This document shows, piece after piece, positions 1 to 64,000 of a stretch of 64,000 nt of DNA. Positions within the stretch are counted from its first letter, which is position 1; the number at the start of each line of letters is the position of its first letter. The notes beneath the pieces were generated by a model. The model worked only from the letters and a program-made list of their open reading frames with translations. It was not told the DNA's origin and made no database searches. Both the position numbers and the translations under genes were made by a program. Source of the DNA: a virus (Duplodnaviria; Caudoviricetes); IMG/VR virus record IMGVR_UViG_2862830631_000005, positions 14,672 to 78,671 of that record. One strand, written 5' to 3'.

Positions 1-86
1 CGAGGCGATCTCGTTGGCCTGTTCGATGGTGGCCTGATCGATCTCACTCGCGAATGAAACAACCTTCGAGTTCAGCAGTGTGTAGC

Positions 87-293
87 TCACTTGCCCAGCA
101 CCTCCAGGGCCTTCTTCAGCTCCTTGCGCAGCTGCTTGATCTCCCCCACGGTGAGACGGGTGGCCGCCCACCTCGCGTGGTCGGTATCCATCTGCACCAG
201 GATGTCCGCCTCCCGCGTGCCGATGGCGTCGATGTTGACCTCGCCGCCGCTCTTGGTCTTCATGCGGGTGGAAAACTTCTTGGTATTGATCAC
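87..293 (-). CDS. hypothetical protein
   Basis: 68-aa ORF with a 4-bp overlap with the upstream ORF; protein-like composition. Confidence 0.6.
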   Translation of the reverse strand: MINTKKFSTRMKTKSGGEVNIDAIGTREADILVQMDTDHARWAATRLTVGEIKQLRKELKKALEVLGK

Positions 294-601
294 GATTCGA
301 GCAGCTCCTTGATGATGTCGCCAATGAAGTGGTACGTCTTCGTGTGAATGGCCTTCTGGGATGTCTTAGCGCTCTGGTAGATCACGTCCACCTCGAAGTA
401 CACCGAGTCCGTGCCCTCTTCGCAGTAGCCGTTGAATGCAACATCGAAGATTGACCCGTAGCGCTCCCCAACCTCGGATAGAAGCCTGCACCCCAGGCGC
501 TTCGACATCGCATCGAAGCAACCCGGGATGAGGCGTTCCTCCACCGCGGTCACAGAAGGCCCTGACGCTTCAGAAGAGCCCAGATGAGCATCCCGAGCCA
601 C
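290..601 (-). CDS. hypothetical protein (start uncertain)
   Basis: ORF coupled to 87..293; the true start may be internal. Confidence 0.5.
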   Translation of the reverse strand: MARDAHLGSSEASGPSVTAVEERLIPGCFDAMSKRLGCRLLSEVGERYGSIFDVAFNGYCEEGTDSVYFEVDVIYQSAKTSQKAIHTKTYHFIGDIIKELLES

Positions 602-671
602 CGCCAGAAAGTGGGGTTTCCCATTGCCATGTCGAGTACATTACGGGCCCACCTGTTTCACTCCTGAACGC

Positions 672-698
672 AAAAAACCCCAGGTCAGAGACCTGGGG
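672..698 (-). terminator. intrinsic terminator closing the tRNA operon
   Basis: CCCCAGGT-ctctg-ACCTGGGG followed by T6 on the minus strand, just after the last tRNA. Confidence 0.85.
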
Positions 699-704
699 CT
701 GTTG

Positions 705-775
705 CAGTTCGTAGGGGACTCGAACCCCTACCTACAGATTGAGAATCTGGGATGCTGCCTTTACACCAACGAACC
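705..775 (-). tRNA. tRNA-Glu(CTC)
   Basis: GGTTCGT/ACGAACT acceptor, CAGA-TT-CTC-AA-TCTG anticodon arm, TTCGAGT T-loop. Confidence 0.85.
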
Positions 776-1114
776 ATTGCTGACGACCCACTGGCCGTCA
801 TCACGAACCTCCGTCTTAAGGTTCACCGGCCACATGTCGCGCTCAACTCGGGCCTTCAGAAGCGTCTCCTGGCCACACTGACGCTTCACCCATGTGCGGA
901 ACGTTGAGGTTTGCGCCATGCGCTTGAACGCCAACCGCTTGTTCTGCAACTGACTGCGCTCATCGCGAGCCTCACCAACGGCGCCGGAAGCCCTGTGAGT
1001 GACTCGGACACCGGTTTCCCGCTTGTTCTGATTCTGCCCACCCTTGCCGCCGGCACGAAATGTGTCGACCTGGCAGTCATCAAGGGTGACCGAGAATGCT
1101 AGTTCCATACTCAC
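761..1114 (-). CDS. peptide chain release factor-like / ArfB-type peptidyl-tRNA hydrolase
   Basis: FRAGGKGGQNQNK GGQ motif, GVRVTH, ERSQLQNK; 117 aa with no codon-recognition domains. Confidence 0.9.
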   Translation of the reverse strand: MSMELAFSVTLDDCQVDTFRAGGKGGQNQNKRETGVRVTHRASGAVGEARDERSQLQNKRLAFKRMAQTSTFRTWVKRQCGQETLLKARVERDMWPVNLKTEVRDDGQWVVSNGSLV

Positions 1115-1189
1115 GTCCCGACGACGGGATTTGAACCCGTGTATCCACCTCGACAGGGTGGCGTCCTGGGCCGCTAGACGACACCGGGA
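1115..1189 (-). tRNA. tRNA-Asp(GTC)
   Basis: CCACC-CT-GTC-GA-GGTGG anticodon arm; TTCAAAT T-loop. Confidence 0.9.
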
Positions 1190-1265
1190 TTGTTGGACTT
1201 GACGCGTACCTCACGGGTCAACTTTCTGGGAATCAAACCCTGGAGCTGCTTGACCAAAACTCCCG

Positions 1266-1339
1266 CATTCCGAGCGGGATTCGAACCCGCACTCTCCTGA
1301 GTGAAAATCAGGTGGGATGACCAATTACCCTATCGGAAC
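1266..1339 (-). tRNA. tRNA-Glu(TTC)
   Basis: CCTGA-TT-TTC-AC-TCAGG; TTCGAAT T-loop. Confidence 0.88.
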
Positions 1340-1345
1340 ACAATG

Positions 1346-1413
1346 TGGAGTACCGGGGAATCGGACCCCGCCTCTGAGTTTGCAAAACTCGGAGTCTCAC
1401 CAGACAGCACCCC
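1346..1413 (-). tRNA. atypical 68-nt tRNA-Ala(TGC)
   Basis: GGGGTGC/GTACTCC acceptor with G3:U70; mini D arm GTCT-GGTG-AGAC; TT-TGC-AA loop; TCCGATT T-loop. Confidence 0.7.
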
Positions 1414-1414
1414 G

Positions 1415-1531
1415 TTAAGCCGCCTTCCGGCGATGTGGACGACCGTGCCCCTTGTTGCGTGCTCCGTATGTTGGAGTCAACGCATGATGATTGGGGCACA
1501 GCACTCGCAGATTCGCCCGCGAGTTGTTGGT
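1415..1531 (-). pseudogene. HNH endonuclease C-terminal relic
   Basis: Translates TNNSRANLRVLCPNHHALTPTYGARNKGHGRPHRRKAA*; in-frame TAG a few codons upstream and no start codon. Confidence 0.75.
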
Positions 1532-1570
1532 GTAGGTCTCTTGACGGACCTATTGTGCAAAAAAGAGCTG

Positions 1571-1642
1571 AGCCCCTACGACGATTCGAACGCCGCACGC
1601 CGATTTACAAGATCGGAGCTTTTCCTACTAAGCTATAAGGGC
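1571..1642 (-). tRNA. tRNA-Thr(TGT)
   Basis: CCGAT-CT-TGT-AA-ATCGG; canonical T arm. Confidence 0.88.
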
Positions 1643-1643
1643 C

Positions 1644-1714
1644 TGGTAGCCGGTCAAGGAATCAAACCCTGCTTAGTTGGATGTAAGCCAACCTTCGTCT
1701 CAGACTAACCAGCC
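1644..1714 (-). tRNA. atypical tRNA-Val(TAC) with minimal D arm
   Basis: GGCTGGT/ACCGGCT-A-CCA; GGTTGG-CT-TAC-AT-CCAACT 6-bp anticodon stem; TTTGATT T-loop. Confidence 0.72.
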
Positions 1715-1715
1715 A

Positions 1716-1793
1716 TGGAGCATCCGCACGGAATCGAACCGAAACTTTCAGGGTGGAAGCCTGACGTGCTAGACCGTTAAACACTACGGACGC
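1716..1793 (-). tRNA. tRNA-Gly(TCC)
   Basis: TCAGG-CT-TCC-AC-CCTGA; ends in TCCA. Confidence 0.88.
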
Positions 1794-1813
1794 ATAGGTA
1801 TTCAATTATGTTG

Positions 1814-1880
1814 CGCGACAGGAGGGAGTCGAACCCCCATCCGACCGCTTAGGAGGCGGCTGGCCGTCCAGTGCTGCCGC
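1814..1880 (-). tRNA. atypical 67-nt tRNA-Arg(CCT)
   Basis: GCGGCAG/CTGTCGC acceptor; D arm with 4-nt loop; GCCGC-CT-CCT-AA-GCGGT; TTCGACT T-loop. Confidence 0.72.
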
Positions 1881-2043
1881 ATCGGACCTTGCTAATGATC
1901 TCCAAGTCCTCATACTCGCGGGACTCTTCGTAATCCCACTCGCGCCGCCACAGACGATCCTCAGCGGCCCGCTGACGCAACGCCAACATGTCACCGCCAC
2001 AACACCCTCGGCAACACGTCCTACGTCGCAGCATGGATGACAC
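1849..2043 (-). CDS. small hypothetical protein (Cys-rich N-terminus)
   Basis: GGAGGT RBS before GTG 2043 / ATG 2034; the ORF runs into tRNA-Arg(CCT). Confidence 0.5.
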   Translation of the reverse strand: MSSMLRRRTCCRGCCGGDMLALRQRAAEDRLWRREWDYEESREYEDLEIISKVRCGSTGRPAAS

Positions 2044-2056
2044 AGCTACCTCCAAG

Positions 2057-2131
2057 TGGTAGGGACACCGGGTACTGACCCCAGGATGCCGTCTTATCAG
2101 AACGGAGTGATAACCATTTCACTATGTCCCA
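2057..2131 (-). tRNA. tRNA-Ile(GAT)
   Basis: CCGTT-CT-GAT-AA-GACGG; ACCA end; non-canonical T-loop GTCAGTA. Confidence 0.8.
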
Positions 2132-2132
2132 G

Positions 2133-2206
2133 TAGGCCCAGAAGGAATTGAACCCTCGTCCCCGGATTAAGAGTCCGGTGCTATTCCCAACTTCAGCTAT
2201 AGGCCC
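2133..2206 (-). tRNA. tRNA-Lys(CTT)
   Basis: CCGGA-CT-CTT-AA-TCCGG. Confidence 0.9.
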
Positions 2207-2310
2207 ATATCCGGCAGTAACGGGGCCGGGGCCGAGTAGTCTTCAGCCACCCGATGGCCTACTACTACCTCTTTCGTCGTCGCGCCGGGTCAGGGCGGTC
2301 GGGATTTGCG

Positions 2311-2384
2311 TACTCGACGCGAGAGTCGAACTCGCAAGCACCTGAGTTTGAATCAGGCGGCTTTGCCGGTTTGCCTAGTCGAGC
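2311..2384 (-). tRNA. tRNA-Leu(CAA), short variable loop
   Basis: CCTGA-TT-CAA-AC-TCAGG; 5-nt variable loop. Confidence 0.85.
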
Positions 2385-2385
2385 A

Positions 2386-2859
2386 TTACGCCGCAGCTTT
2401 CCACGGCTTGTTTGTGTCGCACTGAGAATGACAGTTGGGACAGAGAAACCTCAGGTTCTCGGCGCGGTTATCGAGAGGGTTGCCGTCTATATGATCAATC
2501 TCCAGAACGATTGGAAGCCCCATCCATGAATCATCCAACCCGCATAGCTCACACACCGCTGGACGACCGATCTCGCTCAGTGCGCGGCGAAGGCGTTTGA
2601 CATCTTCACGGTTACTACCCTCAGGGCGAACCACAAGGATCTCAGTGGCCGCCTTTCGGCGGTTTGACGTCCCTCGACCGGCAGTCGTGTTTCGAAAGTG
2701 GCTTGTATCCAACCCCATGCGTACCACACGATTACGCATATGGAAGTGGCTACCGCCCGCCACCTTGATACCTAGTCTGCGGAGCACGTCTGACATCGAC
2801 GTGCAACTAGCGACCGCATCCGCCACCTGGGCGTCGGTATATGTTCTTTGTCTCCCCAT
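2386..2859 (-). CDS. HNH endonuclease
   Basis: CELCG...LEIDHIDGNPLDNRAENLRFLCPNCHSQ; N-terminal HTH-like region. Confidence 0.92.
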   Translation of the reverse strand: MGRQRTYTDAQVADAVASCTSMSDVLRRLGIKVAGGSHFHMRNRVVRMGLDTSHFRNTTAGRGTSNRRKAATEILVVRPEGSNREDVKRLRRALSEIGRPAVCELCGLDDSWMGLPIVLEIDHIDGNPLDNRAENLRFLCPNCHSQCDTNKPWKAAA

Positions 2860-2863
2860 TGCG

Positions 2864-2936
2864 TACCGAGGGCGGGGGTCGAACCCGCATACACCTGATT
2901 CTAAGTCAGGCGGCTCGCCAGATGGCCTACCTCGGC
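2864..2936 (-). tRNA. tRNA-Leu(TAG), short variable loop
   Basis: CCTGA-CT-TAG-AA-TCAGG. Confidence 0.85.
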
Positions 2937-2981
2937 ATATCGGGGAAGCCCCCGTAGTTCGGGATCCCCCCTGTGACCTAT

Positions 2982-3056
2982 TGGAACCGGGAGTCGGATC
3001 TGCACCGACGTAGGTCGGCTTTGCAGGCCGCCGCTTAACTACTCAGCCATCCCGGC
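2982..3056 (-). tRNA. tRNA-Cys(GCA)
   Basis: CGGC-CT-GCA-AA-GCCG; U73-CCA; T-loop TGCAGAT. Confidence 0.85.
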
Positions 3057-3311
3057 TTGTTCCCACCCCGGCCAATCATGGATGGTGGGAATGCGGCCCT
3101 GAGATCCATTCAGAGCCACGTTCACCTGCAGGGCGTAGGAAAGCCATGGACGAAGGTCATCCACGTCCTCTCCGTTGCCCTCAGCCTCATCTCTGGCAGC
3201 CTGCAGGATCTCTGCTATCTGCTGTCGACGGGCCACGACGGCCGGATGGCTGTTGAACCATTCGATCGCCGGCTGGAGAAACTTGGGATCTTCCTTCAGC
3301 AAGCCAGCCAT
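3039..3311 (-). CDS. hypothetical protein
   Basis: MAGLLKEDPKF... with upstream AGGGGA; the stop codon lies in the tRNA-Cys D-loop. Confidence 0.65.
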   Translation of the reverse strand: MAGLLKEDPKFLQPAIEWFNSHPAVVARRQQIAEILQAARDEAEGNGEDVDDLRPWLSYALQVNVALNGSQGRIPTIHDWPGWEQAGMAE

Positions 3312-3324
3312 CGTTTCCCCTAAG

Positions 3325-3398
3325 TGGTCAGACCGGACGGGCACGATCCGTCCCCTGCACAGTCACAGTGTGCAATGCTTCCGCTACACCACGGCCTT
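3325..3398 (-). tRNA. tRNA-His(GTG), atypical acceptor end
   Basis: GCACA-CT-GTG-AC-TGTGC; ACCA end; T-loop ATCGTGC. Confidence 0.78.
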
Positions 3399-3401
3399 GT
3401 G

Positions 3402-3474
3402 CGCCCCTGAAAGGATTCGAACCTCCACAGGCATGGCTTCGTAGGCCATCGCTCTTCCGTTGAGCTACAGAGGC
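3402..3474 (-). tRNA. tRNA-Arg(ACG)
   Basis: ATGGC-CT-ACG-AA-GCCAT. Confidence 0.9.
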
Positions 3475-3563
3475 AGTTGAGCTTTAACCATCTGCTTTAT
3501 TAGATTGCAGTTAGCGCAAAGGGTTTGATACCCTTCCGGCCAACCGCGATTCCTTAGCTGCTG
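3465..3563 (-). pseudogene. HNH endonuclease C-terminal relic
   Basis: Translates QQLRNRGWPEGYQTLCANCNLIKQMVKAQLPL*, an HNH-type P-x-GYQ-x-LC-x-NCN-x-x-K ending. Confidence 0.65.
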
Positions 3564-3792
3564 GCCGCTCCTGGCTAGCAGGAGCAAGCAAGCACAACGC
3601 TCGATGCAACCAAGTAGCAGCCGCTAAGAGCCCGCCATCCGGGTCGTCCACCGCATAACACGGCAGATCACCAAACTTCTCACGGTACATCTCGATAGCA
3701 GTGGCATGCCCGCCCTCATAAGACCAACCGATGAACGCGCACGCACGCTCAGCCTCAGCCGTAGAAGGCAAGGGCCCCCAGAAGTCAGGCAC
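3511..3792 (-). CDS. hypothetical protein
   Basis: GTG start overlapping the upstream ORF end; the C-terminus runs over the HNH relic. Confidence 0.5.
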   Translation of the reverse strand: MPDFWGPLPSTAEAERACAFIGWSYEGGHATAIEMYREKFGDLPCYAVDDPDGGLLAAATWLHRALCLLAPASQERPAAKESRLAGRVSNPLR

Positions 3793-4039
3793 GGCGCTGC
3801 CACCCATCCATTTCCATCTGACTGCGATGCGAACGGTGGTCGTCATCGTCATAACCAACCGAAACGCAAATCAGGTACCAACCCGGCTTAACCCAAAGCT
3901 CAAGGTTCTCGCCGTGAACATTTAACCCACTATCCTCGGCGACATACAGCAGGGCGTCAATCGACCGCTTAACAGCGTCGGGCGTCATAGCGCTATGACA
4001 GGCGTGATAAAAGAAATGCTTCTCAGGCACACTCGGCAT
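3785..4039 (-). CDS. hypothetical protein
   Basis: GGGGAG RBS then ATG (MPSVPEKHFFYH...). Confidence 0.55.
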   Translation of the reverse strand: MPSVPEKHFFYHACHSAMTPDAVKRSIDALLYVAEDSGLNVHGENLELWVKPGWYLICVSVGYDDDDHRSHRSQMEMDGWQRRA

Positions 4040-4086
4040 GAAACAACTCCCCCGCATACTCGGCGACCATCTTCTTTGATTCCATC

Positions 4087-4160
4087 TGGTTGCGCAGCTG
4101 GGATTCGAACCCAGAGCCTCGGCTTATGAGACCGAGATGTTCCCCTTACACTACCGCGCA
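4087..4160 (-). tRNA. tRNA-Met(CAT)
   Basis: TCGGT-CT-CAT-AA-GCCGA; ACCA end. Confidence 0.88.
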
Positions 4161-4216
4161 ATATCCGGATTGGTTCGCCTCTCACCGGCATCGAGGAGTG
4201 GTTTCCACTTCATACG

Positions 4217-4291
4217 TCGGAACGCTTGGATTCGAACCAAGGGCCTCCCGGGTTTCAACCGGGCGCTCTCACCTCACTGAGCTACGATCCG
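4217..4291 (-). tRNA. tRNA-Phe(GAA)
   Basis: CCCGG-TT-GAA-AC-CCGGG. Confidence 0.9.
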
Positions 4292-4369
4292 AGGAGTCCC
4301 ACCCATTCATGCCAGCCCCTCTGGCAACCTGTATTCACTCTTAGTGGCCACCAGGCGGGTGGGGGTAAG

Positions 4370-4496
4370 CGGAGGGCTGTGGGCACGATCCACACGGGTT
4401 GTCTACCGCGCACCCCTTAGCAGGGGGCCCCAGCTCCCTGGCTGGTTAGCTCTCCAAAGTTCCCGGTCGCTCTGCCAGTTGAGACGTATACCCCTG
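4370..4496 (-). ncRNA. tRNA-like RNA with expanded anticodon arm
   Basis: D-arm-like CTC-AACTGGCA-GAG, ACCG/CGGT stem enclosing two hairpins, T arm TGTGG-ATCGTGC-CCACA. Confidence 0.45.
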
Positions 4497-4555
4497 ACGC
4501 ACCAACAGTCCTTCGCGCGAACTAGGTGTTGGCTCCCACCGTGCACGGCAGGCGA

Positions 4556-4716
4556 CGAGGGCAGGTGGATTCGAACCACCAACCACCAGTTGCGAAGAGC
4601 GGAGGTCTTGATCCCCAAGCAGCATCACCTGCTACCCGGTATTCGACACCGGTCGGGGCACTCGCCCCTGCTTCACTCTCCAGATGCCGGTCGAGTTGCT
4701 TTTACCCTGCGCCTCC
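4556..4716 (-). ncRNA. outer tRNA-like shell enclosing tRNA-Ser(CGA)
   Basis: GGAGGCG/TGCCCTC acceptor, GGGT/ACTC D stem, ACCGG/CTGGT anticodon stem, perfect GGTGG-TTCGAAT-CCACC T arm. Confidence 0.55.
4593..4681 (-). tRNA. atypical tRNA-Ser(CGA)
   Basis: GGAGAGT/GCTCTTC-G acceptor; CCGGT-GT-CGA-AT-ACCGG; long variable arm AGCAG/CTGCT; divergent D and T arms. Confidence 0.72.
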
Positions 4717-4738
4717 CCGGCTTGTGGCGCAGCATGTG

Positions 4739-4812
4739 TGGAGTCACCGAGGCTTGAACTCGGCTCTGCTGGACTGCGAATCCGGCGTTTTACCTTGTTA
4801 AACTACAACCCC
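4739..4812 (-). tRNA. tRNA-Ala(CGC)
   Basis: GGGGTTG/TGACTCC with G3:U70; TT-CGC-AG loop. Confidence 0.85.
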
Positions 4813-5039
4813 ATTGTGCGGTTTCGGGTGTCGCGATTCACCCTACCGAGAGGTCCGCTATCTCGGATCCGTGGTTGGATAACACAGCCAGCGGCATCGG
4901 ACTGCGACCCCGTAAATTAACGTCACCAGGGATCAGGGCGGGTAGTTATCCGATCTACCAACGGCTAGTTCGGTCCGGCCCAGTTTTAACCCGCTCGGGC
5001 CGGGGGTGGGAAGCAGTTTGAATTGATGCTCAACAATCG

Positions 5040-5111
5040 CTGGAAACCCTGGATTCGAACCAAGAATGACGGGTTCAGATCCCGTAGTGTTGCCGGTTAC
5101 ACCAGTCTCCA
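5040..5111 (-). tRNA. tRNA-Gln(CTG)
   Basis: ACGGG-AT-CTG-AA-CCCGT; U1-A72 and G73. Confidence 0.87.
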
Positions 5112-5393
5112 ATGCTGGAAAGGCATTTCGGTCGGCCCACCTCTCCACTGGCCGGTGGGCAGTCGATTCGGGGTCGAGCCCCTCCCTCGTCTGTGTTCCC
5201 CACTAGGACTGGCCTTGCGAGCAGGGGCCCTCATGTTGGTGTCGCAAGCCACGAACGGGTGCCCCGTCAGTCCCAAGATTGGAGACGCTTAGTTCAGTAG
5301 GCCCAGCGTCACTGCCTACACGATCCCAGGCTGGGGACGGTCCTACTTTCCCTCACCGTGCCCACGGGTGGGAGTGGTACCTCTCGTGTGTTG

Positions 5394-5470
5394 TCTCGCC
5401 GTGAGGAGTCGAACCTCCACACCCGAAGGAAGGGCTTTACAGGCCCCGTTGCTCACCTATGCGCGACGAG
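5394..5470 (-). tRNA. tRNA-Tyr(GTA), reduced D arm
   Basis: CTCGTCG/CGGCGAG-A; GGGC-CT-GTA-AA-GCCC; CC-TTCG-GG variable arm. Confidence 0.8.
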
Positions 5471-5763
5471 ATTGGAGGTGCGGCCTACAGACAAATACCG
5501 CACTACCACGCCATTTCACCGGATTATCGTTTCCCGGCTTGTCCCCCAGATCCCTCCAGGAGGCGCGTACGCCTGGTCCTTGTGAACCACTGTTCATGTC
5601 GAAAGCTACTCTGCGGCGTTCCCTTCGCCGTTGGGATGGCCGTCCCATGGCTGCAGTACTGACCTACAAACAGGATCCGCCTTGCGGGCTCGTCCTGCCC
5701 CGATTCTGCTCCACAGTCGGGGATTAAGGCGCTTTAACTCTTCGACAGGGAAAGTCTTTTGCT

Positions 5764-5839
5764 TGGATAACATCACAGGAATTGAACCTGCGACCTTCTG
5801 TTCTCAATACAGATGCTCTACCAATTGAGCTAGATGTTG
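5764..5839 (-). tRNA. tRNA with TGA anticodon (nominally Ser) on a class I body
   Basis: Canonical D and T arms; TCTGT-AT-TGA-GA-ACAGA; 5-nt variable loop; C1:A72 mismatch; U73-CCA. Confidence 0.75.
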
Positions 5840-6242
5840 TGACCGGAGACGTGCTTCCCCATGAAGGTCCGTAACCTTTTGAGCTACAGAATGCTTCACG
5901 CCTCTCGCGCTTCAGGCTGGCGACCTGTTTCGCGCTCTCCCTCAACCGCATGCGAGCCGTCGCCCGTCGCGAGATCGGTCATGGAACCCGCCTTCGCCTG
6001 CCAGGGCTCTGACTCAGTTCCTTCCGCACCCACACCAGCCTTAGTCGATAACACTTTCGGGCCTACGTTAGGTCATGGTGTCCTCAGCACGTTGCCGTTG
6101 GACCATGTGTACCTCGGTGGCGCACCGCCCCTTCGAGGACGGTGTCGGGTTGTGGATTGCATGGATTGCCCTCACGGGTGGCGAGCTGTCACACTCACCT
6201 TTCAGTGCCTTACGGCACCTTATCGGCCATGCCCGAAATCTT

Positions 6243-6346
6243 GATGGGGCCTGGATTCTAACCAGGATCTCCAGGGAATGCCACGTCCGGACGTGGGGCC
6301 TGGGCTCTACCGGGGATCAAGCCGGCTGATCTTGAGCTACACCCTC
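6243..6346 (-). ncRNA. tRNA-like RNA lacking an anticodon loop
   Basis: TA-GCTC...GGTA-GAGC D arm with an inserted hairpin; CCAGG/CCTGG stem capped by CCACGT-CCGG-ACGTGG; T arm CCTGG-TTAGAAT-CCAGG. Confidence 0.6.
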
Positions 6347-6347
6347 G

Positions 6348-6420
6348 CTGGTCCGCCAGGATTCGAACCTGGAACTTCCTGGTTAACAGCCAAGCGTGTT
6401 GCCGGTTACACCACGAACCA
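6348..6420 (-). tRNA. tRNA-Asn(GTT)
   Basis: CTTGG-CT-GTT-AA-CCAGG. Confidence 0.88.
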
Positions 6421-6576
6421 ATGATTGCCGCCAAACCAGGTGGGGGGAGCTTTTGACCGCACGATGGCGGGGTGGCTGTTATGTCACCCGGTTTGGTAAG
6501 TCTTTCCCACCAGTGTGACGACAGGTGGGCGTGCCGGTCCTAAACGGACACACTCAGTTGACACTTTTTCATTGCG

Positions 6577-6648
6577 TCGGGAAGCACAGACTCGAACTGC
6601 GTACGCCCGCATCCGAAGCGGCCATGTTTACCTTTACACCACATCCCG
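6577..6648 (-). tRNA. tRNA-Pro(CGG)
   Basis: CCGC-TT-CGG-AT-GCGG; C1-G72, A73. Confidence 0.87.
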
Positions 6649-6722
6649 ATTGGAAGCATGGCGGATGGAGTGGGCTCTGTACCATCTCTTACCTATGGCC
6701 ATTCCCGACCATGCTTCACGAG

Positions 6723-7160
6723 TGGAGCTGGCGGGAGTCGAACCCGCGTCTTACGTTCTTCGTACTCAGTCTTCTACGTGCGTAGTCCAGACAGGTGTAA
6801 TCCCAGCCAGCTACTGGACATACGGCTGCGGATTTGCTTCGGATTTACCCCCGAGTGGGCTGCAATTTTAGCCTACGGGTGCGCGGGCGCTACGGTCTGC
6901 CAACCATTCCTGCGGTCCCCGTATTAGCGACGCTGGATTGGTAGACGGAACGGGTAAACCGCTCTACCCCAACGGACTTCAGCTAGGCTGCGACGAGAAA
7001 CTCAGCCTCGATGTCCTCAACGGAGAAATCGAGCTCAGCTTCCCAGGCAGCGAAGTCAGCATCAGTATCGACTGCGCTTAATTTGTTTTGCACTGTTACG
7101 GGCGTTGCATCCCGGCACGCTTCCCTGGACTCTGTTCGCAATCGAAACCAGAACAGCCCC
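6723..7160 (-). ncRNA. ssrA: tmRNA
   Basis: 5' GGGGCTGTTCTGGTTTCGA; 3' GGGTTCGACTCCCGCCAGCTCCA with G3:U70; tag frame 7075..6983 AVDTDADFAAWEAELDFSVEDIEAEFLVAA*. Confidence 0.95.
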
Positions 7161-7205
7161 ATGAAACTTACTTGATATCCACTATTTAGTTCTCAAAGTA
7201 CTGAG

Positions 7206-7276
7206 CAGGGTCGGAGGGATTCGAACCCCCATAAGCGGCTTTGGAGACCACGGTCCTGCCGTTGGACGACAACCCT
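7206..7276 (-). tRNA. tRNA-Trp(CCA)
   Basis: GTGGT-CT-CCA-AA-GCCGC. Confidence 0.9.
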
Positions 7277-7412
7277 AAAGCCAGGTATTCGACCACCAGC
7301 CCTGGCGCTGGCTGAACAGGGCACCACCCCTTGGTCTGGGCGGCCCGGTCGAGCGGCTTGGAATTTGTTCGAGCCCGGGCCTTCTGCAACCGCTTCGTGG
7401 TTACGGAAGGTA

Positions 7413-7444
7413 AGATTACAGGCACAAAATCGGGGTGAAACAGG
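7413..7444 (-). promoter_or_regulatory. putative promoter of the RNA operon
   Basis: CCTGTTTCAC-N16-TAATCT immediately downstream of a terminator. Confidence 0.7.
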
Positions 7445-7449
7445 AGAAC

Positions 7450-7490
7450 AAAAAGGGCCCCTAGCCAGCTCATTCGCCGACCGGGGCCCT
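7450..7490 (-). terminator. intrinsic terminator
   Basis: AGGGCCCC...GGGGCCCT followed by TTTTG. Confidence 0.75.
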
Positions 7491-7504
7491 CCTGTGGGCT
7501 TGGG

Positions 7505-7744
7505 TTACTGCTTGGTCGGGAACTTGCGACGCGGACGGCTCGCTGGGGCCTGGCCGGTCACCATCAGATTGAGATCCTCGTTGGTAAACGGATCATGAGG
7601 TCCAGCACCGACGATCGGCTGAACGGACGCAGCCTGAATGGTGGCAGCCTCCGAGCTGCCGGCCACCACTGGCTTCTTCACGGCCGGCTCGACAGCCTCA
7701 ACGGCTGGAGCCTCTTCGGCCTTCTTCGTGGCAGCAGTTGCCAT
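7505..7744 (-). CDS. hypothetical protein
   Basis: GAGGT RBS; Ala/Glu/Lys-rich 79 aa. Confidence 0.7.
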   Translation of the reverse strand: MATAATKKAEEAPAVEAVEPAVKKPVVAGSSEAATIQAASVQPIVGAGPHDPFTNEDLNLMVTGQAPASRPRRKFPTKQ

Positions 7745-7812
7745 GTGTCATTACCTCACAGTGAAATATGTTGCAAGCTCTCTGCGTTTAGTATAGCACG
7801 GAGTTTGCTGGA

Positions 7813-8154
7813 TCAGTCCCGCCAGCGTCGCGACGTGACGTGAGCTGCCTTTTTCTGGGATCCCGCACCGAGACGCTGGTTGCAGACGAGATGCATCGGT
7901 TCCAGATTCTCCACGCTGTACTGCAGAGGGTCATCCCAGGCGAGATCCTTCACCGGGATGATGTGATTCACGGTGGGGGACATTGGATCTGGATACTTGA
8001 GGGATAGGTCGATCAGCTGGCCGCACGCAGGATACTTTCCGTTTCCGCGGAAAGCGCAGATCTGATTCGTACGCAATACGCGATTCTTGGCCTGCTGGAA
8101 TCGAACCCCCGCACGGCCACGTGGACGCGGCCCGTTTTTCGAATGGGTTGGCAT
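7813..8154 (-). CDS. HNH endonuclease-like protein (packaging-associated type)
   Basis: C...CGQLID...PTVNHIIP...NLEPMHLVCN; ends in SRRW. Confidence 0.8.
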   Translation of the reverse strand: MPTHSKNGPRPRGRAGVRFQQAKNRVLRTNQICAFRGNGKYPACGQLIDLSLKYPDPMSPTVNHIIPVKDLAWDDPLQYSVENLEPMHLVCNQRLGAGSQKKAAHVTSRRWRD

Positions 8155-8174
8155 AGAGGGTTCCTCCCTCTATT

Positions 8175-8945
8175 TTACCCCAAATCCCAGATGACGAAGT
8201 TGTCGCTGAACTGGTGGGTGCCATCCTCGGCGAGCCCGAACACCCTGGTAGCCGTGCCATCTGGGTACTGAAGAAGGCTGTTATACCGCTTGTGGTAGTG
8301 GCCGTGAATCAATATCCTTGGCCGTACCCCGTCGCAGATCTTCCGCAACACTGCACGGTGCGCGTTCGATGCGATGATCTCAGACCGGGGCCAGCCGCTG
8401 GTAATCGAGTCGACATCAGGGTCCGCTGCGATTCCGGGGATGTCGACACCGAGGGGGCAGTCGTGCGACACAACCACGTGGACCGGGCCGGCCGAGATTG
8501 CACGATCCACCTCGGCCTCGGTGATGTGCTCCTCATCCCACCACGACACTCCAGGCTTGCGCAGCTGCCGGTCAATGGAGTGGGCCCCACCCATTGCCAT
8601 CCACATGTAGCCACCCAGCTCCCAGCGATAACCGCGGGGAAGGTGCTTGATCCTCGGGTAGGCGGGATCCGACCAAGGTTCACCGCCGGAGGCAGCGACC
8701 CGCTCAACGATCTCCGGGTGGTACTCGTGGTTGCCGTCGACCCACCACAGCTCCATATCGTGACGGGACAGAGCAGAGTTCAGGGTGGACAGGTAGGCTT
8801 CTCGCGGCAACCCTGGGCCCCACCATCCGAAATCGCCGGCGTGAATGATCAGCTCAACACCTCGGTAGGCGAGTGACTCGACTATGTTGGACGCCCACGT
8901 CGAGTTTCCGTGCCAGTCGCCCACGACGGCAACCTTGTTGGTCAT
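8175..8945 (-). CDS. calcineurin-like metallophosphoesterase
   Basis: GDWHG, GDFG, DGNHE, SHDCP, HGHYH motifs. Confidence 0.92.
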   Translation of the reverse strand: MTNKVAVVGDWHGNSTWASNIVESLAYRGVELIIHAGDFGWWGPGLPREAYLSTLNSALSRHDMELWWVDGNHEYHPEIVERVAASGGEPWSDPAYPRIKHLPRGYRWELGGYMWMAMGGAHSIDRQLRKPGVSWWDEEHITEAEVDRAISAGPVHVVVSHDCPLGVDIPGIAADPDVDSITSGWPRSEIIASNAHRAVLRKICDGVRPRILIHGHYHKRYNSLLQYPDGTATRVFGLAEDGTHQFSDNFVIWDLG

Positions 8946-8997
8946 AGAACCATGTACCCTTCGATTCGTGAGAGGCGGATGACGGATATATCCCTAC

Positions 8998-9504
8998 TCA
9001 CGCCGCCAGCTCCGGATAGAACGTCCTCATGAACCCAGCAGATGACTTGTCGAGATCCTCCCAGTCGGTGAGGTTCCGCTCATAGACCGACTGGGCATCG
9101 TTCGCCTCGAAACCGGGGCGCTTCACCTGATGAATCCACTCCAGGTTCGAAGCCGCAGTGTTGGTGACATCCCCATCCTTGAAGCGGATCGTGGAGGCTT
9201 GCCGGCCGAACGGCGGCTCACCATGGAATGCCAGAGCCACCAGGAATGCCACGCGCTGCGCACGCGGAACAGCGGGCTTCCCAACCCGTGGGATCTGCAC
9301 GTTCACATACATGTGCGCAATGTTCGTGTTGTGCTTCCGCAGATACGGCTTCAGGATCTGCTCAGAGAACCTGCGGATGTACGGATTCTCGGAGTGTGGG
9401 CTGTGAACGACGAGCTCATAGGGCAGCCGGCGAACCTCGCCATGCCTGGACGCTTCGAAACGGTGAGGGATGCCGGGAATCTTCCGCCATTCCGTCAGTT
9501 CCAC
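8998..9504 (-). CDS. NUMOD4/HNH-like protein, catalytic His apparently lost
   Basis: WRKIPG...EASRHGEVR; RVAFLVALAF; IRFKDGDVTNTAASNLEW. Confidence 0.7.
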   Translation of the reverse strand: MELTEWRKIPGIPHRFEASRHGEVRRLPYELVVHSPHSENPYIRRFSEQILKPYLRKHNTNIAHMYVNVQIPRVGKPAVPRAQRVAFLVALAFHGEPPFGRQASTIRFKDGDVTNTAASNLEWIHQVKRPGFEANDAQSVYERNLTDWEDLDKSSAGFMRTFYPELAA

Positions 9505-9992
9505 GAAGCTACCTCGGCGGCGAACGCCGGGTTGCACAGCACCGCGGGGGAGCGCACATTGCGGAGATGGGCGACGATGTCTGCGCCGCTCATACCGCCC
9601 TGCATGTAGAGGGCCCTGGCTGTCACCAGGGACGACCGATTCAGTCCAGCCTGGCAATGCACCAGAACAGGCCCATCCTTGCGGCACACGTTGATCCAGG
9701 TGGCAATGGCGTCGATCTGCTCGAACCCCTGGTAGACGGAGTCGTACATTTCGACATAGAGCTCTGAGCTGATCTCCCGCGCCATCTCGTAGCGCTCCCA
9801 CGGGTACACCGACACAACGTGATCGATGTCCTCAGGGAGCATCAGCCCGTCAGCGCATCCGCCCTGCCAGAGGTTGTCGCCGATGTAGGAGATGTACGGC
9901 ACATCGAACGGCGTCAGGCCATGCGTCGCAACACCGGAGATGCGCTGAACGCGCGGGTCGTACTCGATATCGATTGCTGTTGGGTCAGCCAT
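9495..9992 (-). CDS. dual-specificity/tyrosine phosphatase family protein
   Basis: VLVHCQAGLNRS (HCx5R) motif. Confidence 0.9.
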   Translation of the reverse strand: MADPTAIDIEYDPRVQRISGVATHGLTPFDVPYISYIGDNLWQGGCADGLMLPEDIDHVVSVYPWERYEMAREISSELYVEMYDSVYQGFEQIDAIATWINVCRKDGPVLVHCQAGLNRSSLVTARALYMQGGMSGADIVAHLRNVRSPAVLCNPAFAAEVASWN

Positions 9993-10208
9993 CTACCGAC
10001 CTTCCTCTTCCCAGTAGGCTTCCATTACCTTCGTCACGACCTTGAACCAGTCGGGGCGGCCGTTCAGCTCTCCGTCTATCGCATCGAAGTAACTGTCTTC
10101 GGTTGCACTGGCTTCGATCTCGTCATCGAGATACTGGCGGTCAAGCTCGGCGATGAGTACATCCTCGAGCTGCTTGATGAGGACCGTGTCCTCGGCGCGG
10201 ATCGGCAT
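9993..10208 (-). CDS. hypothetical protein
   Basis: Acidic 71-aa ORF, translationally coupled. Confidence 0.65.
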   Translation of the reverse strand: MPIRAEDTVLIKQLEDVLIAELDRQYLDDEIEASATEDSYFDAIDGELNGRPDWFKVVTKVMEAYWEEEGR

Positions 10209-10453
10209 CAGGACTCCGTTGTGTGTCGAGCGATGGCGGCGTTGGCCCAGAACATCGCCTCTTCGAGCTTGGTTATTGCCAGAGACTTCTCACGGCCCGG
10301 TGGGACAATCCGGTCCAGTTCCAATGCGGTTATGTACAGCTCCGATCGCACACTTTCGTGGGCAACGCGCCTGTCTCGCGTCTCAGCAGCGTGAAACTTG
10401 AACCGGTGCTTGAGGTCGCTCGCCGTTGCTGGCGTTGTGTAACTCATCCGCAC
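10208..10453 (-). CDS. Acb2/Tad1-like hairpin protein (putative nucleotide-signal sponge)
   Basis: RFKFH...PPGREKSLAITKLEEAMFWANAAIAR. Confidence 0.7.
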   Translation of the reverse strand: MRMSYTTPATASDLKHRFKFHAAETRDRRVAHESVRSELYITALELDRIVPPGREKSLAITKLEEAMFWANAAIARHTTES

Positions 10454-10458
10454 CCCTC

Positions 10459-11205
10459 CTAGACGACTTCAGACGACTGGACCGACTTGGTGAACTGACC
10501 CCACTTGCCGCAGTCGTTGCAGTGGATCCTCTGGTAGAGGCGTGTGGCAGTCGGGCGGGTGCCCTTCAGGCGGTAGTTGCCGCTACCGCAGTTCGGGCAC
10601 ACCGGCATGCTTCCCTCGGGCTTGAAGAGATTCAGGTTGATGCCCTTCACCCATGGGAGCATGAGGTGGTACAGCTCCTCGGTGAGCTCCACGTCGCGAC
10701 GGTTGTACTTCTCCATCGCCTTGCGGGCCCGAGTGACCACTCCACGCTTCTCGGAGCGCAGGTCAGACCACATCCCGGGTGGAGTCTTGTCCTTGCCGTC
10801 CAAGCCGAGAGTGTCTGCGATGAACGCCATCCGGTTGTAGAGGAACTGAAACTCGCGCTTCAGATTCACCATCAGGTCGATGTCGACATGACTCGCGGGT
10901 GGGAGGATCCCGTATTCGAGGAAGTGCGACCTGAGGTGCTTGATGTCGAACTTCGCCGAGTTCCAGCCGATCACATAGTCGGCTTCATCGAGGACGGCGT
11001 GCGCCTTGCGGATCATTCCCTCATGGGTGTCATCCCATTCGGACGCGAAGTGAATGGCGTCGTCTCCCAGCCACTTCCACGCCAGGCAGATGGTCCTCGG
11101 TGGTTCGCGGAACTGCTCGGGCCTGATGAACTTCGGGGAGAAGTCCCACACTTCAGCCAACCCGGCCTGGCGCTCAATGTCGAGCGTGACGATCCGTGCA
11201 CTCAA
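10459..11205 (-). CDS. RNase H-like/DnaQ-like 3'-5' exonuclease with C-terminal Zn ribbon
   Basis: TLDIE, GWNSAKFD, YNRRDV; CPNCG...CNDCG. Confidence 0.85.
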   Translation of the reverse strand: MSARIVTLDIERQAGLAEVWDFSPKFIRPEQFREPPRTICLAWKWLGDDAIHFASEWDDTHEGMIRKAHAVLDEADYVIGWNSAKFDIKHLRSHFLEYGILPPASHVDIDLMVNLKREFQFLYNRMAFIADTLGLDGKDKTPPGMWSDLRSEKRGVVTRARKAMEKYNRRDVELTEELYHLMLPWVKGINLNLFKPEGSMPVCPNCGSGNYRLKGTRPTATRLYQRIHCNDCGKWGQFTKSVQSSEVV

Positions 11206-11234
11206 TGCGGTCTCCTAATGTATTGGGACACAGT

Positions 11235-11672
11235 CTAGTTAGGCCGGATGAGTCCGTGAAACAGGTCCGGGAAGCGCCCTTCTTCTGGGCTCCCCTTCGA
11301 GCGAGCGGATGGCCGCGAGTCATACTCAGGCTTGTTGACCATGAACCACGCCAGAGCGAAGCAATGCCACGCAGCGGAGACAACATGCTTCGAACCGGTC
11401 TCCGGATCGATGTCCTCGCCGGCCCAGAACGCGTTCAGGTGACGCTGCACGGCTGCATAGGAGTACTTCCAGTCGTACCCGCGCCGCCAGTTGTCATCCT
11501 CATACTTCTCGGCACCCCTGCCGTAGTGCTCGGCGAGCTCCCACAGTACGGTGGGCGGGATGAGGTCGAAACGTGCCAGCTTCGAACCCTTCTCGCCGCC
11601 CGACTCGCTGACGGTGCGAACCTCGCCAGGAACGGAAGTTGGTGGCGTAACAGGATGCTGCCCCTCAGTCAC
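11235..11672 (-). CDS. dATP/dGTP diphosphohydrolase-like protein (DUF5664)
   Basis: KLARFDLIP...GAEKYEDDNWRRG...DPETGSKHVVSAAWH. Confidence 0.85.
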   Translation of the reverse strand: MTEGQHPVTPPTSVPGEVRTVSESGGEKGSKLARFDLIPPTVLWELAEHYGRGAEKYEDDNWRRGYDWKYSYAAVQRHLNAFWAGEDIDPETGSKHVVSAAWHCFALAWFMVNKPEYDSRPSARSKGSPEEGRFPDLFHGLIRPN

Positions 11673-12031
11673 GCAACCGTCTTCCACACCGTGACGGTCT
11701 CCGTGGCTGGGTACACCTCGTCGGTTGGGCCCTCGTAGTAGCCGCCGTCGAACGACGCATACCAGCCGTCGCGCCGAAAGTAGCGGGTCTCGCCCTTCTC
11801 GCCGAGAATCTTCACGACGGCCCAATACTGGTCCCCCTGGCCCTCGCCGCCGAACTGCTCCGAGAGCTCAGCAATTCCGATATCTGGGATGTCGACACAC
11901 TTCTTGCCCCATTCCAGCTCCTCAAGGAAGTCGTCCCACCCATCACAGCAGCCGTACCGGTCGGGGATGTCATTGTCGTCCCACGAGCCCGACGCGATCG
12001 AGGCATCCAGATCTTCGACTGTGTAACTCAT
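11669..12031 (-). CDS. hypothetical protein, tandem paralog 4
   Basis: MSYTVEDLD...IPDIG...GGEGQG...DGWYASFDG...GPTDEV. Confidence 0.8.
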   Translation of the reverse strand: MSYTVEDLDASIASGSWDDNDIPDRYGCCDGWDDFLEELEWGKKCVDIPDIGIAELSEQFGGEGQGDQYWAVVKILGEKGETRYFRRDGWYASFDGGYYEGPTDEVYPATETVTVWKTVA

Positions 12032-12348
12032 AGCTTCTCCCAAACGGTGATGGTCTTCTGTACCGGCTTGACTTCCACGGTTGGCCCATCGAAGGACGAG
12101 CCGACGAACGAGGCATACCAGCCGTGGCGCTTGAAGATTCGCGTGCCGTCAGCGTTCTCGACGGAGAACACGAACCAGCGCTCCTCACCGGAACCCTCGC
12201 CGCCACCCTTCGATTCGAGTACCTTCGCAGTGCCGATCCCAGGTACCCCTACTCCGGTGGACATGTACTCGAACTCATGCCACGACCCACCCCATGGGGC
12301 TTCGTCGTTCTCGATGGCCTCATCGAGCTCCGCGATGGTGTAACTCAC
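12028..12348 (-). CDS. hypothetical protein, tandem paralog 3
   Basis: MSYTIAELD...VPGIG...GGEGSG...HGWYASFVG...GPTVEV. Confidence 0.8.
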   Translation of the reverse strand: MSYTIAELDEAIENDEAPWGGSWHEFEYMSTGVGVPGIGTAKVLESKGGGEGSGEERWFVFSVENADGTRIFKRHGWYASFVGSSFDGPTVEVKPVQKTITVWEKL

Positions 12349-12704
12349 ACTGCCTCCCAAATAGTTCGCTGGACCTTGGCCGGCTTGACTTCCTTCGGCC
12401 CCCCGTAAAACAGGCTGTAACCCGCGTACGACGAGTAGTAGCCAGGCCACTTCCAGAACGTCCTGGAGCCGTCGAAACCTTCGACACGGAACACCAGGTA
12501 TGTGTCACCCTCGTCCCAGTAGTCGCGGTTCTCTTCCTGCTCCTGCTCGAAGAACGCCCACCCGATACCGTCGATGCGGACGGACTCCTGTCCGAGAAGG
12601 GCCTCATAGAACGGGTGGCTGGCGCACCGATCCCGGTCACTGTCAGGCTTCGGGAACTGTTCGAACACCGCCTCTTTCAGCGACTCCACGGTGTATGACT
12701 TCAT
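12345..12704 (-). CDS. hypothetical protein, tandem paralog 2
   Basis: MKSYTVESL...IDGIG...PGYYSSYAG...GPKEVKP. Confidence 0.78.
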   Translation of the reverse strand: MKSYTVESLKEAVFEQFPKPDSDRDRCASHPFYEALLGQESVRIDGIGWAFFEQEQEENRDYWDEGDTYLVFRVEGFDGSRTFWKWPGYYSSYAGYSLFYGGPKEVKPAKVQRTIWEAV

Positions 12705-13024
12705 CAGATCGCCTCCCAGATGCGCGTCCTCATCTCAATTCCCCTGACCTCTTCGAGGTGCCCATGTCCGACCCCGCCGAACGAGTGACTCTTGGAGGTG
12801 ACCTTGAAGAACCGCTCTTCCGAGTAGTCCCGGATACTGAACACAAACCACGACTGGTCGAAGTCCTGGTCAGCTTCGATCAGGACTGCGTCACCTACGC
12901 CGGGGATCCAGACACCACGGCCTCCCGCCTCCTCTAGGCGGTAAAAGAAAGCATCCCAGCCGTGGTCGCCAGTCCAGCGCAGCGTCACGAACTTCTCGAT
13001 GATGCTCAGTGGGTAGGGGTTCAC
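12704..13024 (-). CDS. hypothetical protein, tandem paralog 1 (divergent)
   Basis: IPGVG...WFVFSI...RFFKV...SFGG...EEV...IWEAI. Confidence 0.7.
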   Translation of the reverse strand: MNPYPLSIIEKFVTLRWTGDHGWDAFFYRLEEAGGRGVWIPGVGDAVLIEADQDFDQSWFVFSIRDYSEERFFKVTSKSHSFGGVGHGHLEEVRGIEMRTRIWEAI

Positions 13025-13812
13025 AGCTCCTCCAGGTAACTCTTGTGCAGTTGGTGGTGGCGCACGTAGTCCATGTCCGGTTTCACGAACTCGCCGAAGT
13101 TCGAGACGATGAACTTCGCGCTCTCGCCCTTCGTCAGTGACGTGATAGTTCGACGCAACGCCCACTGATATGCGGCGCCAGGGGAGTGCTGGTAGTTGCG
13201 CGGGATGATGATCCGCTCAAGGGCCGTCACGTAGATCTCCTCACGGAACAGGCGCACCTGCTGGTCGTGAGGGAGGGCCCACACCTTGCCCATATCCATC
13301 TGGACGGTCTTCCCGTCCTTCAGGCAGTCGTCGTAGATCGGCTTTCCTGGGGTGTAGGCGACCGACCGGTGAATCGAGTCGTGGTCGTAGATGCGCGTCA
13401 CAGCGTCCGCGAAGAACTCGTCAGCCTCCATGGTCAGGTCGACGCGCTTCTTGCCGTGGCGGTCCTCCCAGATGGCGTACAGGGTGTCGTGCCAGTCGGG
13501 CAGAAGCTTGGCGCCACCCTTCTGTAGGGTGAGGAGGTCGGCCATGTGCTTCTGCCATGAGCCGTTCCTAAGCTCCCAGTAGGCGTGAGAGTGTTTGATC
13601 GTGTACAGCTCATCCGGTGTGGCGAGACGCTGCTCCCCGCGACCCATGACGTTGTACAGCCTGTCGTCCCAGAACAGGTCGCCGGGAAGCTCACCAGTGA
13701 AAGCTGTGATGACTTGCGGGTCTTCATTGGTGAAGGCATCGAAGTCCTTCGGGTCGCGCCAGTTCGGGAACCACGAGCGGGCCGCTGTCGATCCAATGAC
13801 TAGCGTGGTCAC
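13021..13812 (-). CDS. putative nucleotidyltransferase (pol-beta-like N-terminus)
   Basis: LVIGSTAA...RDPKDFD (GS...DxD); TPDELYTIKHSH; YDHDSIH. Confidence 0.6.
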   Translation of the reverse strand: MTTLVIGSTAARSWFPNWRDPKDFDAFTNEDPQVITAFTGELPGDLFWDDRLYNVMGRGEQRLATPDELYTIKHSHAYWELRNGSWQKHMADLLTLQKGGAKLLPDWHDTLYAIWEDRHGKKRVDLTMEADEFFADAVTRIYDHDSIHRSVAYTPGKPIYDDCLKDGKTVQMDMGKVWALPHDQQVRLFREEIYVTALERIIIPRNYQHSPGAAYQWALRRTITSLTKGESAKFIVSNFGEFVKPDMDYVRHHQLHKSYLEEL

Positions 13813-14081
13813 TGGTGCTTCTTCCGGAGGCGTGCGACGCGGCGACGAATCCGAGACCGGCGGATCTGGGGGACTCCGCGCATCACTCCGCGGATCTGCT
13901 CGCGGTTGGGTACGCGCTCCCAACGTTCCGGGGCGTCCTCGTCATTCTCGGGAACCATCTGCGCGTGAGCGTGGTCGTCGTGGCCGGCGTAGCCACTTGT
14001 CTCGTCAAACTCATCGAGTGCGGCCTGGTCGTTGATCTCGTTGTAGCGCTGTTCGTCGTAGTAGGGGTTCACAGCGTTCAC
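13809..14081 (-). CDS. hypothetical protein
   Basis: GGAGG RBS; acidic N-terminus and basic C-terminus. Confidence 0.6.
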   Translation of the reverse strand: MNAVNPYYDEQRYNEINDQAALDEFDETSGYAGHDDHAHAQMVPENDEDAPERWERVPNREQIRGVMRGVPQIRRSRIRRRVARLRKKHQ

Positions 14082-14299
14082 AGCGTGCCTCCGATGAGCA
14101 TCCATGCTTCCTTCAGCATGTGGAAGACACGCGGAGCGATGCGATCAGTCAGTTCGCTCCACTCTTCGTCTGTGTACTCGTTGGCCTGGTCTGGTGGTAG
14201 TACGTAGGTCCCCAGTATGTCTGCGATATCGTCTACGTCGCAGACAGTTTCCTGGAGATGCCAGAAGACGCACTCCTTGACCATTTCATCCTCGGTCAC
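14078..14299 (-). CDS. hypothetical protein
   Basis: Translationally coupled ORF. Confidence 0.65.
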   Translation of the reverse strand: MTEDEMVKECVFWHLQETVCDVDDIADILGTYVLPPDQANEYTDEEWSELTDRIAPRVFHMLKEAWMLIGGTL

Positions 14300-14760
14300 T
14301 GCTCACCACATCCGTTCCGCTTGTCGAATCGCTTCCAGTGGATCCATCCCTGTGGGCAGTGGAATCCCCACGAGCGGATCTTCGGGCCGGTGAAAATCAA
14401 TGTCCAGGCCGGCTTGTCGCGGCGCACGAAGCCGTCGACCCAGGTCTTCCAGACGCCCGGAACCTTGGCCTCCACTATCTTGGTGTCCAACTCAACGCGG
14501 TGCGCGGTATCAGCTCTGCGGATTGCGAACGACCCGGGCCGCCGCCACCTCATCCAGCCGTCCTCACGGTGCTCCCAGTACCCACCCCTGAGGACTAGTG
14601 ACGCGAACCACCACGGGTGGTCATGTAGAGCTCTGTCTTCATCGGATGACAGGAAGTGATGAAGGTAGATGTTGAAGAACTTGTTCCGTGGAATGATGTG
14701 CCAGCGGCGAAGGTAAGCGCCCCCACTGCTATTCATCAGGACGACATTCGGAGCCTTCAC
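14296..14760 (-). CDS. cupin-like phage protein
   Basis: YLHHFLSSDEDRALHDHPW...GGYWE...HRVEL. Confidence 0.75.
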   Translation of the reverse strand: MKAPNVVLMNSSGGAYLRRWHIIPRNKFFNIYLHHFLSSDEDRALHDHPWWFASLVLRGGYWEHREDGWMRWRRPGSFAIRRADTAHRVELDTKIVEAKVPGVWKTWVDGFVRRDKPAWTLIFTGPKIRSWGFHCPQGWIHWKRFDKRNGCGEQ

Positions 14761-14939
14761 AGTCCCCTCACCTTCTTCTCAACTTCCCAGGCGATGTCGA
14801 GTGCGTGGTCGAGGACCAACACTGCGGTGGAGAAGACGGCAGCTGTGGGTGCCCACTGCAGCACTGGCTTGCAGAGCTGAACACCGTGAAACCTCTCGAT
14901 CGGAGGCATGATGATGTCCGCCACTTTGTCCGTAATCAC
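14757..14939 (-). CDS. hypothetical protein
   Basis: GTG start overlapping the upstream stop. Confidence 0.5.
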   Translation of the reverse strand: MITDKVADIIMPPIERFHGVQLCKPVLQWAPTAAVFSTAVLVLDHALDIAWEVEKKVRGL

Positions 14940-15172
14940 TTGATCGCCTGCATGATTCGTCGGGCGATCCACGGAATGGAGATGACCTGCGTCGGCATGC
15001 CGCCGCGTTCGCATTCCTCGTTTTGCTTGGACCAGTGGGTAACGATCGTCTCTACGTCGCGGAGCTTGGCCTCAGCCTTGTCTGCGCGCGCAGTCTCAAG
15101 GCTCACCTTCTGAGTGAGGTACCTGACTTGACCATCGAGAGACACGTAACCGCCCCAGTAGAACTCATCCAT
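14936..15172 (-). CDS. hypothetical protein
   Basis: ORF directly below a predicted promoter. Confidence 0.6.
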   Translation of the reverse strand: MDEFYWGGYVSLDGQVRYLTQKVSLETARADKAEAKLRDVETIVTHWSKQNEECERGGMPTQVISIPWIARRIMQAIK

Positions 15173-15181
15173 CGGAAAGTG

Positions 15182-15213
15182 AGTCTACGGAGCGGTTTTG
15201 AGTGTGAAACAGG
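15182..15213 (-). promoter_or_regulatory. putative promoter
   Basis: CCTGTTTCAC-N16-TAGACT. Confidence 0.7.
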
Positions 15214-15340
15214 TGAAAAAGTAGAACCCCCCTCGGCGGCGCGTGGACGGCGTCAAGAACATCGAGGGGGGTGCCACCCCGGAGCTAACTCAACAGGGGG
15301 CCATCTCTAGTATACCAGGACACTAAGATGGCCTAACTAG

Positions 15341-15952
15341 TTAGACTCCGAGAGTTGAAAACAGTTCGCGCAGAACGACATTGAACCACGTCGCCTTGCG
15401 GTCCATCTGTGGGGCAAGCTCATCCGCCTTCAACGACGGATTACGCAGCACAAGGTTGACAACCTTCATGCACTCGCCGTGGTCGTGGGAGCCCAAGTAG
15501 CTCCCCAGGTCGAGTTCAAACCCCGGCTTCGACATCAGCAGGTCGCGGGCCTCGCGGGCACGACGCAGACGGTCCTGGTACTTCTTGTTGATCGCAGGGT
15601 TCGGGTGGAGCTGGCTAGTGTCCTCAATCCCGCTGGACGACACAAAACCCTTGATCTGCAACCACACCGGTCGCTGGGCCAGACGTTCCGCCTCGGTCAT
15701 TCCGCCCCACACGCCGTACTGCTCATCGTTCGACAGGGCGAACTCGGCGCAGTCCTGCTTCACCGGACAGATCTCACAGATCTGCTTCGCCTCGGCCTCG
15801 GAGCGAGACACCATGACATCAGCGAGCGTCGGGTCAATCCCCTCCTCGAGGAGGTCGTCCCGGGAATCGAAGTGCGTGTCTTCGGGCTCACACAACCCGC
15901 GTGAACGCCAATCCATGTCCTGTGCGTTGATTCCAAGCGTGGCAGTCACCAC
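15341..15952 (-). CDS. WhiB family transcription factor with C-terminal extension
   Basis: WRSRGLC...AKQICEICPVKQDC...GVWGGMTEAER. Confidence 0.9.
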   Translation of the reverse strand: MVTATLGINAQDMDWRSRGLCEPEDTHFDSRDDLLEEGIDPTLADVMVSRSEAEAKQICEICPVKQDCAEFALSNDEQYGVWGGMTEAERLAQRPVWLQIKGFVSSSGIEDTSQLHPNPAINKKYQDRLRRAREARDLLMSKPGFELDLGSYLGSHDHGECMKVVNLVLRNPSLKADELAPQMDRKATWFNVVLRELFSTLGV

Positions 15953-15968
15953 AATCTCCTTGCTCCCT

Positions 15969-16343
15969 TTAGGTGACCGGAGTGACCGGCACCTTCTTAA
16001 TCAATGCAACCAACTCGGCAACCGTCATCGACACCCACTGCTTCATGGGGTCTGTGGTTCCCTTGCGCTTGTGGATGAAAATCCCCGCCAGCGCCCCGGC
16101 GTTCACGGCCTGCTTCTTCGCGTCTCCTGTTCCATCCGGCAGGTCCAATCGGGCAACATCCTTAGTCTGAATAACTAAATCGTGGCCGTCGATTCGGACG
16201 TTGACGATGTCGCCCTTATCCTTCGCCCCCCAGCGTGGCGCGCGCTGAATGTTTGGATCCCCCAGCGCTTCGCGCAGCCCCTTGGCAATCAAGGATTCGA
16301 ACGCCGAGCCCGCCTGACGTGCGGACTTTGGCTTCCGAGCCAT
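15969..16343 (-). CDS. Holliday junction resolvase (PD-(D/E)xK type)
   Basis: GSAFE...DKGDI...VIQTK...HKRKG. Confidence 0.75.
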   Translation of the reverse strand: MARKPKSARQAGSAFESLIAKGLREALGDPNIQRAPRWGAKDKGDIVNVRIDGHDLVIQTKDVARLDLPDGTGDAKKQAVNAGALAGIFIHKRKGTTDPMKQWVSMTVAELVALIKKVPVTPVT

Positions 16344-16485
16344 AGTTCCAGCTACCTTCCGATACAGGCGTACCGTGCTGTCTACGTAGCCTCTGGCCTG
16401 ACGCTGTCAACATCACGGAGGTTACGTTAGCAGTGGGGTACGACAAACTTACGTAGGGGTTAGCGCGAGTCATATAACGGTTATG

Positions 16486-16848
16486 TCACAGGATGAGATC
16501 CGGCCGGCAAGCCTCCTCGAATGGCAGCGAGTCGATGAGATCCTGCCGCACCTGACTAACCTCACGCTCACGATCAGCGCGACGGCCCTTGGCCGCGGGC
16601 GTAGGCAGCCAGACACCAGCCACCCACACCGAATGCTCCTTGTTGTCGACACAGTTCGCCTTGATGCACTCCGGGCGAACAGGGCACATGCCGCAGACCC
16701 TGTCAATGACCTCGCGATCAGCTACCGGCTTCGGCACCTCATCTGGCCAGCGTATTTCGTCATCACGCGTGGGCGGGAGCGTATGGTCAACAGAACCGTC
16801 ACATGACGCATGTTGCACATACTCATCCCTCGTGCGCCACATCTTCAT
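16486..16848 (-). CDS. WhiB-like protein
   Basis: ASC...VCGMCPVRPEC...VWVAGVWL. Confidence 0.75.
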   Translation of the reverse strand: MKMWRTRDEYVQHASCDGSVDHTLPPTRDDEIRWPDEVPKPVADREVIDRVCGMCPVRPECIKANCVDNKEHSVWVAGVWLPTPAAKGRRADREREVSQVRQDLIDSLPFEEACRPDLIL

Positions 16849-18146
16849 GCGCCCACCGCGTAAAACCCGGGATCGAATCGAGCCTGGTCGAACCGCTCAA
16901 TCAACCTCAACGTTCCCTCGGTACCAGTACGGTTCTTAACCACCGTCAGGTTCATCATCGGGATCTTCGACTCCTCGCCGTTCTCGTCGGCCGGCCGCGA
17001 CAGGACCCACGCAACGTCGGCCGTCTGCTCAAGTCCGCCAGACTCACGAAAGTCTGACTTCACCGGTAGTCGCGGCTTACCGCGGGGATCCTCCAGATTC
17101 CGGTTGAGCTGGGCCGCCATCACCACCACACAGTCCAGCTTGCGGGCGATATTGCGGGCCGCCTGTGCAATATGCGCGACCTGCTGCTCGCGGTTGTCGC
17201 CCTTCGACATCTGCAAGTACTGGGCGTAGTCGATGAACACGCAGTCAAGGCCCTTGCGCTGCTTATGAATCCGACACGCCTGTGCGATCTCCTCGATCGT
17301 GTAATCCGGGGTGTCGTCCACCTCGAAACTCATCCCAGCCGACGCACCAACCCACTGGGAGATCTTCTGCATTGTGTCCGGGGACATCTTGCGCGAAGTG
17401 AGCTCACGGTAGGGGACATGAGCACCGCAGGCCAGCACGCGGCCCATGAGATCTTCCTTGGACAGCTCAAGGGAGAAGACAAGCGTATTCTGGTGCATGA
17501 GAGCGCAATACAACCCGATCTGGGCGCCCATGATTGTCTTTCCGCAACCCGGGCGAGCACCAATCAGGTAGAGACGCTGGCGCTGCAGGCCACCGTTCAG
17601 CTTCTGGTTGAGATGCGGCCATGGCGTCTCCAAAGACGGGCGGTCATCATCCTGGTGTTCAGTCCAGTTGACGAACAGGTCATGGAACGACATCGAAGTC
17701 GCTTCCTGCTCTTCATCAACGTCATCGAGGAACGTGCGGATATCTTCCAGCGCGGCGGGGACCTCATCCGCGTCCGACGTGATCGCCAGCATGCGGCGTC
17801 CAAGATCCTGGGCCTTACGGAGCTTCCACTGATCCTTAATGATGTCCGCGTAGTACGAAACCCCAGCAGATACCGGGGCCTCTTCCATGCACTGATGCAG
17901 GTACGGTGCGCCACCAGCCCGTCGAAGCTCATTGTTCTTCCGCAGCTTCGCGAAAACGGTAGCGGCGTCGATATCTTCGCCGTCCAGGTACATGACCTGG
18001 ATCGTCTCGAAGAGCAGCTGATTCGCGGGAAGGTAGAAGTGCTTCCCCTGGATACCCTTTAGGTCGCCGAAGACTCCGGAATTGTGGAGGATTGCACCGA
18101 TGACACCGCGTTCTGCTCGGGGGTCGTGGGCTGGCTGGTCTGACAC
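16845..18146 (-). CDS. dnaB: DnaB-like replicative helicase
   Basis: GARPGCGKT Walker A, FIDYAQ, AQLNR, FRESGGLEQTAD. Confidence 0.95.
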   Translation of the reverse strand: MSDQPAHDPRAERGVIGAILHNSGVFGDLKGIQGKHFYLPANQLLFETIQVMYLDGEDIDAATVFAKLRKNNELRRAGGAPYLHQCMEEAPVSAGVSYYADIIKDQWKLRKAQDLGRRMLAITSDADEVPAALEDIRTFLDDVDEEQEATSMSFHDLFVNWTEHQDDDRPSLETPWPHLNQKLNGGLQRQRLYLIGARPGCGKTIMGAQIGLYCALMHQNTLVFSLELSKEDLMGRVLACGAHVPYRELTSRKMSPDTMQKISQWVGASAGMSFEVDDTPDYTIEEIAQACRIHKQRKGLDCVFIDYAQYLQMSKGDNREQQVAHIAQAARNIARKLDCVVVMAAQLNRNLEDPRGKPRLPVKSDFRESGGLEQTADVAWVLSRPADENGEESKIPMMNLTVVKNRTGTEGTLRLIERFDQARFDPGFYAVGA

Positions 18147-18634
18147 TCCGGGAACTTGCTCCTAACAACCTCGGTGATCCACAGGCGCGCCTGCTCCTTG
18201 AACCAGATCGACAGCGCCTCCTCGACGGTCACACCGGGCGTGAAGTTCTCGAAGATCTCATCAGGCGGATACACCTTCGGCATCGAGATCTGGAAACGAT
18301 CTTCGACTGCCTTCACATTCGCGGTAGACCACTGCTGGCGCAACCACTTCAGCTGCGCCTCTGACTCGTCGGCGAACAGATCGGTGTCGTCGTAACGCCC
18401 CTGCTGAAGCCAACGATGTGGTGCTGGGACGTAGGTGAGATCTTCCCCGACCTCAGTCGAGTAACGCTTGGCCGCCTTGACGATGTGATGCAGGTCCGCG
18501 CCCTGTTCGGCGAGCTGCGAGAACACACGCTCAGCTTCAGTCGGCGCGACATGCTTCGGGTACGCCGCCCAGAACGCGTCGAAAGCCTTGCGATGCTTCC
18601 TACGTGCCTGGGCCGGCGTCAGCCTCTCGATCAC
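18059..18634 (-). CDS. putative replication initiator/helicase loader
   Basis: FDAFWAAYPK...YVPAPHRWLQQGRYDD; lies upstream of dnaB. Confidence 0.65.
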   Translation of the reverse strand: MIERLTPAQARRKHRKAFDAFWAAYPKHVAPTEAERVFSQLAEQGADLHHIVKAAKRYSTEVGEDLTYVPAPHRWLQQGRYDDTDLFADESEAQLKWLRQQWSTANVKAVEDRFQISMPKVYPPDEIFENFTPGVTVEEALSIWFKEQARLWITEVVRSKFPECQTSQPTTPEQNAVSSVQSSTIPESSAT

Positions 18635-19050
18635 CAGTCAGGGGTGTCGTTCGATCCCCACGGATCCGCGGCCTGAGTGGACCCGGAAGACTGGCCACGG
18701 TCGATGCGGGCCGTTGCGAAGCGCAGGCTCGGGCCGATCTCGTACAGCTCGACCTCAAGCACGGTGCGGTTCTGACCGTCCTTCTCGTAGCTGCGCTGCT
18801 TCAGGACTCCGGTGCCGATGACCTTCGACCCCTTCGTGAGTGTCTCCGCGACATGCTCAGCGTAGTCACCCCAGATGCTGCACCGCAGGAACGTGGCGTC
18901 GCCGTCCTCCCACTGGCCGGTCTGCTGATTCTTGCGGCGAGAGTTGTTGGCGATGTTCATCGAAGCGACCGCCTTGCCGCCCTGCGTGAACCGCAACTCA
19001 GGGTCAGCGGTCAGCGTCCCATCCTTGATCGTTACCTCAGGCAGGCTCAA
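18631..19050 (-). CDS. ssb: single-stranded DNA-binding protein
   Basis: LTADPELRFT...GVLKQRSYE...EIGPSLR; acidic tail. Confidence 0.95.
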   Translation of the reverse strand: MSLPEVTIKDGTLTADPELRFTQGGKAVASMNIANNSRRKNQQTGQWEDGDATFLRCSIWGDYAEHVAETLTKGSKVIGTGVLKQRSYEKDGQNRTVLEVELYEIGPSLRFATARIDRGQSSGSTQAADPWGSNDTPDW

Positions 19051-19424
19051 TGTTCATCCCCTTCGACGTGCCAGTCTTCAAGCTCGTAGTTCGCTAGTCG
19101 TTGGTCAGTGTAGGAGGGCTCATCTGGCGTGAAACAGGTAGAAAAACGCCGGTACAACAGCACCGGGACAGTCGCGGGATCCTCCCACGACTTCAGCGCG
19201 AATCCCTCTTCGCGGGCGAGCCTGGGGTGCGACTCAATCCACCCATGACAGCCCGTCGTACCTGATCCACAGACGGCCGTGATGTTTGTGAGCGACCAAG
19301 GTCCGCCATGGCTGCGCTTAACACGGTGGTGCATAGTAGTAGGGCCGTATCGACCGCAGCGTTCACAACGGCCACCTGATCGCTGCGCGACAAGCCGTCG
19401 AGCTTCCCGCTCATCCCTTCTCAC
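19047..19424 (-). CDS. HNH endonuclease
   Basis: CERCG...HHRVKRSHGG...CGSGTTGCHGWIE. Confidence 0.88.
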   Translation of the reverse strand: MRRDEREARRLVAQRSGGRCERCGRYGPTTMHHRVKRSHGGPWSLTNITAVCGSGTTGCHGWIESHPRLAREEGFALKSWEDPATVPVLLYRRFSTCFTPDEPSYTDQRLANYELEDWHVEGDEH

Positions 19425-19593
19425 GCCGCCTGCTGTTCAGTTCCTCGCAGTGGTGTGCTCGCATGCGCTTGAGGACAGTTCCAAACTTCTCCGTCCGACC
19501 GGAGAACACCAGCTGCCCATTCTTGTCGTACACAGGAGCCCCGTCAGGAAGTCGCGCCGGCATCGCTGGCGCGTGGAAGTGTGACGGCCTCAT
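19411..19593 (-). CDS. hypothetical protein
   Basis: Coupled small ORF. Confidence 0.5.
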   Translation of the reverse strand: MRPSHFHAPAMPARLPDGAPVYDKNGQLVFSGRTEKFGTVLKRMRAHHCEELNSRRREKG

Positions 19594-19952
19594 CGACCCA
19601 CCGACCTGTACTCGATGTCGAAATCGTGGTCACCCTCCAGGTGTGAGTAGGGGAACCAGCGCCGCGGGAACTCCCAACCGTGCGCCTCGAACCACTCCTG
19701 ATCCCATTCGGGTGTCGCAGTGGCCCAGGCATACTCACCGTCGGGCATCATCGCCACGGATGTCCGGACGTTGACCTCCTCGCCGAACTCGCGCATGTAG
19801 TCGCCCATGTAGTCGCAGTACCACGCCCCAGGCTTCAGGTCGATCTCGACCAGGCCGTCATGATCCCTGTCAAGCACCCAGCGGCGCAGAAAATTGTGTG
19901 CAAAGAACGCTGCTACCGCGCCGAGCACGGTGGCAATGAGCTTCTTCACCAT
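19590..19952 (-). CDS. hypothetical membrane-anchored protein
   Basis: N-terminal hydrophobic segment. Confidence 0.65.
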   Translation of the reverse strand: MVKKLIATVLGAVAAFFAHNFLRRWVLDRDHDGLVEIDLKPGAWYCDYMGDYMREFGEEVNVRTSVAMMPDGEYAWATATPEWDQEWFEAHGWEFPRRWFPYSHLEGDHDFDIEYRSVGR

Positions 19953-20446
19953 GGCTTCTCCTCAAGATCCTCAGGAACTTCCTGGGTGATGTCAGTTGTG
20001 GTAGACGACCAGCTGCGCAGACGGCCGCCCGTGGGCTCTGGCCCCGGGGCCCAGCGGGCAACGACCTTCACGCCGAGCTGGAAGTTCTCCAGATCGTTCG
20101 GCATGTACTTGTCTGCGAATGCCCACGCGAGTCGCGTATCGATGAGACGGTAAGACACCCAACCGTTCTTGGCGTACAAGGTGAGCAACGGAACCCCGAA
20201 TGGGGTAGTCGACACCTCCACCAGCGGGTCGGTCCACTCCACTCCGAATCCGCGGCGAAGCAACGTCACGTTCGGAGCTGCCAGGCAAACACCGTCCTCG
20301 ACAACAAGATTGTCGACAGGACCGTACGCGGACATGACGATGTCGTTGTAGTGCTCGACTCCATCAGAGTCCACATACCCGTCAGGGCCGTACGGGCCCG
20401 TGATCGTCAGGAGTTCCTTCTTCACCAAGTTCACGGGTCCACTCAT
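19946..20446 (-). CDS. hypothetical protein
   Basis: AAGGTG RBS-like sequence before MSGPVNLV. Confidence 0.65.
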   Translation of the reverse strand: MSGPVNLVKKELLTITGPYGPDGYVDSDGVEHYNDIVMSAYGPVDNLVVEDGVCLAAPNVTLLRRGFGVEWTDPLVEVSTTPFGVPLLTLYAKNGWVSYRLIDTRLAWAFADKYMPNDLENFQLGVKVVARWAPGPEPTGGRLRSWSSTTTDITQEVPEDLEEKPW

Positions 20447-20726
20447 CGAAATCACCTTCCCGTTTCTCGCTCTCGGCGGTGCGCGCATTCAGCCATCGCC
20501 TCAAAGCTTCCGCAGCTGCCGCTGTGTACTTGGGGCCGCTCTTCAGGCCCTTCTTCTGCAGCACTTCCCGACGTTCCCTGTCGTACATGTCGAGTAGCGC
20601 CCGCACGTTTTCGACCTTGCCGGCGGGGTAGTCTGTGGTCTCTTCCACCTCGGCGATCGTCAACGAGAACGCCACGAAGAGCAGCTCCGCAATCCTCAGC
20701 GGGACAGTGGGTTCACCGGTCGCCAT
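20382..20726 (-). CDS. hypothetical protein
   Basis: ORF in a contiguous operon. Confidence 0.6.
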   Translation of the reverse strand: MATGEPTVPLRIAELLFVAFSLTIAEVEETTDYPAGKVENVRALLDMYDRERREVLQKKGLKSGPKYTAAAAEALRRWLNARTAESEKREGDFDEWTRELGEEGTPDDHGPVRP

Positions 20727-21069
20727 CGTCGTTCATGTCGTCCTCGAGCTTGGAGAACAGGTCGTCGGCGAACTCCTGCTGGGCCGCGCGGATCTCCTCG
20801 CGCAGATGCTCTTCCATCACGATCGACAGTGCGTTCGCCTGGTAGGCGGCCTCCAGGCCGTAGTTCGAGATGATGTAGCTGGCCAGCGTAGTGTTGTACA
20901 CGTCGAGCCATGCAGCGATCGCATTTCGGTACTGGTCGGGGATCCGAGAGTGACTGCTCAGCATATCCAGGAAGACCCGCGGCCAATCGGCCAGACCGTG
21001 CGGCAACATCACCCCACCAATGGGACTGTTTTCCGGCAACTGCATCGGCTCAGGTAGCTTGTTAGCCAC
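20713..21069 (-). CDS. hypothetical protein
   Basis: GAGGA RBS before GTG. Confidence 0.65.
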   Translation of the reverse strand: MANKLPEPMQLPENSPIGGVMLPHGLADWPRVFLDMLSSHSRIPDQYRNAIAAWLDVYNTTLASYIISNYGLEAAYQANALSIVMEEHLREEIRAAQQEFADDLFSKLEDDMNDDGDR

Positions 21070-21229
21070 GACTATTCCTCTCTGCCTCGGTGATCCCAGC
21101 GAGAAAGTCACCCACCGCGGACGGCGGCATAATCGCTGAGACATTCACGCGCACAAGACCACTCTCGTACAACTCCGTATCGGTGTTGCTGACACTGACC
21201 TGCTTCGGCCACGCTGTAGGCCAACTCAC
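21062..21229 (-). CDS. hypothetical protein
   Basis: GTGA overlap with the upstream stop. Confidence 0.5.
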   Translation of the reverse strand: MSWPTAWPKQVSVSNTDTELYESGLVRVNVSAIMPPSAVGDFLAGITEAERNSRG

Positions 21230-21597
21230 GAGAACGCTCCAATGTTCAACAACTTGTTCCGCAGTGCGAGATTGATGGCGTCCTTCTCCAATGAATGGAT
21301 TCGGCGCTCGCACAACCCAAGCTGGGCGTGCGCAATGTCCATCTTGATCCGGGCGTCGATTACGGCCGGTTCCGTCTGCGCGTAAGCCTTCGCCTTACCG
21401 ACAGCTCCACCCCAGCGCATCGTCGCCTCAGCTTCCTTGAGGGCGTGCTGGGTTTCGAAGTAGCGCGCCTGTGCTCGGTGCCAGGCGATCATCTTGTCCC
21501 ACTTGTCAACCAGGTAGGAGTTCTTGTCCAGGCGCGTGTCGAGGAGATAGGGATTCATCTCCGTGTAGACGTACTCGGCGTCGTCATCCCAGGTCAT
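21226..21597 (-). CDS. hypothetical coiled-coil protein
   Basis: TGATG coupling to the clpP-like gene. Confidence 0.65.
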   Translation of the reverse strand: MTWDDDAEYVYTEMNPYLLDTRLDKNSYLVDKWDKMIAWHRAQARYFETQHALKEAEATMRWGGAVGKAKAYAQTEPAVIDARIKMDIAHAQLGLCERRIHSLEKDAINLALRNKLLNIGAFS

Positions 21598-22118
21598 CAG
21601 GCAACCTCGTCAACCAGCTGAAGACTCAATGCTTCAGATCCGAGGATCTCGCGGTCCCAGGGCTGCGAGAGTGACCTGATGTCCCAGTAGGAAACCCCAC
21701 AACGCTCGGCGATCAGTTCAGCGGTGCGGCGCTCATAGTTCTCCATTGATTCCAACCTGGCCTTCAGGACCGACTGAAATTCGTCGCGCGCACTCATCGA
21801 CGGCTCGTGCCACATCTGCACATCGAGCTCGCCCTGGACGCGATGATCGCCGGCCTGAACCAGCAGGGTTGCGATCGATCCAGCCCACCCACGAACCTTC
21901 GTGACGATGTGGAATCGCCCATTGCCGGCGTGCTCAGAAAGTGCCCGCAACTCAGAGAACAGCGCTGTACCGTCAGGGACCGATCCGCCACCACTGTTGA
22001 TGATGAACTCGATCTCCTTGATCGATGGATGATCTGCGATATCCCGTAGCTCCATGATGGCCGCGCGCACGGACTCCTCATCGACCTCTGCGTCAAAGTA
22101 GATGGAATGCGTGCTCAT
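21597..22118 (-). CDS. ClpP-like protease
   Basis: IINSGGGSV; GWAGSIAT (catalytic Ser); MWHEP (His); EALSLQLVD. Confidence 0.85.
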   Translation of the reverse strand: MSTHSIYFDAEVDEESVRAAIMELRDIADHPSIKEIEFIINSGGGSVPDGTALFSELRALSEHAGNGRFHIVTKVRGWAGSIATLLVQAGDHRVQGELDVQMWHEPSMSARDEFQSVLKARLESMENYERRTAELIAERCGVSYWDIRSLSQPWDREILGSEALSLQLVDEVA

Positions 22119-23017
22119 AGCGTGATCCTCTTGAACTCAGGGACGATTCGGAGCTTGCGCGCCCACTGGCCGCACCTGACGATGTCTCGCCCGCGGCCCA
22201 GCGGAACCATGTGGATGGTCCACACCCACTCACCCCAGTCGTCGGGCTGCTGAGGGCAGTGGAACATCAATGCGGTGGCATAGTCACAGTCATGCGAGGC
22301 AAACTCGGCTGTACTGTCTGCGTTGGGATACCAGTCCGCCCATGGGATGCTCTGGCACACAATGTCATCCCGGTACAGCTGCCCCTCGACGTAGAGGGCG
22401 AGCTGGCCCGACACACCCATTCGGTATGCGTCGTCCTTACCGGTCTTGATGTCAACCATGTAGCGCTCGCCGTCAATCTCGGCGATACGGTCAGCTGAGC
22501 CGGCGGCCCGCAGGGTCGACTGCCGGCCATCGGGCAGTAGGATCGTCCGGTTCGCCTGCAGGAATACCTCGCGAGCGAGGATCCTCAACCGTGAACTCGA
22601 AGCGATGTACTTGTGGTAGCCATCCAACGGGCCCTTGAACTCCTCCGGAACCAGAGACCAGTCCAGAGTGTCCGTCTCCACAGCCTCACAGAAGTCGTGG
22701 ATAGCGGTGCCGCGGTCAGCCTTCGTGTCCGACCCGCCGATCTTCTCCGCAGTGCCGATGACATCCTTGAAGTCACCCTTTGCGGTGTCCCAGTCGCCAC
22801 CCTTGGCTACCAACGCCTTGACGCGCGCCTCAACAGACTTGTCGCGCGCCATGCCGATCATGGCCTTCGTCTGGTAGTACTGGAACAGCCCGTCCGACGC
22901 CTTGTCGATGTCCTTCGCTAGCGTCGAGGGTCGCGAATATCCGATGCGCTTGCCACCCTCCGGTGGGTAGAGCATCGGTCGCTTGTAGCGATCCCGAGGG
23001 ATGTTCCAGTCGGTGAT
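22115..23017 (-). CDS. RecE/Cas4-like PD-(D/E)xK exonuclease (probable non-canonical start)
   Basis: RGTAIH, AGSADRI, VDIKTG, QLALY; the frame extends upstream to ATC-ACC-GAC-TGG after AGGA. Confidence 0.82.
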   Translation of the reverse strand: MTDWNIPRDRYKRPMLYPPEGGKRIGYSRPSTLAKDIDKASDGLFQYYQTKAMIGMARDKSVEARVKALVAKGGDWDTAKGDFKDVIGTAEKIGGSDTKADRGTAIHDFCEAVETDTLDWSLVPEEFKGPLDGYHKYIASSSRLRILAREVFLQANRTILLPDGRQSTLRAAGSADRIAEIDGERYMVDIKTGKDDAYRMGVSGQLALYVEGQLYRDDIVCQSIPWADWYPNADSTAEFASHDCDYATALMFHCPQQPDDWGEWVWTIHMVPLGRGRDIVRCGQWARKLRIVPEFKRITL

Positions 23018-23027
23018 GGTTGTATTC

Positions 23028-23096
23028 CTAAGAGGCGAAGAGTAGGACGGCTATCAGCAACCAAAAGCCAACGAGCATAACGTAATACTGGCTCAC
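23028..23096 (-). CDS. 22-aa membrane peptide
   Basis: MSQYYVMLVGFWLLIAVLLFAS*, GTGA-coupled. Confidence 0.45.
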   Translation of the reverse strand: MSQYYVMLVGFWLLIAVLLFAS

Positions 23097-23173
23097 GGCA
23101 TTGAGAGGACGACGATGAGCAAGGCGAGGCCGATGGAGAAGAGGTAGCTCGACAGCACGTAGCCGCCTTCCAT
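23093..23173 (-). CDS. 26-aa membrane peptide
   Basis: MEGGYVLSSYLFSIGLALLIVVLSMP*. Confidence 0.45.
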   Translation of the reverse strand: MEGGYVLSSYLFSIGLALLIVVLSMP

Positions 23174-23175
23174 CT

Positions 23176-23850
23176 TTACTTCTCCTCCGCGCCGAGAACG
23201 TTCTTCGCTACCAGCTCGCGGTAGTGGTCGGCGGTGGCGCTCAACGCCTCCACATTCGTTGAGGTCAGCAGGTTCTCGCCGTACTTCTCCTTGAAGTAGG
23301 CGGTTGCCTCCTTGGAGGTCTGACCCGCTTCCTTCACCGCGTCCTTGACGACCGCGAGAGCCTTTCGGACAGCAGCAGTCTGGGCGTCATCGGCGTTCGG
23401 TGCAGGCTTCGGGCGGGACTTCGCACGCCCAGAGGCCGCGTTGCCGTCATCGTCATTGTCGGCGACCAAGCCGAGGACAGCCATGTAGGCGTAGCGGCGC
23501 GCGTAGGTGATCGCCGAGCCCTGCGCCTGCGGGTCGTTCTTCACAGGCCGAAGGATCATCTCCGAGGTGATGGAGTCCCATCCGGAGGCCCCACCCTCCC
23601 ATACCACAACGGTGCGCAAGGTGTCGTACGGCTTGCCCTCGATGACGGTGTAGCTGGGCAGCTGCGTGACGGCCAGCCCATGCTTGGCCAGGACCGGCTG
23701 AGCTTCCTTCATCACCGCGGGAAGGTCGGCGTAGGTGCTCTTGAAGAACGGGTTCGCCGTATCCTTCGCAACGACGCCGAACTCGGCCTGCGCGGCAACG
23801 AGTGCCTCGGTGAGTCTGCCGTGGATGTACTTGCTTTCAGTCTCGGTCAA
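23176..23850 (-). CDS. ERF family ssDNA-annealing recombinase
   Basis: NPFFKSTYADL...DPQAQGSAITYARRY...DDDGN. Confidence 0.93.
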   Translation of the reverse strand: MTETESKYIHGRLTEALVAAQAEFGVVAKDTANPFFKSTYADLPAVMKEAQPVLAKHGLAVTQLPSYTVIEGKPYDTLRTVVVWEGGASGWDSITSEMILRPVKNDPQAQGSAITYARRYAYMAVLGLVADNDDDGNAASGRAKSRPKPAPNADDAQTAAVRKALAVVKDAVKEAGQTSKEATAYFKEKYGENLLTSTNVEALSATADHYRELVAKNVLGAEEK

Positions 23851-23935
23851 AGAGGGCTCCTGCGTAGAGAATTAGCCCGAATGGCACCCATAGTTGCCAC
23901 GGGATGAAGAAGATCGGACTGATGAGGTCAGTCAA
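23837..23935 (-). CDS. 32-aa membrane peptide
   Basis: MTDLISPIFFIPWQLWVPFGLILYAGALFDRD*. Confidence 0.4.
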   Translation of the reverse strand: MTDLISPIFFIPWQLWVPFGLILYAGALFDRD

Positions 23936-24110
23936 AGAGGATGCCGGCGAGCATTCCGACGAAGAACAGGATCACCACTGATACCCCGAACGCGGCAAGC
24001 GTGGGTGCAGCGACAAGCCACCACGACCACGCCGCGATAGGGTCCACCCCGGCCAGCTTGAGGATGGTGAGGACAATACTGGCGATGATGCCCAGTCCGG
24101 TGATGTTCAC
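23928..24110 (-). CDS. small two-TM membrane protein
   Basis: LTILKLAGV..IAAWSWWLVAAP, a common phage membrane motif. Confidence 0.75.
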   Translation of the reverse strand: MNITGLGIIASIVLTILKLAGVDPIAAWSWWLVAAPTLAAFGVSVVILFFVGMLAGILFD

Positions 24111-24436
24111 GCGCGGATACCCTTCTGTTGGGCACGGTTGATGGTGCCCTGATCACGGATGGTGTCGGCAAGGATCGCGAGGACGGACTCGCTCGACGCG
24201 TCGCTGCCGTTCGGGATATGTCGGGCTACCGCCTTGTAGGCAGACCACCAGGTGCGCTCTTCATCAACAGCGCCCGCGCGGGGGAGTGCCTTGTCGAGCG
24301 CCTGGAGGAAGGAGAGCTTCTCCTCAACCATCAACCTCTTGGCGATGTTGAGGGCAGCTAGTAGCCCATCCGGGTCGCTCGTGATAACACCGTTGTGGCG
24401 CTTAGCTACTCGCCTCAGTGTTGCCGGATAACCCAT
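24107..24436 (-). CDS. hypothetical protein
   Basis: First ORF of the leftward operon. Confidence 0.6.
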   Translation of the reverse strand: MGYPATLRRVAKRHNGVITSDPDGLLAALNIAKRLMVEEKLSFLQALDKALPRAGAVDEERTWWSAYKAVARHIPNGSDASSESVLAILADTIRDQGTINRAQQKGIRA

Positions 24437-24839
24437 GTACCACATTCTTAGAGGGCACATCGGGTGGTGTGAAACAGGTGGGAGCGCCCCGGGTCACGAC
24501 TCCCGGGGCGGCGCGCCTGCGCACCTGACCTTCAGCGGGGAAGGGAGTTCGCCGCGTCGTCAGGCCCCTCGGTAAGTGTAAGGGGTGCCCATCGTAGTTG
24601 TTGACACCCGTCACCGACGGAAAACTGAGAGTTCCCTGTGAGAATATGACAGCGGGGGCGTAAATGTCCAGTTCGTGGACGTGTACCTGTTTCACACCCC
24701 ACGAGTCTCAAGGTAGCGTCCTCGCGCAGAGAGGATTGGCGAGGCAACGAGCACCTAGCGAAGCCCTAGCCTTCGGGATCGAAGGCGTCTACGGGAGCGG
24801 GTCGGCTGGTACGAGCGCCTGAAACGAAACGTAGCTCAT

Positions 24840-24945
24840 ACCAACAATCCCAACAGTACTTGTTTCTACTTCGAAAATACTTATATCCCAAGATATCCCG
24901 TTACTTACGTAACCAACCTACGTAACGCGCGCGCGCGAGACAGCG
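24840..24945. other. AT-rich intergenic element, candidate replication origin
   Basis: Repeated TACTT, ATATCCC x2, TACGTAAC x2 and a GC-dinucleotide run between divergent operons. Confidence 0.35.
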
Positions 24946-24986
24946 ACCTGTTTCACGCAAAAAAATCCCTGCAAAACTCACTTCCC

Positions 24987-25388
24987 GTGAGCAAAATTGT
25001 GACCACCGAGAGAAAGCCAGCAGTCGCGGCCGTGCCCGCTACCAAGACGCTGATCCTGGAGGAGGGACGCATCACCTTCACCGAGTCGGAAGACGGTCGG
25101 AGGTGGGACGGCGTGGTAGGCACGCCAGTGACCTTCCACACCGAGGATGCGTTGAACCTGTTCCTCGCGGCTCTCGCCAAGATCGCTGACACGTCGTCCC
25201 CAAAGATCGTCAGAAACAGCGAGGAGCTGGCCGAACAGCCGGAGGGGATTCGCTGGAAGTCCAGCTACAACGGTGGGACGTACACCGTCAAAGACGGTGC
25301 AGTCCGTTACGCACCGACGTGGGAAGCTAGCGCGTCGGCACCGGTTAAGTGCGTGACGCCGAAGGCATTCCCGCTGGTGCGTGCCTGA
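24987..25388 (+). CDS. hypothetical protein
   Basis: First ORF of the plus-strand island. Confidence 0.7.
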   Translation: MSKIVTTERKPAVAAVPATKTLILEEGRITFTESEDGRRWDGVVGTPVTFHTEDALNLFLAALAKIADTSSPKIVRNSEELAEQPEGIRWKSSYNGGTYTVKDGAVRYAPTWEASASAPVKCVTPKAFPLVRA

Positions 25389-26191
25389 TGGGAAAGCACA
25401 ACACGCAGTGGCATGCCGAAATCGCCAAAAGCAACATCATCCTCCTCACCGAAGTTGGATCCGGACTACACGGAGTCACCATCTCCGGGACCGATGACCA
25501 CGACGAGATGGGTGTGTGCATCACCCCACCAGAGTGCGTCATCGGCACGCAGAAGTTCGAGCAGTACCAGGACCGCTGGCACCTCGATGGTCTGCGCATC
25601 GCCGAGGGACAGAGATCCGGCCCGGGTGACACAGACCACGTCACCTACTCCCTGCAGAAGTACGCGCGACTGGCCGCGGACGGCAACCCGACCGTACTGA
25701 TGCCTCTCTTCGCGCCGCGGGAGAAGACCTACGTCGAGACCGAACTCGGCGCAGAGTTGCGGGCGAATCGCGACCTGTTCCTCAGCAAGCAAGCCGGCGC
25801 GCGATTCCTCGGATACCTTGTCGCACAGCGTGAACGGGCACAGGGCCTCCGCGGCAAGAAGCACACCAACCGCCGCGAGCTGGTCGAGAAGTTCGGCTAC
25901 GACACCAAAATGATGTACCACGCCATCCGGCTGGCCATCCAGGGAACACAACTGATGGACATCGGAGTGGTGGTTCTTCCGATGATGAAGACTCACCGAG
26001 AGCTCCTACTGCGCGTCCGCGAAGGTGCCTTCTCACTGGAGCATGCACTCGACATCCTCGCGGCCCTCACGGACGACCTACGCGAGGCCATCGCGTACAG
26101 CACGCTACCGGACAAGCCCAACACCGATGAGCTCGATGACTTCCTCATCGGCATGCACAACCGTCACTGGACATCGAAAGGAATGCTATGA
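25388..26191 (+). CDS. nucleotidyltransferase (pol-beta superfamily, YcgL/RlaP-like)
   Basis: VGSGLHG...DDHDEMG; GNPT; GYDTKMMYHAIRL; LPDKP. Confidence 0.88.
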   Translation: MGKHNTQWHAEIAKSNIILLTEVGSGLHGVTISGTDDHDEMGVCITPPECVIGTQKFEQYQDRWHLDGLRIAEGQRSGPGDTDHVTYSLQKYARLAADGNPTVLMPLFAPREKTYVETELGAELRANRDLFLSKQAGARFLGYLVAQRERAQGLRGKKHTNRRELVEKFGYDTKMMYHAIRLAIQGTQLMDIGVVVLPMMKTHRELLLRVREGAFSLEHALDILAALTDDLREAIAYSTLPDKPNTDELDDFLIGMHNRHWTSKGML

Positions 26192-26502
26192 GCTCCAAGC
26201 TGAACCCCACCCCAGGTCTGCATCAGGTCGTCCCGAACGTCGACCCAGAGCTGGCTGTGAAGATCACCGGACGCAACGCCGGGGCGATCACATACCTGCT
26301 GTCCCTCACCGCGGAGAAGCTCGGGATGGGTGTGGACGTTACCTTCAGCTTCGCATCCGACGGCTCACTACAGGAGGTCGTCACCACCAACGAAACAGGG
26401 TGGACCGCGGTTGCGCGCCAGGGTGAGTACGTCGTCACCAACGAAGAGGGCGCAGCGTTCATCACCCAGGCTGAGTACGAGTCGGAATTGCGCGCACTGT
26501 GA
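26188..26502 (+). CDS. hypothetical protein
   Basis: Coupled ORF; ARQGEYVV resembles the HPGDWIV motif of its neighbour. Confidence 0.65.
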   Translation: MSSKLNPTPGLHQVVPNVDPELAVKITGRNAGAITYLLSLTAEKLGMGVDVTFSFASDGSLQEVVTTNETGWTAVARQGEYVVTNEEGAAFITQAEYESELRAL

Positions 26503-26771
26503 GCGGATTCCAAACCTACACCCACAACCCAACAGAGGTTGACGCGCTGCAGGTGGCGAAGCCGTGGAACAAGATCAAGGTCCACGTCCCGTTCGCACAC
26601 CCGGTCTACCAGGCGAACGGCCGCACCATCGAGTACTTCAAGATCTCAACCCCAGGTGAGCTGACGGTGAAGAAGGCCCATCCTGGCGACTGGATCGTGA
26701 AGTACCCCACTGGGTGCGTCTCGGTGCTCACCGATGAGCAGTTCCAGCGCTACTACGGCGAGGGGGAGTGA
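26499..26771 (+). CDS. PGDYG-like phage protein
   Basis: EVDALQ...AHPGDWIVK...EQFQRYY. Confidence 0.7.
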   Translation: MSGFQTYTHNPTEVDALQVAKPWNKIKVHVPFAHPVYQANGRTIEYFKISTPGELTVKKAHPGDWIVKYPTGCVSVLTDEQFQRYYGEGE

Positions 26772-27016
26772 TGCGCAGTAACGGCGCGCTCGTCTACGTG
26801 GGGATCATTGTGTGGCTGGTCGTCATCGTTGCGACTGCTATCGCACTGGCCGGCTGTCAGCCGGCCGAATCACCCAACCATGATGTCGGCACCTACGAAC
26901 CATCCGACCCGGGTGGGTTTGTGGTCACACCCCGCGGAGGGGTTGGCATCGACCTTGGTGGTGGTGTGTATATCGACCCTGCTACCGGCGGGGTCGGAGT
27001 CGGGATCCCGTTCTGA
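26768..27016 (+). CDS. putative lipoprotein
   Basis: Hydrophobic signal with LAGC lipobox; Gly-rich C-terminus. Confidence 0.7.
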   Translation: MMRSNGALVYVGIIVWLVVIVATAIALAGCQPAESPNHDVGTYEPSDPGGFVVTPRGGVGIDLGGGVYIDPATGGVGVGIPF

Positions 27017-27657
27017 TGAGCCAGCCAGACATCCTGAAGTACATCAGATTCGCTGAAGAGAATCTGGAGGAGGTTGTTCTCCCGAACTCCTACGGCGACT
27101 TCCACGCCAAGGGGTTGGACTACCTGTGCCTCTACCGGTCTCCGGGATACACCGTGAAAGTGTACCTCTTCCCTGATGGGATGGAGAATCAGGAGTATGG
27201 CGAGGTAGTGAATCCGCACGACCACCGATACGACTTCCACACGCGATGCCTATCCGGTGTGATCGAGAACCAGTGGTACCGGATCCCTCCCTGCTGGGAT
27301 GGTGAATCCGAGGGTGACGAGTGCGGACAGATGTACAACGTATTCGCTTGGGACACACCACTGCTGGGTGGCGATGGCTTCCGTTACATGGATCGCGTCC
27401 CGCTTCAGCGAAACGAGGTTCGGCAGTTCCCGAAGGGGCAGACATACTACATGTCCGCCGAGGAATACCACACGATCCGCGTTGTCGAACCAGAGACGGC
27501 GATACTTCTGGTTCAGTACGAGGATGTCATCCCAGTTGGTTTGCCGACACTGACGTTCACACAGTCCGACAAGGCCCCATCGATCGACGGGCTCTACAGC
27601 GGGTTCACCGCAGACCAGGCGCTCGACAAGCTGCAACTTCTGAAGGATCTCCTATGA
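27016..27657 (+). CDS. cupin-fold hypothetical protein
   Basis: FHAKGLDYLCL; NPHDHRYDF; EYHTI. Confidence 0.7.
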   Translation: MSQPDILKYIRFAEENLEEVVLPNSYGDFHAKGLDYLCLYRSPGYTVKVYLFPDGMENQEYGEVVNPHDHRYDFHTRCLSGVIENQWYRIPPCWDGESEGDECGQMYNVFAWDTPLLGGDGFRYMDRVPLQRNEVRQFPKGQTYYMSAEEYHTIRVVEPETAILLVQYEDVIPVGLPTLTFTQSDKAPSIDGLYSGFTADQALDKLQLLKDLL

Positions 27658-27965
27658 AGAGCATGAAAGACCTCACCTCCGAGCTCGCTGCCGCTGAGAA
27701 GGTCGTGGAGAACATCAAGCTGGAGATCGAGAACTTCGATGACTACCCGCTGGGCACTGTCTTGAAGCGTACGGACGACCGTCTCTTTGGGACGTTCGTG
27801 TACGCAATCAAGATGGCGAGCATCAACAGCGCGCACCTGGAGAAGTCCCATGTGCCAGTTTGGCGGGTTATCTACGATGACTTCTCCGGATTCAGCGATA
27901 CTCTTCCGGGCCTGAAGAGCGAAGGAACCTGGAAGGTGGCCTACATGCCCGAGGGGACGTGGTGA
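27654..27965 (+). CDS. hypothetical protein
   Basis: AAGGA RBS; ATGA coupling. Confidence 0.65.
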   Translation: MKSMKDLTSELAAAEKVVENIKLEIENFDDYPLGTVLKRTDDRLFGTFVYAIKMASINSAHLEKSHVPVWRVIYDDFSGFSDTLPGLKSEGTWKVAYMPEGTW

Positions 27966-28175
27966 TTCTCGGAATGACAGGGACGAGGAATCCCCTGACG
28001 AGACAGCAGCTGAAGTGGCTGGATGTGAATGCATGAGTGGGAGGCGTTGGGCTGAGGGGGATTCAGCAAGCCAGGCGCAGGGACACCTCTACACCCTGTC
28101 CGACGCCGATATTGACGGTGACAGTGGAGACCAGCTCGTCGGTAGCCTGGAAGTTGACGCAGGCTCCAGATAGGG

Positions 28176-28222
28176 CACAAAAACAAACCCCCCAACCCAT
28201 CACAGCGGGTTGGGGGGTTTCG
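28176..28222. terminator. bidirectional terminator
   Basis: AAACCCCCCAACCC-atcacagc-GGGTTGGGGGGTTT between convergent operons. Confidence 0.85.
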
Positions 28223-28238
28223 TCTGTCTCCGTGGCTC

Positions 28239-28490
28239 TCAGGCGGCCACAGGCACAGCCTGAGTGAGCTCACGAATCTTGTCGATACGGAAGTCTCCCC
28301 ACCAGTCATCGGTCTCGGCGACATGCACCACAGGGGCCACCTCGAAGCCGCGCGCCTTCAACGCTGCAGCAGCCTCGTGATCCTGGTCGATCCGCACCTC
28401 CGTGAACATCACACCCCCCCGGGTCAACTGGCTCTTCGTGAGGTTGCACTTGTGGCAGTTCGGGCCAGTTGTGAACACAGTGACGGTCAT
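28239..28490 (-). CDS. nrdH: NrdH-like glutaredoxin
   Basis: CHKC active site; APVV; WGDFRIDKI. Confidence 0.88.
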   Translation of the reverse strand: MTVTVFTTGPNCHKCNLTKSQLTRGGVMFTEVRIDQDHEAAAALKARGFEVAPVVHVAETDDWWGDFRIDKIRELTQAVPVAA

Positions 28491-29509
28491 CGGATCCCTT
28501 CAGCGACCGACCGCAAGAAACGCACCGCGGGGTCGAGGTTGTAGTTACAGTGAGGTGCCGTGGCGAACGGCTGAGTAGTGATGAACTGACCGCCCAAGAT
28601 GATCGCGTAGAACATCGCCGGGATCTCCACCACCGGCCGGCGCAGAATCTCACCGATCTGCTCCAACAGCGAATCGGTGCCGACCCATAGTCCGTCGAGA
28701 TTCTGCACCACCTTGTAGATGGCCGTCATCATCTCACCGGCATTGGAATCCGGTGTGTCAGTGTAGATGTCGCGGCCGAATCCACTGTTCGCGCCGTGAG
28801 CGAAGTCGAACCACCAATCAGGAGTATCGACTAGCAGATCATCCGAAATGCCCTGACCATCAGGGATCGGAACACCCTCATACAGGTTACCATTCGCGAC
28901 GCCAAGTTCGCGCATAGGATTACCGAGCGTTACCGCGGCGATCACATCGCCGAGTCGGTCGTGCAGCTCGCCACCCTCGGCGAGGATGTCGTACTTCCAC
29001 ACCAACGAGATGACGATCGCTCCCTGGCTGTACCCGATCAGCGCAAACTTGCCCTTGCGGAGCTTGATCTGCTTGATAAGCTCGCGCCGGCCCTTCTGCA
29101 CCGAAGGGCCCATAGGGAAGGCGTCGGCCGGGTAGTTGCCGATCGGCTGCCACTCCCATAGGTCCAGCAGCTGCCTTGCGATGTCGGCGGGATACCCGGG
29201 GCCCACCGGGTCACGCTGTCCCGTCCCGTGGACAGTGAACAGAACCGGCTTCGCGCGTTCGATCAGACCCAACGCGACCTGTGTGGCCCAGTCCAGAACG
29301 CCATCGGTGCGCAGATCGGTCCCGTACTGAATGTTGTACCGAACCTGGAACTGCTTAAGCACCTGGACGAATGTGACCGTTGCCAGGTCTCCGTCAGGGC
29401 CGTACGGGTCTTCGAGGATCTTCCCGTACGAGTACTTGGCCTTCAGCTTGCGCTTCGCCTCACGCACGGGCTCGCCGCGCATGCCGAGCTCCCACCCAAT
29501 CCAAGCCAT
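28487..29509 (-). CDS. lysB: lysin B (mycolylarabinogalactan esterase)
   Basis: N-terminal PG-binding region; GYSQGA; GNPMR. Confidence 0.92.
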   Translation of the reverse strand: MAWIGWELGMRGEPVREAKRKLKAKYSYGKILEDPYGPDGDLATVTFVQVLKQFQVRYNIQYGTDLRTDGVLDWATQVALGLIERAKPVLFTVHGTGQRDPVGPGYPADIARQLLDLWEWQPIGNYPADAFPMGPSVQKGRRELIKQIKLRKGKFALIGYSQGAIVISLVWKYDILAEGGELHDRLGDVIAAVTLGNPMRELGVANGNLYEGVPIPDGQGISDDLLVDTPDWWFDFAHGANSGFGRDIYTDTPDSNAGEMMTAIYKVVQNLDGLWVGTDSLLEQIGEILRRPVVEIPAMFYAIILGGQFITTQPFATAPHCNYNLDPAVRFLRSVAEGIR

Positions 29510-29530
29510 GGGTTACCTTCTTTCGTGCAG

Positions 29531-29565
29531 AACAAACAAGCCCCTCCGCGAAACACGCAGGGGCC
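29531..29565 (-). terminator. possible terminator between holin and lysB
   Basis: GCCCCTGCG/CGCGGAGGGGC followed by TTGTTTGTT. Confidence 0.45.
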
Positions 29566-29580
29566 GTTCGTTGTTAGGTG

Positions 29581-29889
29581 TCAGTCCTTGTAGGACGCGA
29601 TTAGGCGTTCAACCACATCTGGGTTCCGCGCCGCAGCGACAGCCGCCTCCGTAGCGATCTCCGGGTTGTTATCGATGGCGTTGAGAACCTGGTCCACGGT
29701 CGCCTCGTTGCGGACAAACCACGTCGCAGCACCAACCACGGCTGAGACACCGACAGCGATGGCGTGAATCCACGGCATGTCGCTGGAAGCGTCGATAGCC
29801 GCACCCAGTCCCTCCATGCCGGCGAACGACACAGAGAACGCCGCAACGGCCTTCTTAACCTCGCGGACGCGAGTCATGAACGTAGTCAC
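29581..29889 (-). CDS. holin
   Basis: Two hydrophobic segments ending ATWFVRN; between lysA and lysB. Confidence 0.75.
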   Translation of the reverse strand: MTTFMTRVREVKKAVAAFSVSFAGMEGLGAAIDASSDMPWIHAIAVGVSAVVGAATWFVRNEATVDQVLNAIDNNPEIATEAAVAAARNPDVVERLIASYKD

Positions 29890-31259
29890 GCAACCTCCCC
29901 TTCATATGCCTCGAGCACCTCATCCGGGATGGCGTCAAGGTCGCGACGTGCGCGAGCCATCACCGTTGGGTTGTCGCCGTACTTTCCGTCGCCGTGAGCT
30001 GCGCGGCGAATGCGGTCGATCGCATCGGCATCCCCGTCCTCGGCGTCCTCCTTGACGGTCGCGCGGTGCCGCATGCCGTCAACGTTCAGCAGCATGCCGA
30101 CCAGCGTGTCGACAGGCCCCTCACCAGGTGTCGCGTACATCGAACGCGACTCCCACTTGGCGGTCAGCTCGAAATGCACGCGCTTCAGCAGCTCACGATC
30201 AGCGTCAGTGAACATGTCGTCCTCTTCTGTTGCACCCGCATAGAACATCTGCAGGTAGGTGTTAAATAGGTCCCATGGGAATCCAGCACCAACATCGGTG
30301 TGGTTGGTGAACCCCAACCCGACATTGATTCCGTAGTGGTCGGTGACACCGCTGCTGGAACGTAGGCTCTGGTATCCGCTCGCGCTCTTGCCAACGCGCA
30401 CAATCGGATCGATGCCGTACTTGTGGCAGTCCTGGGCGGCGAGGAACGCGGCGATCTTGATGCCGGTCCCCATGTTGTCGATCCACTGCTGGCGCGTCCA
30501 CGACGCATACGACGGTGTGAACACCAGGTTGATCGTGACGTTGTTGCCGCCACCGACAGACCACGCGGCGCGATCGGTGTCAACGAGATCCCAGGCAACA
30601 CCATCGTTTCCGACTAGATAGTGGTACGAGCGGTCGCCCATACCGTCCATCCAGCGGTCCAAGTCGAGGCCAGTCATGTTGCCCTCCTCGGTGTGGAGGA
30701 CGAACAGGCGCGGCTTCAGGCCACCGCGGGATTGCGATCCGCTTCCGTCGATGATGTTGTGCTCCGTGAAGAACGCTGACGGCGCAGAAGGTGTGCCGCC
30801 AGACACGACCCTGTTGTACAGCGCGACAGCCTCGCCCCACGCCTCGTCGTAGCGGTGCTTGAATTCCTCGGCGCAGTTCTGAACGTCGTAGACCCACATG
30901 CCAGGAGTACGGGAATCGTCGTCATAGGGACGCTTCAGGAGTTCATCGAAGAACATCCGCGTCGACTCAACGACATCCATCCTCTTGGAGGCGCCTTCAT
31001 AACCAGTGCCACCCCACCACGGAGGCTGCTGCTGGTACGGTCCAGAGGACAACCCATCGGATCCAATCTTGTCGTACGGAAACGCAAGAGTGTCAGGATC
31101 CTTCGCATTCGCATACATCACGAAGTTGCACTCAACCTTGACGCACGCGACCGCCATCTTCTGGCCGATGGGCTTCACACCCATCTCGTTTCCCACCTTG
31201 ATGATGGTGGACACATACTGCTCAGGGGTCAGGTATGGCCCAGGGGTAACCAATGGCAT
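29886..31259 (-). CDS. lysA: lysin A (N-terminal catalytic domain + amidase)
   Basis: SSGPYQQQPPWWG; VLHTEEG, SYHY, HTDVGAGFPWD. Confidence 0.92.
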   Translation of the reverse strand: MPLVTPGPYLTPEQYVSTIIKVGNEMGVKPIGQKMAVACVKVECNFVMYANAKDPDTLAFPYDKIGSDGLSSGPYQQQPPWWGGTGYEGASKRMDVVESTRMFFDELLKRPYDDDSRTPGMWVYDVQNCAEEFKHRYDEAWGEAVALYNRVVSGGTPSAPSAFFTEHNIIDGSGSQSRGGLKPRLFVLHTEEGNMTGLDLDRWMDGMGDRSYHYLVGNDGVAWDLVDTDRAAWSVGGGNNVTINLVFTPSYASWTRQQWIDNMGTGIKIAAFLAAQDCHKYGIDPIVRVGKSASGYQSLRSSSGVTDHYGINVGLGFTNHTDVGAGFPWDLFNTYLQMFYAGATEEDDMFTDADRELLKRVHFELTAKWESRSMYATPGEGPVDTLVGMLLNVDGMRHRATVKEDAEDGDADAIDRIRRAAHGDGKYGDNPTVMARARRDLDAIPDEVLEAYEGEVA

Positions 31260-31267
31260 GGCAGTCC

Positions 31268-32239
31268 TTACGGTGTGTCGCCGATAATCCAGTCCGACAC
31301 CTGGATTCCGGCAGCTGCGAGATCTGAGCGGAAGCCGAACCCGACATGCTGCTCACCCTCTCCGTGATCGATCAATCCGGTGTTGTCGGTCCACGTGACG
31401 ATCGGAGTTAGACTTGTCCCCTTGTAGAGGCTGTAGGTGTCGGTAAGAGGGTTGTAGACACCCGTGTAGTTCGTGTTGTTCGAGGTGTCACCCTCGACCT
31501 CGGCGCGGATCGAAAACTCAGTCGGACCAGTTCCGGTGATGATGCCGATGCGGTCGTTGTCCCACGACCCCAATCCCCACACCTGCTTGTGATAGAAGCC
31601 AACCCAGTTGGTCATGTCGTAGTTCGAACACACAACAGCCCAGGCGTAGCCGTTCGAGTTCGCACCGCCACGAATCGTGTTGTACGTCAAGCGAACAGCG
31701 TCGGACTTTAGTGGTGCGAAGTAGAGCATCGCCACGTCCTTGTAGAACGCGCCGGCTGCAACGCCATTCGGAAGTGAACGACCGGAGTTGTCGTACACCG
31801 TTGGTGTGCCATCCATGATCCGCCAAGCTGGGTCATGAACTGGACCAACGTTCGCGAACGAGTAGCGGTACTGCACGCCCTCGAACTCGGTGCTGTTCGC
31901 TGGGGCGTCCGGGAACGGTGCCTCATTGCGGATCACAATGCCCTGAACGCGCAGCGTCACCTCGCCGCCGTACTCAGTTGACAGAGTCCACGTCGCACCG
32001 CGGGGGAGCTTGTCGGTCACCTCGGCCGGCTCATAGAACGAGATCTCACCGCCATTGACGACGCCGCTGAACACGCCAAGTGTCTGACCGTAAGAGTTGC
32101 TCACAGTCAGGTAAGCGGTTGTGCTGTAGGGGAAAGTCTTACCGCGACCAAGAGAGTAGACGTAGCGCAGCGGGTTCCCGCGGCTCAGCTCAAGCGAGCG
32201 GTTACTCTCGACACGGACCTGGGGACGCCAAACGCCCAT
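31268..32239 (-). CDS. minor tail protein
   Basis: Position at the end of the tail module; beta-rich. Confidence 0.65.
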   Translation of the reverse strand: MGVWRPQVRVESNRSLELSRGNPLRYVYSLGRGKTFPYSTTAYLTVSNSYGQTLGVFSGVVNGGEISFYEPAEVTDKLPRGATWTLSTEYGGEVTLRVQGIVIRNEAPFPDAPANSTEFEGVQYRYSFANVGPVHDPAWRIMDGTPTVYDNSGRSLPNGVAAGAFYKDVAMLYFAPLKSDAVRLTYNTIRGGANSNGYAWAVVCSNYDMTNWVGFYHKQVWGLGSWDNDRIGIITGTGPTEFSIRAEVEGDTSNNTNYTGVYNPLTDTYSLYKGTSLTPIVTWTDNTGLIDHGEGEQHVGFGFRSDLAAAGIQVSDWIIGDTP

Positions 32240-32266
32240 TAAGTCCTCACCTTCATTTTATCACGC

Positions 32267-32632
32267 TTAAGTAGCGCGCTTAACCTTGTTGATGCGCTGG
32301 CGAAGGGCGAGACGCTCGTCATCCGTCAGCCCAGTGATCTTCGGGAAGTAGTCATCCAAGGTGTCCGTCAAGCCAGTCACGGCGTCGACCACCTTGTCCA
32401 TACGCTCCCGCAACTCGTTATTCTCATTGCGCACTTCCTCACGGAAAGCGGCAGACAACTTCTGCAGTGTCTGGACCTCATCGAGCTCGTGCTGCTCGCG
32501 GGCCGCCTCCTCCTCCCGATGACGCTTCTTCCACCCAAACAGGGTGTCCCACACAGCCTTCAGCGCTCCACCACTGAGGAATGCGGAAAGTACACCGATA
32601 AGAGCGACGGCCAAATTGATGTCAATAGTCAC
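32267..32632 (-). CDS. membrane protein with coiled coil
   Basis: N-terminal TM segment followed by a coiled coil. Confidence 0.7.
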   Translation of the reverse strand: MTIDINLAVALIGVLSAFLSGGALKAVWDTLFGWKKRHREEEAAREQHELDEVQTLQKLSAAFREEVRNENNELRERMDKVVDAVTGLTDTLDDYFPKITGLTDDERLALRQRINKVKRAT

Positions 32633-32638
32633 GGATAA

Positions 32639-34609
32639 TCACCCTGTGTCGATGTCGTACTGTTCCAACACCCACTTCCAGAACCAGTTTTCGGTTGGTG
32701 TCACCACGACAGGGACATCATCAGCTGGCCGGCGAGGAGTTCCTTGGTATGCCTCCTCGACCTTCTCCTTCATCTGTGAGGCCGCGTTCGGGCTCACCCA
32801 CCACTGCCCCTTCAGGTAAGGCAAGTCCTCCTGAGTGAGCACATATGTGGTGTTCTCGAAGTTCCACGCAATGTGGCTAGGGTCGAACAGGTCAGGCTCG
32901 TCGTAAGCCGTGTGATATTCCGACTTTCCCTTGTCAGCGTTCTTCATCGCCAACACGTTCGTGTGATCGGCAGGGGAGTCCGCCCAACCGTCGTACCGTC
33001 GCGCAAAGTCGATGACGTGCCAACGCGTATTCGTCAGGGTCGCTTCACCGATGGTTTCGCCGACCTCTACAGTCCCGATGCCACCGCCACCGCCAGTGGA
33101 GCGCAACGGATTACCGGTGAGGATAAACATCAGCTCATCCGCAGGCGGTGCAGTGTCGTCATCCCAGTGCAGTGCCAGCCAATGCGACACAACCTGCGCG
33201 CCCTGGGACTGAGCTAGGACGATCTTCTTCCCAGGCGTGCTCCGCACTGCGGCATCGAGCATTGCGACACCGTCAGAGATTGAGGTGCTCTTCAACGATG
33301 CGGGGTACTTGATCTGCACCATGTTGTACGGCGCGGATGCAAACCTGCCCTGGAACTTCTCAGGCATGTCGTTGTACAGGTTGAAGCACAGACCCGAAAG
33401 CGTGAAGACAGTCCCGGACTCGAACACCTGGAATGCCCGGCCAGCCATCATGTGCAGGTGCGACAAGTCAGCTGCCATCGCACCCGCCAGGCTGATAGCC
33501 GACCCAGCGAGGATAGAGTCGACACCACGGACAGACGCCACGATGCCGCCATAGAATGGCTGCGCCCCGTAGCCAACAATCAGCGGATTAGCGAGCGTTG
33601 CGCCCATGCTTCCGGTCTCCACCTCGACACCCGACATGCCGGCAGTAGGCGTAGCTAGAAGAGCTGCCAATGCGGAATCAGCCGGGATGTTCTCCCCGAC
33701 GAGCCCCGCGGCAGGTGCCTGCAGGTCAGCGGAGATCGCTGCGTCGAGTTCGTGCTCACCAGTGAGCGACGCCGTCACTGCGCTCAACTGGGAGGCCACA
33801 GAGCCTCGCTGCGACTGTCCGCCCGTCATGACCGACTTGAGGATCCCCAATGCAGCGCCGAGCGTTCCTGGGTAGCTCTGCGCCGCGGGAAGGCTGGCCA
33901 GTACGGGACGCAGGGATGCCGACATCGCCCCCTGGGGGGTCAGCGGATACATCTCGAAGGCCGCGCCGGCATAGTCTGCACCACTGACGCGGCTCGCGGT
34001 GAACGTCACCGACGACGCTCCAGGTGCATAGCCGACGACGCCCTGACAGTACTGACCAACGTCCATGTACGTGATCAGCGTCTGGTTGTAGTCAGACACC
34101 GCGGTCGAGAACAACGGCTCCATGTGGCCGGCGTGATGGATCATCCGCTCAGCCGCCGATGACATAGTCAACGAGAACGTCGAACCGGACTCAGTTCCCG
34201 CCGCGATCGTGTGGCCGCCAACACTGTCAACGCCGCGATACAGGGTCGCCTCAGCGTTGATGCGGAACACTGCAGAGGTGCTCTCCAGAGTCCACTCGAT
34301 ATACACCGGGTGGGTGCCGCCTACTGGATTCGCCAACACGAAATGCTGAATGTGTCCAGTGCTCGACAAACCGGTGTCGTTGTCACCCCACGCCATCGGG
34401 AATGGCGTCATCTCGGTGCCATTCCACTGCACCGTGTAGTCGATCGTGCCAGTGTTACTGGTGGAGTAGCCGATGATGGTTACGACCAGAAGGTCGTAAG
34501 GCATGGTCGTGCCAGCGGCGAAGTCTGACGTAGTGTTGTACGCGCTGCCGCTGAACTCTAGGTAGTCGCCCCCGGTGAGGCTGGCGGAACCAACATGGGA
34601 GATAGGCAT
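32639..34609 (-). CDS. minor tail protein with C-terminal PE-PPE/cutinase-like hydrolase
   Basis: YPAS...AQSQGA...LTGNP...YDGWADSP...HTAY. Confidence 0.75.
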   Translation of the reverse strand: MPISHVGSASLTGGDYLEFSGSAYNTTSDFAAGTTMPYDLLVVTIIGYSTSNTGTIDYTVQWNGTEMTPFPMAWGDNDTGLSSTGHIQHFVLANPVGGTHPVYIEWTLESTSAVFRINAEATLYRGVDSVGGHTIAAGTESGSTFSLTMSSAAERMIHHAGHMEPLFSTAVSDYNQTLITYMDVGQYCQGVVGYAPGASSVTFTASRVSGADYAGAAFEMYPLTPQGAMSASLRPVLASLPAAQSYPGTLGAALGILKSVMTGGQSQRGSVASQLSAVTASLTGEHELDAAISADLQAPAAGLVGENIPADSALAALLATPTAGMSGVEVETGSMGATLANPLIVGYGAQPFYGGIVASVRGVDSILAGSAISLAGAMAADLSHLHMMAGRAFQVFESGTVFTLSGLCFNLYNDMPEKFQGRFASAPYNMVQIKYPASLKSTSISDGVAMLDAAVRSTPGKKIVLAQSQGAQVVSHWLALHWDDDTAPPADELMFILTGNPLRSTGGGGGIGTVEVGETIGEATLTNTRWHVIDFARRYDGWADSPADHTNVLAMKNADKGKSEYHTAYDEPDLFDPSHIAWNFENTTYVLTQEDLPYLKGQWWVSPNAASQMKEKVEEAYQGTPRRPADDVPVVVTPTENWFWKWVLEQYDIDTG

Positions 34610-34630
34610 TCAGGCCCCTAGGAGAGGCCC

Positions 34631-35059
34631 TTATGGACCCTCAGGAAGATCGATGGTCGCCGACGAAATCGACACAGTCGAACCGGCAGTGATCGAAGTG
34701 GTATTCATGATCAGGTCAGCGCTGGACGTGCCGACAGTTCCCTGGAACACGGCCGAACCGCCGGTCTGCGTCTTGATGCGGAAGTACCCAGCTGTTCCAG
34801 TCGCATCAGCCGAGGCGTCGGCAGTGATTGACGCGAAGGTGGCGCGGGCACCAGTACCAGTGTCGGTCAGGCCGGAGAATGCAGTGGCCTGGCATGTCAG
34901 GCTCGCCAGGAGCGTTCCGGTCTGAGATGCATCGGCGTTCGCCGGGGCAGCCCCAGAGTAGATCTCGATGACAGCTGCACTGCCGGCATCGATAGCAGCA
35001 CCGAGCGCGGTAAGCATCTGCTGTGCTGCGGAGTTCGTGATGTATGCGGCGTTAGCCAT
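34631..35059 (-). CDS. minor tail/virion protein
   Basis: IYSGAAPA...DASADATGTAGYFRI...QGTVG. Confidence 0.7.
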   Translation of the reverse strand: MANAAYITNSAAQQMLTALGAAIDAGSAAVIEIYSGAAPANADASQTGTLLASLTCQATAFSGLTDTGTGARATFASITADASADATGTAGYFRIKTQTGGSAVFQGTVGTSSADLIMNTTSITAGSTVSISSATIDLPEGP

Positions 35060-35402
35060 TCGGAATCCTCACCTTAACCTTCGCGGCCCCACCGATGTCC
35101 TGAGGCTCAAACCGATGCAGGAGCCACACATCGAGCTTCAGCTTGTTTGAATCAGCAGTCACAGCATGGGCATTCAGCCCGCGCGAGCGGAACGTCGCCG
35201 CAGCATCGCGGAATACGTCGACCGCCGCTACGCACTCCTCAAGACTCCACGCCTCGAACTCACTGAAGTCGTCCGGGTGGGCTGCGACATACTCGTCGCA
35301 CACCTTCCTGGCGGCAGCCTCGTCACGTCCGCCTCCGGTCGTCTTGTCCCACGCATCGAACAGCGCGTCCAGCGCGGTAGCATCATTCTTCTTCGTCGCC
35401 AT
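35052..35402 (-). CDS. hypothetical protein
   Basis: GAGGAG RBS before MATKK. Confidence 0.65.
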   Translation of the reverse strand: MATKKNDATALDALFDAWDKTTGGGRDEAAARKVCDEYVAAHPDDFSEFEAWSLEECVAAVDVFRDAAATFRSRGLNAHAVTADSNKLKLDVWLLHRFEPQDIGGAAKVKVRIPNG

Positions 35403-35413
35403 AGCTTCTCCTC

Positions 35414-35782
35414 TTAGATCTCGGCGGTCGGGTCGTAGACGCACTTCCACTCGTCCTCCGGAAGCAGCACCGGCTCGGTACTGAAGGTTGGGCTCCCCAG
35501 ACCGCTGAACTCCCACAACGGAAGTCCGGCCGAGTTCGTGATCCTTGTAGCTGAAATCCCAGTCCTGTGGTTGCGTAGAATCGTCCCCTCAGGCGAACCT
35601 GTCCACAGAAGCTTCGCCTTAGCGCACGCGTCGCGAGCCATCTGTCGAACTGCAGACATCACGTCGTCCGACGACCCGGCCTGCAGCGCCGTCTGGAGGT
35701 CTTCGGATGGCCCAGTGGTGTAAAGGTTGTGGTCAACCTGTGTTGCGTACGCGTCGTACGCGATGTCGATATCGCTGATCAA
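35414..35782 (-). CDS. hypothetical tail-module protein
   Basis: Coupled to the minor tail gene. Confidence 0.65.
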   Translation of the reverse strand: MISDIDIAYDAYATQVDHNLYTTGPSEDLQTALQAGSSDDVMSAVRQMARDACAKAKLLWTGSPEGTILRNHRTGISATRITNSAGLPLWEFSGLGSPTFSTEPVLLPEDEWKCVYDPTAEI

Positions 35783-37599
35783 TTCGTGACTCCTGTCCTG
35801 GCGATTCCCCAGTACGTCTTCGCGCCAGAGCCCTCGCCAGTGATCAAGCTGGAGGCAGCTGAAGGCGAGTAGTAGCCGAGCTGCACCCAGTCGTTCGCGT
35901 CGAGGTATAGCGACACGGAGGCGAAGATTCCCTCCGGGTAATCCGGTGAGTAGTAGGTATCTCCACCGCCGGTGATCCTGGTTCCAGAGAAGTGGCCGAC
36001 CGGCTGTCCGATGTACATCTCGGGAGCATCGTTGTGGTAGAGGATCAGCGACAGGTTGTTCGGCGTGTTACCAGCGAGGGATACGCGCGCATAGACGGTG
36101 TACCAACCCTTCACCGATACGGTGAACTTTCCAGTTGTGAAGTCGTACAGGATGTCCGACGTGCTGGCGTAGACGTTGTCGAAGAAGTTGTCAGGGAATA
36201 GGTGTGTCCCGCTGGAGATGGACAGCTCTGCGGTGTCGGCGCGGAACATGCGAGCACCGGATCCGGTTACCTCGGCCGGCTGGTTGTCACCGCCAGCGAA
36301 TGCCCACATCGTGCCGGGTGGAATGGTTCCAGACGCAGAAGCGTAGGCGAATCCCAACCCACCAGTACCGCGGTACGACATGCCGACCTGTGAGGTGGTG
36401 CCAACCTCGGTGTGCGTGAGGATGACCTTGCTGCCCTCTAGGAGGCGGAAGACGCGCAAGCCGCCGATCGTTCCACACTCCAACGCGTACAAACCCTGTG
36501 CCTTGTAGCTGAAGCCTGTTGTCTTCGTTGCCCAGATGATGCGGGTGCCGCCAACTACGCAGCCGAGCTCTGCGCGGTACTTCTCCATCGACGCGTACAC
36601 GTACGTATCACCGGCAGCGTTCTTGCGTCCGTGGATCTCATTGCGTCCACTGTTGCCCAGGAATGTGACCGGCGCTGAGCCAGACACCATCCAAATCTTC
36701 TGGTAGTCGGTCGCGGTCGCCAAAGCGTTGTACACGTAGGCATCTGTCGCGTCCGTGTCGTTGACTGAATGCCAGTCGGCGCCGACACCGTTGACGATCT
36801 CAAAGTGGCCGCCACCGCCAGTGCGGATGTGCGTGAAGTCCGATCCGAACGTAGAACCGCTAGGTAGAGCGGTGAAGTCCACCAGGAAGGACACGCCGCC
36901 GACAGCCTGGTTGTTCTGATTGCTTTGCAACGCAGTCACCTGCGCACTCAGCGCCGAGATTGTCGACGCCGCATCCTGCATCGCCTGCTGCGCCTGGTCG
37001 TGATCGAACAGGTTGCCAACCCAGCCGAAGAAGCTGGTCACGATATTGTCGATGGTCTGCTGAATGTCGTAGCGGATCTGCAGTCCCCACGTTCCAAGGT
37101 CTGTGGTGTCACCGTCCTCGACGCCGCTGAGAACCTCGATGATGTCGCCGATGATTGGGACCTGCTGAAGCATCTGAGCAAACGCTTGTGCAGCCGCCTG
37201 AATGGCCGCGATGAGGGCGTTGAAGAACGTGCCCAGATCGTTGTAGTCGCCGTCCTCAACGCCAGTGATGACTTCGATCAGCTCACCGAGGAACGGCACC
37301 TTGCCCAGCGTGTTCAGCAGTTCGGACGTGTGTCCGATCCCTGACTGGTCAACGTCCGGGAAGAGCTTGGCACTGAAAGCCGCGAGGGCCGCATGAATGA
37401 TCCCCTTGGAGGCATCGACACCCTCGAACACCTGGTCCGAGTATCCGGACATCTGTCCGCGTACTTCGGCCTTCTTGGCGGCCTCAACGTTTTCCCGAGT
37501 CCGATTAGCGAGGACAGAAAGCCCTGCGCCAACAACCGCGCCGTCATGGCCGGTGATGTCGTAGCCAGAGGGATCGCTACCCGAAGGGATAGCACCCAT
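35779..37599 (-). CDS. minor tail protein
   Basis: Duplicated IEVxxGVEDGDxxDLGT motif; beta-rich C-terminus. Confidence 0.85.
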   Translation of the reverse strand: MGAIPSGSDPSGYDITGHDGAVVGAGLSVLANRTRENVEAAKKAEVRGQMSGYSDQVFEGVDASKGIIHAALAAFSAKLFPDVDQSGIGHTSELLNTLGKVPFLGELIEVITGVEDGDYNDLGTFFNALIAAIQAAAQAFAQMLQQVPIIGDIIEVLSGVEDGDTTDLGTWGLQIRYDIQQTIDNIVTSFFGWVGNLFDHDQAQQAMQDAASTISALSAQVTALQSNQNNQAVGGVSFLVDFTALPSGSTFGSDFTHIRTGGGGHFEIVNGVGADWHSVNDTDATDAYVYNALATATDYQKIWMVSGSAPVTFLGNSGRNEIHGRKNAAGDTYVYASMEKYRAELGCVVGGTRIIWATKTTGFSYKAQGLYALECGTIGGLRVFRLLEGSKVILTHTEVGTTSQVGMSYRGTGGLGFAYASASGTIPPGTMWAFAGGDNQPAEVTGSGARMFRADTAELSISSGTHLFPDNFFDNVYASTSDILYDFTTGKFTVSVKGWYTVYARVSLAGNTPNNLSLILYHNDAPEMYIGQPVGHFSGTRITGGGDTYYSPDYPEGIFASVSLYLDANDWVQLGYYSPSAASSLITGEGSGAKTYWGIARTGVTN

Positions 37600-37602
37600 T
37601 GG

Positions 37603-38064
37603 TTACTCCTGTTTTGGCTTACTGCTGATGTAATTCACCAGCGTGATCAGCTTCTTGATCTCGCCCTCGTACTGCTTCGCGAACTTCGCGCGCTCCTCGT
37701 CGGACCCAACGGAATGGATCTTCTTCAGGAGTTCCGCGTACTCCGGGTGCTCATCGGCGAGCATCTCGAGAACCTCTTCGGCCGCCTGCTCCATCGTCTG
37801 CGGTTCAGCGTCCGCAGGCTTCTCGTCAACAATCTCGGCCGGCTGGAACTGCCCACCCCCGACAGCCCACTTCGTCGCGAGCTCGGGGTGCCATCGAATC
37901 CCCAAGTCCCAATAGAGCTCAGAAGTTGGCTCCCAGGACTGGATCACAGCGCCAGGCTGATTGGGGTGAACACCAGGTCGCGGGTCCACGAACCCAACGC
38001 CCAGAAGCCACGCCAATCCCTTCGGGTGGTCAGGGTCGGGTGGATGCACATTGAAAGGTGCCAT
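37603..38064 (-). CDS. minor tail protein (DUF2744-like)
   Basis: YWDLGIRWHPEL; position in the tail module. Confidence 0.7.
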   Translation of the reverse strand: MAPFNVHPPDPDHPKGLAWLLGVGFVDPRPGVHPNQPGAVIQSWEPTSELYWDLGIRWHPELATKWAVGGGQFQPAEIVDEKPADAEPQTMEQAAEEVLEMLADEHPEYAELLKKIHSVGSDEERAKFAKQYEGEIKKLITLVNYISSKPKQE

Positions 38065-38116
38065 AAGTCTGCTCCTACACTACTTTCTATTCTAGCAAAC
38101 TAATTAGCGCACCTAG

Positions 38117-39853
38117 TTATGCGATGAGGTGGACGCCGATGTTCTGAACGATGTCGCGGATCTTCTTCGCGAGACGGGCGATCCGCTCACCAACGCTCAT
38201 CGCAGCCTTGTTCTGGCCGAACTTCGCCTGAACGGTCAACGGTGTATCCCCGGAGTGATCCCAGGACGGGATGATCTCCTCGCACTGGTTGACGAAAATG
38301 ATGTTGTGGTATCCGCGAGAGGTCGAACCAACGCGGGAACCGATCTCGAAGTGCGAGCCGGGGATGATCCAACTGTTGCCGTTCATCGAGATGAGATGCG
38401 AAGTCTCAGAGCGCGTTGCAAGGAACCCACCACGCAGCGCTGCGATGGCACTCAGGCTCCACACATTGTTCTCAGCGCCCTGCTGGTAGACCTCCCAGAG
38501 ATGCACCCAGCCGAGCTGCTTTGCGCGGCCTACGTTCTTCCAGTCAATCCACGCCAGGATCGTCCCCACCAGGAACGGCATGATCACGTCCGCCGCGATG
38601 TCGCCGGCTGAGGAGAAACCGCCAAGTAGGAAGTACCCCAGGATGTTTCCGGTGGTCGAGATGATCAACCGCGCGATAGCGTCAGCTGCCGGGTTGTCAC
38701 CACCGATCACAACATTCGGCGCGGTAGCTGGACTCCACGTCAACTCCGATGTTTCCATCGGAGTCCATGAGTTGTCCCTGACTACAAGCCAGGGAGCCTG
38801 GGCAAGGGTGGCCAACCACCCCGATCCGTAGTACTCGTCAGGGTAGTAGGTCTCATCGTCTGCGATCGTCCTCGCAGTGTCCTCAACGAACCCGCCGACA
38901 TACTGAACAACGCTGCGCGCCATTCCATCGACAATCGATCCGCCAAGGAAAGTTCCGCCGAGAGCCTCGTTGTAGTAGCCGGAATCGTCGTCAAGCCAGA
39001 AGACGAGTGCACCGTTCTTTGGCTGATCAACGAACAGCAACCCATCCTCGGTCTCACCTTCGTCGGTGAAGCAGCGGCGGTACTTGAGGGTCAGCTGCGC
39101 ATCATCCAAAGCATCAGCGAGAACCGAGTCGATCGGGTTCATACGGGTGCCCAGGACGGTCCACAGCGACGAGTCATCTAGTGGGAGGGCCTTAGCCTTA
39201 ACGTGGACCTGCCAGTTCTCCCACTGGCCTGGAGCCCACCCAATCCACTCGGACAGATCGAATGGATCATCCGGCAGCGTCCACAAATTGCCCTCGCGGC
39301 GAATGAGATTCAGCAAGATCATGGTAGAACAGGCCCACTTCGCAGGGCCCAAAATAGGTAGCACCCTCGGCCACTGGAAGAGACCAAGTGGCAGAGCAGG
39401 ATTCGGGGGTCCTAGCAAGAACTGCAGGAACTGCAAGTCGTCGTTGAACGTCAGTTCCATATAGTGGATGCCGTCACGCTGCTTCTTCGCGTGATGGTGC
39501 AGAAGGCCCGTCCAGCGCAGCTTCCCGCCGAACATATCCACGCGGATTACTACGTTCTTGCACTGATTAGGATCGTTTGGGATCTCCCGCATCCACTCCG
39601 AGATGTAGTGGTCGAAACGCAACTCCATGACCGCGGTGGTTGAGACGTTCTTCTTGAACGGGAACGATGCTCGAATGGTGTCGTTGTAGTGGACGCGGCC
39701 GAAGTACTCCAAGCCTTCGGATCCATCAGCAGGGTTGCGGTAGAAGGTGATAGTCGGCTTAGCCGCGCGCATCCATGCGAGTTCCTGACGCCAAGAGGCG
39801 ACATTGGTCTCGATAGAATCTAGTGCCTTAGCACGCTCAAGCGTGAGGGTCAT
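38117..39853 (-). CDS. minor tail protein (baseplate hub, Gp37-like)
   Basis: PNPALP...QWPR...GPAKWA; typical mycobacteriophage post-Dit gene. Confidence 0.85.
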   Translation of the reverse strand: MTLTLERAKALDSIETNVASWRQELAWMRAAKPTITFYRNPADGSEGLEYFGRVHYNDTIRASFPFKKNVSTTAVMELRFDHYISEWMREIPNDPNQCKNVVIRVDMFGGKLRWTGLLHHHAKKQRDGIHYMELTFNDDLQFLQFLLGPPNPALPLGLFQWPRVLPILGPAKWACSTMILLNLIRREGNLWTLPDDPFDLSEWIGWAPGQWENWQVHVKAKALPLDDSSLWTVLGTRMNPIDSVLADALDDAQLTLKYRRCFTDEGETEDGLLFVDQPKNGALVFWLDDDSGYYNEALGGTFLGGSIVDGMARSVVQYVGGFVEDTARTIADDETYYPDEYYGSGWLATLAQAPWLVVRDNSWTPMETSELTWSPATAPNVVIGGDNPAADAIARLIISTTGNILGYFLLGGFSSAGDIAADVIMPFLVGTILAWIDWKNVGRAKQLGWVHLWEVYQQGAENNVWSLSAIAALRGGFLATRSETSHLISMNGNSWIIPGSHFEIGSRVGSTSRGYHNIIFVNQCEEIIPSWDHSGDTPLTVQAKFGQNKAAMSVGERIARLAKKIRDIVQNIGVHLIA

Positions 39854-39871
39854 CTTGGATCAAACCTCTAG

Positions 39872-40864
39872 TTAGAGAACGCCAATGGGGCGCGACCACG
39901 GCCTCGTGTACCACTTGGGAATCTCCAGGCGCATCGCATAGCCGGCGACCGCGTCGCGAACCTTGACCGGGATGGTTGAGTAAGTCCCACCAGGGATCGG
40001 GTACAGCAAGTCCTGTCCCTTCCAGAGGCCCTGGAGGTGCATCCTGTTGGCTGCGAGCAGGGTCTGGACTCGCGGATCCGAGTCAGCGACGCAGCCTGCG
40101 TCGACTGGAAGAAACGGCAGTTCGACGGTGCGGCCGGAATCCATTACGCCGCGCGCGTACTCCTGGTTTCCGAACGAGAAATCAGGAAGTCGCCATCGGG
40201 CCTGATCGGTAAGAGTCCACTTCGGCCACACCGGGACATCGCAATCGACATCGAGGCGCACCGAAGTCTTCCCGATGCTTCCGTCGCCCTCCCACTCATA
40301 GAAGTCGGATGGCCCCACGAAGAATGGCAACTCGGCTGCCACCGTCATCACAACGGTCGACATGGCGTAGAGAGCCGGATCCTTCCCCTCCCATGAAGCT
40401 GACTCGTATGCCTGCGGTTCCTCCAGGAGGCGAACCTTGAGGTCGCGATAGCCATCCGACGTGGTGAAACGAATCGTGCTCTCCTGCACGTAATCCCATG
40501 CGAAACGCCACTTCGAGTCGATGGTCCTCCACGTCTCAGGGTCGTCGTCGTCGGCGAAGATGTTGACCGTGAAGACGACATCGCGTCGCTCCCAGCGAAA
40601 GTCAACGAATGTCTGGCCGAACGCTCCAGGTAGCCACAATGACTTCACCGGGGCGTCGATTGCACCCTTCAGGTTCGGCATGAGCTCGACGCCCTGGTCG
40701 CCCTTTCCATGGCCAGAGATCACGAAGTGCTCTCCATGGACGCCGAAGATCTCAATCCTGGCGGTGCGCTCCGAAAACTGGCCTGCCCCAGCGGGGAATG
40801 AACCAGTGGGAGGTAGCGGTCCACCGCCTAGCTGAATGGGGAGTAGTTCACTTACCTTTCCCAC
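39872..40864 (-). CDS. distal tail protein
   Basis: GDQGVEL...DAPVK...RDLKVRL...WYTRPW. Confidence 0.82.
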   Translation of the reverse strand: MGKVSELLPIQLGGGPLPPTGSFPAGAGQFSERTARIEIFGVHGEHFVISGHGKGDQGVELMPNLKGAIDAPVKSLWLPGAFGQTFVDFRWERRDVVFTVNIFADDDDPETWRTIDSKWRFAWDYVQESTIRFTTSDGYRDLKVRLLEEPQAYESASWEGKDPALYAMSTVVMTVAAELPFFVGPSDFYEWEGDGSIGKTSVRLDVDCDVPVWPKWTLTDQARWRLPDFSFGNQEYARGVMDSGRTVELPFLPVDAGCVADSDPRVQTLLAANRMHLQGLWKGQDLLYPIPGGTYSTIPVKVRDAVAGYAMRLEIPKWYTRPWSRPIGVL

Positions 40865-40879
40865 ACCAGCCCCTCTCTA

Positions 40880-42559
40880 CTAGTTAATGTCGACCGCGTA
40901 CGCGTTGAGCTGGTCGAACTCGGCGTAGGACTGCCACGAGTAGAGGCCGAAGATTTGCTCGTTATGCGACGTGGTGAAGCTGCCAACGGGATGCCAGTCA
41001 GTAGCCCCGTCAAAGCGGAAGAACGCGGTACGCTTGGACCCCTCGACACGCATCGCCAACCACACCCACGTGTCAGTGAGGTCTGTTCCGTCACCGATGT
41101 TCATCACGAACGGCTGGTCGAAACCGTCGAAAGCCTTGACCTGCCAGTTGTTTACAGATGCCCTCACGAGTGAGACATGAGTAGCGCCGCCGAAGTATCC
41201 GTCCGTTCCCGACCCGGAAACCATCAACCCAGCAGATAGGTCGTTGAACTCTCCGCGGATCCGCATCTTCGTCTCAACCCAGTAGTTCTCGGGAAGGAAG
41301 ACATACTTGCGCGCAATACGCATATCCTGACCAGGCTCAGTTGCAGCAGTTGGGAACGAGATGGTCGTCCCCGTGCACACCGCCTGGGTCCTGTCGGGTG
41401 GCTGGGTCCACAAGTCGGTGGGGACAGTGCCGATCGGATAGTCAAGGTTGTCCTCAAGCAGGACCACATTGCGCATGGTCTGCGGGACGGGTGCTCGGTC
41501 AGGCTTGTCGTCCAACCACATGCCGGCCGACGCGGACACCTTCAGCGTCGCTGGCGTCATGGTGCCCTGGTTGTACTGACCGATCGGCATCACAACCTTG
41601 ACGTGACTGTTGAACCGAATTGGGTCAGCCGTGAAGAACCGGTACATCGTCTGGTGCGTGCCCGCGGTGATATCAGTGTCCGGGGCGCGGCCAGCTGGAT
41701 ATCCACCCTCAGGCATGGCATACCAACCGCCAGTGAAGAAATCCTCGGTGCCTGAAGCCATTACAGCGGCGATGAGCTCGCCGTCAACGAAGATCTGCAC
41801 GTTCCCCTCAAGGAACGTCGCCTCAAAATCCTGCGCAGACGACACCGACAGGTAGAGGTGCTCAAGCTGGCCCGACCCATCAATATCAACGACAGTCAGC
41901 TTGCCGCGCGCCGGGAACGCATCATTCTTGACGCTGGCAACCTTGTACGTCTGGAACGCCCGCGGAGCATTGTCGTAGCGGAACTTGACATGCCCGTACA
42001 CCGCGCCAAGGTCTGAGCTTGTCTTGTTGATCATCTCAACGCGCATGTAGCGGCTGAACGGAGCGAACAAGTTTCGGTACGCCGAAGCCTGGCCAGAGTC
42101 GAATCCACGCTTCGTGCGTCCAACGCTCGGGGTGGAGAACTCACCACCGCGCGGCCCGTACATGAAGAAGTCGTTGATGGACAAGTCGATGGCCGGCACA
42201 GTGTTGTTATCCAGGTAGACGCGGATTCGTCCGCCGTCCTCAACGAACGAATCGCGCGTCATGTCACCGCCGTTCGCGGCGAACCACACCTGCTCAAGTA
42301 CGCCAGAACCGTGTGCCTCACCGAGGATCAGAGGCTTCTCACCAGCTGGGGCGGTAGCGTCAGCACGCGCAACACCAAGCTCCTGCGCCGTCAGGACAGT
42401 TCGTCCATGCGCAACGGCGAACCCCGGTGGAGTGACGCCAGCAGACCCGGATTCGAGATATCCAAACCTGGCCTCATGCTTGTTGACCTGCTTGGCGATA
42501 TCGTTCACAGCGTCAGCTGGGAGGTACTCGCCATCAATCCAGTCGATCTTGAGAGTCAT
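40880..42559 (-). CDS. DUF2961/GH172-like glycoside hydrolase with tail-type N-terminus
   Basis: GSGVLEQVW, IRVYLD, DFF, PFSR; FLEGNVQIFVDGE; SGTEDFFTGGWY; YRFFTADPIRF. Confidence 0.78.
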   Translation of the reverse strand: MTLKIDWIDGEYLPADAVNDIAKQVNKHEARFGYLESGSAGVTPPGFAVAHGRTVLTAQELGVARADATAPAGEKPLILGEAHGSGVLEQVWFAANGGDMTRDSFVEDGGRIRVYLDNNTVPAIDLSINDFFMYGPRGGEFSTPSVGRTKRGFDSGQASAYRNLFAPFSRYMRVEMINKTSSDLGAVYGHVKFRYDNAPRAFQTYKVASVKNDAFPARGKLTVVDIDGSGQLEHLYLSVSSAQDFEATFLEGNVQIFVDGELIAAVMASGTEDFFTGGWYAMPEGGYPAGRAPDTDITAGTHQTMYRFFTADPIRFNSHVKVVMPIGQYNQGTMTPATLKVSASAGMWLDDKPDRAPVPQTMRNVVLLEDNLDYPIGTVPTDLWTQPPDRTQAVCTGTTISFPTAATEPGQDMRIARKYVFLPENYWVETKMRIRGEFNDLSAGLMVSGSGTDGYFGGATHVSLVRASVNNWQVKAFDGFDQPFVMNIGDGTDLTDTWVWLAMRVEGSKRTAFFRFDGATDWHPVGSFTTSHNEQIFGLYSWQSYAEFDQLNAYAVDIN

Positions 42560-42568
42560 TCTTTGTCC

Positions 42569-45500
42569 TTAAACGCCGTACTTGCCGATGTAAGGCATCG
42601 CTTCCTGCGCAGCGGTTGTGCGCTGCTGACGCTTGAACTCGTCAAGGTTCGTCAGCTGATAGACGTTGTCGCCGTTGTGAACACGGCCCTGAACCATCGA
42701 AGGAACGCCCGAGGTATCTGGCTGGGCCGGCAGTAGGGGAGTGCCAGATGCACTTGCAGTTGATCCGTTCGTCGCAGTTCCCACGAGCAGCGACGACAAG
42801 ACGTTCGTCAAGCCAGTTGCGATCTGGCCGCCGATCTGGAATCCGGCCTGAATGCCAGCCCCGGCGAGCTGCCCACCAGCGCCACCAGCGAGTCCGCCTG
42901 CGCCGGCAGTCGCGCCCATCGAGGCTCCAGACGCGGCCATCGATGCAGCGGTAGCCACGAGAGACCCGACATGGTTCCACGCACCCTGAATGCCTGAACT
43001 CAACGCAGGGAGGTTGTGCTCCTGCGATGAAGGTGCAGCACCAAGGCTTGCCCGAGGGTCAGCCGACTGCGACGCATCAGCGCCAGGCTGTGCCGAACCA
43101 ACGCCGCCGGTTCCCGAGAGCAGCCCAGCCAGGCCACCGACGTTCGTCAGTGCGTCCTGCACGCCAGGGAGAGCACCAGGGTCTGGAGCGGGAGCAGTCG
43201 CCCCAGGCCCCGGTGCACCTCCGGTCGAAGGGGTGGTGCCAGCACCAGCCCCAAGTGTGAGAGGCCCGGGAGTAGCGGGCTGCGGAACGCCTGGCTGCTG
43301 GCCTGGCTCAGGTGGAGCGGGAGGCTGCGGCGTCTGCGGGAGCGGACCTGGAGTCTGCCCCGGGTAAGGCTGCGGCATCCACCAGCCGCCACCCTCGAAC
43401 TGGCCGGCGTTCACCAGATGCATGAAGTCCAGGCCGTACTTCTTCACGGCGTAGTCGCGCATCATGAACTCGCCCTTGGACCCCATCAGTGGGACAGAGT
43501 CCGAGCGCCCAGTGCCAGGCCCGGTGATCAGTCCACCGCCGGCCTTACCTGGAATAGGTAGCCCAAGCTGTGGCGGATTCCACTGCGCGAAGACCCGGGC
43601 ACCCCTACCCTCTGGTCGCACATCGAAAGGCGTGTAGCTGCCACCGCGTGGAAGTAGGAGCTCATTCTCTGCTCGCCCGAAGTGCGAGAGAGACTCGCGT
43701 CCAGCACGTCCAGACAGCCACAACCCGTGGGAGCCGCGCGGTACAAGCAGCTGCATTACATACGGCGAAGGACGCCCACCAGCGCCGACACTGGTTGATG
43801 TGTATCCGGGATCGGAGAATGTGCGGCCGAGCAACCTGGTCAGGTCGTCATTGGGGTGGATGTTCCCGAAGCCGGCTGCGTCGAGCTCGCGGTTGACAAC
43901 GAAGTCGTCCGGTACGCGGTTTGCCTTCCCGAACGCGCTGTCAATCCCGGCTACCTGCCGCAGATGCTCTGATAGCGCGTCACTGCCGACCAGGTGACCC
44001 TTGCCGCTGGCAAGCGCTCGGAGCGTGCCGTTGACACCAGACCCCTTTGTGTACCCGTAGATGGCGTCGAGCTCGGCCGGAGTGAACGGGTTGTCCGACT
44101 TGCTGTACGGCCAGATATCGTTCGCGTACGCCCGCGCCCTGCCGAGATCCATCGCATCCGGGGCGGTGTGCGCGTGCGCAGGGGTGGCACCCTTCAGGAA
44201 TCCGCGACGTGCAGCACTGCTCGCCACCGAGCCTGCACGTGTTCCCTTCAGTGCCGCGCCACCAGGAACGAACGCCGACGCGATGTCAAACGCGGACATA
44301 CCGGCCGCGCGAGCAGGGTTACGACCCCACTCATCCCAGTGGACGGTGTTCTTACCGAACTGCCTCCACGCATCCCCAACAGATGGGGAACCGCCTCCAC
44401 CGAGCCCAACAAGTGGTGCTAGACCGCGTGCAGCGCCACCGACCGCCATGGCTGGGTTGCCGACAGCCTGGTAGATCCCCTTACCTGCATCCCAAGCCGA
44501 GGACCCGACGCCGCCGAGGAAGTCTCCGACCTTTCCGAAGAACCCTCCACCCGAGAAGCGTGGTAGCCGGCGAGCGTTCAGATCATCGAACAGCTGCTTG
44601 CCGTAGTAGCGGGTGGCATCCCTATTGGTGACGAACTCACCACGCGACAGCCACGCCAAACCACTATTCGGATGACCACCGCTCTTGAACCCGTGCCCCT
44701 GGCCGATCTGGTTTGGAACGCCAGTGTTCGGGTCCTGCCCGTACTGCGACTTCGTGTAGGCAATCGCCGCGACGATCTGAGACCACGGGTCATTGATCGA
44801 TCCGCCGACAGCGTTGTAGGAGTCAAACGTCGATGGCAGGAAGTTGAACAGACCCATGACCTGCTGGGTTCCGCCCTGTCCGTCGGAGTCATTCCCGTTG
44901 AACGAGAACGGATCACCGCCAGACTCAGTATCGATCTGCTTGACGAGAGCGTTCTCCCACGCGGCAGCGTTGGTGATTCCAAGCTGAGGCCCGTACATCT
45001 GCAGCGCCTGACGGATCATGGCGCGATAAGCGTTTCCGCCCTTCTTGCCAGGTGAAGCGAGACCACCGCCCTGCTGAAGAAGGTTGTCGTTGAATGCGAT
45101 CGGCTGGATAGGAAGACCAGTCGAAGGGTCAACCTCGATAGGCAGCTGCCCGTTGCCGTACAGGAACTGGTTCAGGTACTGCCCTGATCCACCGTCACCA
45201 ACGACATTGCCGAGTCCGCCGATGCCCTGCTGGAGCAGCTGCGAGAAGACATCCCCACCGCCGCCACCTGAGGAACCGCCAAGGTTCAGCCACCCTGACG
45301 CTGCCTGGCCGGCGCCATTGCCCACCTGTCGGGTGAGATCAGCAAGCCAATTGAAGTTGATCCCAGTGAGGTCGGTGAGCAGCTGCGTGCCGATCCCGAG
45401 CAGGCTGGAACCGATATTCCCAGCCTGGCCAACCAGGAACTGGGCGATGTTCGAAGGCTGCATAAAGTCGGGCAGCCCAGCGATATTCCCGAAGAGGCCG

Positions 45501-48500
45501 CCGCTGGAATCTCCAGTCAGCATGTCAGCAGTGACGCCGCCAGGTAGTCCACCCGGGTACTGCTGCATCAAACCTGGCAGCATGTACTGCTCGGCCCCGG
45601 TTGGGTAACCACCTCCAGTGGTCTTCACGTGAATGTGATCGCGATGACCCTGCGTATCGCCAGAACGGCCCAACGCATGGCCGTCCCCACCCACTGGCTG
45701 CCAGAAGTCCTGCCAGATGGTGGAATCCACGCCCATGGCAGCACCGTTGGCCTGAAGCCACTGGTTGATCTGATCTCCGAGCGCCTTACCCTCTGGGGTG
45801 TTGTAGTTCGGGATCATGATGTCGATGGCCTTGCCAGACGGGTGATCCTCGATGGCGTCCTCGCGGTAGCCGCCGATGTTCGCGATCTGTGGGAACATCG
45901 CTTCGACCGCGCGCTTCACGCCGATCGTGTTGACCTGCAGGTTGCCCTCACCGCCCAGGCGTGACTGCAGCGGCACGCCTGCCATCTGACCGCCGACGCT
46001 GGCCAGTGGGTTCATCAACCCGGCCACGGGGATCCCGTTGATCTGCGGCATGCCGGCAGCTGCGACCACGCCGGGGATTACCGGGGTGATGCCGGCGTTA
46101 TTGACGCCCGGGTATCCGCCAGTTAGGTGCGTGCTCGACACGGTCGACGCAGGGGGTGCCGAAACAGGCCCTGGCTGCCCCTGAGGAGCTCCAGAACTGT
46201 TTGCTGGGGTGGTTGGCTTAGGGGACTGAACTGGAGGCGCAGGAGTGGCCTCAGGGGCCTTCGGTGAAACTCCCGGAGTCAACCCAAGGAAGTCCTTCGC
46301 ATATGCGTCGAAGAACCCACGAGGACGTGAACCTGGAGCACCACTCTGGCCGAGGTCATACCCATGCTGGGCATCCAAAGCGCTACGCGACAACTTCGTG
46401 TTCGCGTACGGTGGCTTCTCCCAGTTAGGAGTGATATCAACCGGCCCAGCCTTAGTGGCAAGGTTGTCCTCATACCAGTGCCAGCCCTGCTTGATTGAGT
46501 CAATGGCAGCACGGCCGAAAGTCACGCGCTCATCCATGCGCGTAGAGCTGTTGGCAACACCCGCCTTGTTCTTAGGCTGAGGGCGATCCAAAATCGACGG
46601 AGTGACAGGACCGAACCATCCACCCGAGTCGAAGCGCGGAAGCTCCATACCATTCAGGCGGTTAAAGAAGTCGACGCCGTAGTACTTCACCGCGGCTGCA
46701 TTGGTCACATGCTCACCGCGCGACAGCATCGCCAGGTTCGCATCATCGCGAGGGCCGCCGACGCCACCAACAAGGCCACCATCGGCGAACTTGTCAATGT
46801 ACTTCTCGGTACCGTCAACAGTGAGGTTCGTGCGGAAACGTCCATCACCGTTCGGTGCGACAGTCCCATCCTCGGCCGGCACAGCAGGCTTGCGGTCAGT
46901 GATGACGACCGCATTGCCGGCATCATCGATATGAACCTCAGAAACACCAGAGCCGGCGAACACGCCAACACCTGGCTTCACCGACCCGAGGCCGTTGGCA
47001 AGTGTGTTCACCTGCTGGGCCTGCGCGGCACCAGCGCTCAAGCTGTTCGGGATGTCGCGCAACGCAGATAGCGACGCAAAGAGATCGCCCTGGCCGGTCG
47101 ACTTCACCACGCCCTGAAGGTCATCCGGGAGGTTTCCAGTCGCACGCTTTCCAGCGATAACCCCCTGCTTAGCTACTTCAGGTAGCCAGGACGGAATGTT
47201 TTGGTCAACGAGCATCGCTGAGTACGCAGCGCGAACCTTGTCGAGTGCCTTCTGGTCCGTACTGGCTGCAAGTGCTAGATCACGAGCACTGACGCCGTAC
47301 TTCTCCCAGATATCACCCGACTTCTTCCAAGAATCCGAGTTCTGGACGGCCTTCGTTGCCATGTCGTTGCCGCGCTGAAGAACGCTCTGACGCTCGGCGT
47401 CGTTGATCGGCAGGAGGGCCCGACCGAACTGGTTAGGGCCAGCGAGCCCAGAACGGGCAGCCGCATCAATCGTGTTGACCTGGCCCTGGCCCTGGAACGT
47501 GAACGTCTGGGCAGCCTGCAACGCGGCAGCCTTGTCAGCCGAACCCGTAGTCTGATCTACGGTCGTCTGCAGCTGCTTCAGAGCCTCGTTATGGGCATCG
47601 GCATCCTGCGCAGCCTTACGGTGAGCATCACCGAGAGCGCTGATACCCAAGGTCAGTGCGGAGATTGCAGCCGAGAAAGCAAGACCTGGGCCGATGAACA
47701 ACCCGAGCCCCTTCAGGGCGCCGAGAAGCGATCCACGCCCAGCGCTACCGATCTTCCCGGCAGCGACGACGGCTGCCCCGCCGGCATTCTCGAACTGCTT
47801 CGTCAGATCCTTCGTTGACGACAACGCTGGGAAGGCAGCCTTGTCGACATTCTTCACAGCCTCGGCCGACAACTTGATCGGCTTAGCGGCACCAGCTGCA
47901 ACCCCGCCCAGCGACTGCAAATTCGCCTTGAACTCGTTCAGCCCACGGTTCATCGGACCGAAGAAGTTCGAGGTGCGGTGATACTGGGCCAGACCGCCCA
48001 TCACCTTGCCGTAGTTCTGCCACGCAGTGGTCAAACCCTCAACGATCGGGCGAGCAGTACGCCACGACAGATAAGCGATCAGCAGGTTCTTCGCCAGGCC
48101 AGTGTTCTTCTCGACCCATCCGGCGATCTTCGAGAACGTTCCCAGCACCGAGAAGAGGACAGTGGACCATTCGCGTGCGGTCTCAACCATGTCCCCGATG
48201 AACGGACGCATATCCTTGACGGCGGACAGAATCTGACCGACAAGATCGCGTGCACGTGAGAAGTAGTTAGTCAACCCCTGCTGGGTCGAAGGCTCCTTCA
48301 GGAAGTCAGCCAGCCTCGACGTAGCGCGCTCGATGGTGGTGATGAAACCGCCCTCGAACCCGGTGGTCTGCGCGAATGCACGCGACACCGAGGAGATGAT
48401 CGAAGCGATGTTCAACAGCGTGTTGCCAAGCGCAGTAAGCGAATCAAGACCAGAGTCGATCCACTCATTCAGCGTCCCGTCATCGGAAACTCGCTGAGTG

Positions 48501-49813
48501 AATGCATCGAACCTGTCGAGCACGCGCGTGAATGCGTCGGCGATGCGCGGAAGGAACTGCGCTGAATCGGAAGTCAGGCGCAGAACGCCGTCGATCAACG
48601 GCTGGAAGGCAGCGGAGAAACGCTGCAAAGCAGTGCCATTGGCACCAAAAATGCGGTCCAGGAACGACTGATTCTGATCAGTCCCCAAAGACGCGGCCAG
48701 AGCCTTCAGATTGGCATTCAGGCCGGAAGCAGTACGACTCAACCCACGATCAAGCGTGGGCAGCGCCTTGTTACCAAGATTCGTGATCGTACGATCCAAA
48801 TCCTGGAACAGGTTGTTCTGAGAGTTGCCAGACAGGCGATTCCATGCGCCCTTGAAGTCCAGAAGCGCGCGCACAGCAGACTGTGCATTCGGAGCAAGCT
48901 TCTCCATGGCCTTGTCGAGCTCGGAGATGTTGCCCTTCTCGACAGTGTCGAGGGCGTCAGAGATGCGATCGAGCGCATCAACTACAGAGTCGGCGTTCTG
49001 CACGCCCTTCTGGTTTGCGTCGAAAGTATCCTCGGCAACGCGCTTCGCGCGGACCTGCACATCCTGCAGATGGTCAACAGCCTGCAGGTAGCTCAACTGA
49101 TCACGGCGAAGTTCCAGCAGCGAACGCTGTCCGCCCTCGCGCAGGCGCTGAGCAGCCTCCTGCACGCCCAGAACCGCGTCAGCGACATTCAGCGACGAGC
49201 GACGGTTCTCGCGGTTAAGATCCTGGATCTCGCGGATCGTGTCGCGGACGGCCGAACGGTAATCACGGTACGAGCGCTCAAGGTCGCGATTCGCCCGCTG
49301 CTGGTCACGAGCGTTCTGCTCTGCATTCTTCGAATCAGTCGCGTACGCCTGGAATGCGGCCCCGAGACCGCGCATACCAACCGCAAGGGCACCCACCGAT
49401 GCGGCAGCACCACCCAACAATCCGGGCAGCGCAAAAGCGCTCTTCCCCAACGCATCCAACGCAGACGTTGCGGAACCAGCCGCATACGCGAGCGCTGGAA
49501 GCGCATCAAGTCCGATTACCTTGACATTGAGGCGAAGAGCCCGAGAAAGCGAATTACGCTTGAAAATGTGCTCAACCGTGGACAGATCACGGCGAAACTG
49601 CTGAAAGTCAGCACGAACGGGAACGGTGACAGGATCGAGCTCCTGCCGGCGGCGCCACGCGGCTACCTCAGCGGAAGCCCCCGCCATGTTGGCTTCAAAG
49701 TCGATCTCGACAGGATCGAAGCGCATGGCAGCGAGCTTCGTATCAGCCTCTACCTTGAATCGCTTCAGGGTAGGGATGATTCGAATGGCGGCTTCACCAG
49801 CCAACACAGCCAT
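42569..49813 (-). CDS. tape measure protein with peptidase-like, transglycosylase and ADP-ribosyltransferase domains
   Basis: 2414 aa following the tail chaperones; Ala-rich helical N-half; HPSGKAID/HIH; IDTESGGDP/GLFNFLPSTF; R...STS...ENE. Confidence 0.93.
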   Translation of the reverse strand: MAVLAGEAAIRIIPTLKRFKVEADTKLAAMRFDPVEIDFEANMAGASAEVAAWRRRQELDPVTVPVRADFQQFRRDLSTVEHIFKRNSLSRALRLNVKVIGLDALPALAYAAGSATSALDALGKSAFALPGLLGGAAASVGALAVGMRGLGAAFQAYATDSKNAEQNARDQQRANRDLERSYRDYRSAVRDTIREIQDLNRENRRSSLNVADAVLGVQEAAQRLREGGQRSLLELRRDQLSYLQAVDHLQDVQVRAKRVAEDTFDANQKGVQNADSVVDALDRISDALDTVEKGNISELDKAMEKLAPNAQSAVRALLDFKGAWNRLSGNSQNNLFQDLDRTITNLGNKALPTLDRGLSRTASGLNANLKALAASLGTDQNQSFLDRIFGANGTALQRFSAAFQPLIDGVLRLTSDSAQFLPRIADAFTRVLDRFDAFTQRVSDDGTLNEWIDSGLDSLTALGNTLLNIASIISSVSRAFAQTTGFEGGFITTIERATSRLADFLKEPSTQQGLTNYFSRARDLVGQILSAVKDMRPFIGDMVETAREWSTVLFSVLGTFSKIAGWVEKNTGLAKNLLIAYLSWRTARPIVEGLTTAWQNYGKVMGGLAQYHRTSNFFGPMNRGLNEFKANLQSLGGVAAGAAKPIKLSAEAVKNVDKAAFPALSSTKDLTKQFENAGGAAVVAAGKIGSAGRGSLLGALKGLGLFIGPGLAFSAAISALTLGISALGDAHRKAAQDADAHNEALKQLQTTVDQTTGSADKAAALQAAQTFTFQGQGQVNTIDAAARSGLAGPNQFGRALLPINDAERQSVLQRGNDMATKAVQNSDSWKKSGDIWEKYGVSARDLALAASTDQKALDKVRAAYSAMLVDQNIPSWLPEVAKQGVIAGKRATGNLPDDLQGVVKSTGQGDLFASLSALRDIPNSLSAGAAQAQQVNTLANGLGSVKPGVGVFAGSGVSEVHIDDAGNAVVITDRKPAVPAEDGTVAPNGDGRFRTNLTVDGTEKYIDKFADGGLVGGVGGPRDDANLAMLSRGEHVTNAAAVKYYGVDFFNRLNGMELPRFDSGGWFGPVTPSILDRPQPKNKAGVANSSTRMDERVTFGRAAIDSIKQGWHWYEDNLATKAGPVDITPNWEKPPYANTKLSRSALDAQHGYDLGQSGAPGSRPRGFFDAYAKDFLGLTPGVSPKAPEATPAPPVQSPKPTTPANSSGAPQGQPGPVSAPPASTVSSTHLTGGYPGVNNAGITPVIPGVVAAAGMPQINGIPVAGLMNPLASVGGQMAGVPLQSRLGGEGNLQVNTIGVKRAVEAMFPQIANIGGYREDAIEDHPSGKAIDIMIPNYNTPEGKALGDQINQWLQANGAAMGVDSTIWQDFWQPVGGDGHALGRSGDTQGHRDHIHVKTTGGGYPTGAEQYMLPGLMQQYPGGLPGGVTADMLTGDSSGGLFGNIAGLPDFMQPSNIAQFLVGQAGNIGSSLLGIGTQLLTDLTGINFNWLADLTRQVGNGAGQAASGWLNLGGSSGGGGGDVFSQLLQQGIGGLGNVVGDGGSGQYLNQFLYGNGQLPIEVDPSTGLPIQPIAFNDNLLQQGGGLASPGKKGGNAYRAMIRQALQMYGPQLGITNAAAWENALVKQIDTESGGDPFSFNGNDSDGQGGTQQVMGLFNFLPSTFDSYNAVGGSINDPWSQIVAAIAYTKSQYGQDPNTGVPNQIGQGHGFKSGGHPNSGLAWLSRGEFVTNRDATRYYGKQLFDDLNARRLPRFSGGGFFGKVGDFLGGVGSSAWDAGKGIYQAVGNPAMAVGGAARGLAPLVGLGGGGSPSVGDAWRQFGKNTVHWDEWGRNPARAAGMSAFDIASAFVPGGAALKGTRAGSVASSAARRGFLKGATPAHAHTAPDAMDLGRARAYANDIWPYSKSDNPFTPAELDAIYGYTKGSGVNGTLRALASGKGHLVGSDALSEHLRQVAGIDSAFGKANRVPDDFVVNRELDAAGFGNIHPNDDLTRLLGRTFSDPGYTSTSVGAGGRPSPYVMQLLVPRGSHGLWLSGRAGRESLSHFGRAENELLLPRGGSYTPFDVRPEGRGARVFAQWNPPQLGLPIPGKAGGGLITGPGTGRSDSVPLMGSKGEFMMRDYAVKKYGLDFMHLVNAGQFEGGGWWMPQPYPGQTPGPLPQTPQPPAPPEPGQQPGVPQPATPGPLTLGAGAGTTPSTGGAPGPGATAPAPDPGALPGVQDALTNVGGLAGLLSGTGGVGSAQPGADASQSADPRASLGAAPSSQEHNLPALSSGIQGAWNHVGSLVATAASMAASGASMGATAGAGGLAGGAGGQLAGAGIQAGFQIGGQIATGLTNVLSSLLVGTATNGSTASASGTPLLPAQPDTSGVPSMVQGRVHNGDNVYQLTNLDEFKRQQRTTAAQEAMPYIGKYGV

Positions 49814-50304
49814 TACGTCCCCTTAGCAGATTGCAAACGGCGGTTCTGACGGCGCATCTCACGCTCTGCCTTTGCGACATTGCGTGCCTGCGCGCGTTCG
49901 ACCGCGCTGAGCGTGCGCTTACGTGAGCGCTGCTTCCGCAACTCCAGCCCAGGAATGACAGGACGCGGCAAGGACTTACCGACCTTCACCTCGATGAGGG
50001 TCTTCAGAAGCGAAATCTCCTCGGTGTGACCGAAGATTCGCGGCCTTGACGGACCATCGTCATCCCGCGTGCGAGACCCCATCCATTCAATAGTTTCTGG
50101 GTCGCAGAGGACGGCTTCGTTGGTCATGGTGCCCGGCATATTCATCAGGACACCGAAGAATCCGAGTAGCTCCTCGACGGGGCGCTTGCGCCTCCAGGAC
50201 GTGGGGCCAGCAGGAACCCACTGGAAGTACTCGTAAGCAGAGAAACTCAGAAGATGCTGGAAGTCCCAGCAGATCGCTGACCAGTATCGGTCAACGACCT
50301 GCAT
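49813..50304 (-). CDS. tail assembly chaperone, frameshifted C-terminal part
   Basis: In the -1 frame relative to the upstream chaperone; precedes the TMP. Confidence 0.8.
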   Translation of the reverse strand: MQVVDRYWSAICWDFQHLLSFSAYEYFQWVPAGPTSWRRKRPVEELLGFFGVLMNMPGTMTNEAVLCDPETIEWMGSRTRDDDGPSRPRIFGHTEEISLLKTLIEVKVGKSLPRPVIPGLELRKQRSRKRTLSAVERAQARNVAKAEREMRRQNRRLQSAKGT

Positions 50305-50591
50305 CAGCCTTTTAGGTCATCGTCCTCAGAGGTACCGAAGAAGTGCTTCAGGTACAGGACGTTGAAGTTCTCCCAGATGTGGTTCGGCAGATCATCGAAC
50401 AGCGCATGAATGGCGTCGAACTGATCACCGAACAGGGCCTTCTCGCCCTCTTCGACCGACTTCGCATTGCGCCAGGCGTCGATCTGCCTCTTGGTTGGCT
50501 CAGTCAGGGTGATGCCATTGAACTCCAGAGCCGGAACCTCGTTCTCGGTCTGCAGCTTCTCCCAGACGGAATCCTTCTTAACGGTTGCCAC
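50304..50591 (-). CDS. tail assembly chaperone
   Basis: Between the major tail gene and the TMP; ends C-CTA-AAA-GGC-TGA. Confidence 0.82.
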   Translation of the reverse strand: MATVKKDSVWEKLQTENEVPALEFNGITLTEPTKRQIDAWRNAKSVEEGEKALFGDQFDAIHALFDDLPNHIWENFNVLYLKHFFGTSEDDDLKG

Positions 50592-50623
50592 TTCATCTGC
50601 TCCTATCTAAAGTGGACAGGTGG

Positions 50624-50660
50624 AAACCCCAGCCCCGCAACAGACGTCACAGGGCCGGGG
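50624..50660 (-). terminator. terminator after the major tail gene
   Basis: CCCCGGCCC...GGGCTGGGG followed by TTT. Confidence 0.55.
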
Positions 50661-50670
50661 CCACAACTAC

Positions 50671-51570
50671 TTACGAAGTAGTGACGGTGAAATCCACGTC
50701 ATCGGTCTGGCCGTCGAACGCGGCGGTGACGGTCGCAGAACCAGCCGCGAGTGCCGTCACAAGACCGGACTGGTCAACCTTCACAGCAGCGCCAGCGGAG
50801 ACGGTGTACTTGGTGATAGGCGTGTAGTTCAAGGTGTTCGAGCCAGTCACAGTGATCTGCTCGGTGTCGCCAACGACAATCGACGCAGACGAAGCTGCAG
50901 CGGTAATCGAGGTCACCGGAGCCACGAATCCGGCCTTCGCCACGAGACGCAGCCAGCCAGGTCCGCACCAGCCCTGAAGGACCGAGAACCCCATGGTCTT
51001 GTCCTTCGTCGCACGGAAGGTGATGCTGTACGACACGGCACCGTCATCCTGCGACTGCTGAGTGTCGACGTTCACAAGCTTCACGCGCGGCATGATGTAG
51101 TAGGCGTACAGCTCGTCGCCGTTCACATCGTCGGTCGCAACCAGGTAGGCGCGGTAGTGGATGTTTCCAGGGCGATCAGGAGCCTTGATAGTCACACCAC
51201 CTCCGGTGCTCACATCAAGGTTGTCGTCATCGAACTCGATGCCCCAGAACTTCTCCAGCACAACCTTGTTGGTCTCCAGGAAGTTCGCCTGGAACTCGAT
51301 CACACGCTTGGAGATGACCGTACGCACAGGCTCGGAATCTCCGTAGCCCTCGATGTCGCTCGACTCGATGTTGTGAGTGAGGGACACGCCGGCCTGCTTC
51401 TCGATGATTCCGGCCGACTCTGCGGTCGCGGGGATGTCAAGATCGCCGGTGACAGTGTCCTCGAGAGTGCTCACGGACGCGTTGTCCATGTTGTCGAACA
51501 GGATCGCGAACTCCATGTGCACGCGCACAAGGTCGTTCTTTGCGTCCCGAATGGTCTCAAAGTCAGCCAT
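50671..51570 (-). CDS. major tail protein with C-terminal Ig-like domain
   Basis: IEGYGDSEPVRT; C-terminal VDQSGLVTALAAGSATVTA. Confidence 0.9.
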   Translation of the reverse strand: MADFETIRDAKNDLVRVHMEFAILFDNMDNASVSTLEDTVTGDLDIPATAESAGIIEKQAGVSLTHNIESSDIEGYGDSEPVRTVISKRVIEFQANFLETNKVVLEKFWGIEFDDDNLDVSTGGGVTIKAPDRPGNIHYRAYLVATDDVNGDELYAYYIMPRVKLVNVDTQQSQDDGAVSYSITFRATKDKTMGFSVLQGWCGPGWLRLVAKAGFVAPVTSITAAASSASIVVGDTEQITVTGSNTLNYTPITKYTVSAGAAVKVDQSGLVTALAAGSATVTAAFDGQTDDVDFTVTTS

Positions 51571-51584
51571 TTAGGTGAATCCTC

Positions 51585-52091
51585 TTAGTGGGAAAGGGTT
51601 TTCAGAATCCCCGCATAGTTGGGGAGATCAGCGGGCTCACGGATGCCCAACTTGAACGTGACCGGAATGAACTTCTCGTCCACATAGCGCTCAGGGACGA
51701 CCTGAGGTCCGGTCCACTCATCTGACGACACAAACCTGTGCTTCGAACCATCCGGAAGATGGATCGGAGTCGAAAGTAGAACCTTCTCGTCCATCATCCT
51801 GCGAACGAAATTCGTTAGCTTCCAGGACTCATGCCTCGTCGGAGTGATAGCCGCGATCTGAACAAGGCACTGATCAATACGAGTCTGATCATCGACCTTG
51901 CCTGGCTGTCGCCAAACCCGCAGAGTAGGCTGCGTACCTCCGAACTCTTCTCCAGGGCTGAGCTCGTAGTGACCTGGCTTCATCCAGGTGCACAAAAAGA
52001 CCCTGTCTCCGAGTAGCCACTCAAAGTAGCTGACCACCAACTGTTCTACGTCGATGTAACCGCCCTCGAACCAGTCAGGCAGTTCGAGCAC
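51585..52091 (-). CDS. tail terminator
   Basis: LPDWFEGGYIDVEQLV; synteny. Confidence 0.75.
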   Translation of the reverse strand: MLELPDWFEGGYIDVEQLVVSYFEWLLGDRVFLCTWMKPGHYELSPGEEFGGTQPTLRVWRQPGKVDDQTRIDQCLVQIAAITPTRHESWKLTNFVRRMMDEKVLLSTPIHLPDGSKHRFVSSDEWTGPQVVPERYVDEKFIPVTFKLGIREPADLPNYAGILKTLSH

Positions 52092-52099
52092 GACATCTC

Positions 52100-52489
52100 C
52101 TAGATTGCTGGTAGGTGCTCGTACAGGGAGTCTCGAAGATCGTGACTTCCCTCGTACGGGTTGTAGCTGTGGCGGCCGAACTCATCAGCCGCGGCGTACT
52201 CAACGGCGACGGTGATCTGGCCTACCCAGCGGTCATCCCTGTAGCCGCCGATGAACACTTCGCCGTAGACCGAGTTCGCCATGCTTGTCGCGTCGTGGTC
52301 CGAGTCGGGACTTCGCGCGTAGAGCTTCGCGATGTAGGTCTCCATCACGCGAGTCACGTAATCCGAGACCAACGTGAAAACGTGATCGCCAGTGAGGATC
52401 TTCGCCAGGCCAGGGTTTGGATCAGCGTAGAAGTAAGCGCTGCCACCCTCCGCGTTGCGGATCAGGCCGTTGTCCCTAGTCAACGCCAC
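52100..52489 (-). CDS. neck/head-tail joining protein
   Basis: YAAADEFG; synteny. Confidence 0.6.
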   Translation of the reverse strand: MALTRDNGLIRNAEGGSAYFYADPNPGLAKILTGDHVFTLVSDYVTRVMETYIAKLYARSPDSDHDATSMANSVYGEVFIGGYRDDRWVGQITVAVEYAAADEFGRHSYNPYEGSHDLRDSLYEHLPAI

Positions 52490-52844
52490 CCACCACCTGA
52501 ACCCAGTGATACTGCGGGCGCGACCCCGACATCGAGTGCTCGTAATCCCACCTCGGCGGTGAGATCACCTTGTAGGAGAAACCATCGATCAGGAGCTGGT
52601 CTCCGAACTTGACCTTGATCCCATTGCGCTTGTTGGGGATCCCGATCATTCCCTCAGTGTTCGATGACTCGCCCCTGCGCATCGAAGGAGACGCAGATAG
52701 GCCACCGAGCATGACGCCCTTGACGGTTCCCACGTGGCCGAAACCGTTCGGACCAACCCTGGTGACTTCACCAGACTCGTTGACGGGATCTCCATACTTG
52801 TCGCGCTTCACCGCGCGATACACCTCGGCCTCGGGGCGACTCAC
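52476..52844 (-). CDS. head-to-tail stopper
   Basis: RDKYGDP; synteny. Confidence 0.7.
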   Translation of the reverse strand: MSRPEAEVYRAVKRDKYGDPVNESGEVTRVGPNGFGHVGTVKGVMLGGLSASPSMRRGESSNTEGMIGIPNKRNGIKVKFGDQLLIDGFSYKVISPPRWDYEHSMSGSRPQYHWVQVVGGVD

Positions 52845-53323
52845 GAGTGCTCCGATTCCTCCCAGCCGGGATCGCCAGGATTGAAGTACGGGATCGCCTT
52901 GCCCAAGCCCATGGCCCGGACATAGCCGAGTGTCATGTCAAAATCGTCGCGGTAGGTGCCCTGAGTCCAGAGACCACCGCCAGGACGGAAACGCCGGAAG
53001 TAGGCGTACTCAACGTCCGTAAAGAAGCCCGGGGGATATGCTCGCTGATTCAACGACGCGGACTCGGGGCCCTTTACGTCGTAGATCACCTTCCGAGGAT
53101 TCTCGAACTCGCGCCGCGAGGCGGCGAGCACGATCCCCTTGACAGTCGGTGGGAGATCAGCAGCATCCCGATCGGGCCACATCTTGCCGGCGATGTCGCG
53201 AGCCCACCAGGATGCGTAACGGAGAATCATCTCCGCACGCGACACCTCATCAGTGTCGAACTCTTCGTTCATCCAGGTGGCAAGCTCTGCGACAGTGGCA
53301 AGCTGATCAGCCGAATCAGCCAC
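52841..53323 (-). CDS. head-to-tail adaptor
   Basis: LATVAEL...RREFENP; follows the capsid gene. Confidence 0.78.
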   Translation of the reverse strand: MADSADQLATVAELATWMNEEFDTDEVSRAEMILRYASWWARDIAGKMWPDRDAADLPPTVKGIVLAASRREFENPRKVIYDVKGPESASLNQRAYPPGFFTDVEYAYFRRFRPGGGLWTQGTYRDDFDMTLGYVRAMGLGKAIPYFNPGDPGWEESEHS

Positions 53324-53335
53324 TGCTACCCCCGG

Positions 53336-54487
53336 TTACGCTACGGTCAGTTCCCAAGTCTTGGTCACTCCACCAACCACTGCGGTGATGGTGGTGGTGC
53401 CAGCGGCAACACCAGTGACAAGACCCGCATCGACAGTCGCCTTGGTCGGATCCGAGGAGTCCCAAGTGGCCTCCCACGCGCGATCGTCGTCATGGTCATC
53501 AATCAGCGTCAGCTGGCGCGTGTTGTTGGCGCCAGCAGCCGCGGTCACAGCCCCGGTGTTACCCAGGTCGGTGCCGGCCGAAGTGATTGCCAGCTGCAGA
53601 CGCGTCGCGCGGACGAAGCCAGGATCGGGATCCACAACAGCCTTGTAGCCGCACCAGGTATCCACCAACGAGCGGTCAGTGGTCAGGCTCGAGTCGTAGT
53701 CACCCAGCCAGCGCAGGGCGACGCCGTTCTCCGAAGCGACAGCCGAAGTGGCCACCACATTTGAGAAAGGCTTGCCGGGAGCGCGGGTAACCATCACGAA
53801 GGCAGTCGGATGGAACAGGAACGCAGCGCCGTGAGGAATCGTGTCGACCACAACAACCTCGTAGTTCGCGATGCGACCGATGCGAGCAGTCTGCAGACGC
53901 GACGCGCCAGGCTCGCCGGCCGAGTCGTAACGCACGAAACGGTCATCGAGAAGCAAAGCCTCTTCCACAGCCGAACCAACCAGCAGGAAGCGACCCTCGC
54001 GGGGAACCTTGGCATCGTTCAGCTGACGGCGGGCACGGATCACGCCGTTGTAGATCGCGTCATCAGCAACCGAAAGGATCTGCTGATAAGGCGCATTCTT
54101 GATGGTGTCGGCGACGCCGAACTCCAGCTGCTCAGAAACCGAGCGCACCTGGCGTGGAAGAACATCCACTCCGAAGCTGCGCACGTCGAGCTCGCGCTCT
54201 TCGTCGGTCAGGGCGATCAGGTTGTAGACAACATCGGTCAGCTTGACATCGATGGTGGTCTCAGTCAGATCGCTGACCTGCATCAGACGGTCAGCGCCAG
54301 TGGCACGAAGCTGACGCGTGTGGGCGATGGTCGGCTGCGGGATACGGATGGTGATGGTATCGTTGTGCTTGCCGGCGAAGTCCCCTAGGCCGTCCTTCCA
54401 TACGTAGTATGGGAGCACAAGGTCTTCCTGCAGCATGCCGAGGATCGTATTGATGATCGCATTCGGCTTCACAAAGGCGTTTGCCAT
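53336..54487 (-). CDS. major capsid protein with C-terminal Ig-like domain
   Basis: DTITIRIP, LNDAKVPREGR; WDSSDPTKATVDAGLVTGVAAGTTTIT. Confidence 0.9.
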   Translation of the reverse strand: MANAFVKPNAIINTILGMLQEDLVLPYYVWKDGLGDFAGKHNDTITIRIPQPTIAHTRQLRATGADRLMQVSDLTETTIDVKLTDVVYNLIALTDEERELDVRSFGVDVLPRQVRSVSEQLEFGVADTIKNAPYQQILSVADDAIYNGVIRARRQLNDAKVPREGRFLLVGSAVEEALLLDDRFVRYDSAGEPGASRLQTARIGRIANYEVVVVDTIPHGAAFLFHPTAFVMVTRAPGKPFSNVVATSAVASENGVALRWLGDYDSSLTTDRSLVDTWCGYKAVVDPDPGFVRATRLQLAITSAGTDLGNTGAVTAAAGANNTRQLTLIDDHDDDRAWEATWDSSDPTKATVDAGLVTGVAAGTTTITAVVGGVTKTWELTVA

Positions 54488-54522
54488 TTGTTGCTATCCT
54501 CTAGGATCGAATTGATGGATTA

Positions 54523-55308
54523 TCAACGGCGCGTAGTCAAGCCGCCGTTCTTGCGGTCCTTGCGAATCTCTTCCAGAATCGACGCTGCAATCGCGTCGTC
54601 ACTGTCGTCGTCATCGGGACCGCCACCACCAGGTCGCAGGAAATTGGCCTCGTCCTTGTCGGACTCCCTGGGAGCCTTCGGCTTCGGTGCCTGCTTGGTG
54701 TGAGTACCGCTCTCACTCAGAGCGTCGAGTAGATCAGACATGTTCGTGCGGACAGTGTCCTCGTCACCATCGGTGACAACGAACTTGAGGAACTTCGCAT
54801 CCAAGCCAACCTCGTCGGCTAGATTGCGAATCATGGTCTCGCGCTCGGTATTCTGCTTGAATGCAAGGAGTTCAGCGATCTGCTGATCCTTGGCAGTCTC
54901 ACGAGCATCGCGCTTCTCAGCGTCGGTCATCGCAGCCTCTTCAAAAGGCTTCAAGCGCTCGACCTCTGCCTTAAGTGTATCACGTTCCTGCGTAACCGGA
55001 TCCAGCTTCGTCCTACGATCACGCGTCAAACGCTCGGTCACCATCTTGTTTCCCCATGCAACAGCGGCGTCCTTATCGGCGAACTTCCACCATTCAGCCG
55101 CCTCTGGAGGGGTGATCTCTGAAGCCGAATCAGGCTCAGCGACAGAGGAAGTCGATGTGCTGGCTGCGTCCCCGCCATCTGGCGATCCATCGGCTGCACC
55201 ATCTGGAGCACCACCGATCACAGGCCACACAGGACCGCGGGAAGTCATCCCAAGGGCGCGCATACCGGTAGTTGGGTGAATCGGCAAAACGGCATCGTCA
55301 TACATCAC
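54523..55308 (-). CDS. scaffolding protein
   Basis: Charged helical protein upstream of the capsid gene. Confidence 0.8.
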   Translation of the reverse strand: MMYDDAVLPIHPTTGMRALGMTSRGPVWPVIGGAPDGAADGSPDGGDAASTSTSSVAEPDSASEITPPEAAEWWKFADKDAAVAWGNKMVTERLTRDRRTKLDPVTQERDTLKAEVERLKPFEEAAMTDAEKRDARETAKDQQIAELLAFKQNTERETMIRNLADEVGLDAKFLKFVVTDGDEDTVRTNMSDLLDALSESGTHTKQAPKPKAPRESDKDEANFLRPGGGGPDDDDSDDAIAASILEEIRKDRKNGGLTTRR

Positions 55309-55357
55309 GTAATCTCATTTCTCCGAACGAATTTCGGCTGTTCGTCAACCGCCCTGG

Positions 55358-56455
55358 CTAGGTAGCCAGTGCATCTAGCTGCCCGCGAGTCCATTCGACC
55401 TGCGGGCTGAAAGGGGTAAACCCCTGCTCCTCAAGCGCATTCAATCGCTGCTCTAGGTCAATGCGCGCACTCTGTACGCTGGCGCGCTCAGCGGTGTAAG
55501 GCTCGTACGCCTTGCGGAACTCCTGAATGATCTTGTCGTTCGACTTCCAGTAGTGCTTCCGACTGATGTCGTCCCACATATCTCGGTAGTACAAAGCCTC
55601 AGCGTCCCAAGTTTGTGCATTCGAATACACCGGCCGCAGTTGGCAACGACAGTTGTCATGAACCTTCGCGACATTCGTGTATCCCTTGGGGAGCTCGCGC
55701 GCTTCAGGGTTGGCCTTGAAATCCCTGTCAGCCTTGGTAAGAGTCCCATTCCACTTACGGCGGCCACCCTGGTTGAACGAGTACTTCCGATAGACAGCCC
55801 CGCGCGAGGCGAGGAGCGCGCAGAAGTAGCATGGGTTTCCGTCAGTCACCCGGGCCCAACCAATGAGCCGCTCATCTCGTTCAGCGGTGCGCCCCATAGC
55901 ATTGCGCCCGCCGTTCATTGCGTGACGGATTCCAGCACCAGCGCTATTCGCCAACCCCGAGTACATCAAGTCAGATTCCTTGCCCGGCATCTGCGCCTTG
56001 ATATTCGAATTGCCCTGGATCGCCAGCGACGTAGAGGCGTCAGCCTCGGGGAATGGATCCAACTCCACCGGCTGCATACCATCGGATGGCGCGCTGGGGA
56101 TGTGGGTAGTCGCGAACCTCACCGCGGGTACACGGCCAGGTGACTCCACGTCGGGAACAATGATGGGCAACGGGTCAGCGGATCCGACGCTCGCGAATCG
56201 CACGTCCTCGATGAACACGGACGCCACACGCTGACTCTGCAGATATGCGGTCCTGACCAATGGGACTGCCGCGCTCAACCACAGTGGCGTGCTCAGGTCG
56301 AGTTCCTCGAACCGCTGAATCGCCCACACCGGGTATAGCGCAACAGCTAGTGCCGCAGCGATCGAATCCTGATCCTCGCGGTGTAGCAGAGTTCGATATG
56401 CGACGTACGCCTCAAGCGCGGAGAGTCCCTGGTCTTCCTCTACAGGGGCCGTCAT
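55358..56455 (-). CDS. capsid maturation protease/MuF-like head protein
   Basis: GWARV...CYFCALLASRG...HDNCRC. Confidence 0.8.
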   Translation of the reverse strand: MTAPVEEDQGLSALEAYVAYRTLLHREDQDSIAAALAVALYPVWAIQRFEELDLSTPLWLSAAVPLVRTAYLQSQRVASVFIEDVRFASVGSADPLPIIVPDVESPGRVPAVRFATTHIPSAPSDGMQPVELDPFPEADASTSLAIQGNSNIKAQMPGKESDLMYSGLANSAGAGIRHAMNGGRNAMGRTAERDERLIGWARVTDGNPCYFCALLASRGAVYRKYSFNQGGRRKWNGTLTKADRDFKANPEARELPKGYTNVAKVHDNCRCQLRPVYSNAQTWDAEALYYRDMWDDISRKHYWKSNDKIIQEFRKAYEPYTAERASVQSARIDLEQRLNALEEQGFTPFSPQVEWTRGQLDALAT

Positions 56456-57960
56456 GCCGCGGTCTTCGGCTGGCCGGTGTCGTTCCTGGTCGAAGGAGTG
56501 TTGCGGCTGGAGCCAGGTCGGCCGGCATCAGAGCCGCGCCCGAGTGAATCACCAGCAACTGGCTTGACACCCGCCACTTCGCGCAAGTACTTGTAGACCG
56601 GCTCGTCAGATAGGTAGTTGTCCTTCCAGCCCTTGACCTCGGACTGCTCGACACCAGGGATCTTCTCCCAGGCAGCCCACTTCGGAACCCCAAGCTGATC
56701 CACGATCTTGCCCCACGCATCGGCGAACTGCGCCAGCGATCGCACCTCAACGTCCTGCCAGTGCACGCGTGCATGGAAGTCGTCGGCATCCTCGCCACGA
56801 CCCTCAACGTATGCCGCCAAGCGCATGACCTGTGCATGCGACTCACCCATCACGGTCTGCTTCTCGAACAGGCGCTGGTAGGTCTGCCGGCGCGCGCCAT
56901 CCAACGCGTCAGCGGCAACGTTGACCACCTGGCCCAGAAGGTTCGGCGGAAGCTGCATCACGGCAGCGAACGTCTCCAGATCGGCCTTGTAGGCCGCAAT
57001 GAAGCCATCCATGGTGGTCTCATCGAGCGTGCCAAACCTGGCCTGCACGTCCGACGCAATGAGGATGTCCTCATTGGAGATACGGATCTTGTCCTGCTCA
57101 ACACCCTCGGGTGTGTCAGCCTGCTCGAGGCCAGTGGCCCACCGCACCTTGAAGCTGTTGAAGTGCTGCACCAGCAGACGATCGAATGCCGTCTTGTCGA
57201 TACGCGCAGCCAAGTCAATGACCGGCTCAACATCTGACCAGCAGCGGCCCTCAAGGTCGATCTGGTTGATATACCGTACGAACGGTGGCTTACCGTACTT
57301 GGTCTCGACCTCTTCACCGACCGAGAACTTGTTGCGAACGCGGGTCAGCTTGATGTAGTTACCGTCAGGTAGCCACCAGCGCCACTGCCCATTCGGCAGC
57401 TTCTCCAGCGCATACTCCGGGTACTCGTCCCCGTACGGATCCTCGTACAGTGCGAACACGCCCATGGGGGAGACGGCGCGCAACACCGCCATGTCACTGG
57501 TCGTGCCCTCGTCGGAATCGACAGTTCCGGACGTGACGCGCACATAGGCGTAGCCGAACGTCATCACAGCACGGTTGATGGCGATCTGCTGAGACCCCAT
57601 CTTGTTGCGATTCCAGGTCTCCCAGGACTTCTCGGCGTTCTCAGTCTCGCCGGCCTTGCGATATCCATCCACGATCATCTGCTGCGCAAACGTGGAGATC
57701 ATCAACGGAATCCACGGCGTGCGAGCCATCTTCTGCAACACAGCACGCTCAGTGTTCCGCTTCAGCGGCTTCACCTCAGGCTGCTTACCGGAGGCCCACA
57801 ACTCCAGGAATCGGAGCCGGTTCTTCTCGTTCTCAAACTCCGGGTAGACGGTCTTATTGAGGAACTTCTCCAGCTCCTTGCCACGCAGATCGCCATCCGG
57901 GAAAGTGATCGGGGCAGGGGAGTACTCAGGGATGAATGGGTCAAGATTGTTGTAGATCAC
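56452..57960 (-). CDS. portal protein
   Basis: 502 aa after the terminase; SPP1 gp6-like features. Confidence 0.92.
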   Translation of the reverse strand: MIYNNLDPFIPEYSPAPITFPDGDLRGKELEKFLNKTVYPEFENEKNRLRFLELWASGKQPEVKPLKRNTERAVLQKMARTPWIPLMISTFAQQMIVDGYRKAGETENAEKSWETWNRNKMGSQQIAINRAVMTFGYAYVRVTSGTVDSDEGTTSDMAVLRAVSPMGVFALYEDPYGDEYPEYALEKLPNGQWRWWLPDGNYIKLTRVRNKFSVGEEVETKYGKPPFVRYINQIDLEGRCWSDVEPVIDLAARIDKTAFDRLLVQHFNSFKVRWATGLEQADTPEGVEQDKIRISNEDILIASDVQARFGTLDETTMDGFIAAYKADLETFAAVMQLPPNLLGQVVNVAADALDGARRQTYQRLFEKQTVMGESHAQVMRLAAYVEGRGEDADDFHARVHWQDVEVRSLAQFADAWGKIVDQLGVPKWAAWEKIPGVEQSEVKGWKDNYLSDEPVYKYLREVAGVKPVAGDSLGRGSDAGRPGSSRNTPSTRNDTGQPKTAA

Positions 57961-59414
57961 CAGACACGTCCTCCTCGAGGCTTACCCTCATATGGCTTCT
58001 TCTCGGTGAGAGCCTCAGCCCGCTTCATGTTCAAGCCCCACAGGGCGTAACTCACGGCACAGACGCCAGTGATGTCGATAGTTGTGTCGGCGCGGGCCCA
58101 ACCCCAGCCGTTGTACTCATCCTCGCCGACCTTGCCGCCGATCATGTACTGGCGAGCACCAGCAAGACCCACCTTCAGGGAGTCATCCCCTAGATGGACG
58201 AGCGTCTCGTCTGTGCAGGAGTCGTAGAAGAATCCAGTGGCCCCCATGATCTCTCGGGTGCCGAACGGGATCACCTCAATGCCAAGCGCTTCCAGCTCGG
58301 GGATCAACGCGCCGGCCCGTCCGCCAGCCTGTACAACCACCGCTAGCGGCTGTTCACTGTTGATGGCCTTGTAGATCGAATCGACAGCCTCGACACACCA
58401 CGAGATGCCACGCCCGGACGACTCAACCTCGACCTGCTTGCGGCCGTCAGCTGTGTAGCCGGCGAGAGCGATAGATGCCTTCGATCGATCTGGGGCAGCA
58501 TCGACAGCGAGAACAATGCGAGAGGTGATCTTGGAGTCTGGGTCCTTCAGTGACTCCCACAGATCAGCGTCAATCGGGGCCTTGATCGAGGCGTCAGCCC
58601 ACAATCCGAGGCGTTCCCGAGCGAACTTCTTGTCATCGAGCGACCCGCGCTCAACTGATGCGATGTAGTCCTCATCGAGGCGAATGCCAAGCGCTGGGTT
58701 TGCCTTGTACCACTGCTCGCGGTCATCGAGCTTGCACTTCGGATCGGCGCACCACTCGAATAGCGCGATGCGCTCCTCGTGATTCATTCCGCGATCCCGG
58801 GCGCGCAGCAGCACCTCGGAGTCCTCATCGCCGGTTGAGGATGTGTAAATGACCTGTGGGTTCTTCCGCGCAGACAGCGCAGGGATGAGTGCGGCCATCA
58901 TCTCGGGATCCAAATCGTATGCCTCATCGAGGATTACGAGATCACCGGAGAATCCGCGGCCCTGGCCCTTTCCTCGGGCCTTGTAGAGCAGCCGCGCGCC
59001 GTTGTGAAGCTCAATGCCCACGTTTCCATTGCCGGAACGCTTCTGCTTGACATACTTGTCAAGGCCAGGGCATTCCTCAATGATCGCGCACATGCGCAAG
59101 TACGACTCGAACGCTGTATCGAACAGCTGAGCCGTGTGGATGATCAGTTTGGATCCGAACAGGAACAGATGCACCAAGGCCAAAGCCTCGGTAATCGCCG
59201 TCTTTCCATTCTGACGTGGGACCAGGAGTACGGCCTCCATCGAGGCCCACTTGCCAGTTACCGTCTCTCCCAACAAGTCCCGGAGGACAAGCTGCTGCCA
59301 CTCGTCTAGGTAGTAGCCGATGGCGTTGAGGAACGCGATGGCGCGGTCGCCGCGAGAGCGGACATACTCAGGCACCCAGTAATTCGGGGGTACTTGATTC
59401 CCGATTCGTCCCAT
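57957..59414 (-). CDS. terminase large subunit
   Basis: VPRQNGKT Walker A; VILDEA; KANPALG; RERLG. Confidence 0.95.
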   Translation of the reverse strand: MGRIGNQVPPNYWVPEYVRSRGDRAIAFLNAIGYYLDEWQQLVLRDLLGETVTGKWASMEAVLLVPRQNGKTAITEALALVHLFLFGSKLIIHTAQLFDTAFESYLRMCAIIEECPGLDKYVKQKRSGNGNVGIELHNGARLLYKARGKGQGRGFSGDLVILDEAYDLDPEMMAALIPALSARKNPQVIYTSSTGDEDSEVLLRARDRGMNHEERIALFEWCADPKCKLDDREQWYKANPALGIRLDEDYIASVERGSLDDKKFARERLGLWADASIKAPIDADLWESLKDPDSKITSRIVLAVDAAPDRSKASIALAGYTADGRKQVEVESSGRGISWCVEAVDSIYKAINSEQPLAVVVQAGGRAGALIPELEALGIEVIPFGTREIMGATGFFYDSCTDETLVHLGDDSLKVGLAGARQYMIGGKVGEDEYNGWGWARADTTIDITGVCAVSYALWGLNMKRAEALTEKKPYEGKPRGGRVW

Positions 59415-59438
59415 AGGGCGAACCGTCCGTTTCTTGGA

Positions 59439-59840
59439 TTACTCCGGAAGCGCGAAGTTAGCGATCAACTTGTCCAGCGTGGACTGGCCTTCCGTACCTG
59501 CCTCGGTATTGCCGAGTTTCAACTGCGCCAACAACTGACGCAGAGCGAGCCGCTGCTGGCGGATCTCGCTGATGATGGGGTTAACCACCAGATGCACCTC
59601 GGCGACTTCCATGCCGCCAGTGCTCACCTGAAGTGCGGTAGCGATGTCGTCGGACAACTTAATCCACTCAGTGGACTTGCCCTTCAGCATTCCGCTCAGG
59701 CGCTCGATGATGTCTGCGGTCCTGCATGCCTCAGCTAGGATGAAGTAACCGGCCGCATCAAACTCGGTTGACTCAGTAACGTCATCCCACAGCTTCTTAC
59801 CCCAGGGGTTAAGCCCCTTTGGTGGCTGCGGCTCCGACAT
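59439..59840 (-). CDS. terminase small subunit
   Basis: GKKLW...EACRTAD...NPIISEIRQQR. Confidence 0.8.
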   Translation of the reverse strand: MSEPQPPKGLNPWGKKLWDDVTESTEFDAAGYFILAEACRTADIIERLSGMLKGKSTEWIKLSDDIATALQVSTGGMEVAEVHLVVNPIISEIRQQRLALRQLLAQLKLGNTEAGTEGQSTLDKLIANFALPE

Positions 59841-60096
59841 TCATCATCTCCCGATACCAGGACCAGTGAGTGTCCTGTGCGTGTTCCCAGCCCGCGATGA
59901 GGCGGTGCAGCTGATAGTCCGGGGTCCGGTACTGGTCAGTCGCACACTTACGCTCATCCTCGGCCTGTAGCGAGTAGAGGCGCTGAAGCTCAGCAACATC
60001 AGCTGCGATGCATCCCTTGACATCCTCGAGCGACAGGCGGCCCTTCCAGATGGGCTTGACCTTCTCTGTGTCGAACGAAACGGATGGAGCGGGCAT
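59809..60096 (-). CDS. hypothetical protein
   Basis: GGAGGT RBS. Confidence 0.65.
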   Translation of the reverse strand: MPAPSVSFDTEKVKPIWKGRLSLEDVKGCIAADVAELQRLYSLQAEDERKCATDQYRTPDYQLHRLIAGWEHAQDTHWSWYREMMNVGAAATKGA

Positions 60097-60155
60097 ACTT
60101 CAGACCTCCCTGGCTACAGTATATCAGCAAACACGTTAGATGTGCTTTCAAAGAT

Positions 60156-60187
60156 CCTGTTTCACACCACAAGTCGTCTCGTAATGT
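60156..60187 (+). promoter_or_regulatory. putative promoter of the rightward operon
   Basis: CCTGTTTCAC-N16-TAATGT. Confidence 0.7.
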
Positions 60188-60242
60188 GACTCCACGAGAG
60201 CGTATGAGGAACACAGCCACATACCTGTTCCACGGAGGATGA

Positions 60243-60497
60243 GTGCGCGGATACCTAGACCAGAAACACCACGTCAGTGTCAAACACTGGGCGGTATCGA
60301 AGGTGACGAACAACCTAGGCGACTGGGATGAACGGCTCGTGGTCCCAGAGGGGATGCACTGGATCGTGATACCACCGTTCGGGACCTGTTTCTCCCCGGA
60401 CGTTGAGTGGTTCCCGACCGGCAGCCGAGCGCACGCATACCTTCAGTCCATGAAGAACGACCTCGACCTGAATCCGATTGGAGCTCAAGCGAAGTGA
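60243..60497 (+). CDS. hypothetical protein
   Basis: GGAGG RBS. Confidence 0.65.
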   Translation: MRGYLDQKHHVSVKHWAVSKVTNNLGDWDERLVVPEGMHWIVIPPFGTCFSPDVEWFPTGSRAHAYLQSMKNDLDLNPIGAQAK

Positions 60498-61012
60498 TAG
60501 GCGAGAACTTTCTCGATTTCAAAGCTTCAAATTTTGTCGATGTCAAAGCTTCATACGTCGAGAACTGCCTGGAGCCGCAAGTCGTTCGGCTGCGAGCACG
60601 ATCCGCTCTGCGCACCAAGACATTCGACACGCTAGTAGGGCGAGGAATGTCCGGTACGCTCCCACTCATGGCGACGGCAATGTCGCTCAAGGTGAACATG
60701 CTGGCAATCCGCAAGACTGGCACACAGTCACACTCGAACGGACTCGGCGAGGGCCGTCTCGGACTGCAGTGGGTCTTCTTCGATGACTTCATCTCCAGCG
60801 GAGCGACATTCGTTGAAGTGCACAAGGCGGTCAGCGCAATCGCCAAGCGAAACAAGTTCAAGACCGAGTGCGTCGGCGCGTTCCTGTACGAGGCGAAGCC
60901 ACGGAACCGGTTCAAGACGATCGAGGACCTTCGTCACGGCTACTGCCGCATCGGGAACTACCTGTCCGACCTGGAGAAAGCGCAGACGAAGAAGTGGACC
61001 GTGGCAGCATGA
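60494..61012 (+). CDS. phosphoribosyltransferase-like protein
   Basis: VGRGMSG; WVFFDDFISSGAT PRPP-binding loop. Confidence 0.8.
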   Translation: MIGENFLDFKASNFVDVKASYVENCLEPQVVRLRARSALRTKTFDTLVGRGMSGTLPLMATAMSLKVNMLAIRKTGTQSHSNGLGEGRLGLQWVFFDDFISSGATFVEVHKAVSAIAKRNKFKTECVGAFLYEAKPRNRFKTIEDLRHGYCRIGNYLSDLEKAQTKKWTVAA

Positions 61013-61266
61013 CGACGAAAGTCGACGCACCCAATGGGACGACGTGGCAAATCACAGTGCCTGATGCCACAACGATCACCGTCTGTTTGGTAGACCAAAC
61101 GTATTCCCCGCTGTGTGGAGTCATAGCCAGAGACACAATCGGAGTCGGCGCAGCAGACAGCGATGACAGAGTTCGACTCGCGATCGCATCCGCACAACTG
61201 CGGATGGTGCACAGGTACTACAGGAAACGGCGACTTCAGAAGCTGGTGAAGGAGTTCACCGAGTGA
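61009..61266 (+). CDS. hypothetical protein
   Basis: ATGA coupling. Confidence 0.6.
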   Translation: MTTKVDAPNGTTWQITVPDATTITVCLVDQTYSPLCGVIARDTIGVGAADSDDRVRLAIASAQLRMVHRYYRKRRLQKLVKEFTE

Positions 61267-61508
61267 AATGGATCAACGTCTCTGACGAGAACCCCGGATT
61301 CAGCGCCTACTACGCGAAGCCAGACGACAATCGCCTCTACGTCATCCGCCGCAAGAAGCCGACCGAAACCTACAAGTCGGTCATCTGGCGACTCTTCACC
61401 CGATCAGGCGGCGAACCGCTGCGCGTCATCTACACGTCGCAGACGTTGAAGCAGGCGAAGGCATTCGCCGACGAACTAGAGAAAGCAAGGGAAGGTGAGT
61501 CCGCGTGA
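61263..61508 (+). CDS. hypothetical protein
   Basis: AGGAG RBS; GTGA coupling. Confidence 0.65.
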   Translation: MKWINVSDENPGFSAYYAKPDDNRLYVIRRKKPTETYKSVIWRLFTRSGGEPLRVIYTSQTLKQAKAFADELEKAREGESA

Positions 61509-61741
61509 GCTACAAGCTTCCAGACAAGGAGATCGAGAAGATCCTCCGAATCGTCAAGACCAACTGTCAGATCCACATCGAGAACGTCAAGCGACTACCG
61601 CAAGACGCAGGAGATGAGAGCAGCTGGCACAGTCTCACATGCCGGGACTCTGTCATCAGTCACCTCACCTCCGCGATCGACGCGCTGGACCTGTATGCCA
61701 TGCAGCGTGGAGTCGAGATCCTGAGGACGATGCCCACATGA
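61505..61741 (+). CDS. hypothetical protein
   Basis: GTGA coupling. Confidence 0.6.
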   Translation: MSYKLPDKEIEKILRIVKTNCQIHIENVKRLPQDAGDESSWHSLTCRDSVISHLTSAIDALDLYAMQRGVEILRTMPT

Positions 61742-61911
61742 TGCCAGTCATCTGCCCAGCCTGCCTCACCCTAATCGGCTACGGCACAGAGGAGACGGCC
61801 CCCATGTACGCAGCGAGCCACACACCACTGTGTACGGCGACCGATGACGAGCGGGAGGCCGCCGCCATGAACATGCGATTCAAGACGATCATCAGCGGAC
61901 TCAACCTGTGA
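61738..61911 (+). CDS. small Zn-binding-like hypothetical protein
   Basis: CPAC...HTPLC. Confidence 0.55.
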   Translation: MMPVICPACLTLIGYGTEETAPMYAASHTPLCTATDDEREAAAMNMRFKTIISGLNL

Positions 61912-62060
61912 TCAAGGCAATCCGATACGGCATGTGGGGCGTTGTAGCTGTCGGGTGCATAGCCGGCTGCGTCAGCTGTGTTGTCGAGAAGCCAGTCGAC
62001 ACCCCCGACTTCCACGGAGACGACGTTCCCACAACGCTTGTGTGTACAGAAGTCGAGTAG
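61908..62060 (+). CDS. small membrane/lipoprotein
   Basis: MIKAIRYGMWGVVAVGCIAGC...; GTGA coupling. Confidence 0.5.
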   Translation: MIKAIRYGMWGVVAVGCIAGCVSCVVEKPVDTPDFHGDDVPTTLVCTEVE

Positions 62061-62080
62061 TCCAGCTAGACTGGCGAGCC

Positions 62081-62440
62081 ATGAAACGGATCCCCGTCGC
62101 GCTCGCCAGTCTGGCACTTCTCACAGCACCAACCGCTGGCGCAGATGAGATGGAAGATCTCTTTGACTTCGCCATGCAGGAGGCCGGCGTAGATATCCCG
62201 GGCTCCAAGGAACTCGAGCTAGGAGTAGCTAGGCAAAACTGTGAGCTACTGCGAGGCGGTGTGTCGCCACAGGCAGTAGTCACCAATGTGGTAGTTCTGT
62301 ATCCAACGCTTTCCACTGACGAAGCGATTACTTTCACACAAATGTCGGTGAATCTGCTATGCCCTGACCAACTTCAGATGGGGTACAGTCCTCGCTATGG
62401 CACGCGAGACCTTAGTCCGAATGTGGGACGACTTAGATAA
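62081..62440 (+). CDS. DUF732-like secreted protein
   Basis: Signal peptide APTAGAD; C..L.GG...F...SV..LCP. Confidence 0.75.
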   Translation: MKRIPVALASLALLTAPTAGADEMEDLFDFAMQEAGVDIPGSKELELGVARQNCELLRGGVSPQAVVTNVVVLYPTLSTDEAITFTQMSVNLLCPDQLQMGYSPRYGTRDLSPNVGRLR

Positions 62441-62822
62441 GAGCCAGTTAGCAGACACCACACGAGAGCTCGGCTGGGACGGTCAGATCTACGTCCTGGA
62501 CCTCACAGAGGAGCACGCTGAAGAGCTTCAGTCCCTTCTTCAGCCTTACCTCGATTCGGCGCACGAACGACTCCGATGGACTAAGGGCCGTCGTGGAGCA
62601 AGAGGCGCCACATCAGCTCCTGTAACGCAGTCAGGTAGAGGGACCTCCTCTTCTACCCGATCGTTCGGGGACAAAGAGACCCGTGCAGCAATCCGACAGT
62701 GGGGGCGGGACAACGGGTACGAGGTCTCCGATCGAGGCTTCCTTCCCTCTTCCCTTGTAGAGGCTTATCAGGAAGCTCACGAAAAACGCCGGCCGAGGGG
62801 CAGTCGTAAGCGTGCCCAATAA
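62397..62822 (+). CDS. lsr2: Lsr2-like DNA-bridging protein
   Basis: DDLD...DGQIYVLDL; AIRQWGRDNGYEVSDRG. Confidence 0.9.
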   Translation: MARETLVRMWDDLDKSQLADTTRELGWDGQIYVLDLTEEHAEELQSLLQPYLDSAHERLRWTKGRRGARGATSAPVTQSGRGTSSSTRSFGDKETRAAIRQWGRDNGYEVSDRGFLPSSLVEAYQEAHEKRRPRGSRKRAQ

Positions 62823-63102
62823 CCGCGCAGGTGACATAGACCCTCATTTCAGAATGTGTCGCGTTTTCGGTCACGCATGGAACTACACAACCGTTAAGCG
62901 CGACGGCCGCGACTTCATCCAGGGCCTAGCCTGCATTCGATGTGGGACTGAGCGCTATATCAGAATCGACCGGAGGACTGGTGAAGCGTCCGGAAGTCGA
63001 TATGCTTACCCGACTGGGTACCTTCTATCCGAAGGTGGCGCTCTGACCCCCAGGGAGAGGTCTGAATTGCGCCTCACTGAAGTAAGTACCCACGTCAAAT
63101 AG
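62812..63102 (+). CDS. hypothetical Zn-finger protein
   Basis: CRVFGHAW...CIRCGTER...YAYPTGY. Confidence 0.65.
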   Translation: MPNNRAGDIDPHFRMCRVFGHAWNYTTVKRDGRDFIQGLACIRCGTERYIRIDRRTGEASGSRYAYPTGYLLSEGGALTPRERSELRLTEVSTHVK

Positions 63103-63116
63103 ATAGGCGGTTAACG

Positions 63117-63476
63117 GTGAGGGCCATAGTGATATGTCCAGATCTGCAGTCATGTGAGATCGAAGACGTTGAATCAGATGGATTGAATGCGATCCAACTG
63201 ATCGTCGGGGGGGACGTAGACGTTGTCACTACTCCTCATGCGAGCCTCTTTATGAATCGAAACGCGAAAGACTTGAAGCTGCCCATCAACGAGCTCGCAA
63301 CGTACCTGTGGTGGCGGTTAAACCCCGCTATGGAGGCTGTCGACGTAATCGGGGGGAAGTGCGTCGTAATGGGCCCCACATCGCACGGAGAGCCAACAGA
63401 CTGCACAGAGCCAGTGATTGTCCTGTGCGGCGAGATGGAGCGCATAGCTAAAGCGATCCGCGCTTCGTCACCCTGA
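63117..63476 (+). CDS. DUF3846-like protein
   Basis: LNAIQLIVGG...LPINELAT...DVIGGKCVVMG. Confidence 0.7.
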   Translation: MRAIVICPDLQSCEIEDVESDGLNAIQLIVGGDVDVVTTPHASLFMNRNAKDLKLPINELATYLWWRLNPAMEAVDVIGGKCVVMGPTSHGEPTDCTEPVIVLCGEMERIAKAIRASSP

Positions 63477-63746
63477 TCGCAGTCCCAGTGAAGCAAGTAG
63501 AGCCTCTTCGCGCGCAAACGGACGAACACGTGCGCGGAGGGGCTTTACCTTTGCTGTAGATCGCCGCCGGCACGACCCGCCTGGGCCTTCCTCGTAGTGG
63601 ACATACCCGCGAATCGGGGCGTCCATGTCGTCTCCGTTGCGCCATCGGCGGTAGTGGGTGCTGCAGAAGCCGCGGGAGCAGACCTTTCGCCGGCATGGTT
63701 CTCCGCAAACTGTACTTCGACAGCGTGGCATGGGTGCGACCTGCAC
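63468..63746 (-). CDS. hypothetical Zn-finger protein
   Basis: C....C......RGFCSTHYRRWR. Confidence 0.5.
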   Translation of the reverse strand: MQVAPMPRCRSTVCGEPCRRKVCSRGFCSTHYRRWRNGDDMDAPIRGYVHYEEGPGGSCRRRSTAKVKPLRARVRPFAREEALLASLGLRSG

Positions 63747-64000
63747 TTTCTGAGCATTTATCTGGGCATTTACAGTGTATCAGCAATTTGAATTTGAATA
63801 GCTACGACTGTTTTTTGCCGGAGAGAGAGGCGATGATTTGCAAGAGGTGTCCCGGTGCCGCCGGCCGAGGGGGCATCCCCCAGGGGTATGGAGATGGGCT
63901 AAGCACATGCCCTGACGTGCTGTTATGTCCATGCGATTGGGTCTGTGGCTGCCTGTCGTGTGGTGCCCTGTCGGGTGTGGTGTGGTGTGTGCTGGTGTGA

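Follow-up and report, generated by a model that had tools for sequence, protein, structure and literature searches.

Why does the stop codon of a release factor-like phage gene lie inside the tRNA that follows it? The preliminary description of this locus proposed that maturation of the tRNA strips the stop codon from the upstream mRNA, placing a ribosome rescue factor under the same feedback as ArfA of Escherichia coli and BrfA of Bacillus subtilis. Here, we investigated the gene, its product, its neighbors, and its relatives, beginning from a 64-kb window, the whole stretch of DNA that was analyzed. The window is part of a 6.23-Mb bacterial assembly of 210 contigs and is therefore a prophage. 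Its DNA is ~80% identical, in patches, to that of the cluster M mycobacteriophages Bongo, PegLeg, Rey, and Nanosmite. A tRNA array occupies the left end of the window, with all of its elements on the minus strand. See Table 1 for the coordinates of the features discussed below.

Table 1. Coordinates of the features of the tRNA array and its surroundings in the 64-kb window
Feature	Positions	Strand	Details
RtcB-like RNA ligase gene (start only)	1..21	minus	G000:C178:42679-43806, minus; 358.8 bits
Intrinsic terminator	676..700	minus	11-bp stem, then T run; directly 3′ of tRNA-Glu
tRNA array	704..7276	minus	21 tRNAs (ARAGORN) and 2 Rfam-only, tmRNA, GOLLD RNA, interspersed ORFs
tRNA-Glu(CTC)	704..775	minus	ARAGORN; 5′ end 775, discriminator 705, C74 at 704
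ORF/tRNA-Glu overlap	761..775	minus	15 nt; last four sense codons (G S L V) and TAA are tRNA bases 1–15
RF-1/GGQ-domain (RF) gene	761..1114	minus	117 aa; GTG start at 1114; stop TAA 763-761
tRNA-Asp(GTC)	1115..1188	minus	Discriminator 1116, C74 at 1115; RF-gene GTG next at 1114, no spacer
Two tRNA-like matches	1814-1880 and 2060-2131	minus	Rfam only, 32.7 and 42.7 bits; ARAGORN negative
HNH endonuclease gene	2386-2859	minus	3 nt after tRNA-Leu(tag); stop 1 nt before tRNA-Leu(caa)
phrog_15799 gene (control)	3039..3311	minus	E 8.6e-19; unrelated to RF; TAG 18 nt inside tRNA-Cys (2982-3056)
GOLLD RNA	5476..5904	minus	Rfam 162 bits, gathering score 150
Phage tmRNA	6720..7160	minus	Rfam RF00023, 104.7 bits, full length; missed by ARAGORN

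The terminator at 700..676 is the only strong intrinsic terminator on the minus strand, and the M. abscessus-type relatives have an equivalent hairpin and T run 3′ of their tRNA-Glu. A lone strong terminator in this place is compatible with a single transcription unit for the array. The preliminary description had placed a tmRNA in the same operon as the release factor-like (RF) gene. The tmRNA is indeed on the same strand and in the same array, 5.6 kb upstream of the RF gene; a shared transcription unit fits the arrangement rather than being proven by it. The tag frame of the tmRNA runs from position 7075 and encodes 30 residues ending in LVAA-stop. The GOLLD RNA contains a tRNA-Ser(tga) at positions 5764-5839 and is probably the structured RNA of ~430 nt that, according to the available text of PMC5966550, most tRNA arrays of mycobacteria contain. 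An ORF at positions 1849-2055 lies between the two tRNA-like matches found only by Rfam and would also end within the weaker of them. The RtcB-like ligase gene runs past the left window edge, with two small ORFs between it and the array terminator. Bongo and Rey likewise have an RtcB-like ligase downstream of the array terminator, and the host has a second RtcB elsewhere.

The 15-nt overlap is a plain sequence fact rather than a statistical signal. The RF reading frame ends ...AAT GGT TCG TTG GTG TAA, and its nucleotides 775..761 are bases 1–15 of tRNA-Glu, as the preliminary description had noted and as the ORF list, ARAGORN, and Rfam all agree. Both ARAGORN (704..775) and Rfam (705..775, 55.8 bits against a gathering score of 29) place the 5′ end of the tRNA at position 775. 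The TAA of the RF gene thus forms tRNA bases 13–15, in the D arm. In this tRNA, T13-A14-R15 is an in-frame stop for any frame that enters at tRNA base 1, and the syntenic relatives have TAG at the same tRNA-Glu position and in the same frame. RNase P cuts at tRNA position +1. Such a cut would strip the stop codon from the upstream RNA, and to this extent the earlier inference of a non-stop mRNA is well founded.

The identification of the gene as encoding a GGQ protein was likewise borne out. The product scores 62.2 bits against Pfam RF-1 (PF00472; cut-off 35) and matches PHROG 3122, “RF-1 domain peptide chain release factor,” over residues 2–113 (E 2.5e-56). G25 G26 Q27 is invariant in a 101-sequence alignment, and the window protein keeps all of the invariant family residues. 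An alternative gene-caller version of the protein has 115 aa and starts at the ATG at position 1108. The dN/dS of the gene is 0.04–0.14 against three relatives, over 109 codons with synonymous sites near saturation; therefore, the gene is functional and under strong purifying selection. The 117-aa protein lacks the codon-reading domains 2/4 of the class I factors RF1/RF2 (~350–370 aa), and models of these factors match it only at model positions 208–283, with 53–61 bits against cut-offs of 370–423. It also falls below the cut-offs of the NCBIfam equivalogs for ArfB (24.5 bits against 100; E 1.7e-5; residues 7–40, 34 residues) and PrfH (59.6 bits against 166.65). The GGQ domain resembles domain 3 of RF1, RF2, and PrfH (E ~1e-16) much more than it resembles ArfB. 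Searches of solved structures by sequence and fold placed RF2 and RF1 at the top, followed by PrfH (fold match E 4e-4) and mtRF-R, and no ArfB chain was among the matches listed. The gene product is best explained as a member of a widespread family of phage peptidyl-tRNA hydrolases that consist of a stand-alone GGQ (RF-1) domain, with a putative rescue activity.

An AlphaFold model built from 101 sequences (mean pLDDT 86.5) has a GGQ beta/alpha core followed by helices at residues 70–79 and 82–93 and a beta-hairpin at 101–112. The last strand ends at residue 112, and the final block, residues 111–117, has a pLDDT of 60. Residues 68–117 carry 8 K/R against 6 D/E, and residues 94–117 carry 2 K/R against 3 D/E. 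The tail that follows the conserved Trp varies from 3 to 12 residues among the relatives compared. In this model, the four residues encoded within the tRNA (G S L V) are a low-confidence, unconserved tail past the last structural element. Because homology ends at Trp-Val, the tails vary, and the pLDDT is low, this tail is dispensable. A product cut at the RNase P site would retain the entire conserved protein. In both cases of overlap that we found, the window and the loci L046/L047 described below, the whole conserved protein is encoded 5′ of the RNase P site.

We then compared where the stop codon falls in relatives. By tblastn, 273 records of a phage collection contain the protein, including 207 from Mycobacterium phages, and we inspected seven annotated loci: Nanosmite, EniyanLRS, WXIN, ScottMcG, prophiT49-2, prophi86-1, and prophiGD54-2. 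In Nanosmite (86% identical), EniyanLRS, WXIN, and ScottMcG, the RF gene lies in a protein-coding operon, its start overlapping the preceding stop by 4 nt, and no tRNA is annotated near it in the stretches examined. The M. abscessus prophages prophiT49-2, prophi86-1, and prophiGD54-2 have the synteny of the window (tRNA-Asp, RF, tRNA-Glu(ctc)), with a CDS that ends 6 nt before the tRNA. The wider locus set came from viral contigs (66), genome contigs (6), and metagenome contigs (80), each locus being scored by script; L001, L010, L011, and L081-L083 were dropped as having no RF gene, host prfA/prfB, or weak matches to long proteins. A same-strand tRNA lies within 1.5 kb at 46 of the 157 retained loci, which are not all independent, as some contigs are present in two collections.

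Among the ten syntenic relatives, the window apart, the stop lies 6 nt before tRNA-Glu in nine and 41 nt before it in one, with no overlap in any. Homologues therefore generally stop before the tRNA, the outcome that the preliminary description had named as refuting its proposal, and the overlap is absent from all ten syntenic and all four operon-type relatives. Similar spacings recur at other tRNAs: the RF stop lies 6 nt before tRNA-Ser(gct) at L018, 7 nt before tRNA-Arg(ccg) at L034, 6 nt before tRNA-Gln(ttg) at L037, L039, and L125, and 5 nt before tRNA-Thr(ggt) at L071. At six further loci, it lies 106 nt before tRNA-Cys. The exception is L046/L047, low in G+C and with a protein of 47% identity, where the stop lies 27 nt inside tRNA-Thr(cgt), the 5′ end of which is confirmed by Rfam. 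This overlap arose independently of that in the window. Counted by junction state (downstream same-strand tRNA at ≤120 nt, window included), two of eight overlap: the window and L046/L047. As described in the available part of PMC8012679, tmRNA-SmpB and ArfB are efficient only where the mRNA extends no more than about 9 nt beyond the P site. Set against this limit, the 5–7-nt tail of the relatives means that normal termination is still possible. After processing, an obligatorily non-stop mRNA would result in the window and in L046/L047 only.

The exact window protein was found in one contig only of a 15-billion-protein collection, where its nearest relative is 86% identical and no protein falls between 86% and 100% identity. 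A close homologue (E ≤ 1e-20) is present in 0 of 399 other genomes of the genus, with one more genome unscored. One homologue, L034:1489-1878, has a single mid-gene in-frame stop (after ...FKV), which could reflect a pseudogene, a sequencing error, or recoding; it was kept out of the fold alignment.

How the overlap came about can be partly read from two alignments, A1 and A2. In both, the RF genes are homologous from precisely the start codon up to a conserved Trp-Val close to the C-terminus, and 3′ of Trp-Val each lineage has a different sequence. The syntenic relatives continue Trp-Val-Glu-Gln-stop, followed by a 6-nt spacer that holds a second in-frame stop and then by the tRNA, in which bases 13–15 form a third. 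From the conserved Trp codon to tRNA +1, the window has a net 6 nt less; the first two stops are missing from it, and the third is used. A simple 6-nt in-frame deletion was considered and rejected, as a shared AGCAAT is read in another frame in the window (A2). The overlap may therefore have arisen through two or more indels or at a recombination junction. In Bongo, Rey, and Nanosmite, tRNA-Asp adjoins tRNA-Glu(ctc) with no RF gene in between; therefore, the RF cassette is an insertion and the derived state. A quick tree groups the window RF gene with those of Nanosmite and EniyanLRS (support 99), apart from the syntenic group, which hints at an allele replacement with its 3′ junction near the stop.

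Overlap with a tRNA is not peculiar to the RF gene. The control gene of family phrog_15799, in the same array, ends inside tRNA-Cys, and the homologous genes of Bongo (gp105), Rey (gp121), and Nanosmite (gp110) all run 10 nt into tRNA-Leu(cag), so that this family shows a CDS/tRNA overlap in all three relatives examined. We had considered prophiGD54-2 gp113, which occupies the same position, as a further control; it has no similarity to phrog_15799, and the Bongo, Rey, and Nanosmite homologues were used instead. Since the phrog_15799 genes overlap tRNAs in the window, Bongo, Rey, and Nanosmite, the overlap is not specific to a rescue factor. Six related arrays have 13 annotated non-RF CDS-to-tRNA junctions; the distance is ≤10 nt in 9, and 3 of the 13 show an overlap of 10 nt. 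Together with the HNH and phrog_15799 genes of the window, this survey indicates that very tight or overlapping 3′ junctions are the norm in such arrays.

The other end of the gene gave a more consistent picture. The RF start codon directly follows the upstream tRNA in 23 of 28 loci (ARAGORN; same-strand tRNA within 30 nt). These flush starts represent six junction types of differing sequence: tRNA-Asp (the window and its syntenic group), tRNA-Leu(caa) (L019 and L090), two kinds of tRNA-Ser(gct) (the L021 group; L089), tRNA-Thr(tgt) (L061), and tRNA-Lys(ttt) (L162 and L163). In the four contexts checked, Rfam boundaries give the order discriminator, C74, RTG; at L162, the ATG follows the discriminator. 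A flush start occurs in only 1 of 13 non-RF array CDSs. At the gapped junctions (L132, L034, and L018), a Shine-Dalgarno-like motif fills the gap between tRNA and start codon, and several flush junctions have none. The C74 that precedes the start codon was considered as an RF-specific feature and set aside, as an encoded C74 is present in 255 of the 267 unique array tRNAs; the full CCA is encoded in only 65, and the pattern of C74 without CCA suggests a shared rule of 3′-end processing. The recurrent, selected feature of these genes thus appears to be the 5′ end, with its start codon abutting the upstream tRNA, and the tree is compatible with a single origin of the flush junctions. We infer that tRNA 3′ processing would release a leaderless or 1-nt-leader RF mRNA, a punctuation like that of mitochondria. 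In the available parts of two studies of mycobacteria, an ATG or GTG placed at the 5′ end of an mRNA is both required and sufficient for leaderless translation (PMC4633059), and RNase E cleaves immediately 5′ of cytidines (PMC10641625).

On balance, we favor reading the overlap as a tolerated, lineage-specific loss of the gene’s own stop codon in a tRNA-punctuated cassette, most likely a by-product of how tightly genes are packed in these arrays and probably not a selected ArfA-like switch; this judgment draws on sequence comparison. The compact cassette exactly fills the place between tRNA-Asp and tRNA-Glu(CTC), at the 3′ end of the array and just before the terminator. In the proposed mechanism, loss of the stop-containing spacer of the relatives (net 6 nt) would let translation continue to T13-A14-A15 in the D arm. 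Unprocessed transcripts would yield the 117-aa protein, and an RNase P cut at tRNA +1 would leave an RF RNA ending after the Asn-113 codon with no stop, the non-stop complexes of which would go to tmRNA. To terminate at the TAA, a ribosome would need to unwind the acceptor and D arms of the tRNA, so that RF termination and tRNA-Glu maturation would exclude each other on any one molecule. At the other end, where the start codon abuts the upstream tRNA, tRNA 3′ processing could free a leaderless mRNA. Two observations run counter to treating the overlap as a by-product. The overlap at L046/L047 recurs independently, so the arrangement could be selected. Furthermore, five other junction types have their stop 5–7 nt short of the tRNA and would keep almost no 3′ tail after processing, and these near-tRNA stops could reflect a family-wide link between processing and termination.

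As a selected sensor of the ArfA/BrfA kind, the overlap would have RNase P remove the stop and phage or host tmRNA tag the product for destruction, with the factor accumulating only under saturated trans-translation. The mechanics of such a sensor hold for the window sequence, the phage tmRNA in the same array has a plausible degradation tag, and the cut site lies downstream of the codons for the full conserved protein. The host genome has its own tmRNA (on another contig) and SmpB, no ArfA, and no ArfB above the cut-off, which would give a back-up factor a role. The independent second overlap at L046/L047 also speaks for a sensor, and the ArfA/BrfA regulation that it borrows matches the description in the available part of PMC8012679. 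However, the overlap is found in none of the ten syntenic and none of the four operon-type relatives, and the same arrays contain an unrelated gene family whose members overlap tRNAs. The protein also lies well outside the ArfB family by score, and, unlike full-length ArfA, the full-length form shows no sign of being defective. We therefore regard a selected sensor as quite unlikely, and ArfA-like feedback as a legitimate hypothesis for this one prophage.

A wider alternative is that tRNA punctuation is functionally coupled to expression throughout the family. The RF mRNA of the arrays would then exist only as a processing product with a leaderless 5′ end and 0–7 nt after the stop, or no stop, of which the window is the extreme case, and its translation and termination would be tied to tRNA-processing rates and ribosome-rescue capacity. 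The flush starts in six junction types agree with such coupling, as do the five junction types with a stop 5–7 nt short of the tRNA and the two with a stop inside it, the near-universal C74 with its rarer full CCA, the sufficiency of ATG/GTG 5′ ends for leaderless translation in mycobacteria, the preference of mycobacterial RNase E, and the limit of about 9 nt for tmRNA-SmpB and ArfB (PMC4633059, PMC10641625, and PMC8012679, each as far as its text was available). A cut after the discriminator would, however, give a 1-nt leader; in the hosts of several flush loci, leaderless translation may be weak; and weak Shine-Dalgarno-like purines in some tRNA 3′ ends (L019 and L162) would make translation of the unprocessed precursor possible. 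We consider this family-wide coupling doubtful. We are equally tentative about its boldest form, in which actinophage arrays would make a punctuated, leaderless RF mRNA and a processing-gated GGQ factor, obligatorily non-stop in the overlap lineages and there tied inversely to trans-translation as ArfA is. Lastly, the missing 6 nt could be an assembly error, or the gene could be degenerating in a cryptic prophage, given that the arrangement comes from a single draft assembly of 210 contigs. Yet the frame is intact with all invariant family residues present, the low dN/dS argues against decay, and a net 6-nt difference accompanied by several flanking substitutions is untypical of assembly error. 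We give artefact or decay very little credence, and the tolerated loss of a stop codon remains our preferred reading.

Like ArfA of E. coli and BrfA of B. subtilis, the locus has a truncating site, inferred to be that of RNase P, upstream of the stop in a gene with a link to ribosome rescue. The predicted RNase P site, at the 5′ end of the tRNA, falls 15 nt before the ORF end. As with ArfA and BrfA, truncation would leave the whole of the conserved protein in the product. The likeness is limited in two respects. ArfA and BrfA are small RF2 recruiters without a GGQ motif, unlike the window protein. Moreover, their truncating element (an RNase III or terminator hairpin) is conserved and full-length ArfA is unstable, according to the available part of PMC8012679, whereas none of the 14 close relatives that are annotated or syntenic has the arrangement of the window.

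Like ArfB/ICT1, the window protein is a single GGQ domain of about 110–140 aa without codon-reading domains. ArfB has a basic C-terminal tail that lacks structure in solution and probes the empty mRNA channel; in the window protein, the C-terminal 50 residues are instead predicted to form two helices and a beta-hairpin with a charge of ~+2, and its GGQ domain is closer to domain 3 of RF1/RF2/PrfH. As in the PrfH-RtcB2 pair (PMC9304027, available in part), a GGQ protein is encoded near an RtcB-type ligase, here ~0.7 kb downstream and past the terminator. However, the two genes of the window are separated by a tRNA, the terminator, and two small ORFs, and the protein has about half the length of PrfH and scores below the PrfH cut-off. 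No RtcB gene is annotated beside the RF gene in the stretches examined of Nanosmite, EniyanLRS, WXIN, and ScottMcG.

Phage arrays that combine tRNAs with a tmRNA, a GGQ factor, and an RtcB ligase resemble portable translation-maintenance kits. In animal mitochondria, coding regions lie flush with tRNAs at both ends, and processing of these tRNAs yields leaderless mRNAs with little or no 3′ UTR and some incomplete stop codons. If tRNA processing does set both ends of the RF mRNA, the phage arrays would be a bacterial-virus counterpart of this mitochondrial punctuation, and tRNA punctuation would be a new route to leaderless and non-stop mRNAs. In contrast to mitochondria, the setting here is a bacterial virus with no polyadenylation-based completion of stop codons, and the punctuation is predicted from sequence. 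If the overlap is a packing accident, which we hold to be likelier, it would show how readily a tRNA D arm can come to supply the stop codon of a gene, and it would caution against inferring regulation from one overlap.

Part of this picture was known already. Morgado & Vicente (2018; PMC5966550, as far as its text was available) report the RF-1-domain family as the core CDS of the tRNA arrays of group G1 in genomes of Mycobacterium, and those arrays share with the window both the family and its setting, with a tmRNA and a ~430-nt structured RNA (GOLLD in the window). The available text of PMC5966550 does not contain the word “overlap,” and stop-in-tRNA and flush starts are not described there. 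A limited literature search found no description of tRNA-punctuated leaderless phage mRNAs or of a stop codon in a tRNA as a non-stop device. Neither the stop-in-tRNA state nor the recurrent flush start junctions were described in the literature searched. Furthermore, the distant phage contig that carries the RF homologue L071:2931-3324 (46% identical) also has a tmRNA (128 bits) ~1 kb downstream; therefore, the association of RF gene, tRNA array, and tmRNA recurs beyond mycobacteriophages.

Follow-up and report, generated by a model that had tools for sequence, protein, structure and literature searches.

What RNA is encoded on the minus strand between positions 6241 and 5112 of the window, and where does it end? 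The window is the whole stretch of DNA that was analysed, 64,000 nucleotides long. An earlier note on this DNA had drawn a single structured RNA of approximately 1.1 kb here, a GOLLD member or a longer related class, with two tRNAs held inside its own stems. The locus belongs to the known GOLLD family as an unexceptional member, and its variable loop holds one tRNA-like piece. Very probably it is a GOLLD gene of ~764 nt in the tRNA/tmRNA array of a prophage related to cluster M phages, and its RNA would be released by tRNA processing and self-assemble into a cage. tRNA-Tyr and the 5112-5392 stretch are separate neighbours of this gene.

Searching the region against Rfam models, as the earlier note had suggested, returned GOLLD (RF02032) at 5476-5904 on the minus strand. 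The match scores 162.1 bits against a curated gathering threshold of 150 bits (E 1.3e-43) and covers model positions 1-416 of 416. This bears out the proposal of a large, structured, GOLLD-like noncoding RNA. ROOL and raiA, which had also been named as candidates, give no Rfam match within 4800-6700 at E <= 1; that interval holds only GOLLD, tRNA and weak tRNA-Sec and sR47 matches at this cut-off. At the gathering threshold, the whole window contains only GOLLD, tmRNA and tRNA. All 12 fetched relatives are also GOLLD-positive, at 182-216 bits, and the window copy, 12 bits over the cut-off, scores lowest among the 13 loci. It is the sole GOLLD copy in its 6.23-Mb genome, and an Rfam GOLLD search of 151 genomes of the genus gave one match, in this same genome. 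We assign the locus to GOLLD on four grounds: a score above the curated threshold, the two-domain layout, a position within a phage tRNA array and the tRNA in its linker.

The array in the window comprises 21 tRNA genes and a tmRNA, all on one strand. Terminase, portal, capsid, tape measure, DnaB and HNH proteins are encoded as well, and the host element is a prophage related to cluster M mycobacteriophages. The 12 relatives used for comparison are plasmid pCBMA213_1 and 11 cluster M phages or M. abscessus prophages (phages Bongo, PegLeg, Rey, Reindeer, Estes, Aziz, MrMagoo and Nanosmite; prophages prophi86-1, prophiT49-2 and prophiGD54-2). The phages and prophages are the nearest relatives of the locus, at about 71-80% identity. 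The window and its cluster M relatives have a common gene order: tmRNA, tRNA-Asn, GOLLD, tRNA(s), tRNA-Tyr, spacer and tRNA-Gln. In the window, unlike in these relatives, tRNA-Tyr comes immediately behind GOLLD, the linker cloverleaf is complete and includes its CCA, the last hairpin is longer, and the spacer carries an insertion.

Features of the GOLLD locus and its surroundings, in positions of the window
Feature	Position	Strand	Remarks
GOLLD RNA, whole gene	5476..6239	-	~764 nt; 3' part by Rfam match, 5' boundary by alignment of 13 homologues
GOLLD 5' domain	5907..6239	-	333 nt; less conserved, structured; homologous in 13/13 sequences
GOLLD conserved 3' domain	5476..5906	-	RF02032 match
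Basal helix of first 3'-domain hairpin, 5' strand	5898..5904	-	pairs with 5846-5852
Basal helix of first 3'-domain hairpin, 3' strand	5846..5852	-	includes the GTCT of the earlier note
Linker-closing helix, 5' strand GGGGAAG	5854..5860	-	
Linker-closing helix, 3' strand CTTTCCC	5748..5754	-	
tRNA-like cloverleaf, anticodon UGA	5764..5839	-	ARAGORN; Rfam tRNA 61.6 bits (cut-off 29)
Long-range helix, 5' strand TGTCGAAGAGTTA	5735..5747	-	Rfam consensus structure
Long-range helix, 3' strand TAGCTTTCGACA	5597..5608	-	Rfam consensus structure
GGCC palindrome in hairpin loop	5638..5641	-	Rfam model positions about 233-246
tRNA-Tyr(GUA)	5393..5470	-	outside GOLLD; ARAGORN at 95% threshold; homologous to annotated tRNA-Tyr of cluster M phages
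Variable spacer	5112..5392	-	not GOLLD; ends in conserved 45-nt motif (about 5115-5160)
Degenerate tRNA-like element	6242..6346	-	abuts GOLLD 5' end; Rfam tRNA 24.6 bits (cut-off 29); cloverleaf-like fold
HNH endonuclease gene near GOLLD	8998-9801		

The extent of the RNA was read from a full-length alignment of 13 sequences, the window and its 12 relatives. The homologous 5' domain begins at 6239-6241 in all 13, and the upper bound of 6241 proposed earlier is thus a true 5' boundary. This end directly abuts a tRNA in Bongo, PegLeg and CBMA213. At the other end, the distance from GOLLD to the start of the next called or annotated tRNA is 4-13 nt at 12 of 13 loci and 81 nt in Reindeer. The final hairpin of the window RNA (GUGCGG...CCGCAC) is longer than that of the relatives and unlike it. 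The relatives span 708-782 nt; the window RNA lies inside this range, and a length of ~1.1 kb is not supported. Nor is the longer related class with two tRNA cargoes, since the length is ordinary and tRNA-Tyr is external.

RNAalifold predicted 152 pairs from the 13 full-length sequences, and 65 of these change on both sides. Within the 5' domain, both-side changes occur in 22 of 47 predicted pairs. The helix that had been drawn to close this domain, TTTCGGGC/GCCCGAAA, is not confirmed: 67% of its cells are paired, and 5 to 10 of the 13 sequences do not form its inner pairs. It competes with a local hairpin (6236-6233 with 6226-6223) that covaries at 2 of 4 pairs. A 3-bp pairing of the 5' end with the last loop (alignment columns 5-7 and 814-816), also from RNAalifold, was rejected; its one both-side change occurs in the window only.

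Helices of the 3' domain were tested in 27 homologous sequences by counting the share of paired cells and the pairs changed on both sides. The basal helix of the first hairpin, part of the Rfam structure, is paired in 100% of cells and covaries at 3 of 7 pairs. The linker-closing helix is paired in 189 of 189 cells, covaries likewise at 3 of 7 pairs and is predicted independently by RNAalifold. To judge by model positions and the wording of the papers, it is probably P15 of the published numbering. This is the bracket that the earlier note had placed across the UGA tRNA: the helix exists and covaries, but the register was one base off and the GTCT/AGAC extension is not part of it. As first drawn (GGGAAG-CAC-GTCT with AGAC-TTTCCC), the bracket is paired in only 72.6% of cells, a level matched by 369 of 500 shuffles. 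Its pair 5849-5755 forms in 1 of 27 sequences, and the GTCT pairs in the Rfam basal helix with 5904-5898, not with AGAC. The other proposed domain-closing pairing, TGTCGAAGAGTTA/TAGCTTTCGACA, turned out to be the Rfam long-range helix. It is paired in 90.1% of cells, with both-side changes in 8 of 12 pairs; one of the pairs proposed in it, 5736-5607, forms in only 2 of the 27 sequences.

These helices bear on whether the gene is intact. A rival view is that it has lost its function and is decaying among tRNA pseudogenes, a GOLLD remnant that persists only because it is linked to the tRNA array. None of the 12 other loci scores as low (162 bits vs 182-216), and its neighbours include degenerate tRNA-like sequences, namely the element at 6242-6346 (24.6 bits) and a tRNA-Tyr under default thresholds. 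The linker tRNA, moreover, is truncated in Bongo, PegLeg, Reindeer, MrMagoo and Aziz and deleted in Nanosmite. Against decay, all Rfam helices are present in the window without truncation (model 1-416), and at the tested helices the window keeps pairing by both-side changes of its own. In the long-range helix, for example, it has T-A against C-G in the others, and in the 5' hairpin C-G against G-C. We therefore consider a remnant very unlikely and an intact GOLLD gene the better reading.

Could the RNA run on through tRNA-Tyr to 5112, as one ~1.1-kb GOLLD-like RNA (6241-5112) with both tRNAs in its own stems? The earlier note was probably right that a tRNA-Tyr(GTA) is present, although ARAGORN finds it only at the 95% threshold. 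Default ARAGORN and the Rfam tRNA model miss it; its D arm is weak, and Rfam lists only tRNA-Sec there, at 27 bits (cut-off 47). In the window just 5 nt separate it from the GOLLD 3' end, a 6-bp complement (GTGGTA/TACCAC) lies on either side of it, and parts of 5112-5392 are ~75% identical to cluster M phages. The complement, however, is at chance level. When the GOLLD tail was searched against the 40 nt after tRNA-Tyr for complements of at least 6 bp, 782 of 2000 shuffles had one, and 0 of 8 relatives keep this bracket at the homologous place. In 7 of the 8 relatives, other tRNAs or an HNH gene put 81-465 nt between GOLLD and tRNA-Tyr. The last GOLLD hairpin is the end of the Rfam model and of all relatives, and tRNA-Tyr begins 5 nt past the 3' end, so it lies outside the RNA. 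The spacer beyond it ranges from 114 to 289 nt among relatives, with large indels, and in the window carries an insertion of ~110 aligned columns that has no counterpart in them. The 5112-5392 stretch folds no better than its shuffles (z +0.67; 147 of 200 fold as well) and, being variable in length too, is dropped from the RNA. We give the 1.1-kb RNA almost no credence. One of its two tRNA cargoes, the internal UGA element, stands; the other, tRNA-Tyr, lies past the 3' end.

Less credible still is a small protein from the 52-aa minus-strand ORF at 5896-6054, equivalent to the 'hypothetical protein' CDSs of cluster M phages: the ORF matches phrog_37980 (E 1.2e-08), and in five relatives a CDS of 38-47 aa is annotated across these conserved nucleotides, but the same-frame open stretch shrinks to 35 aa in Nanosmite and to 23 aa in both prophi86-1 and prophiT49-2, lacks a start codon in prophiGD54-2 and varies in its starts, ends and both termini among the remaining relatives, while 0 of 5 ORFs tried have a Pfam match and the nucleotides fall in covarying RNA helices. 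The phrog_37980 ORF was accordingly rejected as a gene, not being conserved among relatives.

The GOLLD gene thus contains a single tRNA-like module, the TGA-anticodon tRNA of the earlier note, which ARAGORN and Rfam both find inside the GOLLD match. The module is 76 nt long including an encoded CCA, with a 5-nt variable loop (AGGTC) and a C1/A72 mismatch. Bacterial seryl-tRNA synthetase needs the long variable arm of class II tRNAs. The UGA module is without such an arm, and its ARAGORN label 'Ser' is based on the anticodon alone. Across the 27 sequences the linker is 43-111 nt long, and ARAGORN calls a tRNA in 14, the window included. A comparison of 10 homologous linker tRNAs shows both-side changes that preserve the cloverleaf in 15 of 19 pairs. 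The anticodon, meanwhile, is of nine types in the linkers whose cloverleaf is kept by compensatory changes, and the module is lost in other lineages. A pairing of the anticodon loop with the loop of the first hairpin (UUGA/UCAA) was considered by eye and rejected; it looked feasible in Rey, the prophages and the window, but not in Bongo, Estes, MrMagoo or CBMA213.

How might the RNA be made? No terminator-like site lies from GOLLD to the downstream tRNAs, and a strong one is found at 700-676, past the last tRNA. Transcription probably runs through the whole array as a single unit, which would end at this hairpin. A promoter-like site at 6284-6255, just upstream of GOLLD, could give the gene a transcription start of its own; overall, the sigma-70 scan does no better than chance (4 sites vs 2.8 +/- 1.7 expected), and neither does the terminator scan (9 vs 7.4 expected). 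The enzymes that process the flanking tRNAs would then release GOLLD; RNase P would presumably make its cut where tRNA-Tyr starts, 5 nt past the GOLLD 3' end.

PMC12286853 describes GOLLD as a 14-mer cage with the unresolved linker inside, in which tRNAs are sometimes present, and a symmetric kissing loop formed by L21a. L21-L21'' contacts are reported in reviews and surveys (PMC12990946, PMC6582537). By homology to the solved structures, the window RNA may self-assemble into a closed homo-oligomeric cage. Its GGCC loop is taken to be L21/L21a, a mapping drawn from model positions and the papers' wording; through this loop, one copy would meet another in a symmetric kissing contact. On the same analogy, the linker and the tRNA-like module in it would face the cavity.

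The loop varies among the 27 homologues, with palindromes GGCC, AGCT, CGCG and TTGCAA. Five of six distinct loop versions are self-complementary over at least 4 nt (counted per sequence; composition-matched shuffles reach this in 22-38%), and in the loop class CTTGCTA, carried by three homologues, only GC is self-complementary. Because shuffled loops give a palindrome of at least 4 nt in 22-38% of trials, the loop evidence is suggestive only. A speculative and rather doubtful extension is that the kissing-loop palindrome acts as an assembly 'barcode' of the actinobacterial GOLLD clade, switching between GGCC, AGCU, CGCG and UUGCAA while self-complementarity is kept, and that the cages show tRNA-shaped modules. 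If true, a GOLLD that shares a cell with those of other phages or prophages would assemble cages solely with copies of its own type. Up to about a dozen modules, with the cloverleaf conserved and the anticodon free, would be on show in each cage, and the tRNA-shaped module would be cargo or decoy, not a decoding tRNA.

The locus holds little new biology; GOLLD in Mycobacterium tRNA arrays and the linker tRNA are both already published. Morgado et al. 2020 (RNA Biol 17:1001) is reportedly a source on GOLLD in the tRNA arrays of Mycobacterium and Mycolicibacterium. A literature search on GOLLD in mycobacteriophages found no relevant paper. The practical value lies in annotation: unlabelled GOLLDs, CDS calls inside GOLLD, and phrog_37980. 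At this locus, none of the 11 GenBank records for cluster M phages and prophages has a GOLLD feature annotated, and five of them place a 'hypothetical protein' CDS inside it. The variety of palindromes and the conservation of the cloverleaf could help research on GOLLD cages. Cluster M phages grow on Mycobacterium smegmatis mc2 155 and are therefore a tractable system for a GOLLD knockout.

Several known systems resemble this locus. ROOL is phage-borne, forms cages and lies near tRNA islands, which is the same setting and presumably the same kind of assembly; it differs in that no ROOL model matches the window at the gathering threshold. The copy on pCBMA213_1 is homologous in both the 5' and 3' domains, with only ~70% identity in the 3' domain, and lies on a plasmid, whereas the window GOLLD sits in a complete prophage-like gene set. 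As in the Mycobacterium arrays described by Behra et al. 2019 (PMC6582537), the tRNA cluster around GOLLD is large, was acquired horizontally and has an HNH endonuclease close by. A tRNA or pseudo-tRNA within the GOLLD gene is likewise common to the window and the Mycobacterium/Mycolicibacterium arrays. PMC12990946 and PMC6582537 describe a tRNA in J13/15 of a Mycolicibacterium GOLLD and, in a cluster of 32 tRNAs in Mycobacterium, a GOLLD that contains a pseudo-tRNA and gave a weak Northern blot signal. The linker tRNA reported for a Mycolicibacterium GOLLD in PMC12990946 is tRNA-Phe, whereas the anticodon in the window is UGA.

PMC12286853 and PMC12990946 give the GOLLDs solved by cryo-EM as a 14-mer cage for env-38 and 10- and 12-mers for Streptococcus agalactiae. 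The window RNA belongs to the same Rfam family and has the same conserved 3' domain, separate 5' domain and linker, and a GC-centred self-complementary loop at what is taken to be the L21/L21a position. It differs in a much higher G+C content and in a linker that holds a tRNA-like module. Its 5' domain is 333 nt long, compared with 420 nt in env-38, and its loop palindrome extends over 4 nt (GGCC), where the paper on a solved GOLLD describes a GC/CG dinucleotide.

The window carries a further member of the GOLLD family, with every testable feature of that family. The Rfam model matches along its full length and above its gathering cut-off of 150 bits. An earlier note had described an approximately 1.1-kb GOLLD-like RNA at 5112–6241, a GOLLD member or a longer related class with two tRNAs within its own stems, and had proposed a search with the GOLLD, ROOL and raiA models. 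That search found GOLLD, and even a permissive run (E <= 1) over 4800–6700 gave no match to ROOL, raiA or other large-RNA families. Alignment from the upstream tRNA to the Rfam match revealed a homologous 5′ domain in 13 of 13 sequences. This domain begins ATTT(C/G)GGGCATGG, position 6239 in the window, so the upper boundary of 6241 was right. In Bongo, PegLeg and the plasmid of CBMA213 the start directly adjoins the upstream tRNA, and in the window it is preceded by a degenerate tRNA-like element. The match ends at 5476, which places the lower boundary of 5112 too far by about 360 nt. At 764 nt the window RNA falls within the 708–782 nt of the 13 sequences, which argues against a longer class.

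The second proposed cargo, tRNA-Tyr(GUA), lies outside the RNA. This gene is probably real but weak. It is 78 nt long with a poor D arm, is called by ARAGORN only at the 95% threshold, and shares homology with the gene that the relatives' records annotate as tRNA-Tyr. It starts 5 nt past the GOLLD 3′ end in the window and 10 nt past it in Nanosmite; in seven other relatives the gap is 81–465 nt and holds tRNA-Arg, tRNA-Ala or tRNA-Gln, or an HNH gene. Since the gap varies and is filled by other genes, tRNA-Tyr is a neighbor and not a cargo. The helix proposed across it, GTGGTA/TACCAC, is at chance level: when the last 45 nt of GOLLD were compared with the 40 nt after tRNA-Tyr for Watson–Crick complementarity, 782 of 2000 shuffles reached at least 6 bp. 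The best matches in eight relatives are 4–6 bp, all at non-homologous places. A longer class with two cargoes was thus rejected. HNH genes occur here in two relatives, inserted between the tRNA after GOLLD and tRNA-Tyr in PegLeg, and beside tRNA-Phe just after GOLLD in prophiT49-2.

The 5112–5392 spacer beyond tRNA-Tyr folds no better than shuffled sequence (z +0.67). It measures 114–289 nt among relatives, with large indels, and part of the window's copy has no counterpart in them. Only the last ~45 nt are conserved, as a motif found once per genome just 5′ of tRNA-Gln(CUG) in the window and seven cluster M phages, and absent from the M. abscessus prophages. In Reindeer, the motif's stem CGGC/GCCG is CCGC/GCGG.

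Helices were examined on 13 full-length sequences (mean identity 75%) and on 27 3′ domains. The latter include 15 new ones, kept after dropping six copies of phages already in the set, one truncated sequence and one duplicate from those found by a clade-specific 25-base pattern in five genome contigs and 18 viral contigs. On the full-length alignment RNAalifold predicts 152 pairs, 65 of them changed on both sides; because clade members are related, all such counts overstate the number of independent events. For the 5′ domain alone the figure is 22 of 47. Taken singly, the window's RNA has a minimum-free-energy fold modestly more stable than those of shuffled sequence (z -1.84, equaled by 1 of 20 shuffles). 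The proposed TGTCGAAGAGTTA/TAGCTTTCGACA stem is the Rfam consensus long-range helix, paired in 90.1% of cells (one helix pair in one sequence) with 8 of 12 pairs covarying among the 27 sequences. The 5′-domain stem TTTCGGGC/GCCCGAAA is not confirmed, with 67% of cells paired on the full-length alignment and inner pairs failing in 5–10 of 13 sequences. The same bases form a local hairpin (6236–6233 with 6226–6223; 90.4% of cells). Two of its four pairs covary, one being GC in 12 sequences versus CG in 1, the other GC in 9 versus AU in 4. In the RNAalifold prediction its loop, GCAUGG, pairs with CCAUGC, an invariant stretch lying 75 nt farther downstream.

The bracket drawn around the UGA-anticodon element exists, but shifted by one base. 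As written, it pairs in 72.6% of cells, a value reached by 369 of 500 shuffles, and a one-column slide of these pairs scores higher (85.6%). Its GTCT/AGAC portion fails, and one of the pairs there is restricted to a single sequence among the 27. The corrected helix, GGGGAAG (5860–5854) with CTTTCCC (5754–5748), is paired in 189 of 189 cells and is independently predicted by RNAalifold. Three of its seven pairs changed on both sides, giving GGAAGAG/CTCTTCC and GGAAAAG/CTTTTCC in two of the homologous loci (L017 and L022). GTCT instead belongs to a basal helix with 5904–5898 (100% of cells paired, 3 of 7 pairs covarying). The two helices cross and therefore form a pseudoknot, the linker-closing one being absent from the Rfam structure line. 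Judging from the terms used in PMC12286853 and PMC12990946 ('J13/15', and 'L15' for a construct starting at P14), P13 is probably the basal helix and P15 the linker-closing one.

The UGA element sits in the variable linker of GOLLD, which is 43–111 nt long among the 27 sequences. Its variable loop measures 5 nt, positions 1 and 72 are mismatched (C1/A72), and the CCA is encoded. Bacterial tRNA-Ser has a long variable arm; this element lacks one, so a 'Ser' label rests solely on the anticodon. ARAGORN called a linker tRNA in 14 of 27 sequences, with anticodons UGA, GGA, UAG, GUG, CUG, UUG, AUG and CAU and an irregular loop in six calls. The remaining 13 have a truncated or degenerate element or none at all; in Bongo and Reindeer, for instance, the 3′ acceptor strand is missing, and in Nanosmite the entire element. 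Across 10 aligned linker tRNAs, possibly not all orthologous, 15 of 19 cloverleaf pairs changed on both sides, and almost every sequence has a different anticodon loop. These comprise nine of the 14 called plus that of CBMA213, with five near-identical prophage copies left out.

Coordinates of features in the window and in homologous loci
Feature	Position	Strand	Remark
Terminator-like hairpin	676-700	-	strong; 11 pairs then T run; directly after tRNA-Glu
tRNA-Glu	704-775	-	
tRNA match without ARAGORN call	1814-1880	-	Rfam, 32.7 bits
tRNA match without ARAGORN call	2060-2131	-	Rfam, 42.7 bits
Conserved 45-nt motif	about 5115-5160	-	
tRNA-Tyr(GUA)	5393-5470	-	
GOLLD (RF02032)	5476-5904	-	162.1 bits, E 1.3e-43, model 1-416 of 416
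UGA element	5764-5839		61.6 bits as tRNA (Rfam)
ORF in GOLLD 5′ domain	5896-6054	-	phrog_37980, E 1.2e-08
Degenerate tRNA-like element, 105 nt	6242-6346	-	between tRNA-Asn and GOLLD 5′ end
Promoter-like site	6255-6284	-	GTGGCA, 18-nt spacer, TAGAAT
tmRNA	6720-7160		Rfam 104.7 bits, gathering threshold
HNH endonuclease gene	8998-9801		
Tape measure ORF	42569-49813	-	aa 1876-2061: phrog_3895, E 1.9e-20
HNH gene, PegLeg (L002)	1455-1832		
HNH gene, prophiT49-2 (L010)	352-732		
Annotated short CDS, L002	2349-2492		
Annotated short CDS, L003	1975-2118		
Annotated short CDS, L006	1336-1479		
Annotated short CDS, L008	1736-1852		
Annotated short CDS, L012	1701-1829		

ARAGORN called 21 tRNA genes from 704 to 7276, every one on the minus strand. 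Counting tRNA-Tyr and both Rfam-only matches as well brings the array to at least 24 tRNA-like genes. Elsewhere in the window lie genes for a terminase large subunit, portal, major head protein, 2414-aa tape measure protein, minor tail protein and DnaB-like helicase, besides the HNH endonuclease. With such genes in the window, the array is placed in a prophage-like element. The phrog matched within the tape measure ORF is labeled ADP-ribosyltransferase exoenzyme toxin. The host genome (6.23 Mb, bacterial, 210 contigs) has one GOLLD copy, and none turned up when 150 further genomes from its genus were searched with Rfam.

With 5112–6346 as query, blastn matched 101 phage records. Of these, 32 Mycobacterium phage records cover 40–75% of the query at about 71–80% identity, and in the other 69 the match is confined to a ~58-nt tRNA part. 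The relatives are cluster M mycobacteriophages (Vilmaviridae per the records) and M. abscessus prophages, along with one plasmid, pCBMA213_1 of Mycolicibacterium sp. CBMA 213. All 12 relative loci that were analyzed have GOLLD above the cut-off (182.4–216.4 bits), and none of the 11 phage records has a GOLLD feature at the locus in its GenBank annotation. Five annotate a 'hypothetical protein' CDS within the GOLLD 5′ domain. The frame of the equivalent window ORF is not kept open among relatives, so these short CDSs look like mis-annotations of the RNA gene.

Morgado et al. 2020 is reportedly devoted to GOLLD in Mycobacterium tRNA clusters. PMC6582537 and PMC9569102 describe horizontally acquired clusters of this kind in which GOLLD occurs along with an HNH endonuclease; they also record a pseudo-tRNA within the GOLLD gene and a weak Northern signal for the RNA.

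The 5′ start of GOLLD meets the end of a tRNA or tRNA-like element, and in 12 of 13 loci a tRNA begins 4–13 nt past the 3′ end of the RNA. A terminator scan found no terminator-like site between GOLLD and the downstream tRNAs; the strong hairpin after tRNA-Glu is likely the end of the array's transcription unit. Given this arrangement, the simplest reading is that tRNA-processing enzymes would cut GOLLD out of a polycistronic precursor. Three A+T-richer GOLLDs from IMG/VR contigs (L028, L030 and L031), which carry the clade-specific pattern, have a hairpin and T run 3′ of the RNA instead of a tRNA. The window's 5′ neighbor scores 24.6 bits as an Rfam tRNA, below the cut-off of 29, and has a cloverleaf-like fold in which the D loop contains a hairpin and the anticodon arm is long. 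Within its altered T loop lies the -10 box of the promoter-like site, some 15 nt upstream of where GOLLD begins; the promoter scan was overall at chance. In Rey, Reindeer and Aziz the equivalent slot holds a Y RNA-like (YrlA) match below the cut-off of 69 (43.6, 31.9 and 30.9 bits).

At the model positions that probably correspond to L21/L21a, the window has a hairpin with loop CGGCCA. Among the 27 sequences, five of six distinct loop versions are self-complementary, with palindromes GGCC, AGCT, CGCG and TTGCAA; the sole exception, CTTGCTA in the same three contigs, retains GC only. Shuffled loops give a 4-nt palindrome in 22–38% of trials, so the loops are suggestive of a symmetric kissing contact, not proof. 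In PMC12286853 and PMC12990946, cryo-EM shows GOLLD as closed homo-oligomers (env-38, a 14-mer; S. agalactiae, 10- and 12-mers), with the linker inside the cage and half-shells joined by a symmetric L21/L21a kissing loop. Role ideas there include storage of the embedded tRNA, encapsulation and ribosome binding. By likeness to these solved GOLLDs, the window RNA may assemble into a homo-oligomeric cage.

Follow-up and report, generated by a model that had tools for sequence, protein, structure and literature searches.

A tRNA-derived element without an anticodon bordering a prophage GOLLD RNA on its 5′ side: pseudo-tRNA or possible tRNA-like processing mark

GOLLD is among the largest non-coding RNAs of bacteria and phages, and in the 64,000-nt stretch of phage DNA analysed here (the window) it is encoded within a tRNA array. 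At its 5′ edge lies a sequence that a first-pass annotation had described as a tRNA mimic lacking an anticodon and carrying extra hairpins in the D loop and at the anticodon position. The locus thus raises the question of what this element derives from and whether it serves the large RNA that follows it.

The window occurs once in a 6.23-Mb genome of 210 contigs, where it is part of contig C178. Its minus-strand array comprises 21 tRNAs called by ARAGORN between 7276 and 704, all encoded on the strand of the element. The order tRNA-Trp, tmRNA, tRNA-Pro, tRNA-Asn, GOLLD and further tRNAs is common to cluster-M mycobacteriophages (Bongo, PegLeg, Reindeer, Rey, Estes, Aziz, MrMagoo and Nanosmite were compared) and to prophages of M. 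abscessus, and this matching gene order indicates that the array belongs to a related prophage. Just upstream of the array are genes for an HNH endonuclease and for phosphoesterases/phosphatases; an association of tRNA clusters, GOLLD and HNH genes is reported for mycobacteria in PMC6582537 and PMC9569102. The features surrounding the element are the following:

7160-6720, minus strand: tmRNA (Rfam)
6348..6420, minus strand: tRNA-Asn(GTT), directly upstream of the element (ARAGORN; Rfam, 62.8 bits)
6242..6346, minus strand: tRNA-derived anticodon-less element, a full cloverleaf scaffold with two insertions (Rfam tRNA; ARAGORN after removal of the inserts)
5905..6241, minus strand: GOLLD 5′ domain, outside the Rfam model, conserved from 6239 downward (alignment and BLAST)
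5476..5904, minus strand: conserved 3′ domain of GOLLD, Rfam RF02032 (162.1 bits, with the gathering score at 150; model positions 1-416)
5839-5767, minus strand: tRNA-Ser(TGA) inside the GOLLD linker (ARAGORN and Rfam)
5393..5471, minus strand: class-II tRNA-Tyr(GTA)-like gene, 4-5 nt past the GOLLD 3′ end (tRNA-Sec model, 27 bits; relaxed ARAGORN)

The tRNA-Tyr(GTA)-like gene (5471-5393) was called by ARAGORN at a relaxed threshold and not at the default. A single base, C6347, separates the discriminator of tRNA-Asn from the element, and such tight tandem tRNA pairs are common in the array (0-5 nt at 2131/2133, 3398/3401 and 1339/1345).

A tRNA scaffold with two insertions

Inspection of the sequence recovered all motifs that had been listed for the proposed tRNA mimic at 6346-6242 on the minus strand, and the discriminator lies one base past the start coordinate originally assigned. 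The parts of the element, all on the minus strand, are:

6346-6340: acceptor 5′ strand, GAGGGTG
6339-6338: U8 and A9
6337-6334 with 6307-6304: D stem, GCTC with GAGC
6315..6331: D-loop insert between positions 15 and 16, a 17-nt near-palindrome, GATCAGCCGGCTTGATC
6303-6299 with 6275-6271: anticodon stem, CCAGG with CCTGG
6281..6296: insert replacing the anticodon loop, a 16-nt perfect palindrome with a 6-bp stem and a CCGG loop, CCACGTCCGGACGTGG
6270-6267: variable loop, AGAT
6266-6250: T arm, CCTGG-TTAGAAT-CCAGG, with A at position 56 in the T loop
6249-6243: acceptor 3′ strand, CCCCATC
6242: discriminator A

The element aligned to the Rfam tRNA model (RF00005) over model positions 1-71 with 24.6 bits, a score below the curated gathering cut-off of 29 bits, and the alignment placed one insertion in each of two loops, 24 nt long in the D loop and 22 nt long in the anticodon loop. 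The E-value was 0.02 when 1.3 kb were searched and 0.0019 when the search was confined to 123 nt; the element was not among the Rfam matches from 8-kb or 64-kb searches, and default ARAGORN did not call a tRNA on it. Watson-Crick pairs are kept at 19 of the 21 stem positions of the Rfam alignment (D stem 4/4, anticodon stem 5/5, T stem 5/5, acceptor stem 5/7). While the acceptor had initially been described as bulged, it contains no bulge but two mismatches, G3.A70 and U6.C67. Its end carries G1-C72 and A73 followed by the trailer AGA instead of CCA, whereas C74 follows the discriminator in all 21 true tRNAs of the array, six of which encode CCA.

When both inserts were deleted in silico with varied boundaries, ARAGORN called a tRNA in 418 of 2058 variants, and exact excision of both palindromes gave a 72-nt tRNA with the anticodon CAT. 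The same deletion scheme produced no tRNA from 60 dinucleotide shuffles or from seven other segments of the array. Given these controls, the resemblance of the element to a tRNA exceeds chance. The element is hence a tRNA scaffold with two insertions and derives from a former tRNA gene. The best match to this scaffold among 287 tRNAs called by ARAGORN in the window and the compared loci, a tRNA-Phe, is identical at only 51 of 72 positions, so that none of them can be named as its ancestor.

Recovery of a callable 72-nt tRNA upon removal of both palindromes is also what a working tRNA with two short spliced introns would show, a reading to which we give virtually no credence. Neither insert is surrounded by a bulge-helix-bulge, their geometry being that of a plain hairpin, and the genome lacks the splicing endonuclease PF01974, for which the positive control matched four archaea; an archaeal-type intron-bearing tRNA was rejected on these grounds. 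Moreover, the loop remaining after excision would have C33 and U37, A56 would persist and C74 would still be missing. Two further readings were discarded. ARAGORN at an 80% threshold reports a 74-nt 'tRNA-Gly(ccc)' at 6346-6273, which is implausible as it takes the palindrome for a T arm, and on either strand only short overlapping open reading frames of 48-84 aa, located within RNA genes, could be considered as protein-coding.

The anticodon-loop region, 23 nt long, folds into a hairpin of 6 bp capped by CCGG; the 7-nt loop, U33 and the anticodon are all absent. The two palindromic insertions have thus abolished decoding capacity, with loss of the anticodon loop. The state of the elbow is mixed. 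Bases G18, G19, T54, T55 and A58 are present, and the contacts U8-A14, A15-U48, G18-U55 and T54-A58 are possible. However, A replaces C56 in the T loop, so the G19-C56 pair is lost, and in the stablest fold of the D loop G18 and G19 are engaged in other pairs. The term 'elbow-preserving', used when the element was first described, accordingly fits the retained bases but not the G19-C56 contact.

Both palindromes have CCGG at their centre and share no further half-site. The genome of 6.23 Mb contains 540 perfect palindromes of at least 16 nt, corresponding to an expectation of about 0.009 per 105 nt, and each of the two palindromes of the element occurs in it once. A repeated palindromic element of the REP or MITE type was rejected, as there is one copy of each and the fuzzy matches with up to three substitutions are unrelated. 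The hairpin of the anticodon insert appears in both the MFE and the centroid fold. The GATCA/TGATC hairpin proposed for the D loop is present in sequence, but it is outcompeted by a stabler GCCGG/CCGGU pairing, seen in the MFE fold, that occupies G18 and G19. It had further been argued that perfectly paired insertions speak against simple decay. This description holds for the anticodon insert, whereas the D-loop insert is only near-perfect, and the argument is weak since each palindrome could stem from one insertion event and both are single-copy. The fold energy of the element does not differ notably from that of shuffled sequences (z = -0.32; 73 of 200 shuffles fold equally well). Folding of the element inside 526 nt of context was uninformative, as even the bona fide tRNA-Asn misfolds there.

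The 5′ border of GOLLD in related phages

The GOLLD 5′ domain was matched by BLAST in cluster-M phages and M. abscessus prophages. A scan of genome contigs for the GOLLD 5′ motif returned one spurious Cyclobacterium match only. In an alignment of seven sequences, conservation restarts at column 187, corresponding to position 6239 of the window and thus 3 nt past the discriminator of the element, and not a single column within the element is invariant among these relatives. The element lies outside the conserved GOLLD structure: RF02032 covers only 5904-5476, and GOLLD of the Bongo type does without such a module.

We compared what occupies the same slot in relatives, using the distance between the discriminator and the conserved GGCATGG as a ruler. 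This distance is 8 nt in the window. In the cluster-M1 phages Bongo and PegLeg a normal tRNA-Asn adjoins GOLLD, 7 nt from GGCATGG, and two congeneric genomes have a tRNA with a TTT anticodon loop (G767) and an 84-nt tRNA (G664) in the slot, each at 6 nt. Slot and strand are hence alike in all these loci, with a spacing of 6-8 nt overall. The canonical slot tRNAs of the relatives possess anticodon loops and score 40-54 bits, whereas the element carries two insertions, A56 and acceptor mismatches and reaches its 24.6 bits; unlike them, it also has a separate tRNA-Asn before it. In the BLAST alignment its T arm is identical at 16 of 17 bases to that of the GOLLD-adjoining tRNA-Asn of Bongo.

In Rey, Estes, MrMagoo, Aziz and Reindeer the slot is filled by a circularly permuted, anticodon-less tRNA-like module, in which an anticodon-stem strand, the variable loop, the T arm, a capped acceptor hairpin, the D arm and the other anticodon-stem strand follow one another. 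These modules match the tRNA-like part of YrlA (RF02553) with 43.6 bits for Rey, 31.9 for Reindeer, 30.9 for Aziz and 27 for Estes and MrMagoo. Across the four distinct sequences, both partners vary in 8 of 21 pairs and 97.6% of cells are paired, which none of 500 shuffles reached. A model built on the permuted module (R1) could not be used for counting modules because it also matches ordinary tandem-tRNA junctions; in the window it gave only 15.4 bits, across the junction of tRNA-Asn and the element. Nanosmite carries in the slot a closed hairpin domain unlike a tRNA, the M. abscessus prophages carry a longer segment containing two tRNA-Ser-like genes of class II, and a genome (L035) and a metagenome contig (L037) have only promoter-like sequence and no tRNA there. 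The content of the slot thus turns over fast among relatives, and the Nanosmite hairpin and the tRNA-free loci L035 and L037 indicate that GOLLD does not depend on a tRNA-shaped element. On the 3′ side, a tRNA or tRNA-like element begins within 4-12 nt of GOLLD in 13 of the 14 loci with a full-length Rfam GOLLD match, the exception being L035.

The loci in which GOLLD directly follows promoter-like, non-tRNA sequence bring up the idea that the element acts at the level of DNA. The decayed T loop (TTCGAAT to TTAGAAT) would then be a -10 box (TANNNT) for GOLLD, and the 16-bp palindrome over the -35 region an operator:

6284-6255, minus strand: promoter-like match with GTGGCA (-35), an 18-nt spacer and TAGAAT (-10-like, 6260-6255) (promoter scan)

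The scan found two sites in the region compared with 0.6 +/- 0.8 in shuffles, and the sole deviation from the T-loop consensus is what creates the TA. We nevertheless consider a promoter highly improbable. Nine of 12 consensus matches make it weak, and the start expected about 7 nt downstream falls into a run of C (6249-6246), while mycobacterial transcription usually starts at purines. In addition, CCGG is the only half-site common to the two palindromes, and no repressor was identified.

Searches for homologues of the element recovered none. In phage records (megablast, 29 records; blastn, 34 records) nothing beyond the T arm or tRNA-Asn was matched, and PLSDB plasmids gave one unrelated Bacillus match of tRNA size. 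Nine of 400 other genomes of the family had a match, all confined to query positions 2-86, the tRNA-Asn part; three of 399 other genomes of the genus had one, aligned only to GOLLD. Exact-pattern scans recovered one unrelated tRNA from viral contigs and nothing from metagenome contigs, and all eight public sequencing runs listed showed a share of only 0.04. These collections possibly omit the records nearest to the genome of the window, and close relatives of the element may exist.

The same results bear on the earlier proposal that the mimic titrates anticodon nucleases or other tRNA-directed toxins and defence enzymes. Its position within a phage tRNA array and its partly kept tRNA shape would suit a decoy. 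Anticodon nucleases, however, read the anticodon loop, which is absent here, and the G19-C56 pair is lost as well; without the C74/CCA context, toxins directed at the acceptor end are also unlikely to target the element, and none of the relatives conserves it. The decoy claim is thus unsupported, with anticodon loop, C56 and C74 missing and no homologue in the collections searched, and we regard it as scarcely credible.

Possible readings: processing mark, relic or appendage

It is established from minihelix substrates that RNase P and RNase Z need a helix of acceptor stem and T arm, the pair G1-C72, A73 and a trailer other than CCA. The element keeps these features while having lost the anticodon loop, C56 and C74. 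We therefore favour, with moderate confidence, the reading that it is a non-decoding, tRNA-derived punctuation element at which RNase P and RNase Z would process GOLLD. The whole array would be transcribed as one precursor, in which the element would be recognised via its acceptor/T-arm helix with G1-C72, A73 and no CCA thereafter. RNase P would cut at G6346 and in doing so also trim tRNA-Asn to ...G73-C74, and the 5′ end of GOLLD would result from a cut of the RNase Z type after A6242. The tRNA-Tyr-like gene located 4-5 nt past the GOLLD 3′ end would have the same role on the other side.

Such a function as an RNase P/Z mark had already been suggested in the first-pass annotation. The suggestion fits the context, namely a GOLLD with 162.1 bits, a gap of 3 nt and canonical tRNAs in the slot of relatives; the cleavage itself is what we infer from this setting. 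Support comes from the equivalence of the slot to that of real tRNAs, the derivation from a tRNA, the tRNA folds on the 3′ side and stems that are intact except for two mismatches. Since tRNA folds tightly bracket GOLLD, and GOLLD can also follow a plain promoter, the flanking folds are most simply understood as processing marks and not as parts of GOLLD. Several points count against this reading. The upstream tRNA-Asn alone could supply the cleavage, the element then being a passenger, and A56, the two acceptor mismatches and the sequestration of G18/G19 could each weaken recognition by RNase P or RNase Z. The missing homologues, the fast turnover of the slot and the ordinary fold energy (z = -0.32) likewise weigh against it.

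The main rival is an inert relic: a dead tRNA paralogue caught between tRNA-Asn and GOLLD that suffered two insertion events and itself does nothing. The 5′ end of GOLLD would then arise from tRNA-Asn processing or from other nucleases, while the element would be degraded or carried along. We consider this possible. The element is unique to one prophage among all collections searched, C56 is gone, two acceptor pairs are mismatched and C74, found in 21 of 21 true tRNAs, is missing; the slot content differs among relatives, the fold is ordinary (z = -0.32), and PMC6582537 describes pseudo-tRNAs in clusters of this kind. What speaks against a relic is that 19 of 21 stem pairs are still Watson-Crick, that both inserts sit in loops where the fold tolerates them (the variable pocket of the D loop and the anticodon loop), and that its 3′ end is still set off from GOLLD by the 6-8 nt typical of the real tRNAs, although none of these points is decisive if the pseudogene is young.

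A different role would follow if the element stayed uncut as a 5′ appendage, that is, a tRNA-shaped domain of GOLLD displayed on its multimeric cage, where it could bind factors that recognise tRNAs or link protomers by means of self-complementary hairpin loops. GOLLD forms nanocages of 10 to 14 protomers, which are partly held by kissing loops and in which covalently linked tRNAs are possible, as stated in PMC12286853 and PMC12990946. These properties would suit an appendage, as would the permuted module of five cluster-M phages, which cannot be freed by acceptor-end processing and which shows compensatory changes (8 of 21 pairs; 0 of 500 shuffles), and the D-loop insert, which can present GCCGGC in a 7-nt loop. 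In the window, however, the element is not conserved, loop-loop pairing would need a larger loop than the CCGG tetraloop and the competing D-loop fold buries the palindrome, while Bongo-type GOLLD manages without such a module. We thus hold a retained appendage to be distinctly unlikely.

Considered across mycobacteriophages, anticodon-less tRNA-shaped modules could in principle constitute a recurrent and selected 5′ appendage of GOLLD that occurs in at least two topologies, stays attached to the cage and displays 10-14 tRNA elbows. The two topologies may be one closed at the anticodon end, as in the window, and a permuted one closed at the acceptor end, as in Rey, Estes, MrMagoo, Aziz and Reindeer. 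While we rate this generalisation as unlikely, it would imply that the elbows of the cage, here together with self-complementary hairpin loops, recruit tRNA-binding machinery or bridge protomers. An element that stays attached would in any case bear on what GOLLD cages carry or bind.

Returning to the punctuation reading, the loci suggest a rule by which GOLLD would be cut from the transcript of a tRNA array by tRNA-processing enzymes, with a tRNA or tRNA-like fold on each side. If this rule is true, the element would be a natural tRNA kept solely as a cutting mark and a prokaryotic counterpart of the mascRNA/MALAT1 arrangement. For annotation, the locus is a warning that several tRNA-derived genes in such arrays escape tRNA finders at default settings.

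Relation to known tRNA-like elements

Whether pseudo-tRNA or tRNA-like processing mark, the element at the 5′ edge of GOLLD is of a known kind in a new form. A comparable setting is that of mycobacterial GOLLD tRNA clusters, in which, as here, non-canonical tRNA genes occur within horizontally acquired clusters of tRNA, GOLLD and HNH genes (PMC6582537 and PMC12990946). For a similar tRNA cluster of another mycobacterium, PMC6582537 reports that GOLLD is expressed and has tRNA genes on both sides. The pseudo-tRNAs or embedded tRNAs described in PMC6582537 and PMC12990946 sit in the GOLLD linker, whereas the element, with its palindromic inserts, borders GOLLD on the 5′ side. Our literature search, which covered the sources in part, found no earlier description of a 5′-boundary element with palindromic inserts.

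The tRNA-like domain of YrlA, a bacterial Y RNA, is likewise an anticodon-less tRNA mimic that keeps the D and T arms (PMC4201824). YrlA (RF02553) has a permuted topology, with a Ro-binding stem closing the domain and a Ro60 gene as neighbour, in contrast to the normal topology of the element, and the region of the element matched it with 17.1 bits, far from the gathering score of 69, in an alignment spanning the junction of tRNA-Asn and the element. An identity as Y RNA was rejected, as the genome contains neither a TROVE/Ro60 gene nor a YrlA.

In the polycistronic transcripts of mitochondria and in the tRNA-miRNA units of murine gammaherpesvirus, tRNA or tRNA-like folds act as mere RNase P/Z marks between other RNAs. 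These are different biological systems from that of our element, whose corresponding role is putative. A parallel in architecture is provided by mascRNA and the MEN-beta tRNA-like RNA (MALAT1, NEAT1; RF01684), which, like the element, are cloverleaves without a decoding anticodon loop at the border of a long non-coding RNA. There, cuts by RNase P and RNase Z define the end of the long RNA. RF01684 did not match 6242-6346 at E-values up to 10, its single match being one of 16.7 bits on tRNA-Asn. The mascRNA and MEN-beta elements are eukaryotic, lie at the 3′ end of their lncRNA and have experimentally demonstrated processing, whereas the element described here belongs to a prophage, lies on the 5′ side of GOLLD and is known from sequence.

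tRNA genes and neighboring sequences of the window array

Directly downstream of GOLLD, the large non-coding RNA of the array, the window harbors a further tRNA-like gene, which follows the GOLLD 3′ end after only 4-5 nt.

Window 5393-5471, minus strand: class-II tRNA-Tyr(GTA)-like gene

This gene is matched by the Rfam tRNA-Sec model with 27 bits and is recovered by ARAGORN at a 90% threshold, while ARAGORN does not call it under default settings. Rfam moreover reveals two window tRNAs that are absent from the ARAGORN list (2060-2131 and 1814-1880). Each of the 21 Rfam-supported array tRNAs (window 704-7276, minus strand) carries a C immediately 3′ of the discriminator, and a full CCA is encoded by six of them. 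This pattern may reflect a 3′-maturation rule shared across the array tRNAs.

Within the element, the anticodon-less tRNA-derived fold with a 16-nt palindrome in place of the anticodon loop, a promoter-like match is apparent (window 6255-6284, minus strand). The altered T loop provides its -10 hexamer, TAGAAT, whereas its -35 overlaps the palindrome. A second perfect 16-nt palindrome, GTCATAGCGCTATGAC, resides in an array spacer at window 3984-3999.

Protein-coding genes are located directly upstream of the array.

Window 7813-11825, minus strand: genes directly upstream of the array

They encode an HNH endonuclease, a calcineurin-like phosphoesterase, a dual-specificity phosphatase, an RNase H-fold protein and a dATP/dGTP diphosphohydrolase-like protein, as well as a NUMOD4-motif protein whose match is weak and under the Pfam cut-off and whose ORF overlaps the next one.

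The region preceding GOLLD in M. abscessus prophages and PegLeg

In M. abscessus prophages, the interval from tRNA-Gln to GOLLD holds two unannotated class-II tRNA-Ser-like genes, one with anticodon CGA and one with GCT, both being ARAGORN calls at the 90% threshold only.

prophi86-1 (locus L001), 1349-1434 and 1513-1596: tRNA-Ser-like genes; corresponding region in loci L004, L006 and L019-L025

This stretch contains additional hairpin-rich insertions in some relatives. In the PegLeg record, a second tRNA-Asn is annotated at L003 1228-1299, overlapping the GOLLD 5′ domain at its start; since no Rfam tRNA match is obtained there at E up to 1, this is probably a mis-annotation. Small 'hypothetical protein' genes are annotated within GOLLD in several records.

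A permuted tRNA-like module in cluster-M relatives

In five relatives, tRNA-Asn and the GOLLD 5′ domain are separated by a circularly permuted, anticodon-less tRNA-like module that lacks annotation in their records.

Rey (L028), 1096-1182: permuted module
Estes (L029), 1195-1279: permuted module
MrMagoo (L031), 1100-1184: permuted module
Aziz (L030), 1042-1126: permuted module
Reindeer (L005), 1123-1205: permuted module

Compensatory changes are found in 8 of its 21 pairs among four distinct sequences, and its tRNA-like part scores 27-43.6 bits with the Rfam YrlA model.

In Xylella phage Usme, and likewise in 10 Xanthomonas phages, an unannotated region shares 82.6% identity with the Rey module over 67 nt and reaches 26-54 bits with R1, the model of the permuted module, which also matches ordinary junctions between tandem tRNAs.

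Xylella phage Usme (L038), 597-678, 112-189 and 347-424: Rey-module-like region

Instead of permuted modules, these matches may represent a tRNA array that lacks annotation, or junctions of tandem tRNAs.
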